DNA of 62,673 nucleotides, the filler included. It is 10 parts of 10 records of this genome, joined end to end, with 100 filler letters (N's around TTAATTAATTAA, not from the genome) between each part and the next. Parts side by side here need not be neighbours in the genome. Positions count along the whole stretch, not along the records: positions 4,137 to 17,765 come from SRR7504441_2535; 9 more parts are not named here. One strand, 5' to 3'. Positions within the stretch are counted from its first letter, which is position 1. Each line of letters starts with the position of its first letter. The translations under genes were made by a program, and so were the position numbers. The notes under the pieces were generated by a model. The model was given only the letters and a program-made list of their open reading frames with translations. It had not been told where the DNA came from and searched no databases. Of the stretch, positions 1-62,673 are shown one piece after another.

Positions 1-60
1 GAAGGTTGCCTAATTTAGAAACTGTGAGTGAGCAGCATTTCTAAGTAGGGAATGCTGTAG

Positions 61-3000
61 GTGGTGCGCTGGCTGCCGGTGCAGCAGAAGCGGATGTTGG
101 AGTTTGTGTGGCCGGTCCCGAGCTTCCAACAGTCGATGCTTGACGGGAGCTGCCCTGCAAAGTCTGTTAGAGTTAAGTTAACACTTGATTAATTCGATTG
201 GTTAGGTACATCACGCACCTGCTGGGACACGAGGGCAAGGGGTCGATCCTGGAGAGCCTGAAGCAGCAAGGGTGGGCGACTGCGCTGACAGCCGGACCGT
301 TACAGGTCTTACCCGATTAGGAAATATATAGTGTTAACTTAACGTGGCAGGATGTGAGGGAGTTTTCGCTTTTATTTGTGGGTGTGACGCTCACTCCAGC
401 CGGGCTAGAGAGCTGGGACAAGGTGCTGTTAACTGTGTGACACTAACTGTGCTGACTGGGCCCTTGCACAAGGTGGCTGAGTGTGTCATGGCCTACATTG
501 CCATGCTCCACAGCCAAGGCCCACAGCGGTGCCCCCACATGCCTTCTAGTCAGCAATGAGCCGTGACACTGCAGATGGGTGTACGACGAGTGCAAGGCGG
601 TGCAAGAAATGGCCTTCCAGTTCGCCTCAAAGCAGGGCGCCTTTGACTACTGCACGCACCTCGCTTGCAACATGCAGGCGCCATCAATCAACCGACGACC
701 ATACCAACACCATTTGGCAGGTCTATCCTCCAGAGGAGACGGTCTCGATAGATTACTCAATGAAAGGCTTCGACCAAGCGAGCATCCAAGCAATCATGGC
801 CTCGCTTCTGCAGTTAAAGTCGCTCCGGCTCTTCCTGGCGGCTCCGGAGTTCTCAGCTCAGATCGACTCAATGTCTCCGGAGAAATGGTACGCCACCTTC
901 CTAATCAGGAAACTAGCTTAACACCTTCCTAATTAGGAAAACTGTCTAGCTTAACATGTCTGCTGCAGGTACGGCACCATGCACAGCTCCACTCCATTTA
1001 CAGAGGACCAAATCCAGCGGTGGGACCCGACCCAATCCGACAAGAGCGGTGTTAACACCTCCTTCCTAATTAGGCAATGACCTGTTAACCCAGGCGAGTA
1101 CGGCCTTTCGCTCCCTCCAGAAAACAAGTTCATCAGCACCGATTTCACGCTGGTCGAAGGCAAATCGGAGCCGAGTGTGCTTCTCCTGTCAGAGTCTGAT
1201 AGCCATCGGCTGTGGCATAAACTGGACGGCGAGGGCGGAGCGTTCGGACTGCCAAAGGTATGTTAACACCTTCCTAAAAGGGGAATAACCGGTTAATGTC
1301 AGGTGTCTGTTAATATTCAGCTCAAATTGCCGCTCGGGTATGCATCAGCCAGGCAAGAGACTGGCCTATATGTAATGCAGTGATTAATCTGAATTTGGCT
1401 TTTCCAGACACGCTGTGCACGCCAAGCTGCTGTCGCTAGTTGCCACCGACGCCCTGGCCGAGCTGGCGTACGACGCCGAGGTGGCTTAACAGTTTGTCCA
1501 AATCAGGCAGTGGCTGTTAACAGGTCGCGGAGCTCAGCTACAGCCTCAGCCACAATCCGGCTGGGCTCCGACTCAGAGTGGCTGGATACAACCACAAAGT
1601 CCCCGAGCTACTCCAGGTAACTGCCCAATCAGTTTCAAATTTGAATTCAGATATTAATCTCGGCGGCAGATTGTGATGCGGCAGCTGACCTCTACAGCCA
1701 ACGAGAGCTCGGCGCAGCGGTTTAACGATCAGTTGGAGAAGTATAAGCAAGAGCTCGGAAACTTCTTCCTGGGCCAGCCTTACTCCGTGTGCGACTACGA
1801 GCTGGGGGTGGCTCGACTAGTTAACACATGTTTAACTGTTTAAGCGCAGGTTTTGCTGGAAGATGGCAAGTATCACATCAGCCAATACCTCCAGGTGCCT
1901 GGACCTTCTTACAAGAAAGGAACTAAGTAAGTGTCTCGTCAGGTTCTCGACACAGTTACTCACGACGAATTCGGCCGCTTCTGCCAGCAGCTGCTCGGCC
2001 TTGGCTTCACAGAAATGCTAGTACACGGTCAGTCAACCGCCACCTTCCTAATTAGGCTAACTGTGGTAACAGGCAACATGTCGGCTGCGGCTGCGGCCGA
2101 GCTGTGTGAGCAAACTGAGGCCGAGCTCCGACGTGGCTGCGGGACTGCTTCCTGCCTTGAAGCCGACTTAACTGGTCGGCGGGCCGTTGTTCTCCCCATC
2201 GGTAATCCCCAACCGCCATTTTAACAGCATTTTAACTGTCACTCAGGCGAGGCGCGATATCATACGAGTGTGGCCAACCCTGACGAGGCCAATTCGTGTA
2301 TCGAAGTCTATATGCAGCTCTGCTGGCAGTCGCTGCACGACGGTGCTCTCCGCCACCTTCCCGATTAGGCATCGATGACTGTTAACAACGACAGGCGCGC
2401 TGCTGGAGCTGCTGGCTGAGCTGATCCGAGACGACTGTTTCGAGACGCTCCGCACCCAGCAGCAGCTCGGGTACATCGTCTGGTACACAGCCAGTCAGGG
2501 CCGGCCGAGGGGTTCGGTTCAGGTCCGGATCGCATCTGGCCAATCACGTCTCCGGCTTCCGGGTATTATTATAATCAATACCATAAGTATCTAGCTCTGT
2601 GGTGCCTGTGACTTGAGTGCACTGAGGAAGAAGCCAGGTGATTGTGCAATCGGACAACACGCCGCCGGAGCAAGTCTACGATCGGATATTCGACTTCCTC
2701 GACTCGCACCGCGCCGGTCAGGCCTTAAATCCATATAGATCTATATACACTAACTACTATATATGCATAAGTGTTTAGTACTGGCTCTATAGTATAGCAA
2801 CTTGCCCTTCTGAGTATGAGTGCTGGGGGCAGGTGTGCTGGAGGAGATGTCGGAGGATGATTTCTGTGAGATCCGCAACTCGCTCGCAGCCAAGAAGCGA
2901 CAGAAGGAGGACAACCTGAGCCAAGAGACCTCCAAGCACTGGGCCGAGATCGACGCCGGGGTGACTGCTCCTACCCCTTCCACTGGCCAGCAGCTGGTCT

Positions 3001-3656
3001 CATGTCTGTGTGGGGGCAGGCGTACTGCTTTGGGCGGAAGCATCTCGTGGCGGCCGAGCTCGAGACAATCAGTCAGTTGGAGCTTGTGGGCGGCTGTTTA
3101 ATGCCGTTGGGGACAGGTAAGCAGCAGGTTCTCGACTTTTACGACGAACACTTCGCCCCAGGCGAGATTTAAGTAATTTATTTAATTTAAATAACTCCGA
3201 ATGGCAGGCAAGCGGCGGTGCTTGGTTGCAATGCACCACAGCAGCCGGCATCCGATCCTGCCAGACCCTTCTGGCACCGAAACTATCACTAGCACGGCAC
3301 AGTTCCGGGCGGAAGCTGTGCTGCACCCGAGCGTACCCAGGTGTGTCATACAATTAATCAAAAGCCCGATCTGTAATAATCATTGATCGGGTGTAGGCTG
3401 TGCAAGTTGGCTGAGCATCAACGGTCTCTCGAGGAACGGACCAAGGCGGCGGCCGAAGCCGTTGCGGTCGAGTTCGAGATGAAAGCCTCCGGCATACAGG
3501 TGCATTGCAGTGCTACTAGAGGGGGTGAAGGGGGGAGTGCAGGCCGAGCCGAGCGCGCCGGTCGAGTTTGAGCTGCGCGACTTGAGTCCGAGGCGGGCAA
3601 GGCCTCACCAGCCGGGCTCGCCGTACACTGCCAGCTACCGCGAAAACTGGTCATGA
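61..3656 (+). CDS. IDE: Insulin-degrading enzyme / insulinase (M16A metallopeptidase); 5'-partial; about 20 short introns
   Basis: Spliced translation gives YITHLLGHEGKGSILESLKQQGWATAL, WYGT, LSLPPENKFISTDF, ELAYDAEVAELSY, LRVAGYNHK and FETLRTQQQLGYIV, all typical IDE segments. Example introns: 162-205, 306-350, 423-472, 529-574, 678-720 (GC-AG), 888-968, 1049-1093. Confidence 0.85.
894..940. repeat. Tandem pair of intronic palindromic motif CACCTTCCTAAT(C/T)AGGAAA
   Basis: 894-912 and 922-940 lie inside intron 888-968. The core TTCCTAATTAGGAA is a perfect 14-bp palindrome. Related copies are at 308, 1061, 1267, 2041 and 2354. Confidence 0.85.
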
Positions 3657-4036
3657 TGACTGTTCGATCAGATGTACAGGAGACGCGGTTAGGCTTCGTA
3701 CGAGTAATCGTTCTGCGCGATGCATGAATGTAAAAATTGTTCTATCCGTACTAATCGCTTAGCTTTGCATTGAAAACCCATTCGCTTACATGAATCGTTG
3801 TAGCGTAGACATGGATCATAATTATATAATTTCGATTTGACTATTCGCTAGCGCTGAATTAATTCGTGATTACGTCACTAGAAAGCGCTTATTATACCGC
3901 AAGAGGTGCAGACAACTGAGCTCCTCATTGATATGAATGTGCACGGGATCGTTCCCATATTGGCATAATCAAAAGGCTGCAATGCCACGGCCTTGCTCAG
4001 TTGCCCGAGCCCGGCCCTTTCTCAAAGTCGAACCCG

Positions 4037-4136
4037 NNNNNNNNNNNNNNNNNNNNNNNNNNNNNNNNNNNNNNNNNNNNTTAATTAATTAANNNNNNNN
4101 NNNNNNNNNNNNNNNNNNNNNNNNNNNNNNNNNNNN
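4037..4136. other. Artificial contig spacer (N44-TTAATTAATTAA-N44); same spacer at 17766-17865, 33095-33194, 37371-37470, 41293-41392, 44980-45079, 50312-50411, 53425-53524, 58925-59024
   Basis: Identical 100-nt blocks with a six-frame stop linker. Genes are truncated at these points. Confidence 0.98.
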
Positions 4137-4249
4137 GCCAGGGTGAGCGTCGAGCCGGCCGCGCAGTCCAATGCGCAGAGGGCCAGCACAGCCCGCAAAC
4201 TGGAACCCGCCAAAGCTTTGGCCGCCATACGCGTTGTGATCCCCACCAT
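4137..4249 (-). CDS. 5' end of a probable secreted protein (signal peptide only; truncated by the gap)
   Basis: MVGITTRMAAKALAGSSLRAVLALCALDCAAG..., head-to-head with the gene at 4303. Confidence 0.5.
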
Positions 4250-4302
4250 GGTGTCCCGAGTCAGTTGGAAAATCTCAAATTCGAAGTGGTGAAAGCACTC
4301 CC

Positions 4303-6639
4303 ATGCCATCGACGAGAAGCGTGCTCCATCTTGTGGTCGGCCTTGCCGTCGCGGCCGCCGACCAGCAGCTCGCCATCGACCTCCTCCAGCTCTCGCCCCG
4401 CCGGGCCGGCGGCCGCTGCGACGCGCTCTGCCGCAACATGACAGCCGCGGCAAATATGTCCGCCCTCGCACCCGGCTGCCGGGCGCTCTGCTCGTTTGTC
4501 AGCAACGCCTGCGTGGACAGCATGATCGCCTGGGGTCCCGCCCGGACCGCGCAGGCCGTTGCCGCCTCCTCGGACCCCCGGGCTGCCCTGGCCTCTGCCG
4601 CGCAGGTCCTGGGGGAGATGTCAGATTCCCCGACGTTTGGAGTCCTTTCAGAAGTGCGCAGCCAGCTCAACTTTTACGGAGACCCGGATAGATGCAATGC
4701 GATTGCTAGCGCACACTACTGCCATGCATCGCTGAAGGTTGAGCAGGAGGGCATGGCTCTGGCGGTGGGAAACCTCGCATTCTGCCTGCCGAAGCAGTGC
4801 GAGGTGGATGCGCTGCGGCAGCGGCTCGAGCAGCTGATGCCTCCCTCACTGGACGTCCGGCCGGAGCTCATGTGCGGGGACCAACAGCACGACTGGGAAG
4901 CAGGGACGTACGTCATGCTGGCGCTCTCAGCTGTGTTGCTCTCCGTCGTGGCTGTAGCGACGTTCCTTGACAGCCGAGGCACAGACGGACCGGTGCTGCC
5001 CTCCAACTCCGATGAGGGCGACCCCCGACGCGGGCGGCAGTTGCTGGCCAGCTTTTCGCTCGGGCGAAACTGGGCGAAGCTCTGTGAGCCTCCTCGCCAG
5101 CTCGCTACGTCTAGCCTGGATGGAATCAGAGCCTGCTCGATGGCCTGGGTAATTCTGGGCCACTCACTGCTCTGGCCGCTCACGTTTGGACTTGGGTATG
5201 CCAATCTCGGGGAGGTGGCACCACTCAAACCTGGAAGGTCTTCGCTGATGGCAACATTGCCAGGACAAGCTATCCAAGCGGCAGAGTTCAGCGTGGATTC
5301 CTTTTTCTTCATGTCCGGATTCCTGGCGCTCTTCATTGGCATGAAGAAGCTCAGGAGTCGGTCGGCACAGAGCGTGCTGATGACGGCGCCGATGATGCTG
5401 TTCGAGAGATTTCTCCGGCTGACTCCGCTGTATATGTTTGTGCTTTGGTTTTATGTTTGGGTGATCCCAGTCGTGCAGAGGGGACCTTACTGGAATGTGC
5501 CCGATGCCGAGGTCTGCAAGCGCTATTGGTGGCAGAACCTGCTGTACATCCAGACACTGTTCCAATCGCTTCAGCTCGGCGCCGAGGGCTCCGGCACTTG
5601 CTACAATGTTTCGTGGTATTTGGCGGACGATTTCATGTACTTTGCTCTGGTGCCCTTCATTATCGCAGCCACCAAAATCCGGACCTGGATCGGACTGATC
5701 CTGCTCGCCACTGGAATCGCGGCAAGTGTTGCATACAGCCTTTACTCTGCGATTCACGGCAACTGGTCGGTGCTGATGCTCGATATGAATCCTATGGCAA
5801 AGGATAATTACCTGAACGGCTATTATTTCCCTCCCTGGACACGCTGCCCGCCTTATTTTATCGGAGCAGCCCTCGGGATCATTTGGATCAAGTTCGAAGC
5901 GCCCGTCACAAAGCTCTTTGCGCACCGGATGGTTCCTCTGGCCAGCCTCGCCACTGCAGTGACGGTTCTATTGCTGTGCGCCTACGGACTTTACCCAGGC
6001 ACCGGATCAGTGCCAAGTTCAGTGCCTGCTACAGCGATGGCTTTCTATGTGGCCTTTTCGAAACCTCTGTGGGCACTTGCACTAGCGCTGCTCAGCCTCA
6101 CTACCTTTGCACGACGAGGGGGCTTCATACAGTGGATTTTGGAGCGGCAGGCGCTGGGCTACTTGAGTAAGCTGACCTTTGCAATGTATCTGGTTCATCC
6201 TGTTGTGCTCGCAGTGGTGGTCGGCTCCAAGACCCGACCCGAGCACTATTCAGTAGTTGAGCTGAGCACAACCTTCATTGCAGTGCTGGTCGTCTCGGCT
6301 CTGGGTGGGCTGATCCTGCACTTGCTGGTAGAGCTTCCTACTGCCAACCTGATCCAGCAACTTCTCGCGGCCTGCAAACCTGCAAAGAAACCTGAACACA
6401 GCTCCGCCGACCGCCGATCGCCGAAGCCCTTGGACGAAACCATGTCCTCCCAGCTGCTACATCAAGTGCTCGACTCTCCGTACGATTCGCCAACAGTCTG
6501 TTCTCCGCCGTTTGAGGACGTCAGCACCCCCACACAGCGCAAATCACTGATAGAAATGCACCCTACTTCGCCATTTGTGCCGGTGGAGCTTCATCCAATC
6601 AGTAGCTCGGCCCCGAGTGTTTGCCCGAGACCCGCGTGA
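4303..6639 (+). CDS. NRF-6/OACYL-like O-acyltransferase (NRF domain plus Acyl_transf_3), multi-pass membrane protein
   Basis: 778-aa ORF with signal peptide, YGDPDRC..HYC, FCLPKQC, LDGIRACSMAWVILGH, SVDSFFFMSGFL, RFLRLTPLY, WYLADDFMYF and LSKLTFAMYLVHP. Confidence 0.9.
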   Translation: MPSTRSVLHLVVGLAVAAADQQLAIDLLQLSPRRAGGRCDALCRNMTAAANMSALAPGCRALCSFVSNACVDSMIAWGPARTAQAVAASSDPRAALASAAQVLGEMSDSPTFGVLSEVRSQLNFYGDPDRCNAIASAHYCHASLKVEQEGMALAVGNLAFCLPKQCEVDALRQRLEQLMPPSLDVRPELMCGDQQHDWEAGTYVMLALSAVLLSVVAVATFLDSRGTDGPVLPSNSDEGDPRRGRQLLASFSLGRNWAKLCEPPRQLATSSLDGIRACSMAWVILGHSLLWPLTFGLGYANLGEVAPLKPGRSSLMATLPGQAIQAAEFSVDSFFFMSGFLALFIGMKKLRSRSAQSVLMTAPMMLFERFLRLTPLYMFVLWFYVWVIPVVQRGPYWNVPDAEVCKRYWWQNLLYIQTLFQSLQLGAEGSGTCYNVSWYLADDFMYFALVPFIIAATKIRTWIGLILLATGIAASVAYSLYSAIHGNWSVLMLDMNPMAKDNYLNGYYFPPWTRCPPYFIGAALGIIWIKFEAPVTKLFAHRMVPLASLATAVTVLLLCAYGLYPGTGSVPSSVPATAMAFYVAFSKPLWALALALLSLTTFARRGGFIQWILERQALGYLSKLTFAMYLVHPVVLAVVVGSKTRPEHYSVVELSTTFIAVLVVSALGGLILHLLVELPTANLIQQLLAACKPAKKPEHSSADRRSPKPLDETMSSQLLHQVLDSPYDSPTVCSPPFEDVSTPTQRKSLIEMHPTSPFVPVELHPISSSAPSVCPRPA

Positions 6640-6876
6640 TGGATACAACGCGGCTCTTGTGCGGGTCTGTGAACAATTATATGGGCAGGTACTGGCCATA
6701 ATATTTACTTTGACCTAATTTGACCGACGTCTACAGATCAAATCATTATCAGGTCATTGACAATGACATTAATGTCATTGCATGCGCTGTTTACAAGGCC
6801 GTGCAAATAAAGTCATGCGTTTAATGCGTCCACATGATGAGCATTTTAGTGATCTATTGTAATAGTGATCACTTTT

Positions 6877-7944
6877 CTAGTGCGTGGTACAGACTGGCGA
6901 TCGATGTCGACTTTCCCTTTCTGGTTCCACCCAATCGCGGCCCAGCCTACCTACAATCCCTTTCACAGCGCCAGCTTGCAAAAGCAGGCTCTCTACTGCA
7001 TCAGACACAACAAACTCCAACGGATACATGTTGTAGACAGGATAATTCTTTTCCGTCGTATTGTGGCACGGGGCATCTGGGTGAGCCTTGGATCGCAGCA
7101 GCGCCTGCACCGTTTCCAGGTGGTCTCCTCTGACCGCTGCTGTGAGCGCGGTGATGCCCTCGTAGGATCCGCAGGCCATATAGCCAGGGAAGCACTTTCG
7201 TGTTCGCTCATCGATCTGCCGACGAGGCGCTAGCATTCCGGTAGGGTTGTACTCACCCTCGTCCATGTCCCACACGTTCTTGATCGCCCCGAGTTCAGTG
7301 CCCGGTGGGGCTTCTTCGTTCGCAATGCCGGGGTGGTTGGCAAGCAAGGCAACGACTGAGCTCAGCCCTGCCTGGCCGGCTTGGATCAGCACCTTAGACA
7401 TCGCGTTGTTGGGCTTGACCCTCCGGGGAGGCGGATCTGACGGCTCGACGACCAGGTGTGTTGGCTTGATTGCTATTTGTTTGCCCGATTCCTTTATCTC
7501 CACGCACCACCGATCCTCTTGCCACCTCCTCGTCACCAGACCGATCCTGCCGTTGATGTCCGGCCGGCCGTCCATCCCGACTATCGAGACCCGGGCCCCT
7601 GGAGCGATAGGCCGCGCTTCCTCCCGCGGCGCCTCGAGCTCCCTTTGCTCCTCCTCAGCGAGCTTTGCCAGAGCGGCGAAGAGCATGTCACATAGCTCGC
7701 GCTCGGGCGCCAAGCTCGGGCCGAACTTCCTGCCGCGGTGCCAGGTTGAGCCGATGGCATCCTCCACCGCCTGCAGGCTGGACCCGGGCCAGAGGGCTGC
7801 CCACTGTGATGACTCCCACGGCTGAGCGCGCAGCTCAACGAGGGCAGTGCACGAGAGCCCCAGGCGCACCGCGGCAGACGGGCCGCACGGTTCCAGGATG
7901 GCCAGCAGCAGCCACTCGTTCCGAAGCAGCTCCAGGAGATCCAT
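6877..7944 (-). CDS. Hypothetical protein: F-box-like N-terminus, small beta-barrel motif (GARVxIxGxxxRPDINGxxG...IKPxxL), ankyrin repeat(s)
   Basis: Likely start MDLLELLRNEWLLLAIL at 7944; ankyrin-like GITALTAAVRGDHLETVQALLRSKAHPD. Confidence 0.65.
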   Translation of the reverse strand: MDLLELLRNEWLLLAILEPCGPSAAVRLGLSCTALVELRAQPWESSQWAALWPGSSLQAVEDAIGSTWHRGRKFGPSLAPERELCDMLFAALAKLAEEEQRELEAPREEARPIAPGARVSIVGMDGRPDINGRIGLVTRRWQEDRWCVEIKESGKQIAIKPTHLVVEPSDPPPRRVKPNNAMSKVLIQAGQAGLSSVVALLANHPGIANEEAPPGTELGAIKNVWDMDEGEYNPTGMLAPRRQIDERTRKCFPGYMACGSYEGITALTAAVRGDHLETVQALLRSKAHPDAPCHNTTEKNYPVYNMYPLEFVVSDAVESLLLQAGAVKGIVGRLGRDWVEPERESRHRSPVCTTH

Positions 7945-8080
7945 TCTGCAAACGGTGAAAATCATCACTGCAATGTCGGTTATGCACAGGCAACCGGCGC
8001 AGGCGCAGGCCGGCTTCGCGCCCGGATGGACCCCAAACATCCCGGGGTTCCCGTCGGCGGTGACCGCCTACCCGCGCGCG

Positions 8081-9413
8081 ATGGAGGACTACAGCGCGCT
8101 TTGTACGCTCCGCCGATCGCCAGGGCTCACCGGGGGGGGCAGCCCGGCAGCTGGCCGAGAGCCAGATGGCGCTCGAGCGGAGCCGGAACGAGGCGCTCAG
8201 GCTCACAGTCCGGCAGAAGGACGCGGAGGAGCACTACAAGGAGCAGATCGGGGCGCAGGCGGCCCGGCCCGCCCGCCGCGGCCGAGCCGGGCGGACAGAT
8301 CTATAGCCGGGACCAGGACATGGCAGAGCTGCGGGCCGAGCTGGCCGACACCCGGAAGAAGCTGCTGCAAGCCACCGCCAAGGCGGAGGCCGAGGGGGAG
8401 GCGGTGACTGCCTTCACGCGCGAGAATGCGGAGCTCAAGACAAAGCTGATGTCGATAAGCCAAGATATGGACTCGATCGTGGTGAAGCACCAGAACATGG
8501 AAGAGCTCGAAGAGAGCAACGCCACCCTGCGCAAGCAAGTGGAGGGGTGAGCCGCCGGGCGGGCTGGCGGCGAGCCGGGCACAGGCAGCAGAACGAGCTG
8601 CAGGGCACGCTGAAGCGGCATGAGTACGAGATGGCCAACGCGGGCGCCTCCTCCAACGAGATGGGCGAGGCGCTGGAACTCCGGGCGATGCGGATCGATA
8701 ATCTGATGACGGTGGGCGGGTCCGGGAGGGGAGGGCCGAGCGGGCCGGTCAGGCCCTGGACAACGAGCGTGAGCTCAAACTGGACGCCGTGGAGAAGATG
8801 AAATCTGAGCAAAAGCGGGCCAATAAGCTTGACTCGGAGGTAGTCTCAGTCCGGCAGGAGCTCGTGCTCTGCGGTGCGCTGGCCTCGGGCTCGAGCTGAG
8901 CGCAGGGCAGATAAGCAGCTCTCAGAGACCCGGCAGCAGCTGATAGAAGCGGAGATGGTTACGACCGATGCTGAGAACCAGGCGTCCGCCGTCCCGCCAG
9001 AGGCGCAGAGGCTGGCCATCCGGCTGGAGCAAATGTTTGAGACGCTGAACGATAGGATCGTAGCGGCCAAGGTGCGGGCTGGGCTGCAGGCTGGCGCTTA
9101 AGGTTTGTGCAGTTGGACAAGGATCAGGCCAGAGCCGACCTCGCCAAGTGCCAGGCTGCACTCAGCCAGTGTCAAGTGAGCCAGGCCCTGCCAGTTTGAC
9201 TGAGAGGCGGGGCGCAGGCCAAGCTGCAGGCCACCACGCAGGAGAGGGACGAGGCCAACTTGTGTGCTCTGAGGGACCGTGAGGACCTGCAACGCATCAC
9301 CCGTGAGTCTCTAATGTTAGAGCAGTTGTGACTGTGTGCTCGCAGAATCGTGGAGGTCGCACCGGTCCAAGTTTGAAGCCGTGGGGATCAAATCGTCCAT
9401 GATCTTGAACTAA
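8081..9413 (+). CDS. Coiled-coil protein, about 8 short introns
   Basis: Continuous heptad-rich reading frame after removing 37-43 nt introns (e.g. 8259-8298 GC-AG, 8547-8584, 8874-8910). Confidence 0.7.
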
Positions 9414-9635
9414 GAGCTCTCTTTAGTGTTTTAGTCAAGTACATGAAATCTAGGTAACTGATTCTGTGCGTATCAATGAATGCACTATTTCATATTAATC
9501 ATGGGCAATCAACGCGCTGACTTGGCTGCAAGCTCTTTATTTGGCTGCAGAAGTTTTGTTTGACTCACGACACGGAGATATTACAATTCCTAGATCCTTG
9601 ACACAATCAATTAAAAACACCATCAATCGTCATCA

Positions 9636-10547
9636 TCATCGCAAGTTTGCCCGGAAGGCGAGGAATCCAAGCGCACAGCTTTGAAATATGCAGGCAAACA
9701 TATACATATAGAGTGGAAACATGGCAAAGTACCATGCGACCTGCCCCCCGTTTAGCCAGCCAAGGGCAGGCAGCTGACCGTATACAGATCTTCCGAGCAA
9801 TTTTTCACATAGATCACATAATAGTAGAAATGTAGAATGTTCCACAAGGCCACCAGCGCAATGGCCATCATCATGAGTGCCAAGAACATGATCAGCCCCA
9901 CCAGCACCAGTCTCATCCTCGGCCTATCGGACACATCAATCAACGGCCCATAGCTCTCGTCCTCGAGCAAATACTCGCCCGTCTCTACATCAAACCACTC
10001 CTGGTCCCGCGCCCGCCTGAAGCAGTTGGGCACGAGGTTCTCTATCAGCCCATGCTGCGCGACACACTGGAGCAGGAGCAACACTCCGCAGAGTTGCAGA
10101 CAGCATTTGCCATAGGTTCTCATAGTCCGCGCGATCGGATAGTCACACGACTCGTCCCTGTACTTGTTGCCATAGTAAAAACAAATGATTCCGACCGCGG
10201 CCGTGAAGGACACAGTCAACAGCATCACCATCACCATTCGCACCATCCCGCCCGCGAAATTGCGCACGTCCTCCGAGTCCTGCGCGTCCCGCCGGCTCTT
10301 GGCCGCATAAAATCGCTCGCGCACGCGCCCCCTGATCGCCCGGTCCACCTCTAGCATCGCCCGGCAGGACAGCGCCACCCTGGCCCCCGGCTCGTCCAGC
10401 CGCCTGTTGCTCGACGCACCGGATCTTATCGCGCATCGGCAGGAACGAGCCGATAATGCTCCGGAGCCCCTCCGGCAGCCGGTCAAACGGTCCCGCAGCC
10501 TCCAGCCCGTCGAGCCCCTCGAGAGCCACATACTCACCCTCGGCCAT
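9636..10547 (-). CDS. F-box-like domain plus four-TM (TMEM272-like) membrane protein, 2 introns
   Basis: Spliced PFDRLPEGLRSIIGSFLPMRDKIR|VALSCRAM fits the F-box consensus. Four hydrophobic segments follow, with GNKYRDESCDYP and CSEDLYT loops. Confidence 0.7.
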
Positions 10548-10620
10548 GGTTGGTCCTGCGCCGACACCGCAGCCCGCGGGCAACTGCTGGCGAGAGTAAC
10601 GGCATTTTGCGAAGCAATGC
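10528..10620. promoter_or_regulatory. Bidirectional promoter module, copy 1 (between the ATGs at 10547- and 10617+)
   Basis: Only 69 nt between divergent start codons; homologous to 12338-12430. Confidence 0.7.
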
Positions 10621-12197
10621 TTGTGCTCCTGGTCGGGCTCATTTGCGCAGCCCTCACCAGCGGTGCACCTCCACCGCTCGGGCATCGAGTGTACACCTAC
10701 GAGGCCAATGCATCGCTCATCGGGTTGGCTGCTTTCAATGCCGCCGATTCCAAGCCGGCCAACATCAGTGTAGTGAATGCCTACGGCGGCTGGCTCACTC
10801 GCTCTCTGACCGCCCTGACGGTAGAGTGCCGCGGTGCGGCCAGCGACAAGCCTGGGATTGAGGTTGCCGTGTCAAACCACCGTCCAGGCTCTGTGGCGGT
10901 GCTCGCCTGCGCCTCCGACGGCTGTGAGAAGGCGACATACATCAAATGCGCCCGAAGTTTGCCTGGGGGCGGGGCGGTGGCCACGCTGCGCTTGCCGCCG
11001 AACCTCCACTACATGGTCTTCACCGACGCTGATGGTTCGTGGGAGCAGGAGTGCTGGCCTTCGGAGTACGGGTCTTTCCCGCCGATCTCGCTCCCCATGA
11101 AGGACCCGAAGACGGAATGCACCTCGCCCACGGGCCCGGTGCCCACACCGAAGCCGCTTCCGGCGCCACCCGCCGCGGCCTACGACCTCCGGCTGGAGCC
11201 GGCCGCATCGCGACTGGCGGCAGGCGGCAGCGGCCAAGACCTGCTGCAGGCGGACATTGAGTCCTTCGCGGGGGTGGACGGAGTGACCGCGGTGACGGTG
11301 GTGATCGATGGCCGGATGGACCTCTGCGACGAGTACGACCAGTACGGCATGCAAAATCGCTCCCTGTTCCCGTGCGATTCTTCGCCGGACCTCACTAGCG
11401 TACCTGACTCGGCCCTTGGTGCGGTTGCGGACCAGATTGCCCTGGCAGTATGCGCCCACCCAGCCGTCGCCGGAGTGCAGGTGGACCTGGAGCCGTTCGG
11501 CGGTCGATTCGCGGCCCCGCTCGTTCGTTTGCTCAAGTACACAGCTGCGGCCCTAGCCGGCGGCCATGCGAGCTGCAAGGACGGATCCGGCTACCCCAAT
11601 GGGCGGTCAGTCTCAGTGTTTGCCTTTGCTGAAAGCGTGGCCGCGGCCCCGGAGCTGCTAGAGGCGCTGGGTCCGAATGGGTACGTAGTGGTCTCTGGCT
11701 ACGATCTGTACCCCAAGTCCAACGATACGGCCTTCAACACGCCTGCTGAGTACACCAGCAAGCTCCAACGACAAATCGGCGAGGCCAAGCGCACTCTTGG
11801 CTCCGGGGAGATCGGCACTGCGGCGTGCAAGGTGCCGTGGGTCCTGGGTGTGCCCATGGCCGCCAGTGCCCATGAATACGAGGAGTACCGCCCGAGCGAC
11901 AAGTACTGCGGGCCGGCATGTACAGCTTTCCACAACCCAGCAAAGATGGCCAACTATACCTCGGCGGCGATGGACGTGGTCGGAGCCAGTCTTGTGGACG
12001 CCGCTGGCCGAATCAACCAGACGAGCTGCTTTCGCGGACTGGCGCTGTGGAAGTGGGCGGCGGTGGAAGGCACTGCTGGTGCAGCTGCTGGCGGGGACTA
12101 TCCTCCGAAGTCCGGGAATACGTGGGCTCCAGTGACAGTGTCGAGGGATGCGCTGGCTGTGCTGGCGGCGCGATTGCCAGCGACCACCACGCCGTAG
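10617..12197 (+). CDS. Secreted protein, possible GH18-like TIM-barrel glycoside hydrolase
   Basis: Signal peptide MLVLLVGLICAALTSG, Pro-rich linker, AGVQVDLEP (resembles GH18 DxxDxDxE), VSGYDL and GLALWKW. Confidence 0.55.
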   Translation: MLVLLVGLICAALTSGAPPPLGHRVYTYEANASLIGLAAFNAADSKPANISVVNAYGGWLTRSLTALTVECRGAASDKPGIEVAVSNHRPGSVAVLACASDGCEKATYIKCARSLPGGGAVATLRLPPNLHYMVFTDADGSWEQECWPSEYGSFPPISLPMKDPKTECTSPTGPVPTPKPLPAPPAAAYDLRLEPAASRLAAGGSGQDLLQADIESFAGVDGVTAVTVVIDGRMDLCDEYDQYGMQNRSLFPCDSSPDLTSVPDSALGAVADQIALAVCAHPAVAGVQVDLEPFGGRFAAPLVRLLKYTAAALAGGHASCKDGSGYPNGRSVSVFAFAESVAAAPELLEALGPNGYVVVSGYDLYPKSNDTAFNTPAEYTSKLQRQIGEAKRTLGSGEIGTAACKVPWVLGVPMAASAHEYEEYRPSDKYCGPACTAFHNPAKMANYTSAAMDVVGASLVDAAGRINQTSCFRGLALWKWAAVEGTAGAAAGGDYPPKSGNTWAPVTVSRDALAVLAARLPATTTP

Positions 12198-12337
12198 CAT
12201 ACGTACTAGTTGAGGTTTGCTGATAGTTTGCTGACCGTCATACCACTTGCAAGTGCTCCCGTCATTATAGAATAGTTCCTAGAATAGTTCCTGCAAAGTC
12301 CCCGCCCGTTTTCAATAGAATAGATGCGGAATACAAA

Positions 12338-12430
12338 ACATACTTTACCTCGGCCATGGTTGGTCCTTGCTGGCGTGACCCGCTCGACGTGGGGCACTGG
12401 CGATGAGTAACGGCATTTGTGAAGCGATGC
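12338..12430. promoter_or_regulatory. Duplicated promoter module, copy 2 (upstream of the nucleoside hydrolase)
   Basis: Shares ACATACT..CCTCGGCCATGGTTGGTCCT and CTGGCGA(T)GAGTAACGGCATTT(T)GYGAAGCRATGC with 10528-10620; both copies are 93 nt. Confidence 0.8.
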
Positions 12431-13476
12431 ATAGGCTGTTCCCGTGCTTGTTGGTCTGCCTGCTCGTGCGGGCTGAGGTGCCGCACCTCATCATCGATAC
12501 GGACATGAGCACCGACTGCGACGACGTGGCTGCACTGTGCATCGCGCACCAGCTGGAGCGGCGCGGCGAAGCCCGGCTTATCGGAGTGCTGCACAACACA
12601 GGGCTCCCGACCGGAGTAGGCGCCATCTCCGTAATCAACACCTTCTACGGCCGGCCGGAGATACCGATCGGGGCGTGCAAGGGTCAGTTCGGCGCCCAAA
12701 TGGCCGGAAGCTACGTCAACGACCTTGTGCGCAGGCGAGCTCCCCCCTGCAGCCGAGCGAGCTTCTGGCGCAGGTACCCGAGTTCCATCAAGAACTACAC
12801 ACAAGTGCCGGAAGCGGTGCAGGTGTACCGGCAGGTGCTGGCCGCCCAGCCGGATCGGTCGGTAAGCGTGGTCTCGATCGGGTTCCTGACTAACCTGCGG
12901 GCGTTGCTCGGCTCGGGCCCGGACCAGCACAGCAAGCTCGACGGGAAGGTGCTGGTGGCGCGCAAGGTGGCCGAACTGGCCTGGATGGGCGGCAAGTACC
13001 CGGCCTCCAACGGAAGCCCCGAGTGGAACTTTGGGGGAGGCTACCCGATCGGGCAGAACCACTCAGTCAGCTCGTCCGCGACAGCAGCTGTGCTGGCCGA
13101 GCTCCCGACCACTGTGCGGGTGGTGTTCTCCGGGTTTGAGGTCGGAATACAGATCCAAACCGGCGGCCGTCTGAGCAGCTGCGCCAATGCGACCAACCCA
13201 TGCCGGCAGGCGTTCATAGACCATCAGGGCTACAAGAAGAGCCGCGCATCATGGGACCCAGCGACGACTCTGATGGCAGTGCGCGGCGGCGGGCAGCTTG
13301 GCAGCGTGTACACGGTGGATGGAGTAGGCGGGCGCAACACGGCAAGCCCGGTGAGCGGGGACAATGCATGGCTGAACGGCACGGGCTCCAACCAGTCTTA
13401 TGTGGAGCTAGCTTCCCCGGCCTCGGCTGTGACAATAGGAGATGCGATAGACGACCTGCTATGTGCCGGAGCTTAG
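12427..13476 (+). CDS. Secreted inosine/uridine-preferring nucleoside hydrolase family protein; probable in-frame GC-AG intron 12735-12773
   Basis: Signal peptide, IIDTDMSTDCDDVAAL, VSIGFLTNL, WMGG.YP, EWNF and SWDP motifs. Confidence 0.88.
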   Translation: MHRLFPCLLVCLLVRAEVPHLIIDTDMSTDCDDVAALCIAHQLERRGEARLIGVLHNTGLPTGVGAISVINTFYGRPEIPIGACKGQFGAQMAGSYVNDLVRRRAPPCSRASFWRRYPSSIKNYTQVPEAVQVYRQVLAAQPDRSVSVVSIGFLTNLRALLGSGPDQHSKLDGKVLVARKVAELAWMGGKYPASNGSPEWNFGGGYPIGQNHSVSSSATAAVLAELPTTVRVVFSGFEVGIQIQTGGRLSSCANATNPCRQAFIDHQGYKKSRASWDPATTLMAVRGGGQLGSVYTVDGVGGRNTASPVSGDNAWLNGTGSNQSYVELASPASAVTIGDAIDDLLCAGA

Positions 13477-13529
13477 CGACTTTAAAACTGATTTGAGCGT
13501 TTAGTGAATACGCATAAGGCATTGTATAG

Positions 13530-14423
13530 TCATCGTAACAAATTGATGTAGTCCGAAGCGATCCGGGTCACCCTCGCCATCACAGCCCGCCGGACCGCCG
13601 GTTTCATCCGGTTCCCGAACATTTGCAGGAACTTGTCCGGGTGCCACCGCCGCAGAATCCGCCTGGCCGCCTGCCGGGTCCTTTTGCTGCTCGGCAGTTC
13701 AGCAAACTCCGGAGGCCACGGCACTTCCCTCTCGTCCCGAATAACCGACTCAGCTTGGGCGAAGTGGCGCCAAGCTTGTTCTCGGCGCGCCGCCTGGGCT
13801 GAAGGGCACTGCCCGGTGCACCCGTTCCCCTCAACTTGAATGTTAAGACTGTCGACGCTCAGCCGCTTACGCTTGCCGGTGAGCCGCACCGCATACCGCC
13901 CTGCGCCCTGGTAGGCTCCCACCCGCACCCTCGTGCCGTTGAGACGCCGGCAGCGACGCAAGTCCCGGAGCTGGGCACCGCAGCGCTCCAGCGGCGCCAC
14001 TTCAGTGCCGTCTACCCACACCGGGTCGCCGGGGCGCAGCTGGCTGCACCCGCACCCGAGCTTCTCTGGCCCGTACACCGCCAGTCTGCACCGGAGCGCC
14101 GGCGTCACACTCCACTCGAGCACGCGCCCGACCGCCGCGCGAGCCGGGGTCCACTCGAGCAGCTGGACCAGACAACCCGGCGGCAGGTCCGGCGGGAGGG
14201 CCGGCGGGCTCTCGGTCGCCTCTCGCAGCAGCTCGGCTTCGGCCTCGATGCACTCCGGGGTGCCGGGCGGCGGCGACTGGCGAGAATGGCGCCGGCGGAC
14301 GCTGCGCAGCCCGGTGCCCGCCGCCCGAGGCTGGTACACGCTCCCTCGCGACATGTGCAGCCCGACAAGTGAACCAGCGGAGGAAGCCGTTGGCGCCGAC
14401 TGGCCGAGGCGCATCGGGCACAT
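13530..14423 (-). CDS. Protein with NFKBIL1-type J-like C-terminal domain (start uncertain)
   Basis: VPWPP...RRILRRWHPDKFLQMFG...VMARVTRIA, preceded by an RRLNGxRVxVxxxxGxGRYAV beta-barrel motif. Confidence 0.65.
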   Translation of the reverse strand: MCPMRLGQSAPTASSAGSLVGLHMSRGSVYQPRAAGTGLRSVRRRHSRQSPPPGTPECIEAEAELLREATESPPALPPDLPPGCLVQLLEWTPARAAVGRVLEWSVTPALRCRLAVYGPEKLGCGCSQLRPGDPVWVDGTEVAPLERCGAQLRDLRRCRRLNGTRVRVGAYQGAGRYAVRLTGKRKRLSVDSLNIQVEGNGCTGQCPSAQAARREQAWRHFAQAESVIRDEREVPWPPEFAELPSSKRTRQAARRILRRWHPDKFLQMFGNRMKPAVRRAVMARVTRIASDYINLLR

Positions 14424-14462
14424 CGCAGCGTCTAGGGCAGAGGAGCGTGATTGAGCTTTGAG

Positions 14463-15095
14463 ATGGAGGTGGAGCAGAGCGAGGCCGTGGCGGAGAGCGG
14501 GCCGGCGGCTGAGATCGACTTTGCGGAGGACTCGGGGGACGAGGTGATCAACGAGCCGACGCTGCTGGACATGCCGCTGGACGAGCTGGCCAAGATCTCC
14601 AAAGCGGAGCGCAAGCAGCAGCAAGCGTGCGCCGGGCCGCGAGCCGGGTGACCGGGCGCGCAGGGCTACTGCCCAGGCCAGCCAGGGCAAGTCCGGCAAG
14701 AAGAAGAAACAGAAAGTGCCGATGATCCAGTCACGAAAAGCCAGTGCGTGCCCCTGCCGCCTGCAGGCCTGCGCTGACTGGCCGGCAGTCAGCAAGAAAT
14801 CCCGCCGGAAGCGCGGGCAGGGCCAGCATGAGCAGACCGTTACGGTCCAGGTCGCGCGGTGCGCTCGCTTCGCCGGTTGCCGCGAATGCCGGGTCGCAGG
14901 GTTAAGCAGCCGGGCAAGAAGCGGTCGGGGAATGCAGGGGGGCAGCGGGGTGGTGGCCTGGCGCCTAAGAAGTCGGGGATCATGCCAAAGACTCCTATAC
15001 AGAAGCGGCTTGGGCTGACTCTCGATGAACTCGCTAAGGTGCTCACTGGCTGGAGGCTCATCGCTTGAGGCAGCATGTTGCAGCTCAAGCACTGA
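14463..15095 (+). CDS. Small basic protein with two UAP56-binding-motif-like peptides (possible mRNA export adaptor), 4 introns
   Basis: LLDMPLDELAK near the N-terminus and RLGLTLDELAK at the C-terminus resemble the ALYREF/UIF MDMSLDDIIK motif; the middle is K/R/G-rich. Confidence 0.55.
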
Positions 15096-15224
15096 GAGCG
15101 GCGGATGGCTAGCGATTGATGTTCTAGACAGTGACCTGGTTTGATACTCCAGCCAGTCACCCGTCCACCTTACATTATTATGCTATGCGTATATAAATAG
15201 TTTTAATTAGAACGCACTTGCGCG

Positions 15225-16667
15225 TCATCCAAACTCGATCATGGCCTTGATCTCACTAGCAATCAAGTGCACCTCCTCGCGCTCGGATTTGACCAACTTG
15301 TCGATCGAGCAGTCGTTCCTCAGCCTAACCAGGCTCCTCGCCACCTTATTGTGCCACATCAGCTTGCCTAGCGCCATCAGCAGCCGGAATTCGCACTCGT
15401 TACCTGCGTTCAGCCCCACAGCGTGCATCAGCCCGGCAGTCAGCCCCACCATGTGCTGCCTGTCTATCCGATCTATACACGGCGCGCAGTTATAAACGAC
15501 TGCGGCACTGGCTGCCACATGCGACTCATCCTCATGTGCCACATTGTCCAGCACCAGCGCCACTGTGCTGCTCACAAGGGGCTCAGCCAGCACAGTCCTC
15601 CGGCCCTGCTCCGAGCTCGCCAAGTTGGCCAGCAATCGGAGCAACATCAGCTGCAGTGCAGCTGGGGCCAGAGAGCTCGGCTGTTCGGGCCCCACCATGT
15701 CTAGCAGCCGCTGCAGGGTCTGCAACTTGGTGCAGCAGTGCTGGACCGCTAGTCCCCCGCTCCGGCCGACCACCACCCGCAGCAAATCGACCGCCGGGAA
15801 CAGCATGGGGACCGGCCAGCGGCTGATTATTGAGTCCAGCACACTGAGACCCTCACGAACCACAACGCCCTCGTCCGCCCCGTCTGTGCCCTGAGTGAGC
15901 GCCTGGGTGAGCTCCTCCAGCGCGGCCTTCTCCGGCTCATCCAGTCCGATCGGCGGGTCCAGACTGCTGTCCAGTGCGTGCAGCTTCATCGCCACCGCCG
16001 GCATGTCGGCCACAGGGAACAGCGCACGCTGCGAGCTGTTCACTAACAGCACAGAGCCGGTGTTGGCCGTGTTCGGGCTGGTGGCCGGGTTGGTCGACCC
16101 GCGGAGCAGGCGCTCCATGTTGTCTATCAACGGCCGGATCAGCTTGCCAAGCGGCGAATCGAGCACCAGTTCGGGCAGCCGTGCGATGTGCTCGGGAATG
16201 TCATGCCCAGTTAGGAAGAAGGACAGATCGGCGGTGAAATTATTACAGTTGTTGTCCAGCAGGTGGTAGGTCTCGGCCGTGTACTTGGTCTGCAGCTCAT
16301 CCAGGAACCGGCTGAGCAGCGCCAGCGGCACGCTGGTGGTCCCCATCTCGACCACGCTACTCGGGGTCCCAAACGGGGTGCATCCAGGGCTGTCGGCGGT
16401 GATCCCGGCCCCGAAGTAGAACTCTTTCCCGTAGGCCACCACCCCGGTGTGCCAGATCCCGGGGATATCTCGCCCGAGGAGCGGCTTGGCGAACTTGCGG
16501 GCCATCCCTTGGCTCACGTCGTACACGTGCAGCTTGACGCTGTTGAACGCGTAGTCCACCGGCGCCACTGGCTCCCGCAGCTCCTCGCCCCCCTCGGGCT
16601 CCATCCTCTCGCCAGTCGCTTCCTCGGGGGGCTCGGCCGGCGTGCTCCTCGGGCTTTCGGCCGGCAT
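15225..16667 (-). CDS. PPPDE (DeSI-type) peptidase plus PUL domain protein
   Basis: VKLHVYDVSQG, IWHTGVVAYGKEFYFG and YHLLDNNCNNF (His/Cys dyad); ARM-like PUL C-terminus (LFPAVDLLR, EFRLLMALG). Confidence 0.9.
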   Translation of the reverse strand: MPAESPRSTPAEPPEEATGERMEPEGGEELREPVAPVDYAFNSVKLHVYDVSQGMARKFAKPLLGRDIPGIWHTGVVAYGKEFYFGAGITADSPGCTPFGTPSSVVEMGTTSVPLALLSRFLDELQTKYTAETYHLLDNNCNNFTADLSFFLTGHDIPEHIARLPELVLDSPLGKLIRPLIDNMERLLRGSTNPATSPNTANTGSVLLVNSSQRALFPVADMPAVAMKLHALDSSLDPPIGLDEPEKAALEELTQALTQGTDGADEGVVVREGLSVLDSIISRWPVPMLFPAVDLLRVVVGRSGGLAVQHCCTKLQTLQRLLDMVGPEQPSSLAPAALQLMLLRLLANLASSEQGRRTVLAEPLVSSTVALVLDNVAHEDESHVAASAAVVYNCAPCIDRIDRQHMVGLTAGLMHAVGLNAGNECEFRLLMALGKLMWHNKVARSLVRLRNDCSIDKLVKSEREEVHLIASEIKAMIEFG

Positions 16668-16728
16668 GCCGTCTGTCCGTTGCTCGAGGTTAGATCTATT
16701 GTGGAGTCGGCTCTGCGCGACGGCCGAC

Positions 16729-17087
16729 ATGTTCATCACGGTGCGGTACGGGTACGAGGAGGAGTGCCTGTTCACGATCGACTGCCCGTGCGCCATGCTG
16801 CACGCCCGAATCTCCAAAAAGTGCCTGGCTGCTCTCCCCAGGTTCCCAGACATGCCGGCGGTAGCCAGCACGGACCTCAAGAGTGCGCCCCCGCGCTGCA
16901 GGCCGGCCACAGCGGTGCCGGCGCAGGTACTGAGGGTGGGGCGCCGGTGGGGCTGGCCAGCCTTGCCCTGGAACGGGCGCACGAGCACCTGACCGCCCGA
17001 GGCAGCTACGATCTGGTCGGGTTTGACAGTGAGTCCCGCCTGGGCCGGTCGCCGACGGGCTGGCAGGCGAGGGGAACGAGTATCCGC
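16729..17087 (+). CDS. CXorf65/C22orf15-like protein (3 exons); 3' end unresolved
   Basis: MFITVRYGYEEECLFTIDC...DLK|STEGGAPVGL...RAHEHLTARGSYDLV matches the family pattern as I recall it. Confidence 0.6.
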
Positions 17088-17439
17088 CCTCGAGACCAAC
17101 GTGCGGCTGTCGGCGCTCTTCCTGGACGGTAGCCCCGACCCCGGGGCCACGCACATCGGAGATGAGGGTGCTATGGCACTCGCTAAAGCTCTGGATATCA
17201 ACACCGGACTGACCAGGTTGGATCTGAGCGGCAACAAAATCGGCTTCCAAGGCAGCGCGGCACTGGCCGCTTCGCTGTCTCGGAACAGCAAAGTCTCGAC
17301 CAATTTCCCGTTCGAGCAGATGGCTGAACTTGTGAAAGCTCCAGGCGTACACGACCGGATGGAGGCTGTGGTCGACCAACTGCAAGGCCAACTGGATAAA
17401 TTCAAATTCGCCTCAACCGAGTCACACGCCGAACTGTAG
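17083..17439 (+). pseudogene. Ribonuclease-inhibitor-type LRR fragment ending HAEL*, lacking its own start
   Basis: ALETNVRLSALFL..HIGDEGAMALAKALDINTGLTRLDLSGNKIG; out of frame with the upstream exon unless 17101-17132 is an intron. Confidence 0.5.
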
Positions 17440-17622
17440 TGTAGCTGTAAACTGTGACCTATGGGATTCGAGTGCTGTGTGCCTATGGTTCGGCCTATCA
17501 ATATAATATTCACTCGATTGATCGTCCATAGTCGTACCGAGGCGTGAACAAACAGTATCTTAATTACAATGGAATTTCACCCGTACGAAAGCTATTCAGC
17601 TGGTGCCTCAGGCTCCTCCGGT

Positions 17623-17765
17623 TCAGGCAGCTTCTGACATAACCGTGCTTAGAATCTTAGCACCCTCATCGCTGATCTCGTTGCCACTCAGGTCGAGCCA
17701 AGTGACTGCGGAAGAGTTCTTTTCCAGCGCAGCACTCACCCAGACCACCCCCTCATCCGTGATGC
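17623..17765 (-). CDS. 3' end of an LRR protein (truncated by the gap)
   Basis: ITDEGVVWVSAALEKNSSAVTWLDLSGNEISDEGAKIL...*. Confidence 0.75.
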
Positions 17766-17865
17766 NNNNNNNNNNNNNNNNNNNNNNNNNNNNNNNNNNN
17801 NNNNNNNNNTTAATTAATTAANNNNNNNNNNNNNNNNNNNNNNNNNNNNNNNNNNNNNNNNNNNN

Positions 17866-19478
17866 GGTGCGGCCGAGCTGGTGGCGCTCGGGCAGTGGGC
17901 CTGGTCGCGGTGCCAGCCGGGCGGGCGGGCGGTGACGGCGGCGGAGAGGGAGGGGCTGATGGCCGGGCTGATGGAGCAGCTGGAGGCTGGGCCGGAGGGG
18001 GGGCTGGGGTTTGGTCAGTTTGAGGCCTGGCTCAGCCAGTCCTGCGCCGAGATTGAGGCGCCACCAGCCAGCACTGGCAGCCCCAGGCTGGGCGCTGTCG
18101 TAGAGTCGTCCTGGCAGGAGGGTCGCTATGCCGAGGCTGGGAGGGTGGCTCGGCTCGAGCAAGCCTTGACCAAGCTCACCCGACAGCACCAAGAGTGAGT
18201 CCAGCCGGCAGCCGGCCTGTCAGGCGAGGGGTAGGTCGCAAGCTTCAGTCGAGAGGCTCGAGTTTGCTCTTCAGCGCCAAGCTGATGAGACCAAGCAGGC
18301 GAATGCTGCAAAGCTGCAGATGCAGCAAAGCTGTGAAGCGCTTCAGGCCAAGGTGCGTTTGCCCAGTAGCTCCTGCTGATGAGCCTGGTGCCAGGTGGTC
18401 TCTCTGGAGCGCTCCGCGGCATCTAGGCTCTCGCCGACACAGACCGCCAGTTCTGTAACCATCCGACCGAGCCCGCCCGTAGCTAGCGCCGAGCCAGCTC
18501 AGTCGGCTTCGGCCCTCCTGTCGGGGTTTCCATCTGCGCCGACCACACAACTCTCGAGAGCTGCGCTTTCTACCACCCCAGAGCTTCGCTCTGAGGCTCC
18601 AGCTGGCTTGGGCGAGCGGAGTGCTACCTCGCCTGCAGTCTGGCCTGGTAGCTCGGCTGTAGCTGAGCTACTGGCCGAATATGGCCCCCGGATCGGAGCG
18701 CAGTGCAACCAGGACTTTGGATACATGCGCAGCACTGCGGTTCCACGCTCAAGTGCCACCTTGCCTAATGCCTGGCAGGCGCCCGCCAAATCGCCCGCGG
18801 AGCCAACTGACAATCTGCGCTGGACATCACTCATCATTCCGCAGCCGATGGAACAATTAGAGCTCCGTCAGGTCAGCTAGTGGCGAGCGATGCGCCTGAT
18901 CTGCCCGCTGCAGGTGATCGATAGGTTTAAGAAGCAGCAATCGCACTCGGTTCGCCTGACCGGCCGCACCAAAGCCACGCCAGCGCCAAGCAATGCCGTT
19001 GCCAAGCTCCGGCAGCAGTTGAAGAGGAAGCTCCGCACCACATCAACGCTCTTCCTGGCAGCTGACGCCGACCGTAGCAACCAGCTCAGTTTCAATGAGT
19101 TTTCACGAGGAGTCAAAATGATGGGAATTCAACCCACACCGGACGAGATGAAGGAGCTTTGGGATCATCTTGATAGCGATGGCGATGGCAAGATCACCTG
19201 GGACGAGCTATGCAAACTGGATCAGCTCGGCCCAAAGCCTCGGAAAGCCAATAGCCGTAACACCAGCCAGCGCACTGGGCATCAGGTTCAGAGGGCTCGG
19301 CGGCCTGCCAACAAGGGCACTCTGCCACGGACAGCGAGGTTCAGCGACCTGTTCAAGGTGCGCTGTGTGGCCTGGAAGTTTGTAACCGGGCATGCAGGGG
19401 AGTCAGATGGCAGCGACTCTTAGGACCGTGAGGAGTGGAGTGCACCCGAACTCAATGCAACACTACACACTAGCATGA
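17866..19478 (+). CDS. EF-hand calcium-binding protein, 5'-partial, spliced
   Basis: EF-hand pair DADRSNQLSFNE and DSDGDGKITWDE at about 19060-19210. Confidence 0.7.
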
Positions 19479-19893
19479 GTCTTCAGGTACAGCTCATTCT
19501 TGACGCTCTTAGGACTCGTTGCCCTCTTGGAGCATACGGTACTAAACGCGCATGTACATGTATGCGGCTTGTATCATTCGCTTGTATAGATGGCTAGAGG
19601 GCGGAGGGAGTGCAATAGTAGTTATTGTCTTGACAGCCCGTGGCTAGACTGAATAGTAGATCACGAAGTACGGGGGTATAGATCGATAGCCTACTGTACC
19701 GGTACCTTGGGTACCTGTACCGCATTGCATTCCATTGCATTCCTGCTTGCCCTGCGGCCCGGAGGACGGGCCCGGCTGGTCAAAAGGGGCGCCCCTGGAG
19801 CACATCCGCCCGTAGCTGTCCGTGAGTCGCTCCTGTTTCTGCAACAGAGTCTCTAAACCGCCTCCGAGAGGGCAACCGCGAGAGAGACCAACA

Positions 19894-20834
19894 ATGCCGG
19901 ACGAGTCGCTGGCCGGGCTGCAGGAGCGCTGGGGGCAGTGCGCGCCGGCGGTGGAGTTCAAGCCGGGCCCGGGCGGGCAGCCGGTGGCTGAGCTGTACCA
20001 CAAGGACATCGGGGCGGTCCAGCTCGATTGCGCGGCCGGCCGGCTGCTCTCGTGGGAGAGTCACTCGGGCTACCCGCGGCTGGACTCGGCCCAGCTCCAA
20101 CTCCCAGGGCTGGACGGCCCGACCGAGTGGGCGGTCGCGCACGCCGAGGGCGGGTTCGACAACACAGCCCCGTGCTCTGTCCGGCTGGAGGTGTGCGCGG
20201 CCAGCCGACCGGGGCCGACCGGCGGGCAGTGCCAGCCGCAGCCGGGGCTCAGCGGGGCGCTAACGGTTACCCTGGGGGCCTTCCTGCGGTGCGGGGCGGC
20301 GGTGGGCGGCCCGGAACCGGCGGCAGGCTGGAGCTTCAACTGGAAGGTGACTGGGAGGGCAAAGCGGCCGCCGAGCTGGTGCTTAGCATCAACGGACGAT
20401 CCAGCGACCAGCCCGGGCCAGTCCGGTTCATGGGGTGCGCCCTGCCGGACGCGGGGCGTCTGAGATGGTGCGGTGCAGGCTACAGGGCCAAAAGTATGTG
20501 GATTTGAGCAGCGGCGGCGATCCGGCGACTGAGAGTGCGGAGCAACTGCCGTTGCGGCCGGGGACCGAGCGGCAATACGACTGGGCGCCGCGAGGCAGCA
20601 AACCGCACCTGACGCTGAATATGGAGGATGGTTGCGACTCGATGATCGTGCGGCCGGAGCGGTCGCTCGGCTCGCTTACTGTGCGTTGTGACCCGGAAGC
20701 GGAGCGATGGCCTGCTTGGGTGGCCGACGGGTTTGACAGGCGGCTGAGCTGGGCGGCAGGTGCGGCTGGAGCTGGAGGGGCCGGTCAACGGGGGCAGCTG
20801 GGCGAGTTACGTTGAGCTCAAGTCTCGGTACTGA
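19894..20834 (+). CDS. Divergent galactose-mutarotase / glucose-6-phosphate 1-epimerase-like protein, 4 introns
   Basis: GPGGQPVAEL..., GRLLSW and VRFMG|LQGQKYVD recall the aldose epimerase fold; the frame is restored by 38-44 nt introns. Confidence 0.5.
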
Positions 20835-21021
20835 TGTGCGGATGCCAAGCTGGTGAGATTTCAAGGCTCGTGATACGTGGTACTCGTATGCATGATGATG
20901 CACTGACTTTGCACTCATCTCATACTCAGATGTACAACAGTGCCTTTTGCCCTCATATATACGTATATGGTGAGCGGCGGCCTCGATAAACATCACGCTC
21001 CTTTTTTTAAAGTACTTGTAA

Positions 21022-22929
21022 CTAACTATGGTTGTCGATGTTGCCACCACAATCAGAGCACAGCCATTTCGTCGAATTTGTGCCAACTGTGAACTCTAAA
21101 GGCACCTGCAGTGTGGGGATCGCTGCCGTAGCAATAGCCCACCCGCGAGCCTCGAGTGCCCTCACCTCTTCGGCTGTGCGAAAACGATCTTCAGCAATCT
21201 CGCCAGAAGCAATACGGCCTAGGCATTGCGAACACATGTGCCAGAAACCATGTAGGAAAGCCCGCCATGCAGGGAGGCAGGTGGAATCGTTGCATTTCAC
21301 CCGCCATCGCATCTGCAGCCCTCCCATGCTGTTGTCACCATCGGTCGGCCCCCGGGCTATGACATAGTTTCGCGCCACCGCCATCGAGCCTAACTCCTGA
21401 GTAGGGGCCAGCTGCACCGGAAATCGAGCAGCTAATTCCTTGACAGCTGGTGCCCCAGATGCCTTGAGTACCGCACCAATCTCGACGTTTTTCGGCTGCA
21501 AGTTGTCATAACCCCAGCCCGCTTTCGTGAAGTTTTGTGAGCCGACAAATAGCACACCACCAGTACCATCTTGTGATGTCGCAAGCAGTGCTTTGCCGTG
21601 AAGGATCGGCGTCAATGCATCTGCTTCGCAACGGTCAAACTTGGGGAGTGAATCATAAAAGTGATTATTGAGGACTGTCGTGTCCGACTTTGAGCTTGGG
21701 GCAGTAGTTCGCAGCACGGCAAAGCTATTTGTCTGGGGCGCCAAGACAGTCGCCCGAGAAGAGTGATATAAAAAGCAGCTGCCAATGGTCTCCCACTCAT
21801 CTTCACCTGCCGATGGCGGTCGACGGCGAAGTGTGGATGCCATCTGTGAGAGGAAATTGGGATGTATCTGGCCGTAGTGACCTGTGGCGATGTCTAGCCT
21901 TCCATCCGTCTGTGGTGCATCTATCTCGTCGAGGGCTCGCTGCAGCTGCAACCAGCCGCCCTTATCAACACCATTTGGGCCACCAGGCATGCAGGTGACT
22001 AGTGCACATGTAGTCTTCTGAAAGTCTACGCCATAAATCACATCAGTGCAGTGCATGTCCACCCATCGCTCATCTTGTGGCGGTAGACCGCTGTATGGCA
22101 GGTACTGAAGGAATCTCTTCAGTCGAGCCCCGAAGTGAGGGCAGCTGTCAGGAGTGGCGGTATCGACAACAGGGAAGTCTTGGACAAAGAGTGAGTCTCT
22201 GTCCAGCTCCATCTGACCGTCTAGATTCGTTCCACCTAGGGCCACGCGCAAGAGCGAACCAGTACGGAACAGCATGAGCGAGCAGTGCATGATGCCTGCC
22301 TTTTTTTGACCCTCCAAGACATACCAACCAGCACCACGCTCCCGTAGTGTGGGTGCCCTCCATGGCTTCGCCGGCGGGCACCTCTCAGCGATAAGAAGGA
22401 CGCGCCGGATGGAATCAGATGATTTCTTGCGGAGCCACTCATAAGATCTGTCCGGGAAGAGGCTCGTGAAGACAGCTGACTCACAGCCAGCAGGGACCAA
22501 GTCGGACCAGGAGACATGCCGGTGCGATGGGACCTCGCCTGGCATGAGGTTCATGTAGGCCTGTCCGACGCTGAAGTCGTGCGTGCCCAGCTGCGGCGCG
22601 GCCTGAACCACAGCTGGCGCGGCCTCGTGCTCAGGCTCCGCTACTGGCTGCGGCTGGGCGGCGGCCGCGCTGCTGACGGGATACATGCTCACCTGCGCTG
22701 CTGCTGGGCCATCCCTGGGTTTACGGCTTGCTCGTTTGCGTTTGCGCGGCGGCGGCGCTTTGGGCTCCTCATCTTCGCTCGACACTGGCTCAATGAGGTA
22801 GGCAACTGACGGCTGGGCCGGCGGCGGGGGCGGGCTGGCCGCCTGGTGCGCGTCGCAGACCTCGCACCGCTCGTTGCCCCCGGTGTTGTGGTAGGTGCAC
22901 ATAGCGCAGACCCACCCTCCGGGCACCAT
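21022..22929 (-). CDS. RanBP2/NZF zinc finger plus tyrosyl-DNA phosphodiesterase 1-like (PLD superfamily) protein
   Basis: WVCAMCTYHN....RCEVC; first motif MHCSLMLF..LRVALGGTNL; FVQDFP; second motif LHGK...FVGSQNFTKAGWG...NVEIG. Confidence 0.82.
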   Translation of the reverse strand: MVPGGWVCAMCTYHNTGGNERCEVCDAHQAASPPPPPAQPSVAYLIEPVSSEDEEPKAPPPRKRKRASRKPRDGPAAAQVSMYPVSSAAAAQPQPVAEPEHEAAPAVVQAAPQLGTHDFSVGQAYMNLMPGEVPSHRHVSWSDLVPAGCESAVFTSLFPDRSYEWLRKKSSDSIRRVLLIAERCPPAKPWRAPTLRERGAGWYVLEGQKKAGIMHCSLMLFRTGSLLRVALGGTNLDGQMELDRDSLFVQDFPVVDTATPDSCPHFGARLKRFLQYLPYSGLPPQDERWVDMHCTDVIYGVDFQKTTCALVTCMPGGPNGVDKGGWLQLQRALDEIDAPQTDGRLDIATGHYGQIHPNFLSQMASTLRRRPPSAGEDEWETIGSCFLYHSSRATVLAPQTNSFAVLRTTAPSSKSDTTVLNNHFYDSLPKFDRCEADALTPILHGKALLATSQDGTGGVLFVGSQNFTKAGWGYDNLQPKNVEIGAVLKASGAPAVKELAARFPVQLAPTQELGSMAVARNYVIARGPTDGDNSMGGLQMRWRVKCNDSTCLPAWRAFLHGFWHMCSQCLGRIASGEIAEDRFRTAEEVRALEARGWAIATAAIPTLQVPLEFTVGTNSTKWLCSDCGGNIDNHS

Positions 22930-23112
22930 GATCTTCCGGTCTTTGAGCCTGCACACACACACCTGCGCATGCACACTGCAGCACAAGTGCTGCATCGGAA
23001 GCGCTGGTTGAGCGGTTGAGGGGAGGTGGGGTCGGTACTCGGGATACAAGAAAAACAAAGGGGATCGACGCGTCTCGTAGGATATCTGTTGGAGACTTGC
23101 GTATAAAATAGG

Positions 23113-23213
23113 ATGCATCCGATTTGGCACCGCCAGGCGCCGGCCATGGCGCCGGCTTAGACTCAACTTCACGAATAAATTTACGAGTAGCTATATATGC
23201 ATCCGATTTGGCA
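23113..23213. repeat. 17-bp direct repeat ATGCATCCGATTTGGCA flanking a 67-nt spacer
   Basis: Exact copies at 23113-23129 and 23197-23213. Confidence 0.85.
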
Positions 23214-23235
23214 TGCAATGCCGAACACTGCTATG

Positions 23236-24381
23236 CTACATCAACTCCAAATCGAATGAGTCCCGCCACTGCAACGGGAGCACCCTGCCAGCACCGTCGA
23301 ACTCGAGCGGTGTCCAGTAGGTTGGGTCACGCCCGACACGGTACTGCTGCTGGCCAAGCGTGCACGCGGCCGGGGCAGGTTTGTAGCAAAGGTTGGTGCA
23401 CGAGCGGTTGTTTCCTGGCCCCTGGAGCCAGCGGTCGCCGAGCCAGATTAGCTCGACACCAGTGGCAGTCTGGATTGGGTTGATCGAGAAGCCCTGGGCC
23501 GCGATTGTCGGGTTGTTGGTCGGGTCGGCTGAGGGGAAGAATGCAGATCCAGGGCACCGCGGCGCGCTCTGGTTGCGGCAGTTGATGTCCGGATGCGGCG
23601 CGGTCTGCCTCGTCCACGGGCCGCGCACGTTGGGAGCGCTGAAGATGACCGCACCCGAACCCTCGCGGCAGGCGCAGCAACAGGTGCCATATGACGCGTA
23701 GTAGAGCCCAGCTCGCTTGAACATTGAGGGCGCCTCCACAAATGTGTCCGGGAAGAATCCGGCCACTAGCTCGGTGGTGTTGGTGTAGTCGTCGTTGAGC
23801 CTGCTGATCGCCACGCGGTGTCCCGGCGAGGAGGCGTTTCGGCCGGCGCTGGTTGGGCTCACCGCAAAGATAATGTACCCGGTGCCGTCGTCGTCGATGA
23901 ACAGGGTGCCCTCCCCGGAGTCCCAATCGGGTCCCAGCTGAGTAGGCACCGTGCCTTGGCGCTGCTCAAAGTGGATCCCGTGCTCCGAGGTGGCTACCTG
24001 CATCCCCGCCCACCAGGCCACAAACCGCTGGCGGCGACCGTCGTACACTACCGAGGGGCACCACTGGGTCGAGCTGTTCGAGTCCGGAAGGCAGAGCCCG
24101 CGATCCTCCCACTGGATGAGATCGGTGCTGGCGTAGACGGTGAGCTTGGGCGCGTAGCCGTTCTGCACCCAGTCGTAGTCCATTCCCGTGGCGTTGCGGT
24201 AGCGCTCGCCATACAGGTAGAAGGTGCCGTTGTGCTGCACCAGGTTGCCCGAGTGTGCGTCCACGATCTGGCCGGAGCTGTCCCGGCGAGGGGTATCGTT
24301 GCGGATGGTCACTGCGCTGCCCACCGGCAATGCACACACCACTGCGAAGATCAGCCATGTGCTCAGCTTGCTGCTGTGCAT
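23236..24381 (-). CDS. Secreted glycoside hydrolase family 43 (GH43_24-like, beta-1,3-galactanase-like)
   Basis: Signal peptide, PRRDSSGQIVDAHSG...FYLYGE, LFIDDDGTGY, VEAPSMFKRAGLYY, GPW and WLGDRW. Confidence 0.85.
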   Translation of the reverse strand: MHSSKLSTWLIFAVVCALPVGSAVTIRNDTPRRDSSGQIVDAHSGNLVQHNGTFYLYGERYRNATGMDYDWVQNGYAPKLTVYASTDLIQWEDRGLCLPDSNSSTQWCPSVVYDGRRQRFVAWWAGMQVATSEHGIHFEQRQGTVPTQLGPDWDSGEGTLFIDDDGTGYIIFAVSPTSAGRNASSPGHRVAISRLNDDYTNTTELVAGFFPDTFVEAPSMFKRAGLYYASYGTCCCACREGSGAVIFSAPNVRGPWTRQTAPHPDINCRNQSAPRCPGSAFFPSADPTNNPTIAAQGFSINPIQTATGVELIWLGDRWLQGPGNNRSCTNLCYKPAPAACTLGQQQYRVGRDPTYWTPLEFDGAGRVLPLQWRDSFDLELM

Positions 24382-24569
24382 GGCTGATGCGTCGGTCGAC
24401 TCGACCAATCGCCACCTCCAGAGCGTGCCGCGGCACTCAGTCGAGCAGTGCCCGTCACGATCTCCAACAGCTGGCCCCCTGAGCTTTAGGCTTCTGTCCA
24501 CCGATCATCCGTGTTTATTTTCTGTTAAAAATTGATCGGAACCCCTTCCGCAAAGCAACAGCCACAGCC

Positions 24570-25915
24570 ATGCAAGAGCTGGTGCTGCTGGTGTGCCTGC
24601 CGGCGGTGCTGCAGGCGGCCCCGGTGATCCCCTCCCGGTGCTTCAACGGCATACACTGTGGCGGCGGACCGCCATCCATCTTCCTGGACACGGACACGGT
24701 GACTGGCCGGGTCAGCGGGGTCAGCTTGACCGACGGGCAGGCCATGAGCGTGGACCAGCCCCAGTTCCCGCACCCGACCGACATCGACGACGACTTGGCC
24801 TTCCTGCTCGCCCTGGACCTCCAGGCCCAGCGCAAGCTCCGGATCCAGGGGGTTGTCAGCACCTTTGGGAACGCCAATTCGAGCGCCACGCACGCCGACA
24901 TGCTCCAGCTGGCGGGCGAGACCGGCTTCCCTACCGGACTGATCAGCCGGGGCGGCGAAGCGGGGGACCCGCTCGGGAGCCCCAACCTGGGCAGCCTGCG
25001 GATGGCGGCCGCGCTGAGGGGCACACCGCCGGGTGAGCGGCCGCCGATTGTGGTGGCGATCGGGTCGATGTATACGTTGGCGAACGCCGTGGTGGCGGAC
25101 CCGCAGCTTGTGAGCAAGATCGGTGCGTCCGCTAGACTGGGGCCGGCCAGCTGGGGCAGGCGGGTTGCTGATGCTGGGAGGGAGCGTGGTGCAAAAGCAC
25201 TACATAGAGAAGAACCTGGAAGGCGACCTGAACTTCCGAGCCGACCCGGCCGCCACCAACGTGCTCCTGGGGCTGCCGGTGCCCAAGGTGGACATCACAA
25301 TGGACCTCTGCATGCAGGCATCCGGCTGGGACTGCTGTAGCTGAGTTGGCAGGCAGGTGCTGTTTAATGAGGTTGATCTAGAAAGGCTCCAAGGGCCGAG
25401 CTGCCAGGGCGCAGTGATCAGAAAGCACATACCCAGACTCAAACAGTACCTCCCGGGGCTAAACCAGGGCTGATCCGGCTGCTAGGTGGCTGGTGGAGAT
25501 GGGCCGCGCTGAATTGTTTGCGTTCCAAACTTGGCCAGAGTATGGCAACGCTACAGGCTACGGAGTCAACTCCAGCACTGGAGTGATCCCATGGGATCCG
25601 ATTGCGCTGTCCTACATCACCAATCCCGAGTGGTTTGCGGACGAGAAGTGCTATGTAATGCAGCTAGGCCCGGGGATCAATCCGGGGGTGCCTGTCTCGC
25701 AGGCCAGCGCCAATGATAGGGCGGGCCGCAGGCAATCTCAAGCCAGCATGTACCGTGCGCTGAATGCCAGGCCAAAGGGTTAGCGCACGGTGGCTGGACT
25801 GGGCTGAGCTCGGGGCAGGTGGGTCAATTGTGTGATTGCTCCAACCCGAGTGACAAACGCAGGAGAGCTGCTCAAAAGGTTTGTTGATAGCTTATGCGCA
25901 GTGCAGGCTGTGTAG
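24570..25915 (+). CDS. Secreted nucleoside hydrolase family protein, about 6 introns
   Basis: FLDTDT|...DIDDDLA, VVSTFGN, AIGSMYTLA, DLNFRADPAA and PWDPIAL. Confidence 0.82.
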
Positions 25916-26040
25916 TAAGCAACACTGATATTTTAAAACCATTGTTATAAAATAGGTCACAGAATGCCCGGTCGTTGCCTGTGGCATCCGGTAAAAGACA
26001 GCCAACTTAGAGCCAGGTGCCGTGCAAAGAGTACAAGGAT

Positions 26041-27638
26041 CTAGAACACATAGGGCAGGATCCTGTACGGCACAACCTCACAGTACTGCCGAAACCCTTC
26101 GCCGTACTTGGTGGAGCACTTGATCTCATCCCTATAGCACCGGTGCACTAGGAGCACCGTCAGAAACAGAGGGTAGCCAAACGCGACTAGATTGTGCCCG
26201 GGGCCTCCCGCGAGCATGGCCCACGACCAGGCAGCCAACAACTCGAAAAAGTAGTGGAAATGCCTGGCCACTCCCCAGTAGCCGGAAGCGAGCAGCTTGG
26301 AGGTTTGAATTTTGGTTGTGCCATTTGGCTGGACCGCACGGTATTTGGCTTGGATGTACTTGGCCGGCTTGCCCCAGACCAGCTCTGTGCCGTTGGACTG
26401 CCTGAAGCTCATTTTCTGCTCGTCGGCCAGGAAGTTGCCCAGCAGCCCGATCACGCTCAAGCAGAACAGAAGCCCAGCGGACGACCAGGACAGCTCAGAC
26501 GGTGAGAGCACTGCAGCGCGCATGTACACCGTGTACAGTGTTGGCACGATCGCTAGGCAGCCGTACGTCTCATAGAAGCCGGCCCGGTCGTCTGTGATAT
26601 CCATGGTGGCAAGGTATCCAGCCTCCCACCAGAAGAACTTGACCAAATAGGCCGCGGTCGATGCTGCGGCCAGCACGAGCCCAGGGTCCCAACGGCCGTG
26701 CATCTCATGCGACTTGCACGCGAATGAGATCCCGGAGACCATCCAAAAGGTCATGGAGAAACGGCAATTGACAAAGTGCTGCACATGCCACCAGTCAGCC
26801 TACGGGGTCAGCACGGTAACTAGTGCGTGCTGCGGGGCGTCACCTTGACGTCGACTCCCATGATGCGAGGGTAGAGCTCAGCGCCCCAGTAGTAGTCGAA
26901 GAGCACCCCCTTGCCCGAAGAGCCGCTGTCCGGGCCAGACGGGGCGTAGAGCCCTTTGAGGAGCAGCAGGGCGCAGAACAAGATCCCAAACGCATTGAGC
27001 ACGATGTTGATTGCAGGGAATAGGTCGAACATCAGGCCCATGTCGTACAGCCCGCCCATCGTGCCGCCCAGCACAAAGCTGGCCACGAACAGCACCATGT
27101 GCGGCATCGCATTGTCCACATACGCCGGCACGTGGCCCTTTGGGCTCACCGGGCCGTTGAATGCTCGGCCGGGCATCGCCGCGAAGAGCAGCCCGGCCAG
27201 TCCCCCGAACCCAAGCAGGAACTGAACAGCTGGCCAGAGCTCAGCCGCCCCGAGATTGGCGGCCTGGCCCAGGCAGCCGGCCACACCGGCGTCGGCGCAC
27301 AGCTGGCTGAAGCCGCTCATGCTCTTGACGGCCGGATCGTTGGTGATGAGGCAGAGCACCATCATGGCCAGTGGGCAGGCCGGGATCAGGAACAGAGGGA
27401 GCAGCACCGTGTGCACAAACGGCGGCAGGCTGTAAGGAGCCTCCTGCTCGTCCGGTATCGGCTCGGGTTGGGCTTGGGTGGCGGCGGCGGTGGCAGCGGC
27501 GGTGGGGATGGTCCCGGTGGCGATCGAGGCCGGTGGTTGGACCACCTTCGGAGGCGTGTTCATCTCCTTGGACCACTCGACGCCGCTGGTCTTGCCGGCA
27601 AGCCGCCGGGATCTCCGCGATGGTGAATGATCAGCCAT
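26041..27638 (-). CDS. DHCR7: 7-dehydrocholesterol (delta7-sterol) reductase, ERG4/ERG24 family; intron 26779-26843
   Basis: GPVSPKGHVPAY, DYYWGAELYPR..DVK|HFVNCRF, KFFWWEAGYLATMDI..DRAGFY, LLASGYWGVARHFHY and RDEIKCSTKYG. Confidence 0.92.
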
Positions 27639-27700
27639 GTGTATGGTGTTTTCAAGTCAAACTTGTGATGGATGAGAGAATCAACTGGACATCAAATAGA

Positions 27701-28810
27701 ATGGTGCACTGTGCCATCGGCGTGCTCGCGCTGCTCAGCTGGGCGTCGCTGCCTGCTTCGGCGGTCCGGTGCTTTGAGCGCAGCGTCAGCCACTACGCGC
27801 TCGACTGGGCTTCGCAAGGCCGCACCTTCTTCGACGGCTGGGACTTTGGAGAGCGAGACTTCACCTACGGGGCTGTCCGATATGTGAACCGATCGCAGGC
27901 CGAGCACGAGGGGCTCACCCAGGCGCACGAGCACTACGCCATCGTCCAGCCGGGCGGGATCGAGAAGGGAGTGCACTTGCCGTTGCAGCGCAAGAGCGTC
28001 CGGTTGAGCTCTCACCAGAGCTGGCGATACTTCCTGGCCGCGATGCGGTTTGAGCGGACCCCGTGGGGCTGCGGGGTGTGGCCGGCGTGGTGGACCAACG
28101 GGGCATCGGGCAACTGGCCCACTGACGGCGAGCTCGACATTCTTGAGTATTGGCAATCGGACGCCCCAAGCGAGGTGAGCTTCCACACCGGCGACTCGGC
28201 CGAGGACGGCTGCACGCTCAATCGCTCGCTGCTCAACAAGCCCGGCTGCCCCAGCTTCCCGGACATCAACAACAAGCTGCTGCCCTGGCTCCGGTATGAC
28301 TGCCGGACAGACTACAATGCCATACCGCCACACCTGGGCTGTGCGCCGTCGTCTTCGGAGCACCCCAGGCCGACCGGCCGGCAATACGCCAACAGCCCCG
28401 GGGTGATAGCGGCGGAGTGGACCCGCGAGTTCATTAAGGTGTTTTATTTCAATTCATCGAGCATCCCGGCCGACCTGGAGCACGGGTCTCCGCAGCCAGA
28501 CCTTTGGGACGAGCACATTGTTTCGTACTATCCATTCGGGGCGTCAGGCTGCAACTTGAGCAGCCGTTCGTTGTCCAGCCCTCAGTCGATGGTTCTGAAT
28601 ATCGAGCTCTGCGGCGGGCGCGGCAGCTTGGAGTTTCCGTGGGGCTGCAACGGCATTTCGACGTGCAGGAACAAAAACTATGCAGGTCCAGGTGACTGTT
28701 GCACCGAATACATGACCGATGCCAAAAAGAGCTCAAAGGCCATTAAAGAACAAGCCTTCTTCAATATCTCCTGGATCAAAGTCTGGCAGCATAAGGAGGA
28801 GGAGTTCTAA
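27701..28810 (+). CDS. Secreted GH16 endo-beta-1,3(4)-glucanase (fungal Lam16A-like)
   Basis: FFDGWDF..DFTYGAVRYV, RKSVRL, PWGCGVWPAWW, catalytic GELDILE and VLNIELCG. Confidence 0.9.
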   Translation: MVHCAIGVLALLSWASLPASAVRCFERSVSHYALDWASQGRTFFDGWDFGERDFTYGAVRYVNRSQAEHEGLTQAHEHYAIVQPGGIEKGVHLPLQRKSVRLSSHQSWRYFLAAMRFERTPWGCGVWPAWWTNGASGNWPTDGELDILEYWQSDAPSEVSFHTGDSAEDGCTLNRSLLNKPGCPSFPDINNKLLPWLRYDCRTDYNAIPPHLGCAPSSSEHPRPTGRQYANSPGVIAAEWTREFIKVFYFNSSSIPADLEHGSPQPDLWDEHIVSYYPFGASGCNLSSRSLSSPQSMVLNIELCGGRGSLEFPWGCNGISTCRNKNYAGPGDCCTEYMTDAKKSSKAIKEQAFFNISWIKVWQHKEEEF

Positions 28811-28927
28811 CTAGGATCAATCGAATGACATCAGAAATTATCTGATGTACGAGTAACGAGTAACATTAAACACAGACGTGAAAGTTCTTTGATTAATTAA
28901 TAAGTTTGTTTAATAGCACACCAGTTT

Positions 28928-30145
28928 TCACTTGAATTGGGTCATCAAATAGTCGTAGGTCGGCCTCTCGTCGTCTATCGTCAGCCCAAGCTCTTGCCGC
29001 CTAGCTTCGAGCAATCGTTGCTGCAACTCAAGACGCAGCCCCCTCGTGGAGAGCCCTCTTCGGGCCAGCTCAGCCACAAGCATCGGAATCGACTCGAGCC
29101 TCTGATCCACGTACCCTCCCGTAGCCGCCTGGACCACATGCCGCTGCGCAAAGCAGCCAAACTCCCGAGCCGGATTCACTCTGCTGAAGAGAGTCAACCG
29201 GCCCCCGTCCTCGGGCTCGACCCAGTCTCTGGGCTTGAGCCGAGCCCGCCAGCTGTGCCAGCCCATCCCGAGCCATCGGCGCCGCCATAGCTGGAGCGCC
29301 CTGCCGACAAGCTCCGGGTTGAGAGGCTCCCGCACCACCGGATGCTGCCAGGTATTCCAAGCGGCGGCGAGCGCCCTATTAGACCACACTGCCCACACGC
29401 GGCGCAGCAGCATCAGTCCGTGCAGACAGCGCGCCCGCCAGCTGTTCCAGCCCCGCGCTAAGTCGCGTAGCAGCCAAAACCTGGCCGCGCGCTCCATAGC
29501 CAGGCTGGCACCTGATGATTGGTACCATGATCGCCAGGCCTGCCAGAGCAGCCGATTGCGCCACGCCCAGAGCGCCAGACGCATCGCAGCGAGGCGCGAC
29601 CGGCCGATGATCAAGGCGAGCCGCCATCGGTTCCATCCGCACAGCAGCCAGCGGCGGAGCCACAGCTCAAGCGCGTTGCGCATGATTTCAGCCCGTCGGT
29701 CAGGCCACTGATTGGCCAGCGCGCCCGATAGGTACAGCGACCGCCACTGGTTCCACACGCGCAGCAGCCACCGGTGCAGCCACATTTGGAGCGCGCGGCG
29801 CGCGGCAGCGAGCTGGGTTTCTGCAGCCAGATGGAGCGACCGCCACTGGCTCCAGGCCCGACCCAACATGGCCCGCAGCCACCGAGTCAGCGCCCGAGCC
29901 AGCAGGGCCTCCTGGCGCAGGTTCGGCCAGGCGAGCGCCCCGGCCCGGTACAGGCCGATCCAGGTCCTCCAGGCGGGCGCCACTGCCGAGAACCTAAAGT
30001 AGCTGGCGGCTAGGTGAGCCGAGCAGAGGTGGTGGCGCCAGGAGAGTGTGGTGCTGAAGCAGCCCCAGGCCCCGCACAGATTGGCCTCCAGGCTGACTAT
30101 TGCAGGCCCGAACAGTCCGTCCTCCTCCTCGGGCTGCCGATCCAT
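28928..30145 (-). CDS. Sfi1-like (centrin-binding) repeat protein with C-terminal SAP-like domain
   Basis: About 7 repeats of RALxxWxxRxLxxxWxxWR; C-terminal LVAELARRGLSTRGLRLELQQRL. Confidence 0.7.
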   Translation of the reverse strand: MDRQPEEEDGLFGPAIVSLEANLCGAWGCFSTTLSWRHHLCSAHLAASYFRFSAVAPAWRTWIGLYRAGALAWPNLRQEALLARALTRWLRAMLGRAWSQWRSLHLAAETQLAAARRALQMWLHRWLLRVWNQWRSLYLSGALANQWPDRRAEIMRNALELWLRRWLLCGWNRWRLALIIGRSRLAAMRLALWAWRNRLLWQAWRSWYQSSGASLAMERAARFWLLRDLARGWNSWRARCLHGLMLLRRVWAVWSNRALAAAWNTWQHPVVREPLNPELVGRALQLWRRRWLGMGWHSWRARLKPRDWVEPEDGGRLTLFSRVNPAREFGCFAQRHVVQAATGGYVDQRLESIPMLVAELARRGLSTRGLRLELQQRLLEARRQELGLTIDDERPTYDYLMTQFK

Positions 30146-30236
30146 GCCGACAACTCAAGAGGCGCAGGCAGTCAGCATGGTGTCAGTGTGCCGTTGGAGC
30201 GAGTTTGGTGCAGCGAACTGCTGGGAGGGTGCCCAG

Positions 30237-32660
30237 ATGAGTGGCCCCTCAGCCAGCCCGGCGGCTCAGTGGCAGGAGGCACGGGTCACTGAGGCGTTCA
30301 GCGACCAGGCAGCCGGCCCGCCACCAGCCGCGCCCACGCTGCTCTTTGCAGATCGACCATGCCCGCGAAGAGGCCGCGGCAGCGCTGGCGGCAGCCGAGG
30401 CCGGAAAGGAGGCGGCGGACTACGTCAAGTTCGCTCCAGTCAATTACCCGATCGAGGTGCCCTGCCGCTCGCCCGGGCCGCTCAGTCGACACGCAGCCGG
30501 TGCTCGACGCGGAGCAAAGCCCGTCGGCCGGAGCGCTGCAGGGGGGTCTGCACGAGGGGGCTGCAGGGGACCCCGGCTGCGTCAAATTCAACTGCTCGCT
30601 TGCTGGAATCAGCCGCACTCCACCGCCTGCTGAGAGCCCTGGCCAGGCCAGCGGCCCGGTGGGTCACCGACCGCGGGCTGGACGAGCTGGCGTGGCAGTT
30701 GGCAGTGAATGCACTCTACAAGATCGACGGGAGCGTGAGTATTAGCCTAAGCAAGGAGCAGTTGCACGAGCTGCGGCGGGGCGGCGGGATCCAGGTGCCC
30801 GGTGGCCCCAGGGGCTGGGGCGAGCGGCGGCTGGCAGATCAACGCGGCGCTCGAGGAAGAGGCTGAGGTGACTGAGCTCAAGCAGAGGCTGCAGGGCAAA
30901 GTGGAGGAGGCCCGTGGGTCGCTGCACGCCTGGGTGCAAGCGCTGGCCCGGGTGGAGACTGTTCGACAGGCGGTGGTGGACCGATCAGATCAGGCATCCG
31001 GCTGTGTCAACCGCAGTACGACAGGTCGGGGCAGGTGACGGGTGAGATCAACAGAAACTTTGACCAGCACGCCAAAGCGCTCGAGCAGCGCCGGCGGCAG
31101 CTACTCCAGCAGGTGAACTTTGCCGGGCACCAACTGAGCTCTCGCCAGGTGGCTGACTTCCGTGAGCAACGGACAGCAAAGCTGGACCAGCAGGCAGGTT
31201 TGAGGTGTGGGTGGTTGGCGAGCTCGGGCAGGCCGAAGCGATTGAGACGCACTTGGACGCCACCGAACATATGATCCGGACGGTCGACTCCGGACTGAAA
31301 GAGTGGACCGAGGTGCAGGTATCCACGACGCTCTGATTCGGCCACTGACTGTGCACAGGAGCTAACATCATTAGAAGAGCATGTAAGTTGCCCACCAGAT
31401 AGTGCAGCTCAGGCGTCCTCGGATCAAGCGGCCCTCTCGTACTCGGTGAGCAGGGGTGCTCTGCCCAGCTTGACGACAGTGACGCCAGGTGGGTCCTGAG
31501 ATTCTTCGAGCAATGCCGCTGCTTGGGAAGCTCACAACCTGTGAGACTACAGCCCTGCGGTGCTCGGCTGCGGGCCGGGTGGCTGAGCTTGGTGGTTGTA
31601 GATGTGCTCTTGAAGGCGATGGGCTAGCGACAGCCCGGCAAGGGCAGAAGTCGTGTGTAACAATCACAGTGTGTGATGCTGCGGGCAACCCTACTGGCGA
31701 AGCAAACAACACGATTGAGGTGACTGGGGAGGATGCTGAAGGCCTATCCGTTCACATAGAGGCAGGCAAGTATTCAGTCGACCCTGGGCAGCGAGCAAGC
31801 GGACGTGTTTGATAACGGCGATGGGAGCTACGAGCTGTCGTATGTGCCCTCTGAGCCAGGCAGCTGGATGCGTTGTGTGTGCGTGAGCCCCAACTCAGGC
31901 GAGTATTGCGTGTCGGTCGCGCTGAATGGCAAGCCGATTGATGGCTCCCCGTTCTTTGTTACGGTAGCTAGCGCCTGACCGTTGAACTATAGAGAACTTG
32001 TGCAGGTTGGGTCTGGGCGTGACTATGCCTCGATGGCAATGGAGCCATCACAGCCTAATGGGGGCAGCAGTTTTATTGGGACATTCGAGCCCAGTGACGC
32101 CACAGGGTGCGCTGCAGGAATGCCAATGTCCCCTGAGCGCCGCAACAGGAGCTTTAATCGGCCGCGTGGGCTGGCTATTGATGCGGATGGGAGGGTTGTG
32201 GTTGCTGACATGGACAATCACCGAGTACAGATATTCAACCCGGATGGTGCAGCATTCAGATCGGAGCTAGTAGAGCTGAGCGAGGACAGGCTCGTGGTAC
32301 TTGAGTTTTGGGGCAGCTGGCGCGAGCAACGGGCGATTCAACCAGGCATGGGTGCTGTTGCACACCTTTGGCAGCCGTGGGGTGGGTCCTGGTGAGAGCT
32401 GGGCCTGTTTGAGAGCCAACGGGGTGCTAGGGGAGTTTGAGTTTCCGTGGGATGTTGCACTGGATCAAGAGGGGAACGTGGTGGTAGCGGAGGAGGGTGG
32501 AAGAGTGCAGGTGTTGGATTTGGAGGGAAGTCTACTACTCGAGCTTGGCCGGGGGGTTGAGCCGAATGAACAGCTCAAAGTGCCATGGGGCGTTGCGGTG
32601 GCGGCAGATGGGGCCATATACGTGGCTGACCGAGCTACTCACGTGGTCAGACGATACTAA
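30237..32660 (+). CDS. TRIM-NHL-like protein: coiled coil, filamin repeat, NHL repeats (no RING/B-box seen); more than 12 introns
   Basis: Filamin DVFDNGDGSYELSYVPSEP|GEYCVSVALNGKPIDGSPF; NHL FNRPRGLAIDADGRVVVADMDNHRVQIF and FEFPWDVALD. Confidence 0.85.
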
Positions 32661-32860
32661 GCCACCTTTGTAGCATTTAGTCGTGAGATACTTGCATCGA
32701 GCCTACGTACATCGAGCCGGAAGGATTAGCATGCGGCGTCGAGTGCGCTCAATCAAGACAAGCCTGCATAAAGCCAGCGCGCACGATCTACGCACGATCA
32801 ACTTGTCTCGTATTGCGGTTCAATAGAGCCACATAGAGCCACATATAATGTCAGAGTACG

Positions 32861-32880
32861 TACTCGTACTCGTACTCGTA
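32861..32880. repeat. (TACTCG)3TA tandem array
   Basis: Seen directly, between convergent 3' ends. Confidence 0.9.
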
Positions 32881-32915
32881 TAATGAATGCGCATTTCGGC
32901 AACTCACGATTTAAA

Positions 32916-33047
32916 TTAATTACACTTGCTCCAATCGACGCGAGACAGATCCTTATCCTCAAAGGGCACCCCCAGCGCGTGTGCTGTGCTCACAATTTGG
33001 GACACCGCCTGCTCTCCAGGGCTCCGCTTGCGCGTGGCGATGACCAC
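32916..33047 (-). CDS. Last exon of an unknown gene (truncated by the gap)
   Basis: A branch/acceptor (ctgac...gcag) precedes a 43-aa open frame VVIATRK...VDWSKCN*. Confidence 0.4.
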   Translation of the reverse strand: MVIATRKRSPGEQAVSQIVSTAHALGVPFEDKDLSRVDWSKCN

Positions 33048-33194
33048 CTGCACAGGAGCGGTCAGGGGGGGGGGGGCGGCCTGGTGCAGATGCCNNNNNN
33101 NNNNNNNNNNNNNNNNNNNNNNNNNNNNNNNNNNNNNNTTAATTAATTAANNNNNNNNNNNNNNNNNNNNNNNNNNNNNNNNNNNNNNNNNNNN

Positions 33195-36100
33195 GCCCTC
33201 GCCGACCCATTCGCCGATGTCGCCCTACCGGCGGAACATGGCGCAGCAGGAGCGGCGGCAGCTTCAGGCGGACCGGCTGGCCCTGGAGGACGCGCGGCGG
33301 CAGCTGGCGCTAGACCGTCAGCAGGTGGAGCTGGCCAGGAGCCAGCTGGAGGTCGAGACTCAGCCGAGCTGGACCAGCGCACGCCCGATCCCGGTCTCTT
33401 CGCCCGCAGAAGCAGCGTTCCGCCCAGCTCGCGCCAGCTCTAAGCGGCACGCGTCGGTGGACTCGCTCTGGTTTGTGCTGCAGGGGCTGCGGGCCGCTCT
33501 GAACGCGGCCAGCCGCGAAGGCTGCCTGCGCAGTGTGCTCCGCTGGCGGTATGCCTGCGCACAGACGGCGTTCAGCGCTCAGTCGAGTGAACCTTTGAAG
33601 CATAGGCCGGACTTCAAGCTCCCATTTGATAGGTTCGTGCAGGAGAAGACTGCGGCCCTCAACCGGCAGTGGGCCGAGGTGGACCAGGCCCAGCGGCGGA
33701 TCGAGCGGTCCGAGCAGCAGCTGGGCGAGCGCGAGGCCTGGCTGGACTGCCAGGCCGAGCAGGCGAGCCAGCTCAAGCAGGAGGCTCAAACTGAGATGGA
33801 GCGAGCCGTCCAGCTTTCGGACGGGGTGGCCGTGCTGCGGGCCCGGCTTGAGGCTGAGCACGAGGAGGTGAGAGCACGCGAGCGACACCTCGACGCTTCG
33901 CAAGAGATGCTCAACCAGGCGAGTAGCGAGCAGCGCGAGCAGCACGAGTGCAAGAGGACGGTGATGGCTCAGGAGCAGCTAACGCTTGACCGCGAGGCCG
34001 AGCGACTGAGGGCGGATCGAGCTAAGATCGCGACTGCGGTGGAGGACGCCCGGAAGCTGGAGGAGGCGAGCATGAAGCTGGATGCGGACAGGGCGCAGCT
34101 GGAGCAGGAGGGGGCACGGCTGGACCAGCGGCAGGGCGAGGTGGAGCAGCTAGCCAACAAGACCCAGCGCGAGCAGGCCGAGATGGCCAAGGAGGCCCAG
34201 GCCGGATTCGAGGCCAGGAGGCAGGCCGAGGAGGCGCTCCAGCAGGTGAAGCAGCAGCGGGTGGAGCAGGCGCTGCAGCTCGAGCAGCTCGAGAAGAAGC
34301 GGGCTGAGGCGGCCAGAGTGATGGAGCAGCAGCTGGCGCTCGAGGAGCAGGCCCGGGCCGAGATGCAAGCGGTGCTCAGCGAGAGGGCCGAGATGGCCGA
34401 CTCTCACGGGGAAGTTATAATCGCAATGGAAGCCACAGAGAGGCAGAGCCAAGAGCTGGACGACGCAAGGGCCCAGCTGGAGCTTGACAGGGCCGAGCTA
34501 GAACGGGAGCGGCGAGCCGCAATGGCCGAGATTGCCGCAGCCAAGGCCGACTGGGCTCAGCTCGAGAAGGAGTCGATGGCAAGAGCCGAGAGGCGACAGC
34601 TCGAGCTGGATCGGCTGAGCAGCCAGCTGGAGCTTGACAGGGCAGGGCTCGACAAACAAAAGCAGGCGGCCGAGCAGAAGATTGCAGCTGCAAAGGCCAA
34701 TGCAGTAGAAGCGAATAGTCAGGAAGCTGAGCAGCTCGAGGCCTCGAAGCTAGCTTTTGAGAACGTGCAGCAACAAGCCAGAGAGGCAGCAGCCCGAGTC
34801 GAGGCTGAACAGGCCAGAGCGGCGGAGGAGACTATGCAAGCTCTGAGGCGGGTGATGGCCCTAGAGAAGCAGCAACAGCAGGCAACAGAGGAGTTCGAAC
34901 TGGCGAAGGCAGAGCAGATGACAACCTCAAAAGAGGCGACAGATGCCATTGAGCGCCAAATGCTGGCAGTACAGAAGGCGAAAGAGGCACTGGAGGGTGA
35001 AAGAGACGCATTTGAACGGCAGAAGCGGGAGTCGATGCAGGGAGTCGACAAATTGAGGGATGACCAGATTACTTTGTTGGAAGAGGCGAGGGCAGCGACA
35101 GAGCTGCAGAAGACGCAGCTGGATAAGGCCAAGAAGCAAGTTGAAGCCACCAGAGAGAAACTGGAAGAAGAGAGACGAGCTGCAGAGCAACAGCAAAAGG
35201 CAGTTGATCTGCACTCTGCCCTGCACTCCCAGGAAATCGAAGGACAGCTCGAGAAGCTGAGAGCTGAGCGTGAAGATGTGACAAAGGAGGCGATAGCAGC
35301 AGTAGGAGCAAAACAGGAAGTTGCTGAAGCACTTCAAGAGCTGAAGCAGCAGCGAGTGCTACAGGCAGTGGAACTGGAGGAATTAGAAAAGCTCAGATCA
35401 GAGACGGCGAATACAATGAGTCACGGGCTCGCCATTGATAGCAAGGAAGTCTTAGATAAACAGAGGAGCGAGGCTGAGGCCGCATCGAAGCAACTGGAGA
35501 TGGAAAGAACCGCACTGCTGAAACAGCGACAAGAGATCGCAGAGCTCAATGAGCAAACGCGCCAACAGGCAGCCCAGGCAGCCCAGGATGCAGCCAAGGC
35601 AGAAGCGGCAAGGCTGGCGGCCCAGAGGCTAAGATCGGAGACTGACCAGGCTGTCCAGCAGCTGGATGTAGATAAGAAAGCGGTTAAGCAGCAGCAGGAC
35701 GAGGCAGCAGATGCAACGAGGCGTGTCGAGGAGACAAGGTATGAGGTGGAGAAGCTCAGAATAGAAACTGATCAAAAAGCAAAGCAACTTGAAGAATTAC
35801 AGGCCGCTTTGAACGCCGAAAGCGAAAAGTTCAGGGCAGATTGTGCCAGGAGCGCAGAGGAGGCTAGCGAAGCGGTTCACAGAGTCGTGGAAAGCTTGGA
35901 TGCGGCAAGGGTCTTTGAGGACCGCCAAGGCGAAGTAAATGCAGTTAGCAAAGACCTCACCAATCAGAAGAGAGAGCTTCTGGAGCAGCAGGCCAAACAA
36001 AGGAAGGCACAGATCCGAAAAGATGCTGACTGTGCTAGGCTCCAGCAGACGATTCAAACTCTGGAGCAGGAGAAGTCACAGGCTGAAATGGTGAGGAGAG

Positions 36101-37318
36101 AATTAGACGATACCATCGCAAGTGTCGAGAGCGAAGCAGCTGTAGAGGATGCACGGAGAGAGTTGGATGCAAAACGGAATGAGCAGGAGTACGCCAGAAA
36201 GGAGATAGATATAATAGAGAACGCTCGAGTGCAGAAGATTATGGATAGTTTGCAAAGCGAGAAGACGCAGGCAGCATTGGTGAGGAAAAGGTTGGATGCG
36301 GCCACGGCATGTGCAGAGAACGAGCAGAAGCAGGCGGCAGCGGCAGTGCTTGAGTTGAAGACGGAGGTGGAGCGGCTGAGGCGGGAGGTAGAGGTGGAAC
36401 ATGCTGCTCTGGAGAAGGGTCAAGCTGTGCTCGAGCAGCAGCAACAGGAGGTAGAGCTCAAAAGACTCGAGCTAGAAGATCAGCGGCAACAGGTGGCGAC
36501 AGTTCGAGCAACTCTTGAGGCGCAGCTATGGGAAGCCGCCTCTGGGAGTCAGCGAGGGACTGATCCAAACCTAGGCTTATTGAAGGAGCATCAATCGCAG
36601 GCTGAGGCGCTTGAAAGAACCGCCAAGCTGAGCGATTCCTCACTGAGAGAGGCTCTAGAGGCCTTTAAGCAGGAGCGAAGCATACTTGAAGAGCGCTTGC
36701 GAGTGGTCGACACTGGGATCTCGACCGCGGGCTCGTCTCCAGGCAAAGCTTCTCGGTCTAGATCGGCGCCTCGCGCAGGCCGGACACGCACACCTAGACA
36801 ACTCGATAATCATAGAGGATCCATTCAGAGCAATAGGGATCAATCTGGGTCTGACCACTCAAAGCAGCGATTCGATCCAGGGAGCACTGCACTGCGGCAG
36901 GCAAGATCGAAATGGAACGAGGTTGAGCGGTGGAAGATGGGGGTGCTTGCTGAGATTGGCGAGGCGGAGGCACAGTTGAGACAGAGGCCCAATTCCGGAT
37001 TGTGGTCAAGGTACGGATCTCACCCAAATACGAGTACTTAATAGTAGAATGTTTGCGCCTCTTTGATTGGTTGCCAGGGATCCGGCACCTTCGTTTCAAC
37101 GTGGGCAATATGGAGGAAGCTACACTACAAACTTGCAACCACGCGCCCTCATCCCACTATCACCTCTCTCGCCGCTTTTTACATCATCAAATGGCCAACC
37201 CTTGCCGGATGTCCAGGATTGGGATAGACTTAAATTGTGTTTCGATAAGTGGAACGACCCCACTCATCGTAGGAAGAAGTACATTCCACCCGCGCTGCTG
37301 AAGTTGTTGACTGAATAA
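33195..37318 (+). CDS. Very long coiled-coil protein (>1300 aa), probably 5'-partial; terminal intron 37011-37077
   Basis: E/Q/A/R/K-rich heptads. The GT-AG intron joins ...WSR to DPAPSFQ...KLLTE*. Confidence 0.85.
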
Positions 37319-37470
37319 TACAAAATAATGCCATTAATAATTTTTAAAAACAGTTAGCCAGTGGTACAAANNNNNNNNNNNNNNNNNNNNNNNNNNNNNN
37401 NNNNNNNNNNNNNNTTAATTAATTAANNNNNNNNNNNNNNNNNNNNNNNNNNNNNNNNNNNNNNNNNNNN

Positions 37471-40400
37471 ACCGCACCCGATCCAGCTCCTGCTCCAGCC
37501 TCTGCTTCTCCGCACAGGCAGCGGCCTTGTCGCCAGCATCCTGGGCCACTGCCAGCTTCTCCTCTGCCGGCGCTTCCTTTGCCGCTGCTGGAGCCTCCCC
37601 CTCTGCTGCCGCCGCCTCTGGTTGCCCATCGTTTGTCTCGGGGCCAGGCCAAATGATATTGGCCAGGTCTTCTATAACTTGAAACTCCTCGTCTGTCATT
37701 GATTGTTTGCTCGCCTCTGTGAGCGCCTCGCATCTGGCCGTGCTGTCCTGAATTGCTCTGAATTCTTCCTCGGTAATCGACCCATCTTGGAGCTTACTCT
37801 CGGCCACCTCCAGCACTCGCCTGTCTGTGGCCCTAACACTGGCCTGGAACTCCTGCTCCAGTCGCTCGCCCCGTTCGAGCGCCTGGCCTCGATCCGCCAC
37901 GTCCTCGATCGCCTTAAACTCAAGCTCGCTGATCTGGCCCTGCTCGAGCATAGTCTTGGCGTTCCGGAGAACTTCGCCCCAATCCACAAACATCTCTTCA
38001 GCCTCATCCTCCGGTGGAGCGCCCAGAGCTGGCGACATCGTGTTGGGCGACTTGGGCGACAAGTCGTCAATCGCTTCCGCTATGTCGTCGATCATCTCAT
38101 CGGCGAATTTACCGATCCGGTCAAATAGCGACGGCGAAGGTGATCGCTCAGGCTCGGGCTCCGCACTCTCCTCGGTGTTGGCCTTGGGCTCAGGCTCACG
38201 ATCAAACATGGCATCGAAATCGTCCTGAGAGCTCGGTAACAGGCTGTCTGCAACCAGCTCCGGCTCGGTACACATGGTTGTAGCCTTTGCGGCGTCCCAC
38301 ACCCGGAGCAAACCCCCAAGGAATCCGCCCTCCACGGCGGCAGTTGAACCAGTTACAACCGTCGGGCCACACCAGCTACCTTTCAGGAACCAGATCGGTG
38401 AGTCGTGAGCTTTCCATCTGAGCCAAGGCAACCTGGAAGCCACGTCCAATAGACAGAGCGAGCCATCCGCCAGCCCACACCAGACCAGAGAGCCCATGTC
38501 AACCACCGAGACCACCCCGGGCTGCAGACCCGAAGTGAGCGCTATGACTGCCGCCCCAGTGGCAGCATCGCGCACCATCACGGCGCCCACAGGCTCGCCA
38601 GTCTCAGCACTGGCGGCGCCACACGACCCCCCAAGCCAGACCTCGTTGGTTCCTTGCTCGGCCACCCCGCCGGTCTTGGTAGGGCTATTGAGCACGCTTT
38701 CGCCCACCGCACATGCGCTCGAGATGAACGCCCTAGGGTGCGGGCAGCTGATCTCTAGATAGTGCAGCTCTTGCTTGGGGTCTGCAGATGATAATTCGGC
38801 TGCGAGTACCGCAGCCGCCTCTGCTTCTACTGCTGCCTCCTGTGATGCTGGCTGGCCATCCGGCGCAACATCCTTTTTGAGAATCGCCTCGACATAGCCC
38901 TGCACCAGCGCCTCGATCTCACTGCCCAGTCCAGTCGCAAACACCAGGCGCAAGAGGTCGCCCTTCACCCCGATCCCAAACTGCTCCGGAGAACTGGCCC
39001 AGCTAGACACCTCTGCGTAGCTCCAGCTGGCCACGATTAGCTTCGTATCCGTCAGGTAGTGCACCCCTTGGTGGTTGATACCAAGTAGCCCGTTCTCTGG
39101 AAGCTCCGAGTATGAGCAGAAGTCGTTCATCTTCGTGAATCTAATAAACGACGCGTCGCCGACGGTCAAGTCCTGCAGCCAGCTGACAGCGAACAGCGCC
39201 ATCCCAAACAATGGCCAAGTTGCCACCTGGCACGCTCCACAGTCAGCATGACTTGATTGACCTGGGGCTAGGGGATACATAGACAAGCACCTGGCGGAGG
39301 TATTCCATAGCACTCTGCTGGGGAGACATGCCACGCAGGCTGATGTGAAGCCCGAGCAGCACAGACTCGATCTGGGCCGGCTTTTTGCTCTGGATCACTT
39401 CATTGGGCACAAACTTGCATAATCTGTCTGCAGTCTCGAGAAACCCTGCTACGTGCACGTCAGGGTCGTGATCACCGAAGTCGTGCTGAAGAGACAAAGC
39501 CCCGAGACCCAACATCTCTTGCGGCTTGCCACACAACTCCCCGGAGAGCACGGCCCGCCTCAGTTCAGCAAAGCTCAGAAGCACCACGCTCGGGTCAACC
39601 TCTTTGAAGAAAAGGCACTGCCTGAATTCGAGTCGAGACGTCCGCTTGCGCTGTGAAGTGATCTCTATCAGCTTCTGGCCGCCAGGCACCCGAGTGCGAC
39701 CGCCATCCCGGTCTACCTCGAACAGCCCGAACGTTGGAGGATAGCTCGCATTCAGCTCCTGCGCTATCCTGAGCCTCAGCTGATCAGCAGTGAGCTCTGG
39801 GTCTGTGGCGATTGTCCTGCTCTTACCGTCCACAGTGTGAAGCCGGAAATTCTCGTCGCCAGTCCATCTAGCTGGCACAACGCACACCGCCCCACTGTGG
39901 CACAGCCAGACCGCGTCGGCCTGCGGCACCGGCACAATACTTTGCTCCATCAGGGGTGGCTCCCCTGCAGGCATCCCGACTGCTGGCTGCGGCAGCACAA
40001 ACATCCGACGAACCGCCGGCCCCGGCTGGTACCCCATCACCGCCAGCTCGCCCGATTCCGGTGATAGCGAATAGGCTGGGCTGCCGGGTGAGAGCACGGC
40101 CACTTCTCCATCCCGAGAGAGCACCCACACGCCGCCAAGCGCACTCTTGATCCCCGTCACAGCGGCCGCGTGGACCTCCAAATCGGCCAGCAGCCCGCCT
40201 GCCCGCCAGTCCGGCCCTGCCATGGCTAGCGGCACCATTCATCTGCTCGAATACCCGTATCGACCCGCTGCTCAGCCCACACCAGAGCTGGCCCAGCACT
40301 AGCTCCATGCAGGTGACCAGCGCGTCGGGCTCATCAAACATACCGTCCTGGTCAGACAGGCTCCAGCTGCGCCGATTGTCGCCACTGATCGCGTCCCATT

Positions 40401-41212
40401 CGCGCAGTTTGCTGGCCCGAACCATCAGCCACAGCCGGGCCCGAGCTCTCACCGTTCACCTGCTGTCCATGCTCGGTCCTGCGAGACAAGTACTGAGCAG
40501 GTCTTGCCCCGGTGGGCCAGCTCCCCGGACTGCAGCTGCTCCCGTGGGATGTCGGTCACCTGCAGCCTAGTCGCCAGCCGTTCCCACGCCGCAGGGCACC
40601 TTCGCGGCCGATCCGCCGTGCAGCAGACTCTTCTGAGTGGCCACTGCGGCCAGTTGGGCGAGCCAGCGCTCAAGCGGCTCGATCAGCGAGCCGACTAGCG
40701 AGGCCTCGATGAACCGCAGCTTCTTCTCCTTGTGCGTGACTTGCACCCGGGCGGTGACCAGGCAGCCCCGGCTGTTCACTCGGCTGATCCCAGAGACTAC
40801 CAGCGCGTCCACCCCCGCCAGCTTGGGCACCCCCTCGAAGAAGACCTGCCCAGAGATCCGCCACATGTCGTCCTCGCGAGTCGGGCTCCGGCAGACGCTG
40901 GTCCGCTCTGCGGGCGACGGTCAGCGCCGGCTCGCCCGGGGTGCGCACCGCGGATAGTGACCTCCTTGGCAGCGAGCGTAGCCCGGGCCATCACCTGCGC
41001 CGTGGGGCTGGGCGGTTGAGGTGTGCCTGGAGGGGCACCCCCTCTATCTCGTTGACGAAGGAGACCTCGCGGGTCTGGTCGACCCAGTCCGAGACCTGCA
41101 GCTCTGGGCTGAGCGCGTGGAAGGCGCGGAGGATGGCTTCGTCCTGGAAGGCTGCGAGCAGCTCGAGCACGCTGCAGCCCACCTGGCACGGCTTGAGCTC
41201 CTTGCTCTTCAT
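37471..41212 (-). CDS. FERM-domain protein with beta-propeller segments and possible N-terminal START/VASt-like domain; 3'-partial
   Basis: FRLHTVDGKSRTI..FGLFEV, LGALSLQHDFGD, QSAMEYLRQ|VATWPLFG..LF and LLGINHQGVH; propeller strands LWCGLSSGSIRVF and VWCGLADGSL. Confidence 0.8.
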
Positions 41213-41392
41213 TTCAATCGGATTTAAAGCCGCATTGCGGGCGCTCCGCCGCGATGACGGCTAGGAGAGCTTCCGTGAGGGACTGGTACGATNNNNNNNN
41301 NNNNNNNNNNNNNNNNNNNNNNNNNNNNNNNNNNNNTTAATTAATTAANNNNNNNNNNNNNNNNNNNNNNNNNNNNNNNNNNNNNNNNNNNN

Positions 41393-41618
41393 TCGGCCTT
41401 GGCCTCCAGCAGCAGCTTCACCGCAGCGGTCTCCGCGTTGAAAGCTGCCCAATGCAGCACCGAGGCCCCAGCCTGGCCCAGCTCTGCCCCCTCCGGCGGT
41501 GCGAGCGCACCGGGTCCTTGCACATTAGCACTTCAGCCCCGCGCTGATCGAGCAGGGCGCGCAGGGTCGCCGTGTCGCCCTGCTTGGCCGCCTCGATCGC
41601 ACCGTCGGCCGCGGTCAT
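41393..41618 (-). CDS. Ankyrin repeat protein, 5' end (truncated)
   Basis: IEAAKQGD...|GASVLHWAAFNAETAAVKLLLEAKA. Confidence 0.8.
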
Positions 41619-41833
41619 ACTCGGCTCCTTGGGCTGTGCCGCGCCTTGAAATCGGCTCGGGGCCTGCGAGCGCGAGCACTCCTCGCCACACTCGCATCCC
41701 ATCGAGTGCGGAAGGCGCCGGGCCTGGGTGAAGACTGCAAGGGGCTCACCGCTGCCCTCGAATTCCGTTGCCAGCGAGGGGCGCCGCGAACGCTCACGAG
41801 GGCGGACGCAAGCCGGCTGGTGGAGCTCGGGCG

Positions 41834-42345
41834 ATGAGCGCGGACGCTAAGCAGGGGTTGCTGGCGGCGGCGGAGGAGGAGCAGGACAAGCGATCATCAG
41901 CGATCATGCAGGAGGAGGACCAGAAGCTTGTGGCCAAGGAGAAGCGCCGGGCCCTCGAGCAGCAGGCGCTGGATGACATCCAGGCGGGGGTCCCCTCCCC
42001 CCACCCGGCCGGGCCGAGCAGCCGGCGGGCAGATGTCTCCGCGTGGACGTGTTGGCGCGTACCGGCCCAGCCGCACTTTTGAGTCGGGGATCGGTAGTGA
42101 ATCGCCCAAGAAGAAGCGCTCAGCGTTAGCCAAGTGGTTCTCCTGTTTCAAGACCCCGCGGTCGCTGCTGTCGCACCCGCCGGAGCTCAAGAACACCTCC
42201 TGCACCAAGGCGCACGGTGCCCGCGCCCCGCCCTCGGCCCGCAGCTGAGCTTGGGCAGGAACCACTAAGCGCCTCCGCCGGTTTTGGAAGTGAGGACAGG
42301 GCGGCGGTCCGCGATGATAAGCAGCTCAGGTCAGGCCTTTGCTAA
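41834..42345 (+). CDS. Small hypothetical protein, 2 introns
   Basis: Open spliced frame MSADAKQGLL...RSGLC*, head-to-head with the ankyrin gene. Confidence 0.55.
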
Positions 42346-42828
42346 CCTGTGCGCTGAAGCTCGTTTAATTGTTATGTGATGTAAACGCCGGTGTCGTATA
42401 TAGAGCTTCACAGCTTCACAATCAAGGATCGGTCGGGAGCTCAGCTGCTCTACCGCTGCTCGTGTGTGCAAATCGTTGAATTCCGCAATCTAAACTTGCA
42501 AACTTCCTCACCCCTTTGATGTGATCCGGCAGCTACTCAGCGGCGCCCTCGAGCTGGATCGGTCAATTGATCACAATCTAGCGAGTGATGCACGCAATCC
42601 GCTCGAGATAACTTTTTTTCATGAATCTGTTTCTCATATCTTTGATCTTTCTCATGCAACCATGCACATAATTTCTATCACTATTGTATCTAGCTTGAGA
42701 GTTTCACACCGCCACGCGACGATGCTACTATACTGAGCGAGTCTAGATTGAGCTGAGAGCTCACTGAGACGTACTGGTACGGCTGGGTCTGGTAAGTCTC
42801 AAGAAAGTCACCCGAGGAGTCATCAAGA

Positions 42829-44416
42829 TTACTGATCAACCTTGGCGGCTTCCTCCTCGGCCTCTTTGCCGGCCTCAACGTCAGCCTTCTCCCCAGCCTC
42901 GTCAGGCTTCTCGACAACCGCCGCCTCCTCTGCTGGCTCTTCTACAGCCTCTTCTTTGGCCGCAGCCTCTTCGGGGGCATTGGCATCAGCCTTCTCTGCA
43001 GCCTCCTCCTCTTTGACCTCCTCCGCCTCCTCGTCACCATCGGCATCCTCGTCAGCAGCATCCTCGTCAGCGTCCTCATCAGCATCGGCGTCCTCGTCAG
43101 CATCCTCATCGGCATCGGCATCCTCGTCACCCTCGTCAGCGTCCTCGTCAGCATCCTCGTCCTCCTCATCAGCCTCATCCTCCTCATCGTCCTCGGCCTT
43201 TTTGGCCGGCTTCTTGGTCGCCCCCGGGGCCTCCTCCTTCAGCTTTGCCACCCTTGCTTTGTCAGCAGCAGCCAGTTCCTCGTATTTCTTCTTTTCTTCC
43301 TCGTCCACCTCTTTCCACTTGGCTGCCAGCAGCTTCATCATCTCGGGCGCCGAGGCCTCCGGATTGGCCGCCTTGACCTCGGGCCGCGCCGCCTCCTGGA
43401 AGAATATGTATGCCGACTTGGCCCTGGGAACCCCGAATCGCTACAAGCCCAGCCTGGGGCCCACCTGAGCGATTTCTGCTTCTTAGGCTTGGCGGCCCGG
43501 CGGGCGGCCGGCTTCTTGGCTGGCTTCTCTTCCTCGGCCGCCTCGATCTTCCGCAGCTCTGCCTGCAGTTTCTTTATCTCAGCGCGGATCGCTGCCGCCC
43601 TAGATCCGGACTTGGAGCCGGATTTCTTGCTCGGCGTGGCCTTGCTCGGAGTGCCCGACGCCTTGCGCTTCCTGCGCCACAATCACCCACTGGCGGGCGG
43701 GAGCAGGGTGCGCACGTTGCTGGGGCCGACTTGTGCTGGATGGTCGGCTTAGCGAGGAAGTCGGTCAATCGATCGACCTGGACTCGACCTGCGGCCTGGC
43801 CCGGGCCGGTCGAGCACCTTCTGATCGACAGAGCCGGTGCGGTCTTTCACGTCCAGGATCGACAGGATCTCCGACAGGTCTTTCCCCCCGAGCTTGGATA
43901 CGCGCTCCTTCAGCGTGTCGACAGAGCTGGTACCTGTCCACTCGGTGAGCGGCCCGAGCACCCGACTGGCCACCGCTGAATGTCCGGATCTGCTTCTTCC
44001 GCATCGTCTTGACGCCGTCGGTGTTGTACAGAATCCTGAGAGCGGCGGTGAGCGCCAGCAAGCCGACCCGGCGACCGGTGCAGCTTTTTGAGGATCTGGT
44101 TGCCGGCCTCGATCTTGGAGAGGTTGGCCACAGCGCGGGGCATCTGGCCGATCTCGGTGCCCTTGCCCGGACCCATCTCCCCCTGCCGCGACTTCTTTGC
44201 CGGCGCGCTGCTCATCTGCATGTGCTCGGTTTGGGCTGCGCTTAGGGTCAACACCGCGGCACCGGCCGCCGGCTCACCCCGCTTCCGCTTGCCCGGCTGC
44301 GAGTCCCAGTAGTGGCCGCAGATCTCGTCCGCGTCCTCCTCGTCTTCATCCTCCTCCGCCTCCGGCTCGGGGTTCTCGACCGGCGCCGCTGCAACTTCCT
44401 CGGCTTCCTCGGGCAT
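42829..44416 (-). CDS. DEK-like chromatin protein with HMG box and long acidic tail
   Basis: GKGTEIGQMP...LKKLH..LY...RKKQIRTFSG|W...LSEILSILDV..DFLAKP (DEK central domain); RAKSAYIFFQ..RPEVK..NP...MKLLAAKWKEV.EEEKKKYEE (HMG box). Confidence 0.82.
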
Positions 44417-44458
44417 CGCTCTCTTTTCTAACGGATCTACCGAGCAGCTGCCGAGAGC

Positions 44459-44979
44459 ATGGCTCCCGCCTCTGCAGTGGTGATTTTCTGCCACGGCTCC
44501 GGGGACACCGGGCCGGGCGTGCATGCCTGGCTGCAGCAGCTGGACGGCGGGCGGCTGATATCTCGCCTGGAGGCGGCTAACATCGCGCTGGACACGCCCT
44601 CGGCTCGCCCGATCCCCTACGGGCTGGCCGGCGGCGCAGTGAGCTCGGTCTGGTTTGACCGGCCGATCGGGCTCGAGCCCAGCTGCCCGGAGCACGCACC
44701 GTCGGTGAAGGCCTCGGTCCAGCAGCTGGAAGATCGGGTGGCCAGCTGGCGACGGCAGGGGGTGACCAAGATCGCGATCGGGGGATTCTCCATGGGCGGC
44801 GGGGTGCGGCCTGTGGGGTGGCGGGGTCGGGACGGGCGGGGGCAGATCGGGCTGCAAGCAGGGCTTCGGCTGAGCGGACTGGATGCGGTGTTCGGGATGA
44901 GCTGCTATCTTCCGGAGGATTCGGCGGCCTGGGAGTCGGCGGGGCAGGAGTCGCCGCCGGTGTGGATGGCACACGGCGC
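44459..44979 (+). CDS. LYPLAL1: Lysophospholipase-like 1 / acyl-protein thioesterase, 3'-partial
   Basis: VIFCHGSGDTG, PY....SVWFDR, CPEH, GGFSMGG nucleophile motif and MAHG. Confidence 0.88.
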
Positions 44980-45110
44980 NNNNNNNNNNNNNNNNNNNNN
45001 NNNNNNNNNNNNNNNNNNNNNNNTTAATTAATTAANNNNNNNNNNNNNNNNNNNNNNNNNNNNNNNNNNNNNNNNNNNNGCACACCGACCGGCGCTGACC
45101 TTGTGGGCAG

Positions 45111-45993
45111 GGTCGGGCGGCGATCGGCACCGCTTTCCGCGAGGATAAGACTGCGCGCAAGGTGACGCTGAGCAAGCGTAAAAAGGGGATCTACAAGAAG
45201 TGCCAGGAGCTCTCGCAGCTGTGCGGGGTTGAGATGGCCATCATCTGCGTCGGGGACTACTGCAAGCCGTCCTCGTACGTTACCACCCCGGACGGCCCGC
45301 AAGAGGACCTGCCATCCACCTTCCGGGTCGTCCAGCGCTTCTCGGACGCGATCGGGACCAAACTTCCCGGGGCGCACGCTCAGGCCATTCGGGCTGGGCA
45401 GGAGTCGGCCCAAGAGCTGGCTGGGCTGCGTGAGCCGGCCGGGCCAGGGGAGAGCCGACTGGGCGGGGCAGGTAGGCAGTTCCAACAATCACAGGACGAG
45501 CTGCAGCGATATCGCGCCGCCTTCGGGCCTCTCCCGGGAGGGGAGCCCATGGCTGTGATGCAGCAATGGCCGCCGGCGGTCGCGGCTGCTGACGACATGC
45601 CGCCGATGCCTGCTCCTGCAGTGGCGGTGCCCGCGGTTGCCAGCGGGAGTTTGGCGGGGGAGGGCGCCGGGCTGGGCCGGCTGAGCGGTCGGATGAGTAG
45701 CATGAACATCTCACTTGGCAGCCTGGACCGGATGTCACTGGACGGAGTGCTCGACTCTGACATCCGGCGGATCTCGAACGACGACGACGGCGAGCTGAAC
45801 AACGCCCGGCGCGACCCGCTCAACCAGATCTCCGACGACGAGCTGGCGCTGATGGCGGGATTCAAGCGGACCAGCTCAATGCAGTCCGGGAGGGTCACCC
45901 GCAACACGGAGGTGGGAGCGCCGGGCAGCGGGCAGCTCATCGGTGGGCCAGGAGCTGCTGGTGGCATTTGTGAATGCCGACGATGGAATATAG
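45111..45993 (+). CDS. MADS-box transcription factor (initial ATG exon lost in the gap)
   Basis: (M)|GRAAIGTAFREDKTARKVTLSKRKKGIYKKCQELSQLCGVEMAIIC. Confidence 0.88.
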
Positions 45994-46254
45994 TGATTTA
46001 TGCCTCATGGAATCGTGTGATATGTGACAGTGTGCAATCTTGTTGTACCTAGGGGTACTAGCCTGGAACGAGCTCCGGCAAACGTAGTGATTTTGGCGAA
46101 TTTATTGAAATACTGCGTACATTAGACTCGTACTCGACCTTGATGTGTATCTCAGATTGATTATCCATTTGAATGTTAGAACACATTCTCAAACCGGTTC
46201 ATCCAACGCTTGATTTCGTCGATTCAACATCTTAATATGCATTTACATGCACGT

Positions 46255-47468
46255 CTACGATTTGTTCGTTTTGTACCGGCCCGGGGTGCTAGCCGACTTG
46301 TATTTCCGTGGCTCGGGCGCCGGGCAAACGTGCACGTGCTTGTCCAAATAGTGCTGCAATAGCACAATGCAGTGGCTCGCAAACAGTACATCCCCTCCGA
46401 GAGACACCCTGTGCAGCCGGCCGCCTCTGCGCTCGACCAGCTCGGCCACCGCCGCCTCAGTCTCCTCCGCTAGGCCACGGTCGTCACCGAGCACCGTCAC
46501 CACACAGCGTGGCCCGCTCCCTCTGAGCTCGGCGCACAGCTGCTCGACTGGCTCGGCCTGCTGCGTAGAGTCTAGCAAGACCACTGTGAGCGGGAGCTCC
46601 GGGCTGCTCCCGGCCGCACAGTTGAGCGCGGCCATCACGCCTCCAGGGTGCAGGGCCAACCCTCGCTGCTCCGGCGATGACCAGCCGGCCTTGGGGTCCC
46701 ACAGGCTGGCTGAGGCCACCCGCTGGGCAAGGTGCGCCTCGTCTGGCCGCAAGTCTCGCACCAGCGCTCCGTCCACCTGCCCGCGCCGCTTAGCCGAGGC
46801 TGGCCTCATGTATCAGGTACCTCCACAAAGTGGTCTGAGGCGCCAAAGCAAAGCAGCAGCTGAGTGTTCCTGCGGAGCGACTGGCTACGGAACAGCCCAG
46901 CGCTCAGGCAGCGCAGCCCGACGTCCACGCGGCCCTGCGCCCGGAGCCCTTCGCCCGGAGCGAACTGGTGGCTGGCCCGCCGGAGCGGCACCACGAAGTG
47001 CCGGGGGAAGCACCCGGCCGAAGGGCACAGGATCATCCGCTCGCCCGGCGCATCCCCAAAGCTGCACTGCTTGGCCGCGTGCCCCGCCCGGTAGCAATGC
47101 CGGCATACCTCCACCGGGCGCGGCTTGGCGTAGCTGACCGTCAGCCGGCGGTTGTCGAGCCATCGGCCGGTCATGGCCACCGCCTTGGCTGCGGACGCCG
47201 TGGACTCGAACTGAATGTACACGCAGCCGTTGAAGCTGCCGTTGGGGCACTGCCAGTGCAGCTCCTCGATCCGGCCGCACCCGCGGAACGCCCCGTGCAG
47301 CGCCGCCTCCTCCACCAGTAGCGGCAGGTTGCCCACGAACACTCGGGGCCCGGCCGGCCACTCCTGCACCCGCTTCCGCTTCTTGCCCGGCGGTTCCGCG
47401 GCTGGCGCCGACGGCTGACCCCCCACAGCCGCCTGCTGCCGCTCCCGCCGGGCCTTGGTCTGGCCCAT
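46255..47468 (-). CDS. RRM plus CCHC zinc knuckle plus TrmY-like SPOUT RNA methyltransferase; intron 46777-46820
   Basis: VFVGNL (RNP2), GCVYIQF (RNP1), CRHCYRAGHAAKQC, GRVDVGLRCLSAGLFRSQSLRRN, VRDLRPDE, VLGDDRGL and VSLGGDVLFASHCIVLLQHYLD. Confidence 0.82.
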
Positions 47469-47526
47469 GCTTGCTTGCCGTTGGGCTGGCAGCGTTACGC
47501 GGCTGCTTGCGCCCGAGCAGCTGCTG

Positions 47527-50189
47527 ATGAGCCAAGAGCCGTCTGCGTTCCTGACCGAGACCGTCAGCATGCAGGGCCGGATGCAGACGCTCAACGAGTG
47601 GCGGGCCAGCGAGGCCGGGCAAGCCTTCAGCTCCTGCATAGTGCCGGTGCCCAAGGTGGAGCACCCGGAGCCCGTGTATGAAGAGCCCTCGTTCGTGGAC
47701 AAGCTGCTTGGCCGGGATGGGCCCGAGTCGGCCGGGCCCGGGACGGGAGGAGTGGGGCCGGGGTTCGACCCGAACCGGGAGGAGGATGATAACTCGGTCA
47801 ATTTCGAGACTTTCAAGGTGTTCATGGGGGCGAGCGGGGATGCCGGCCGGGGCGGGAAGCGCCGGGGCAAGTCCGGGGAGGGATCCAAAGACGAGGAGAT
47901 GCTCAACCTGTTCAAGATGTTCGACAAAGACAGGACCGGGCTGGTGACGCTAAAGAACCTGCGCGAGGTCGCCGGGGGCCGGGGCCGGGCGAACGGCTGG
48001 CAGGTATCGGCGGAGATGGGGACGGTGATGTCGGAGAAAGAGCTAGCCGGGATGATTCAGAACGCCAAGCAAGTCAAGAGGGGAGGCGTCCGGATGATGC
48101 GAGGCAAAGGCAGCCGTGATCCGTGCCGGCCGGCTGAGCAGCTGGCAGGCGAGCGGGCGGCGCCCGGGCAGCGGCAGAAGAGCCAGCAGAGCATGCGCGC
48201 GGGGGACCGCAAGGTAGCGCCTGCTGCGCGCACTGGGCTGACAAGGGCGGCAGCGGGAGAGCAAGCAGAAGAAGCACTCGGACAAGCCAACCAGGGACAA
48301 GTACGAGCAGCTTGGGCTGCCTGATGACCCTTCAATCCCCACGAGCACAATAAAGCAGCAATGTGCCGGCACGAACCGGGTCGGCTGAGCCCCTACGGAC
48401 AGATCTGGATAAGGAAATGCAGTTCGAGCACGCCCGAGCCCAAGCCAAGACCAGCTCAAGCCACCAGAGCGAGTTTGATAAAGTCACAGCCGGTGCCCGC
48501 CGCCATCGCCGGCCGCCCGAGCCCAGCGCAGCTTACAAGACGCTAACTGACCCTGAGGCCAAGCTGCTGTACGACTCGGCGCGCGAGCCTGTGGCAATCA
48601 AGCTCCCTGGACTGTCTGACGAATTCTTCTCGGCGTACGGCACACTGTTTGAACAGAATGCACGGTACTCGATCCAGCCAGACGCACCACTGCTTGGTGG
48701 CCCGGAGGCGCCCAAGGAGCAGGTGGAGCGGTTCTACCAGTTCTGGTCCGGGTTTAAATCGTGGCGTGACTTTGGGTTTGTGACCAAGGGCACCGAGTCG
48801 ACCGCTGAGCTCTCGCGCGAGGAGAGGCGATATCTGGAAAAGGAATCACGGAAGGAGAGCGAGCGGCTCAAGAGAGAAGAGAGCCAGCTGTTGGCCAGGC
48901 TTGTACAACAGGCTGCACGGTGCGCGCCCGCGGCGGTGGCGGTCGAGCCCAGTGCAGGCTGGACCCTAGGCTCAATACTGAAGAGGAACTGGAGACAGCT
49001 CTCGCGGAGATGAGAGCCGAGTGCCCTCCGACCGGCGGGCTGCAGAAGCTGCGCAACCGGACCCGTTCGGCGCTGGCCGGTGTGCTGAGTGGCTTGATGG
49101 CAAGGGTGAGCGTGTGTGGTGCAGCGCTCAAGCTTGAGAGCGACCGGTGCTGGGAGATAGTGGACCTCATGCTCGAGGCGATGGGAGACGACCTACACGA
49201 GGGCTTGATCAGCAAGCTCGAGAAGAACAAGCATACCCCAGCCCAGGCCGAGGCCGTACTCATAAACCTGCTCAGCCAGCCGGGCCGGAAGAAGGTCAAG
49301 GCAAAGGTTCAGAACATCCTCAATCGGCCAGCACCTGCGGCCAGCCCTCCGCCCCAGCCCAAGCAAGCCGATGCCAAGAAGACGGCCCGCTCCAAGAAGG
49401 GATCCCGTGCCAAGAACAAGCCGCCCCCGCCCTCGCGCTCGCTTAAACTCGAGTCTAGCGACGACGAGCCGCAGGCGAGCAGCGGCAAGCCGTTAGCCAG
49501 CTCTTCGAGCGACGAAGAGGTGGAGCAGCTGGTGGCAATAAACGAGCTGAAGCGGCGGCTGTTGGGGCTCCAGACCGAGCTGGAGGCGGCCAAGCAGCGT
49601 GACGACTTTGAGAGCTGCATCCGGATTCGGGACAAGATCAAGGAGGTGGAGCAGGAGCTGGCCGCGACTGCAATCAGCACGAGTGAACAGGGCGGTGCCG
49701 GCAACTTCCGGGCGCAGCTCAATCAGAAGCTCGTGCTCCTGCAAGAGCAACTGGCCCAGGCGCACCGGTGAGCCCAGTGTTCGTAATCGCCTGCTGATTG
49801 GTGGCAGGCGCGGCGGGTCACCCGGGTTGCTGATGAGTGAAGTGGACCAGCAAGAGCGAGCTGTCCTCGCGCAGATCCGGTCGGAGCAAGCGTCGGTGCT
49901 CCAGCAGATGGAGACCAAGGCCGGGATTGCACGAGCCGAGGTGGCGTCAATCCCAGCCGCTCTCGCCCAGCTGCAGGGCCTTCTCGCCGCCTCAGACGAG
50001 GCTGGGGTCTCCGAGGTGGAGTGTGCTGCCCGGTCGCGCTGATGCTAGGGGCAGATACACAAGGAGGCTGAGAGGAACGGAGTGCGAGTGATCGACCGGC
50101 TCAGGGCATGCCAACCGATGGAGGCCAAGTTTGGGTTCGACGCTATCGTGCATTCGGCCACACAATGGTGTAGTTCTCAGCGCGTATGA
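47527..50189 (+). CDS. Zuotin/DNAJC2-like protein with centrin-like EF-hands, HPD-less J-like domain and UVR-like coil; multi-exon
   Basis: LFKMFDKDRTGLVTLKNLRE|VSAEMG; AYKTLTDPEAKLLYDS; FEQNARYS..PLLG...VERFYQFWSGFKSWRDF...REERRYLEKE; AKQRDDFESCIRIRDKIKE. Confidence 0.78.
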
Positions 50190-50411
50190 ACGGATGGATT
50201 ACAGTAATGCTCAAGCAGACTACTCGTATATAGCGCGTACAAGCGGACTGATGTCAAGTGTGAGCTGCTTCGAGTTCCGTTGACAGTTGATGTCTTGGCG
50301 TACTTGACGGTNNNNNNNNNNNNNNNNNNNNNNNNNNNNNNNNNNNNNNNNNNNNTTAATTAATTAANNNNNNNNNNNNNNNNNNNNNNNNNNNNNNNNN
50401 NNNNNNNNNNN

Positions 50412-53400
50412 ACAGCCGTTACTTTGCTTTTGAACGCTGTCAGAACATTCCACGCATACACAGACATGTCCACAAGGGATGGAGGCACAATTTGCGAGCC
50501 TCTCAAAGCATACTATACACATCTCGGCGTCACTTGCTTCTGATGTATCCTCTGTTAGGTTATTCGTATTGTCAAGTCGGCAGTCTGCACTGGCCAGCTC
50601 TCGAGCCAGCTGAGCAAAGGAAGGGCGGTCCTACACTCACTTATCAGCACCAGCCGCACCAGCCACATGTTACCTGGGCGCGCTTTGTCCAGCACCTCGA
50701 CATGATCCCCTGAACTTGCGGAGGACATACCGGCGGGTCCAAAGTTTCTCCACTACAGATGCGCTTGGCTACTTCAGAATCATCGAGAACAAACCCGAAA
50801 GGCAGCTGGCTCAGTGACCAAATCTCCCACAACACCTAAGCAACCACCGGATGAATCAGGCAGCTAGAGTTCAGGCACGAACCACTCCAAACGTGTAAAC
50901 ATCGGTTTTGTGAGTCCATCGCCGCTTTTGAATTGTTTCCGGCGCCATCCACCTCACATTGGCAGTGTTTGATACGTCATTAGCAGGCTCTATCAGCTTG
51001 ATCCTAAGTGTTGCAGCACTGGAAGGAGACCAGCCATGGACCAGACACGACCTGCAACCGATCGGGTGGCTCAGCTTGAGCTACCATGCCAGAGGCACCT
51101 CGCTGCTAGGTCTCCATGCACAACCCCTGCCTTCTCTAGTTGGAGGCACGCTTCACAAATCTGAAGCGCAGCTGCAAGCAGCACCTCTTGTGCCACTTCC
51201 ACACCATTCACATCGCAGTCATCAAGAATTTCATGAAGCGTCAACGCCAGCCCCGGCGGGAAGCTCTGTCCACCACGCGCAGGTGCAGCTTCGAGGAATC
51301 CTGTCTGTTCGAATGAAACAGATTCCACATGTGGCTCTGAGTGGAATATCTGCGCTGCAGCAGGCTGTGGCTCTGCTTTGGGCCACTCTTTGGACATTGT
51401 TGCTGCAGCTTTGCTCCACTTGGGCATGCCAGCTTTGAGGGTATCCACGCCTGTGGGCTCCTCCATAGAGGCAGCCTGTGGCAAGACAGAGCCTGACTCG
51501 AGCGAAGATGAAGCAGCCGAGTCACGGCGTGGCTGGGTATGGTTTGAGTGCTTTTCGTACAACTCAAATGCGTTAATTACCCGGCGCACCTGATCCGCAC
51601 TCAGCTGAGTGGTTTTGTTGAGCCGGAATGAGAGCCCACGAGTGAGCAGCTCCTCGACTGCGGGTTGGTATTGCTGGTGGACTCGAAACTTACACTGCGC
51701 TGGGAAGCGCCCACCCCACGCCGAATCGCACATCCCAACCTGCCCATCCGAGGCCGCGACATACACCTGGCGACCCGTGTCAGATCGACATGGTCAACCC
51801 AGCATCCTCACCCCTCTCACCACCCGACTTGCCATGTTGTACAAGAAGAGCGCTGTTCGGTGGGCCCGTATCAAAGCCACATCTTCTGAGAACTTGTATG
51901 GGAGCCCAAAGAGCTTCCTGTCAATGCACTCTTGCTCCCTGACAGCAGCCAAGCTTTACTCAAGCAGCACAGCTAAAAGCCCCACTCACGTTTCATCGTT
52001 ACAAAGGAAAACAAACCCCATGTCAAACTGTGCTGATGATCTTGTAACCTCTTGCTGAGATCGGGATACCGTTGAATTTCGGTTCACTTTAGCTACAGTG
52101 ACCCAGCCACTCTGGCCAGCCGCAGGCTGGGGAGATGCAGGCATAGCGCTCGGCGGTGGACGTTGTGAGCTTGAAGCCTCGGCCGAAAACATCGCCGAAA
52201 GCTGTCTGGCCATCTTTTCATCTTCTGCCAATTGGTCGCACAGCTCGCTTTCCTTGGCCCCAGACGCCCTCTGCTCGGCTGCGGGTAGCGCAGGCTCTTC
52301 ATTTTCCAGCTGCTCAAGCGGTTCCGCCTCCTGCTCTTCTGCCTCTTGCTCGTCCATCTCTTGCTTCTTTCCCTTCTTCTTCTTCTTCTTCTTTTTGTTC
52401 TTCTGCTTGTTGGCCGCCTCCTCCTCCTCGGCTAGTAGAGCCGCTGCCATCTCATCAGCTTTCAGACATGCTGCTTCGTGCTTCTTTTTCTTCTCAGCCT
52501 CTTCGCGCTGCTGGGCCCGCAGCTGCTTGTCAAATGACTCCACAGCATACTCTGGGAGTCGCAGCTGCACCGATTCAGTACATTTACATCCCTCCGCGCG
52601 AAAGGTGGTGGAGGCAATCTTGTGCCGGTCTGTCCCTGGGATGCTGAATTTGAGTGCAGTGTGACAGACCGGACAAGATCCACGGCCCTTCCGAGAGAGG
52701 TTGATCTCGGCTTGTTCAAGGTTATATTGGTGCACTAGCCCGTCTATCACGTAGCCTCCCCTGGGAGGCATTTCAATAAACCCTTCGCACTCTGGGCAGC
52801 AGAATGTGAATCCTGATGCATAAGTGGGCGGAATCGGGAAGGACAGGGCTGATTCACAGAATGGGCAACCTACGTTCCCCTGGCCTGTCACGTGGTTGAG
52901 CAAACCCCTCACTGGCGGCTCGGAATAGCAGTCAGGCTGCCCCGCCAACCACTCGTCAGTGACTAGGTCCAGCGGTCCCTCCAGTGTGTATCCCTCGGCG
53001 CTGGCCTGCCAACGGTCGAGTAGATCGTACGGGTTGGCGATTGACGTCTTGCGAAGTCTGTTTGACTCCATAGGCAGGGTGACTCGTCCCGCGCAGCACC
53101 CGGGGTTCGAGCAGCACCCGGGGTTGTAGTTGACTGTCACCATCATCAAATCCCAATCCAGCTCCTCCTCCACCACGGTACCCTTCATCCAGTTGCCGCT
53201 GCCGTCAACATCAACTTCAAGGGACAAGGTCACAAAGTCCGTTAACCCAGGCCTGCACAGACACCGGCTCAGTCGACCTCCAGCGCCTTATGCAATACTT
53301 GAGATATTTCTTCCGGTGCGTTCGGAGTGGCGCCATCCTGTCCGTATCCGAGCGCAGGATCCATTCAGCTCCAGCTTCGATCAGCCTTTCCTCTTCAGTC

Positions 53401-53424
53401 AAGTCCGCCTCTCGCCGAAGGTCG
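50412..53424 (-). CDS. Multidomain protein: CxxC zinc ribbons, coiled coil, DCD domain, tyrosine-kinase-like pseudokinase C-lobe, C3HC4 RING; both ends truncated
   Basis: GFVFLCNDET|EQECIDRKLFGLP...ALFLYN...AW.GRFPAQ (DCD); HGDLAAR|S, VRWMAPE, KTDVYTFGV|VLWEIWS, CW....DRPSF; CIVCFER...IPCGHVCVCVEC. Confidence 0.82.
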
Positions 53425-53714
53425 NNNNNNNNNNNNNNNNNNNNNNNNNNNNNNNNNNNNNNNNNNNNTTAATTAATTAANNNNNNNNNNNNNNNNNNNN
53501 NNNNNNNNNNNNNNNNNNNNNNNNTTAGGCTCACCTCATTACAGCACATGGTAAAGGACCACAAACCGCCAATTCAAAATTATTGTTCTTAATTAATACG
53601 AGTACTATAAGTATCGCGTAAGTATCGCGATCGCCTGAACCGCTTGCACTAGCGCCGCGTCGAACATTAATTATTGCATACGAGTAGTCGGCTAGTGTCA
53701 TGGAGCAATGTATC

Positions 53715-56700
53715 CTACGTTTTAAGTGTGAAAACACGGTTCCCGTTTTGCAACAAGCAAACAGCGGAGCTACTAGTATCCCACACAAGCGAGGGTGGGT
53801 GACTAACGTTGAACGGAAGTTGCGGTGTATCCGCTTGTGAAAGACAGCTGCCTGTGAGGCCAAACATTTCAAACATACCATAAGAACCTGCTTGCCATAT
53901 GCAAACAGTGTTGGCTGTGGCCGAAAAAGAAGAAATCTTCTTCCCGCTTGGATCAAATGACACCTGCAAACCTTTTCAACCCTACATTACATTACGCGTA
54001 AGGATCTAGGGTCCAGGCCGAGTGGAAACTAGACAAGCAGAGCAGCCCAACGAGCTTGGTGTGGGCTGTCACCGCGAGGATAGGCCCTTCTTGCCCCTGT
54101 AAAATCCGCCACTTGGTTGCTGTGCGCAGGTCGTATACCACAATTGTTCCACCAGGAGTTCCTACTGCATACTTCTGGCTTTCCTGATGGAAGGATATGA
54201 ATTGATACTTGTGGCACATGGTCCGGAGCACAACGGTGCATGCACGCAGACAGCGCTCCCTTCGGGCTGGTATTCCGGGGTTGAGCAGCCCCATCAAATG
54301 ATCGACCACCACTGGGATGTGTGGCTCAAAGTGTGACGTGAATTTGGTGATGACTGACTTGAGCAGCTGAATTGTTAAGACCTTGTGCGCCATCAAGCTG
54401 TCGACATTTGTGCCAATCTCAGCCATCACTTCAAGGAAGGGCTGTGGCACAGCTGCAGATATCAGAATCAAAGCATTCCGGACACGCTCTCCAAAAGATG
54501 GACGTTTGGGATCAGCCTCAGCGCAGTAGTGAAACAAGACGTAGATAAGTTCATGGAGGTCATCAATGTGCCGCTGGAAAGTGACAAAGCCGCGGCTCAA
54601 AATATCAGCTGCAAGTGCGCTCTGCATTGTATGTTGATGTACATTAGTGAGAAGAGCAGCAACAATCTGTGAAGTCAGCGAGACATCAAGACTCTCAGGA
54701 AACAGGCAGCCAACAATTCCTAGAATAACTACGGCAACACCCTTGGGCACACTTAAATCGGTCGTTGTCATTCTCATTTGCCATAGTGCTACACATGAGC
54801 TGCGTTGAGTTGGTGACATGCGATTAATGGCTGCCGATAACAGAGAGCGTGCTGCATCCTGGAGATCCTCCCAAGTGTCTTCCCAATAGCGCGCTAGTAA
54901 TGAAAGTGAGGGCGGGACAAAGTGTGGTATCGTTTCTGGAAGAAGCACGCACGCCTGGAGCCACAGCACTGTCAGGGCCTCAATGGCAGCTACGGTGGAA
55001 TACCTGAGTGATCAAGTCCACACACATTTGATTATCACAACCAAGGTTCAAGAGAAGCCTTGCCATCGACACTAGGGAAAGCGATTGGACAGACGTCATA
55101 TATGGGGAGAACTGCCATCTTCCGTGACCATGAAGCTGGTTGGCGCATGGTGTCAGATAGGTGATTACTCCACCATGTCCTCGCATTCCATACAGCAATG
55201 GAGGCTGAGGTGGTAGCAGTGGTGAGGCTTGCCGCTTGAGCTTGTCACTGTTCTGGTCATGACCCCAAATTACTAAATACGAAACAGCCATAAGCGGAAA
55301 CGATGACATTGCAGTGCTATCCACCATTAATGCCTGTTCTTGCTTTCTACCCTTCAGCATCTTGTGCAATTCGGCAGCGAGACGCTTGACCCCAATGACC
55401 ATGGCACAGCCTGCTGTGTCTAATTGCGAAACTGTACCCATGCGAACAGGCAACAGCTCAATCCACCGCATCGAAGAAGCAGTCATGCTCTCATCTGATA
55501 TACCAACGATTTGAGGTGGCACCAGGCAAGGTTTCGCACACAAAACAGTACGCAAGGATGTGCCCAACTGAAGCACCATGTCAGACTGCCATACACTCAC
55601 TGAGTGCTCTAAGGTTGCATTAGAACCATGTGAAGTACTCAGCAGCCACGTGATCAGCTGATGACCGCGGCAGAGTACATAGAGCCTTCTGGCATTCTGA
55701 TGCCAGCAGGCAGCGCAGACTGGAGCTGGATGTGGACCCATCAGCAGCGGATCAGGATTCTTGCTGCCTGAGCTCTTTGAGTCAGGCAGCGGAAGCATTC
55801 CCAGCATGCGATCGGAGCTAGCAAATAAGACAAATGGCACTGTTACAGTAACACTTGCTTGCAGTGGATCTGGATACAGAACAGGCTGCATGATCATGCT
55901 GATCTGGGATCCGCGGTAAGTACATGTTGTGAGCTGATGCAGGGGAGATCCTTTTGCATCGGGTACACGTGACACCATCCAAATATGGATTGTCCCATCC
56001 AACGAACAGGAGCATACTAATGCGTTGCTCTCTGAAGGGACTGTGGGCACAAATAGGTGAGTGACAGCGCTGCAATGAGCATCCACGAGCTCAAACGGTT
56101 TGTTTGACGGCATCATCGAAATGGAGAGTGAACCATTCTCAAAACCCTGAAGAAAGCAACGGTCAGCAAACAAACTGCAGCCCAGCTCATGTTGCAAGAT
56201 ACATAACTAAAACTGCATGTACATTCGACCCACAGAAATCAGGCAATTGAGTCTTGCCTGGATGAGCCTTGGAAGTCCTTGTTCGAGCATCACAATGCAA
56301 GAGGCTGTCTCTCTGATACTCTGTTCATAAAGATACATCAACTCATTGTTCAGCAGCGTACAGAAGCTAATTTTGGCCAAGTTGCATAGGCCAGTCAGAA
56401 TCTAGAAGTTAATCATAAATCCAGCTCATTTCACCTCACAGGGTTCCCAGCCACTGGCTACTGAGGTGCAGTGTCCTGAGTCAGGCCTCGCCCTGGCACC
56501 TGGAACCGAATCAACTCCCCAGAGAAAATCCATAGACATGCCTTCAGCAACGCTTTCATCGTGGTAGATGTCCTTTGTTAGCCACAGGTTCAACGCGCCT
56601 AAGCATGGTTAAACGGGCACCAAAACCAGAGTATAACTAGCTGAGCTAATAAGCTTTCTTTTAGATGAGCTTCATTGCATATTGCCCACCTGTACTGCTG

Positions 56701-58014
56701 CCGTGTGCGAGGATACCCGCTGCACATGTCACGGCCGCCGGTTGATGCAGATCGCAACAAGCTTGCTCATGCTCAGCCTCCTTCGGTTTGAGCAGCTCGG
56801 CGTGCAGCCGACATCCGGTGCTTTTATCATCAGCCTCTGGGTCCTCAGCGGTCGCCGCGCGAGACTCGATTGAATATGACATCAGCTGTTCCACTCCATT
56901 CGGATACGAGCGAGCACAGAGAACAAAGCTGCAGCAACAGAAATGAGCGATTGACGCCTATGGCAGCAGCATGGCTAACAGGTTGTAGTCGGCTATCATT
57001 CATTCAACATTCACGGCTGTAACCGGTGTTCATGTGTGAAGTAGCCATTGCACCATCGGCGCTCAGGGCTGCGAGTCTCGACGTAAGCAATCTCCTGAGA
57101 ATTCATATGAGTACGGGTGAATGCCAGCCGCCGACCTGTCCGTTGTCGACAATAACTACCGAGGCTCTCCTGCTGGACACCAACCTGGCCAGCCCACACT
57201 CAATCTGGGTAGCAGCAGAGCGGCTCACAGCATCAGTGTGCCGCTGCGGGTGGCGGCTGCGCAGATCAGGCTCCCGAGGATGCAGTCAGTCAGCGCACAC
57301 GGCTCAAACTGACGGAGCGGCGTGCCTTCATCTGACAGCCCAGTCACGCACAGGCACCGATCCTGACCGACCGGCGGACCAGAGGATCAGACGCTTGGCC
57401 TGGCAGACTGTGGCTAGCATAGTAGAGAGCGATCCTGTGTACGCGTGCACTGTGTGGAACCAGCCGGCCTCGCCCCCGAACCAGCCCTGCCACCCAGCTC
57501 AGCCCTGCCCGCTAGCCAACCCACCTGCGCCTCCAGGGTGTAGCAATCAACCATTACCAGTCCGCAGAATCTGCCTGTGCGCCCAGCCGCTCGCACCCGC
57601 CGCCGGGCTGCCCGCACCGCAGTAGACGAGCCGGCGCTCATCCGGGAGCACCGCGGCCGCTGTGGGTTTGCCCGGGAGCAGCTCCGGCTGGCGCAGCAGA
57701 CACCGGCCATCGGACGGGTCTAGCAGGCAGATCGTGCCGTCCGTGTGCGCACTGGCGACCGCCGGGGTCCATTCGAACGAGCACGGGAGCAGCGAGGTGA
57801 CAGCGCAGCCGCACCCGTCGATCAGAGCCACCGGAAGGAAGCTCCGGAGCTGGGAGGCCTCCGGTTCGATCTCGTCCGAGGCCGGCCGCTTCCAGAGGAG
57901 GCACTGGCCGTTGGAGGCTCCGGTGATGATCTTGGAGCTGTCCCGGACCACCAGGCACCGGATCTGGTGCTCCGGCGGCGCCGGGATGTTGGCGAGCGGA
58001 ATGAACAGACTCAT
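53715..58014 (-). CDS. WDR7: WD repeat protein 7 (rabconnectin-3 beta / WDR7-WDR72 family), many introns
   Basis: N-terminal PPEHQI...IITGASNGQCLLW; PPSLSLLARYWED...QDAARSLL; C-terminal YAVG...VYDLRTATKWRILQGQ..I.AVSF..SGK.I.SFS. Confidence 0.85.
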
Positions 58015-58201
58015 CGGCCAATCCGAGCGCGCTCCCCGCTGCCCAACTCCGAGTTGCTCCCCGCGCTCATGGCCGACTGGGCCCGGCCACGAGGTCAATC
58101 CGCTGCCGCCGCGGTCGGTTGGTCGAGCACTCACAGCAGTCAGGCACTGCAGGCGGGCCTGCTGGCGGCTGGCCTCCGGGAGCGCGGACGCGTGACGCGT
58201 G

Positions 58202-58650
58202 ATGGCCCGGGGCCCGACCGACCCGGACGAGCTTCACCTGATCCTGCAGGTCGGGCCCGGCCGGTGCCGGCTGAGCTGCCCGGGGCAGTGGAACCACGCG
58301 ACGGAGGTGCACCGGCTGCTCGACGAGGTGCCGGCCCTGCATCCCCGGCCTGATCCGGAGCAGACCTTCGCGCTGATGGACTGCGAGCAGCGAGGGCTGG
58401 TCGGGATCAAAGAGGGGGTGGCGTGGGTGCCCGGCAGGCCGGCGGCGCAGCGCAGGCGGTTGCAGGTGGCATCGATGGGAACGCGGTCGGCCGACGATGT
58501 CAAAGTCTCAAAGGCCATGTGGTGGCTGCGCGGGGTGCGTCCGCGGACTTGATGCTCGTGTGGCAGGTCCCGGCGGGTGGAAGCCATCAGGCTGTTCAAC
58601 GAGGAGGCGCAGGCAACACAGGAGCGCACGCGCAGTCTACTAACCGGGTG
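58202..58650 (+). CDS. Small hypothetical protein, spliced, possible degenerate EF-hand; boundaries uncertain
   Basis: Open frame across 39-48 nt GT-AG introns; TFALMDCEQRGLV. Confidence 0.35.
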
Positions 58651-59024
58651 AGTGTGCGCAGCAAGGCGCGGACGGGTTCACACGGCACGCTTGGACCGAG
58701 TATCACCAGGCCATGGTGACGACGGTGGGCACGCCGATCGACGTTCAACGGCTAAAGGCTCAACTCTTTGCAGAGAAGAACGCGATGATCGAGTACAAAT
58801 CATCTGCGTCATGCGACCTCAAACGAACGTGTAGTCTCATGTAAATCACGATTGATTAGAGCTATCAATATGTCTGAAGAGGTTCACTCGTATTCCTTAG
58901 AGGCAGGGTTTCGGATATATCAGANNNNNNNNNNNNNNNNNNNNNNNNNNNNNNNNNNNNNNNNNNNNTTAATTAATTAANNNNNNNNNNNNNNNNNNNN
59001 NNNNNNNNNNNNNNNNNNNNNNNN

Positions 59025-59731
59025 AAAAGTGGAGAAGGCTAAAGCTAAAGCTGCTGGACGACGCCAAGGAAGCTGGTAAGGACGCTGCCAAAAAGGCAGA
59101 TGCGAAAGTTGAGAAAGCCAAGGAAGCAGGCAAGGCAGAGGCTGAAGGAAAAGATTCTGCTAAGGTAGAGGCCGCGAAAGCTAAGTCCAAGGCCAAGGAG
59201 GCTGAATTAGCTAGGGCGCAGAAGGATGTCACAAAAGCGCAAAAGGATGGGGAAACTAAGGCCGCAAAGAAGGTGGAAGCTGCTAGAAATGAAGCACGGA
59301 AAGAGGCAGATAAGGCAAAGGATCAAAAGGCAAAAACTGCCAAGGCAAAGAAAAAGGTCGAGAAAGCTAAGGCAGAGGCAAGATCTGCCAAAGACAAAGT
59401 GAAAGACGATAAAAGACACATAAAAGACCTCAAGGCTACCGTGGCAAAGCTCAAGGATAAATTGAAGAAGAATGCTGCTTCAATTAAGAAGGACATCTTC
59501 ATGAAGCAGGCTAGAGCGGAGCAAGAAGCTGCAAAGCGGGCAAACCGAGAAGCATCGAAAGATAAGGAATTGGAAGCACGTGCTCGAGAAGCCGCCGCGG
59601 CCTCGCACACAAAACAAGGAAAACACGAATTAGCCGCTTTAAATAGAAAGCATGCAGGAGACGCAAAAGCAAAAGCTAGCGAATTGAGAGGCAAATCCAA
59701 TTCAAAGATAGAGAGAAGCTCTTGGTGGTGA
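59025..59731 (+). CDS. Lys/Ala/Glu-rich coiled-coil protein, 5'-partial
   Basis: Open frame from the contig start; low-complexity K/A/E/D composition. Confidence 0.65.
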
Positions 59732-60064
59732 GGTTTCTAAATAGATGAAGCCAAGAAGTCACTCATATCATTAAAATATTTCTTATACTACAATCATGAA
59801 CGGTTTCATTATACATGTACGTTCCGATTTCATTGCGATGAACTACAATGTTATCGGAACAAACTCGTGTTTGACAATCGCAATGAATCAAAACGCCAAG
59901 TCATGACATTGTATCAGTTAGAACTACGTGTTGATGATCTTTACTCAATCGAGCAAGTTCTATAAAGTTCCAGGTCTAAATTATTGTTGTGGAACCGATA
60001 ATACGAAGTGGCAGCAAGGCCACAGTAAGGGCATTGCCCAAGTACCTAGGTAGTACTAAGAAAT

Positions 60065-62673
60065 CTAACTGTAGGGCTGAGAAAGCTTTTGATTGCCAAG
60101 TGCTTCAGCAACATCTCTTGCAGTGCCTTGGCCCGAGAGGAAGGCACCATGGACACACTGCATATTCGCTGGATTGCACGCCTCACCAGCAAAGAAAAGA
60201 CGCCCTTCTGGCATGCCCAACGCTATGGACTCTTCTGTTACATCAGATCCTAATTTAGCAAAAGAGTAGGATCCTCGAGAGAATTCATCTCGCTCCCAGT
60301 GAGTCACTGTCGAAGCTATCACTTCAGGATTGATGTAACGGAACATTGATCCAAATATCGATGCTGTGAGCTCAACAACCTGGCTATCTGACAGGCCATC
60401 AAATCCAATGGAAAAAGGCGGGGCAACATGCGCGACCACTACATTTGGTTTTCCATAATAGTCCAGGTTCAAGAACCGGAAGCGATGATCAGTGCACTGT
60501 AAAAACGGCTCATTAGGCCAGAACTTGAAGCGAAATCGCAGGACCACCTTGTTTTCGGTACCAAACCCAAGGCGTTCGATTGCAAGCTGTTTACGATGTG
60601 ACAGAGGAGGCTCAAAATTAATCAGGCCAGCACTGGATTGATTTTGCGAGCTAGCCGACTTCAGCGATGCTTGGAGAACGCCCAAGGGAAGCGTAACGAC
60701 GACAGCATCGCATTTGATTTCTTGTCTGTTGCTCAGAATAACAGTGCAACCGTTATCACCATGAAGTACGTTTGTCACCATACTCTCCAGTCGTATGTCG
60801 AGTGATCTCGAATGCTTTTCTCGAGGTGGTCCATTGATGAGATGCTTGATCAAGAAATTCGAGTAGCCGGAAGCTACTAGCCCATCTCTCTGTGTCAAGT
60901 TGCGGGGTATTTTGTTGCCTTTCCGAGAAGCCTTCGACGACGCCAAACCCTGGATCTGTGCAACCCAACCAGTTTGCTCTTTTGACCTGTTTGCCCTGAC
61001 CTCCGGTTTTGCTGCACTGGAGTGACGCTCATTTGTCCATCCACTTGAATTTGTCAGCCTTCTCAGTTCAGGAGGTACGCCTGTTGTTGGATCGGAAAAC
61101 CTATTTCCAGAGCCCAAGCTTCCTGGTTCTGGGGGCACGCCATAGCACAGGAGATACTTTTGGGCAACAGCTATTGCTGCAGCTTTGATAGTCTGATGGG
61201 AACCTAAATGATGCCGTTCCTTGCGCCCTTCCCTGTGAGTATTTAGTTGTGCCTCATACCTGGTAGGACCAGAGGTGGATACACGTGCTGTAACACCCAG
61301 ATAGCCAGTTTTACTCTTGAACGAGCGCCATTTGCCAAGCTCATAGGTCTGGCCATTGTGCAACACCATTTCCATGCCCAGATCATCCGATGCCTGCTGG
61401 CATTTACTAGAATCTGATTGTACCGGCTGGTGTTTGTTGCATGCCTGCTTGCAGCGCTTGCCACTCGAACCAGGACGCGGTTGCTTCACCAGAGGCTGTG
61501 GAGCCTTGCACTGTGGAGATCTGTACTCCCCATTTGCTGACGTCTCCATCTCGGCCTGCACTGGCTCGGCACAGTGCTCGAGCTCTTGCTGCGGTTCAAG
61601 TTCCCTCTTCCGGCGGGAGGTGCAGGGCCTGCACCGGCAGCCCTTCCGGTGAATCGTCGCACCCCACCGGGTCTTGACAGTGAAGCCCCCGCTATTGCTG
61701 GCCTCCTGCAGGCTCCACTCGTGTCCGCCTTCCCCTGAAGCAGGACACAGCTGCTTAACTAGAGGCTGTGGAGGCGTGTATTGTGGAGATTTGCACTCCC
61801 CATCTGCTGACGATTCTGTCTCAACCTCAGTGACTAGTAACACCTCGTCACATCCATCTGAAGGGCTGCAATCCTGACTGATACCGTCGTCAGCACTAGG
61901 CTTGGATTTTCTGTCCGGCCGCTTTGCACAAAGTTCGTCCGATTTCTCTTCGGTTTCACCTTCCTTTGTTGCACCAGGCTTGGAGCCGAGCTTCTCTTCT
62001 GTTTTGTCGAGCTGGCCGAATTCCTCTGCAGGTTGATTGTCACTACTAGTCTCACCATACGTGGTGGTGAGGCAGCTGAGTGAGAGGTCGGACGATCCAG
62101 AGACAAATGCCCAGGTCACAACTTGGAGTGATGCAAGCACATCATGTGTGAGCTGATCCAAAGGAGCTCGCTTGCTGAGTTCCAGCACAGCACGGCCAAT
62201 GGCATCTTCAACAGACATGTCCTGCACCCGCGCCACTTCGTCCTCAGAGAGCTCAGGATCGCCACAGCACCATCCACCATCCTTGCACTTCCAGCCGTCA
62301 GCAAGTAAGCTAGGACTGCTGGGACTAGCCCGCCACTTGGAGCAACTATCACACTGAACCCAATTCAAAATCTGGTCAGCCTTACAGAGCTGTGCTGCCA
62401 TCTGCATAACTCGAGTCGCCACCTGATCAAAGACCTGAAATGCTGGCCGAAGCATCTTGCTCCTAAGCAGCTCACCAGTGCGGTGGTCATACCATTTGCT
62501 CTGAGGGCCCCAGCCGACTGAGTAGCCACCCGCTGACTGATCAATGTCTGCACCACACACCTGTGAAATCTCAAAGACAGGGTTCTGTGTAAAGCAACCA
62601 TGAATAAAACTGGCGCCCAGGTCTAATACTACGCCTGCCTGTCCCTTGTGGCGTCCCCAGTCTTCCGCAGTGC
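60065..62673 (-). CDS. LSD1/polyamine-oxidase-family flavin amine oxidase with inserted CW zinc finger and AP2-like domain; 5'-partial
   Basis: DLGASFIHG...NP; WVQCDSCSKWR; KSKTGYLGV...RYEA...HLGSHQTIKAAA; VVTLPLGVL, LGFGTENKVVL, RGSYSF and LFFAGEA...VHGAFLSG. Confidence 0.88.
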   Translation of the reverse strand, partial: TAEDWGRHKGQAGVVLDLGASFIHGCFTQNPVFEISQVCGADIDQSAGGYSVGWGPQSKWYDHRTGELLRSKMLRPAFQVFDQVATRVMQMAAQLCKADQILNWVQCDSCSKWRASPSSPSLLADGWKCKDGGWCCGDPELSEDEVARVQDMSVEDAIGRAVLELSKRAPLDQLTHDVLASLQVVTWAFVSGSSDLSLSCLTTTYGETSSDNQPAEEFGQLDKTEEKLGSKPGATKEGETEEKSDELCAKRPDRKSKPSADDGISQDCSPSDGCDEVLLVTEVETESSADGECKSPQYTPPQPLVKQLCPASGEGGHEWSLQEASNSGGFTVKTRWGATIHRKGCRCRPCTSRRKRELEPQQELEHCAEPVQAEMETSANGEYRSPQCKAPQPLVKQPRPGSSGKRCKQACNKHQPVQSDSSKCQQASDDLGMEMVLHNGQTYELGKWRSFKSKTGYLGVTARVSTSGPTRYEAQLNTHREGRKERHHLGSHQTIKAAAIAVAQKYLLCYGVPPEPGSLGSGNRFSDPTTGVPPELRRLTNSSGWTNERHSSAAKPEVRANRSKEQTGWVAQIQGLASSKASRKGNKIPRNLTQRDGLVASGYSNFLIKHLINGPPREKHSRSLDIRLESMVTNVLHGDNGCTVILSNRQEIKCDAVVVTLPLGVLQASLKSASSQNQSSAGLINFEPPLSHRKQLAIERLGFGTENKVVLRFRFKFWPNEPFLQCTDHRFRFLNLDYYGKPNVVVAHVAPPFSIGFDGLSDSQVVELTASIFGSMFRYINPEVIASTVTHWERDEFSRGSYSFAKLGSDVTEESIALGMPEGRLFFAGEACNPANMQCVHGAFLSGQGTARDVAEALGNQKLSQPYS

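What the first reader, a model, noticed from the sequence alone, without database searches (positions are those of the whole stretch)
10528..12430. Duplicated bidirectional promoter/start-codon cassette drives two unrelated secreted-enzyme genes in tandem
Seen: 10528-10620 and 12338-12430 are homologous 93-nt segments. They share ACATACT..CCTCGGCCATGGTTGGTCCT and CTGGCGA(T)GAGTAACGGCATTT(T)GYGAAGCRATGC around a more diverged middle. Copy 1 spans the first codons of the minus-strand F-box gene (MAEGEYV), the 69-nt intergenic region and the ATG of the GH18-like gene. Copy 2 keeps the minus-strand start as a dead 30-codon stub (MAEVKYV...*) and supplies the ATG of a non-homologous nucleoside hydrolase. 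Clear homology ends at about the plus-strand ATG. Almost all other genes here are head-to-head pairs, and this is one of the few tandem junctions. Inference: new, possibly horizontally acquired, intron-poor enzyme genes are installed by copying a neighbour's promoter and start codon, and perhaps the start of its signal peptide. That would be a cassette-like gene-capture mechanism.
Basis: partly seen in the sequence, partly recalled or inferred. Interest (0 to 1): 0.75.

Follow-up and report, generated by a model that had tools for sequence, protein, structure and literature searches.

The report
Duplicated start region flanking inserted gene
A 93-base stretch that holds the shared start region of two back-to-back genes occurs twice, on either side of a 1.7-kb enzyme gene, in an uncultured marine protist; it is most likely the scar of a single DNA rearrangement that left two unrelated genes with copies of one control region, a neat example of a known kind of event.

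Summary
10528-10620 and 12338-12430 are direct copies (Smith-Waterman score 45 against 9.0±1.5 in shuffles; self-blastn E 4e-9). Block A matches at 27 of 30 positions and block B at 31 of 35 columns. The 29-nt middle is unalignable, and both outer edges are sharp.

The copies bracket exactly one gene body: codon 2 to the stop of a TIM-barrel hydrolase-like ORF, plus a 140-nt AT-rich trailer. The two plus-strand genes are unrelated. Both belong to old, widespread eukaryotic families of signal-peptide proteins, and their base composition is native. Horizontal transfer is therefore not supported.

Among 375 pairs of upstream regions in the window, only this pair is alike. A recurrent "cassette" mechanism is therefore not shown.

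My best reading (0.45) is a one-off insertion of the hydrolase-like gene into an older divergent pair, with a 93-nt target duplication. The direction of the event, the dead middle and promoter activity remain untested, because no genome, close relative or bridging read was available.

The scan has noted analogous duplicated start regions around inserted genes before, in bacteria.

The parts
9752..10547 (-). Exon 1 is 10547-10420, a 40-nt GT..AG intron is 10419-10380, and exon 2 is 10379-9752. It encodes a small protein with hydrophobic segments.
   Evidence: ORFs are. The intron comes from a poly(A) RNA contig (X6, record 13) that covers 10419-10550. Its 10-nt loose end equals 10369-10378, and splicing restores the reading frame. 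Pfam finds nothing on either exon alone. Exon 2 has no homologues.
10528..10620 (+). Copy 1 of the 93-nt module. Block A is 10528-10557 (codons 1-7 and start context of the minus-strand gene). The middle is 10558-10586. Block B is 10587-10620 and ends in the ATGC of the plus-strand gene.
10597..10603 (+). TAACGGC, a Myb-type word, 14 nt before the ATG at 10617. It lies inside block B.
Evidence: the word occurs 40 times in the window against 23.5±4.8 expected. My crude positional test was not significant.
10617..12197 (+). Gene 1: an uninterrupted 526-aa ORF with a signal-like N-terminus. It is a TIM-barrel glycoside-hydrolase-like protein of a family that has no Pfam model.
10621..12337 (+). 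The 1,717-nt segment between the two copies. It runs from gene 1 codon 2 to the stop, plus a 140-nt AT-rich trailer (12198-12337). This is the presumed inserted DNA.
   Evidence: It holds no mobile-element gene and no long A run at its 3' end.
12338..12430 (+). Copy 2 of the 93-nt module. Block A is 12338-12367, the middle is 12368-12396, and block B is 12397-12430.
12265..12357 (-). Dead stub: a copy of the minus-strand gene's ATG and first codons. It runs 30 codons into gene 1's trailer and then stops.
12408..12414 (+). TAACGGC word of copy 2, 13 nt before the ATG at 12427.
12403..13476 (+). Gene 2: a nucleoside-hydrolase-family ORF. The ATG at 12427 is in register with the copy 1 ATG. An in-frame upstream ATG at 12403 exists only in copy 2.

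Best explanation
This is the scar of one local DNA rearrangement, not a gene-capture device.

Proposed history (inferred):
1. An older head-to-head pair, the minus-strand orphan gene and the nucleoside-hydrolase gene, shared a 69-nt spacer.
2. A 1,717-nt piece carrying the body and trailer of the TIM-barrel hydrolase-like gene entered at a break whose two strand cuts lay about 93 nt apart. A replicative template switch would give the same product.
3. Filling in the overhangs duplicated the 93 nt between the cuts.
4. The left copy stayed joined to the minus-strand gene and now precedes the newcomer. The newcomer was joined at or next to the ATG; ATGC is shared at that joint.
5. The right copy stayed joined to the nucleoside hydrolase. 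It carries a useless copy of the minus-strand gene's first 7 codons, which is the stub.

Each plus-strand gene therefore has its own copy of the tiny control region, including a Myb-type TAACGGC word 13-14 nt before the ATG. The two are probably co-regulated.

Shown: the repeat, its sharp edges, the contents of the interval, the non-homology of the two genes, the closed stub, and that the minus-strand gene appears spliced in a poly(A) RNA library of a related strain.

Inferred: which gene came later, the break-repair mechanism, that the 93 nt act as a promoter, and co-regulation.
For: - The direct repeats have abrupt ends, and the flanks outside them are unrelated.
- The interval is exactly one gene body plus a trailer, with no other gene.
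- The layout (copy, insert, copy) is what a single insertion with a target duplication produces.
- Gene 1 has the shortest N-terminal segment of its family: 18 residues before PPLGHR against 20-28, by my count on 7 of the 14 homologues in A2 that carry an N-terminus. It also lacks a charged n-region, as expected if a 5'-truncated gene was fused to a borrowed ATG. Gene 2 keeps a normal MHR-hydrophobic start like its relatives.
- The module is unique in the window.
- A second duplication that spans a start codon lies in the same window. An exact 17-mer occurs twice, 84 nt apart, around 67 nt of other DNA, at 23113 and 23197. Exact repeats of 17 nt or more within 3 kb number 5, against 0.07 in 40 shuffles.
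- Earlier unchecked notes on this genome report introns flanked by 19- to 39-nt target duplications.
- Published precedents exist. Insertions at staggered breaks leave flanking direct repeats (PMC4202315, passages read). Gene insertions with target duplications from over 30 to about 400 bp and no mobile-element genes are described in bacteria (PMC2853133, passages read). Fill-in at overhanging breaks makes duplications (PMC8355091, abstract read).
Against: - A fresh target duplication should diverge evenly. Here the middle 29 nt is no better than random (7 of 29) while the blocks are 89-90% alike. This needs either a later patch replacement or selection on the two blocks. I cannot tell which.
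- 93 nt is far longer than the 4-12 bp repeats of the Daphnia cases.
- No empty site, donor copy or close relative was found. The best relatives are 45% and 55% identical, and the metagenome scan gave one chance bacterial hit.
- No read or contig bridges either copy, so the assembly is unverified.
- The evidence for direction (signal-peptide length) is weak.
- Promoter function rests on position and on one short word, whose link to gene starts I could not reproduce significantly in this window (5 of 28 ORF starts; 64 of 1000 random placements do as well).
Confidence: 0.45

Rival explanations
1. The minus-strand gene and gene 1 are the older pair. Their 93-nt start region was copied (for example by a template switch) and pasted in front of the nucleoside-hydrolase gene, replacing its own start. 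In the strong form, this is a recurrent way of installing genes.
For: It predicts the same repeat structure. The stub shows that copy 2's block A is not original coding sequence there. A near-copy of the start of block B (TGCTGGCG[A/T]GA) sits off register inside copy 2's middle, which could be a templated-repair scar; 84 of 2000 shuffles do as well.
Against: Gene 2 has a normal n-region, whereas gene 1 has the clipped one. Recurrence is not seen: 1 of 375 upstream-region pairs. Neither enzyme shows a sign of foreign origin. A paste that also deletes the old start needs two joints.
Confidence: 0.2
2. Tandem duplication of the 1.81-kb unit (module plus gene 1), followed by a deletion that removed the second gene 1 copy and fused the second ATG to the nucleoside-hydrolase ORF.
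For: Tandem duplication followed by remodelling deletion is a common route to promoter capture. The 1810-nt spacing equals one unit.
Against: It needs two events, including a precise in-frame deletion. No remnant of a second gene 1 copy lies after 12430; the similarity there is marginal and out of frame.
Confidence: 0.12
3. Old duplication with two conserved cis-elements. The copies are ancient. Blocks A and B survive because both are needed for plus-strand expression (core promoter and leader), and the spacer between them has drifted to randomness at fixed length.
For: It explains the dead 29-nt middle of equal length in both copies. Block B carries the Myb-type word. The two 1-nt indels in block B are of opposite sign, so the upstream ATG at 12403 stays in frame with 12427.
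Against: Blocks of 30 and 34 nt are long for protein-binding sites. A poly(A) RNA contig from a roughly 97%-identical strain seems to differ at 3 of the 9 nt just beyond the minus-strand ATG, inside block A. That is one depth-2 contig end, so it is weak. RNA folding gives no structure signal, with z from -1.76 to +1.25. This rival concerns the age of the copies and can be combined with any of the origin models.
Confidence: 0.15
4. Assembly artefact of a metagenome-derived scaffold.
For: The window is a chain of contigs joined by N runs with TTAATTAATTAA linkers. No laid contig bridges either copy.
Against: The locus lies inside one contig (about 4150-17739). The copies differ from each other and each has unique flanks. 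A false join at a repeat would leave one copy, not two. The longest exact shared run is only 20 nt.
Confidence: 0.05
5. Copy 2 is an alternative first exon of the minus-strand gene (ATGGCCGAG followed by GTAAAG), spliced across gene 1.
For: A donor-like GT follows codon 3 in both copies.
Against: The only RNA contig reads straight through that position in copy 1. The one intron seen is 40 nt, against the roughly 1.8 kb needed. By my reading, the nearest acceptor-like site would put the two ATGs out of frame.
Confidence: 0.03

Closest known systems
Insertion with long target duplication (restriction-modification genes in bacteria; Furuta, Abe and Kobayashi 2010, PMC2853133, passages read)
   Same: One or a few genes with no transposase or integrase are flanked by direct repeats much longer than transposon target duplications (from over 30 up to about 400 bp). 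The repeats are copies of one native target sequence.
   Different: Those cases are prokaryotic and were proven by comparison with an empty-site genome. Here the host is a eukaryote, no empty site is available, the repeat spans a divergent start region so that both genes keep a promoter and an ATG, and the middle of the repeat is not alike.
Insertions at staggered double-strand breaks (Daphnia neointrons, PMC4202315, passages read) and fill-in duplications at overhanging breaks (PMC8355091, abstract read)
   Same: Inserted DNA is flanked by a direct duplication of the target. The mechanism needs no mobile element.
   Different: The repeats there are 4-12 bp and the inserts are short and non-coding. 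Here the repeat is 93 nt and the insert is a whole gene.
[quoted passage not shown] 2016, PMC4772013, passages read)
   Same: An intronless newcomer placed head-to-head with a resident gene is expressed from that gene's two-way promoter.
   Different: The mammalian cases share one promoter, and nothing is duplicated. Here the promoter region itself is doubled, and I saw no poly(A) remnant and no parent gene.
Integron gene cassettes
   Same: A promoterless ORF gains expression by landing behind a resident promoter.
   Different: No integrase, no attI/attC-type sites and no array were noticed in the ORFs and Pfam scans I ran; there was no dedicated search. It is one instance only.

Membership tests
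Insertion with long target duplication | Direct repeats longer than 30 bp flank the inserted gene(s) | tested here: met
   Copies of 93 nt lie 1810 nt apart. Score 45 against 9.0±1.5, with 0 of 500 shuffles reaching it; E 4e-9. Only the two outer blocks (30 and 34 nt) are alike.
Insertion with long target duplication | A related genome shows the empty site with a single copy of the repeat | not testable with these tools
   No genome is held. The best protein relatives are 45% and 55% identical. The metagenome scan gave one chance bacterial hit.
Insertion with long target duplication | No mobile-element genes in the insert | tested here: met
   The interval 10621-12337 is one ORF plus a 140-nt trailer. 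The only Pfam row for that ORF is a sub-threshold Tc5 transposase C-terminal match over 17 residues (19.9 bits against a cut-off of 27.4), which I treat as noise.
Insertion with long target duplication | The repeat is otherwise unique in the genome | tested here: inconclusive
   It is unique within the 62.7-kb window. The rest of the genome is not available.
Retrocopy (mRNA-derived gene copy) | Poly(A) remnant at the 3' end, a short target duplication and an intron-bearing parent gene | tested here: not met
   Only AAA(A) precedes copy 2. The repeat is 93 nt. No parent copy lies in the window, and the genome could not be searched.
Ordinary tandem gene duplication | The two adjacent genes are homologous | tested here: not met
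   BLASTP best E is 0.092. Gene 1 has no Pfam family and a TIM-barrel fold. Gene 2 matches Pfam IU_nuc_hydro.
Dispersed repeat or promoter family | Further copies at other loci | tested here: inconclusive
   None in the window. None among earlier scan notes by sequence. The genome as a whole was not searched.
Recurrent cassette-like gene capture | Several unrelated genes preceded by copies of a neighbour's start region | tested here: not met
   1 of 375 pairs of upstream regions (28 ORF starts) is alike; the next best score is 18 against 45. The window holds one further small start-codon duplication (17 nt), but it flanks no gene.
Glycoside hydrolase family 18 (gene 1) | Match to the Pfam GH18 model | tested here: not met
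   No Pfam family reaches its threshold.
Glycoside hydrolase family 18 (gene 1) | (beta/alpha)8 barrel closest to GH18 structures | tested here: inconclusive
   The model has pLDDT 87.2. The best match is Z 18.1 to a class V chitinase (263 residues aligned, rmsd 3.9), but GH1 (Z 17.4) and GH5 (Z 17.1) are tied within 1. Foldseek TM-scores are only about 0.28.
Glycoside hydrolase family 18 (gene 1) | Catalytic DxxDxDxE motif (recalled from my own knowledge) | tested here: inconclusive
   The family-invariant residues Q288, D290 and E292 (QVDLE) resemble the last part of the motif. No structure-based residue mapping was done.
Inosine-uridine nucleoside hydrolase (gene 2) | Pfam PF01156 above its gathering score | tested here: met
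   37.5 bits against a cut-off of 34.2, E 2.9e-9. 505 homologues were found, and most of the 120 listed carry PF01156.
F-box protein (minus-strand gene) | Pfam F-box domain | tested here: inconclusive
   No hit on either exon alone. The putative motif is split by the 40-nt intron, and the spliced product was not submitted to any tool.

The most novel reading that the evidence does not exclude
In this protist lineage, divergent genes share control regions of under 100 nt. Break repair with long target duplications may be a regular way of slotting a gene into a head-to-head pair without orphaning either partner. The doubled start region would then be the general footprint of gene-order change in the lineage, and the two conserved blocks would mark its minimal two-way promoter. 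Hints: a second, 17-nt duplication spanning a start codon lies in this window, and earlier unchecked notes describe target-duplication-flanked introns in the same genome.
Probability: 0.12. Interest if true: 0.6.

Novelty: new member of a known kind. Interest (0 to 1): 0.3.

Why it matters
In a genome this compact, the two start codons of a divergent pair are 69 nt apart. Any insertion between them should strip one partner of its promoter. Here a duplication of the whole start region avoided that, and at the same stroke gave an unrelated gene a promoter and a start codon.

The locus is a clean natural example of promoter capture in an uncultured eukaryote. It also marks two short blocks, one carrying a Myb-type word, as candidate elements of a minimal two-way promoter.

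It does not show a new mechanism of gene acquisition.

Tried and rejected
- Whole genome: none is held, so no genome-wide copy count was possible.
- Metagenome scan with the exact 20-mer of block A: one hit, L001. It is a bacterial-looking gene start that shares only those 20 nt, so I treat it as chance. The viral collection gave 0 hits.
- Public runs: 7 listed, all with small shares of 0.05-0.09. I laid 4 of the 7 (X1, X3, X5, X6). They gave 13 short contigs, no joints, and nothing bridging either copy or the 11244-12365 interval. There is therefore no evidence either way on the assembly or on an empty-site allele.
- Template for the two middles elsewhere in the window: none.
- Middle as an inversion: 10 of 29 positions match, by my own count. 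Rejected.
- RNA structure in either copy, on either strand: z from -1.76 to +1.25. Rejected, including a small hairpin over the ATG that I had drawn by eye.
- Extension of homology into the signal peptides: score 18, reached by 2 of 500 shuffles, and by 0 of 391 and 8 of 391 real coding segments. It is gappy, 27 nt off register and out of frame. Inconclusive.
- Foreign composition: gene 1 has GC 0.651 and GC3 0.750; gene 2 has 0.640 and 0.791. Both lie inside the range of the other ORFs on the contig. Rejected.
- Homologues of the minus-strand gene (exon 2): none.
- Other self-similar pairs in the window are coding repeats. 61455/61726 lies inside ORF 60065-62671, alongside an acidic repeat at 42.8-43.4 kb and coiled-coil repeats at 33.6-36.3 kb.
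- Literature: the search for 'promoter duplication' / 'unrelated genes' / 'bidirectional promoter' listed nothing on a doubled promoter serving unrelated genes. That is one search of an open-access library, not proof of absence.
- Earlier-notes look-up by sequence: nothing.
Full report
**What the window is.** The 62.7-kb window is a chain of contigs joined by N runs around a TTAATTAATTAA linker; there are nine joins (family D1). The locus lies inside one contig (about 4150-17739). No whole genome is held. Earlier notes of this scan describe the source as an uncultured marine protist, perhaps a telonemid. I did not test that.

**The repeat is real.**
- 10528-10620 and 12338-12430 are direct copies, 1810 nt apart.
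- Block A (30 nt) matches at 27 of 30 positions, with three adjacent mismatches and a 20-nt exact run.
- Block B (34 nt in each copy) matches at 31 of 35 alignment columns, with two substitutions and two 1-nt indels of opposite sign.
- The 29 nt between the blocks has the same length in both copies but is unalignable: 7 of 29 positions match, and the score is 5 against 6.3±1.3.
- The whole module scores 45 against 9.0±1.5, with 0 of 500 dinucleotide shuffles reaching it. Self-blastn gives E 4.2e-9.
- Both outer edges are abrupt. The 120 nt to the left of each copy are unrelated (score 8 against 8.3±1.5).
- To the right of ATGC there is only a marginal, gappy similarity that is 27 nt off register and out of frame. 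It scores 18, which 2 of 500 shuffles reach. Against real coding segments of the window, 0 of 391 and 8 of 391 do as well.

**Anatomy.**
- Copy 1 holds the first seven codons of the minus-strand gene (ATG at 10547-10545, MAEGEYV), the 69-nt spacer and the ATG of the 526-aa plus-strand ORF (10617).
- The minus-strand gene appears expressed and spliced in a related strain. A contig from a poly(A) RNA library covers 10419-10550, and its 10-nt overhang equals 10369-10378. This defines a 40-nt GT..AG intron (10419-10380) that restores the reading frame.
- Pfam does not confirm the F-box label on either exon. Exon 2 has no homologues.
- Copy 2 keeps the minus-strand ATG, but the frame closes after 30 codons inside the trailer of the upstream gene.
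- The ATG of copy 2 at 12427 is in register with that of copy 1 and opens the nucleoside-hydrolase ORF. A T present only in copy 2 adds an in-frame ATG at 12403.
- The interval between the copies (10621-12337) is exactly codon 2 to the stop of gene 1 plus a 140-nt AT-rich trailer. It holds nothing else.

**The two enzymes.**
- They are unrelated to each other; BLASTP gives a best E of 0.092.
- Gene 2 matches Pfam IU_nuc_hydro above its threshold. It has 505 homologues, the best 55% identical. Named rows include MMETSP and EukProt transcriptomes, Cymbomonas and Monosiga. All 11 that I inspected start with a hydrophobic signal-like segment before the conserved DTD motif.
- Gene 1 has no Pfam family. 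It has 16 homologues, 31-45% identical in the alignment, from marine metagenomes and one MMETSP transcriptome. All 14 that carry an N-terminus have a signal-like segment before a conserved PPxGHRxYTYQ motif.
- The gene 1 model (pLDDT 87.2) is a (beta/alpha)8 barrel. GH18 chitinases give the best match (Z 18.1, 263 residues, rmsd 3.9), but GH1 and GH5 enzymes are tied within one Z unit. 'GH18-like' is therefore a fair description of the fold and not a family assignment.
- GC and GC3 of both genes lie within the range of their neighbours.
- Nothing points to recent horizontal transfer.

**Is it a general device?**
- In this window, no. Of 375 pairs of upstream regions (-120 to +6) from 28 long-ORF starts, only this pair is alike: 45, next best 18, mean 10.0±2.7.
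- Block A and block B have no further copies.
- The claim that this is a rare tandem junction is overstated. I count about 5 divergent pairs and at least 5 other same-strand neighbour pairs among long ORFs.
- I could not search the rest of the genome. Public runs gave 13 short contigs, none bridging the copies.

**Most likely origin.**
- The layout (copy, one gene body, copy, with sharp edges) is what a single insertion with duplication of the target produces.
- I therefore read the minus-strand gene and the nucleoside hydrolase as the older divergent pair, and gene 1 as DNA that entered at a break with strand cuts about 93 nt apart, or by a replicative template switch. The shared ATGC would be the joint.
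- A weak pointer to this direction is the N-terminus. Gene 1 has the shortest N-terminal segment of its family and no charged n-region, as if clipped and fused to a borrowed ATG. Gene 2 has a normal one.
- Gene insertions with long target duplications and no mobile-element genes are documented in bacteria (PMC2853133, passages). Insertions at staggered breaks with flanking repeats are documented in Daphnia (PMC4202315, passages). Fill-in duplications at overhanging breaks are documented in cultured cells (PMC8355091, abstract).
- The same window holds a second duplication that spans a start codon. An exact 17-mer occurs 84 nt apart around 67 nt of other DNA. The downstream copy holds the ATG of ORF 21022-23118, and the upstream copy reads MHI-stop.
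- Earlier unchecked notes report introns flanked by 19-39-nt target duplications in this genome, and analogous doubled start regions around inserted genes in bacteria.

**What does not fit.**
- A fresh duplication should be evenly alike, yet the middle 29 nt is random.
- One possibility is that the middle was replaced later. A near-copy of the start of block B sits off register in copy 2's middle, but 84 of 2000 shuffles do as well.
- The other possibility is that the duplication is old and both blocks are held by selection.
The word is enriched in the window (40 against 23.5±4.8). My crude positional test was not significant: 5 of 28 ORF starts, three of them at this locus, with 64 of 1000 random placements doing as well.
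- One depth-2 RNA contig end hints that part of block A varies between strains, which would favour a recent origin. This is weak.
- I leave the middle unexplained.

**Verdict.**
- The 'gene-capture cassette' reading is only partly supported. Promoter and start-codon sharing by duplication is real. Recurrence, horizontal origin and the proposed direction are not shown.
- This is a new example of a known kind of event, namely promoter capture through a duplicated target or join point.
- Its particular interest is that it happened inside a 69-nt two-way start region of a very compact eukaryotic genome.

Noticed in passing
window 23113-23213: An exact 17-nt direct repeat (minus strand TGCCAAATCGGATGCAT) lies 84 nt apart around 67 nt of unrelated DNA. 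The downstream copy contains the ATG of ORF 21022-23118(-). The upstream copy reads MHI-stop. It is a second, smaller duplication spanning a start codon, at a same-strand gene junction.
   Followed up: partly
window 10380-10419 (minus strand): A 40-nt GT..AG intron in the minus-strand gene. It is supported by one poly(A) RNA contig whose overhang matches the sequence 40 nt away, and removing it restores the frame.
   Followed up: partly
window 4011-4149, 17740-17878, 33069-33207, 37345-37483, 41267-41405, 44954-45092, 50286-50424, 53399-53537, 58898-59037: Nine N runs, each around a TTAATTAATTAA linker. The window is a chain of contigs, so adjacency across these joins need not be real.
   Followed up: yes
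window 10617-12197: Gene 1 belongs to a conserved family of signal-peptide, TIM-barrel, glycoside-hydrolase-like proteins of marine eukaryotes that has no Pfam model. Invariant residues include DGRMD, Q-x-D-L-E-P, SGYDL and A-S-x-H-E.
   Followed up: partly
window 890-2370: Five copies of a motif of about 16-21 nt (CACCTTCCTAATTAGG core) are scattered over 1.5 kb.
   Followed up: no
window 61455-61573 and 61726-61842: A 119-nt repeat (76% identity) lies inside the long ORF 60065-62671(-). It is an internal coding repeat, not a promoter duplication.
   Followed up: partly
window 27620-27638, 30144-30145, 8026-8040: The longest-ORF start codons of three divergent pairs overlap or abut. This suggests extremely short or overlapping 5' regions, although the true starts are unknown.
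   Followed up: no
window 10594 and 12403-12427: The two 1-nt indels in block B have opposite sign and lie 13 nt apart. In copy 2 they create an upstream ATG (12403) and keep it in frame with the ATG at 12427. Copy 1 has no such ATG.
   Followed up: partly
window 13476-13530: Only 53 nt separate the stop codons of the convergent nucleoside-hydrolase gene and ORF 13530-14423(-), so their 3' ends must overlap or be very short.
   Followed up: no
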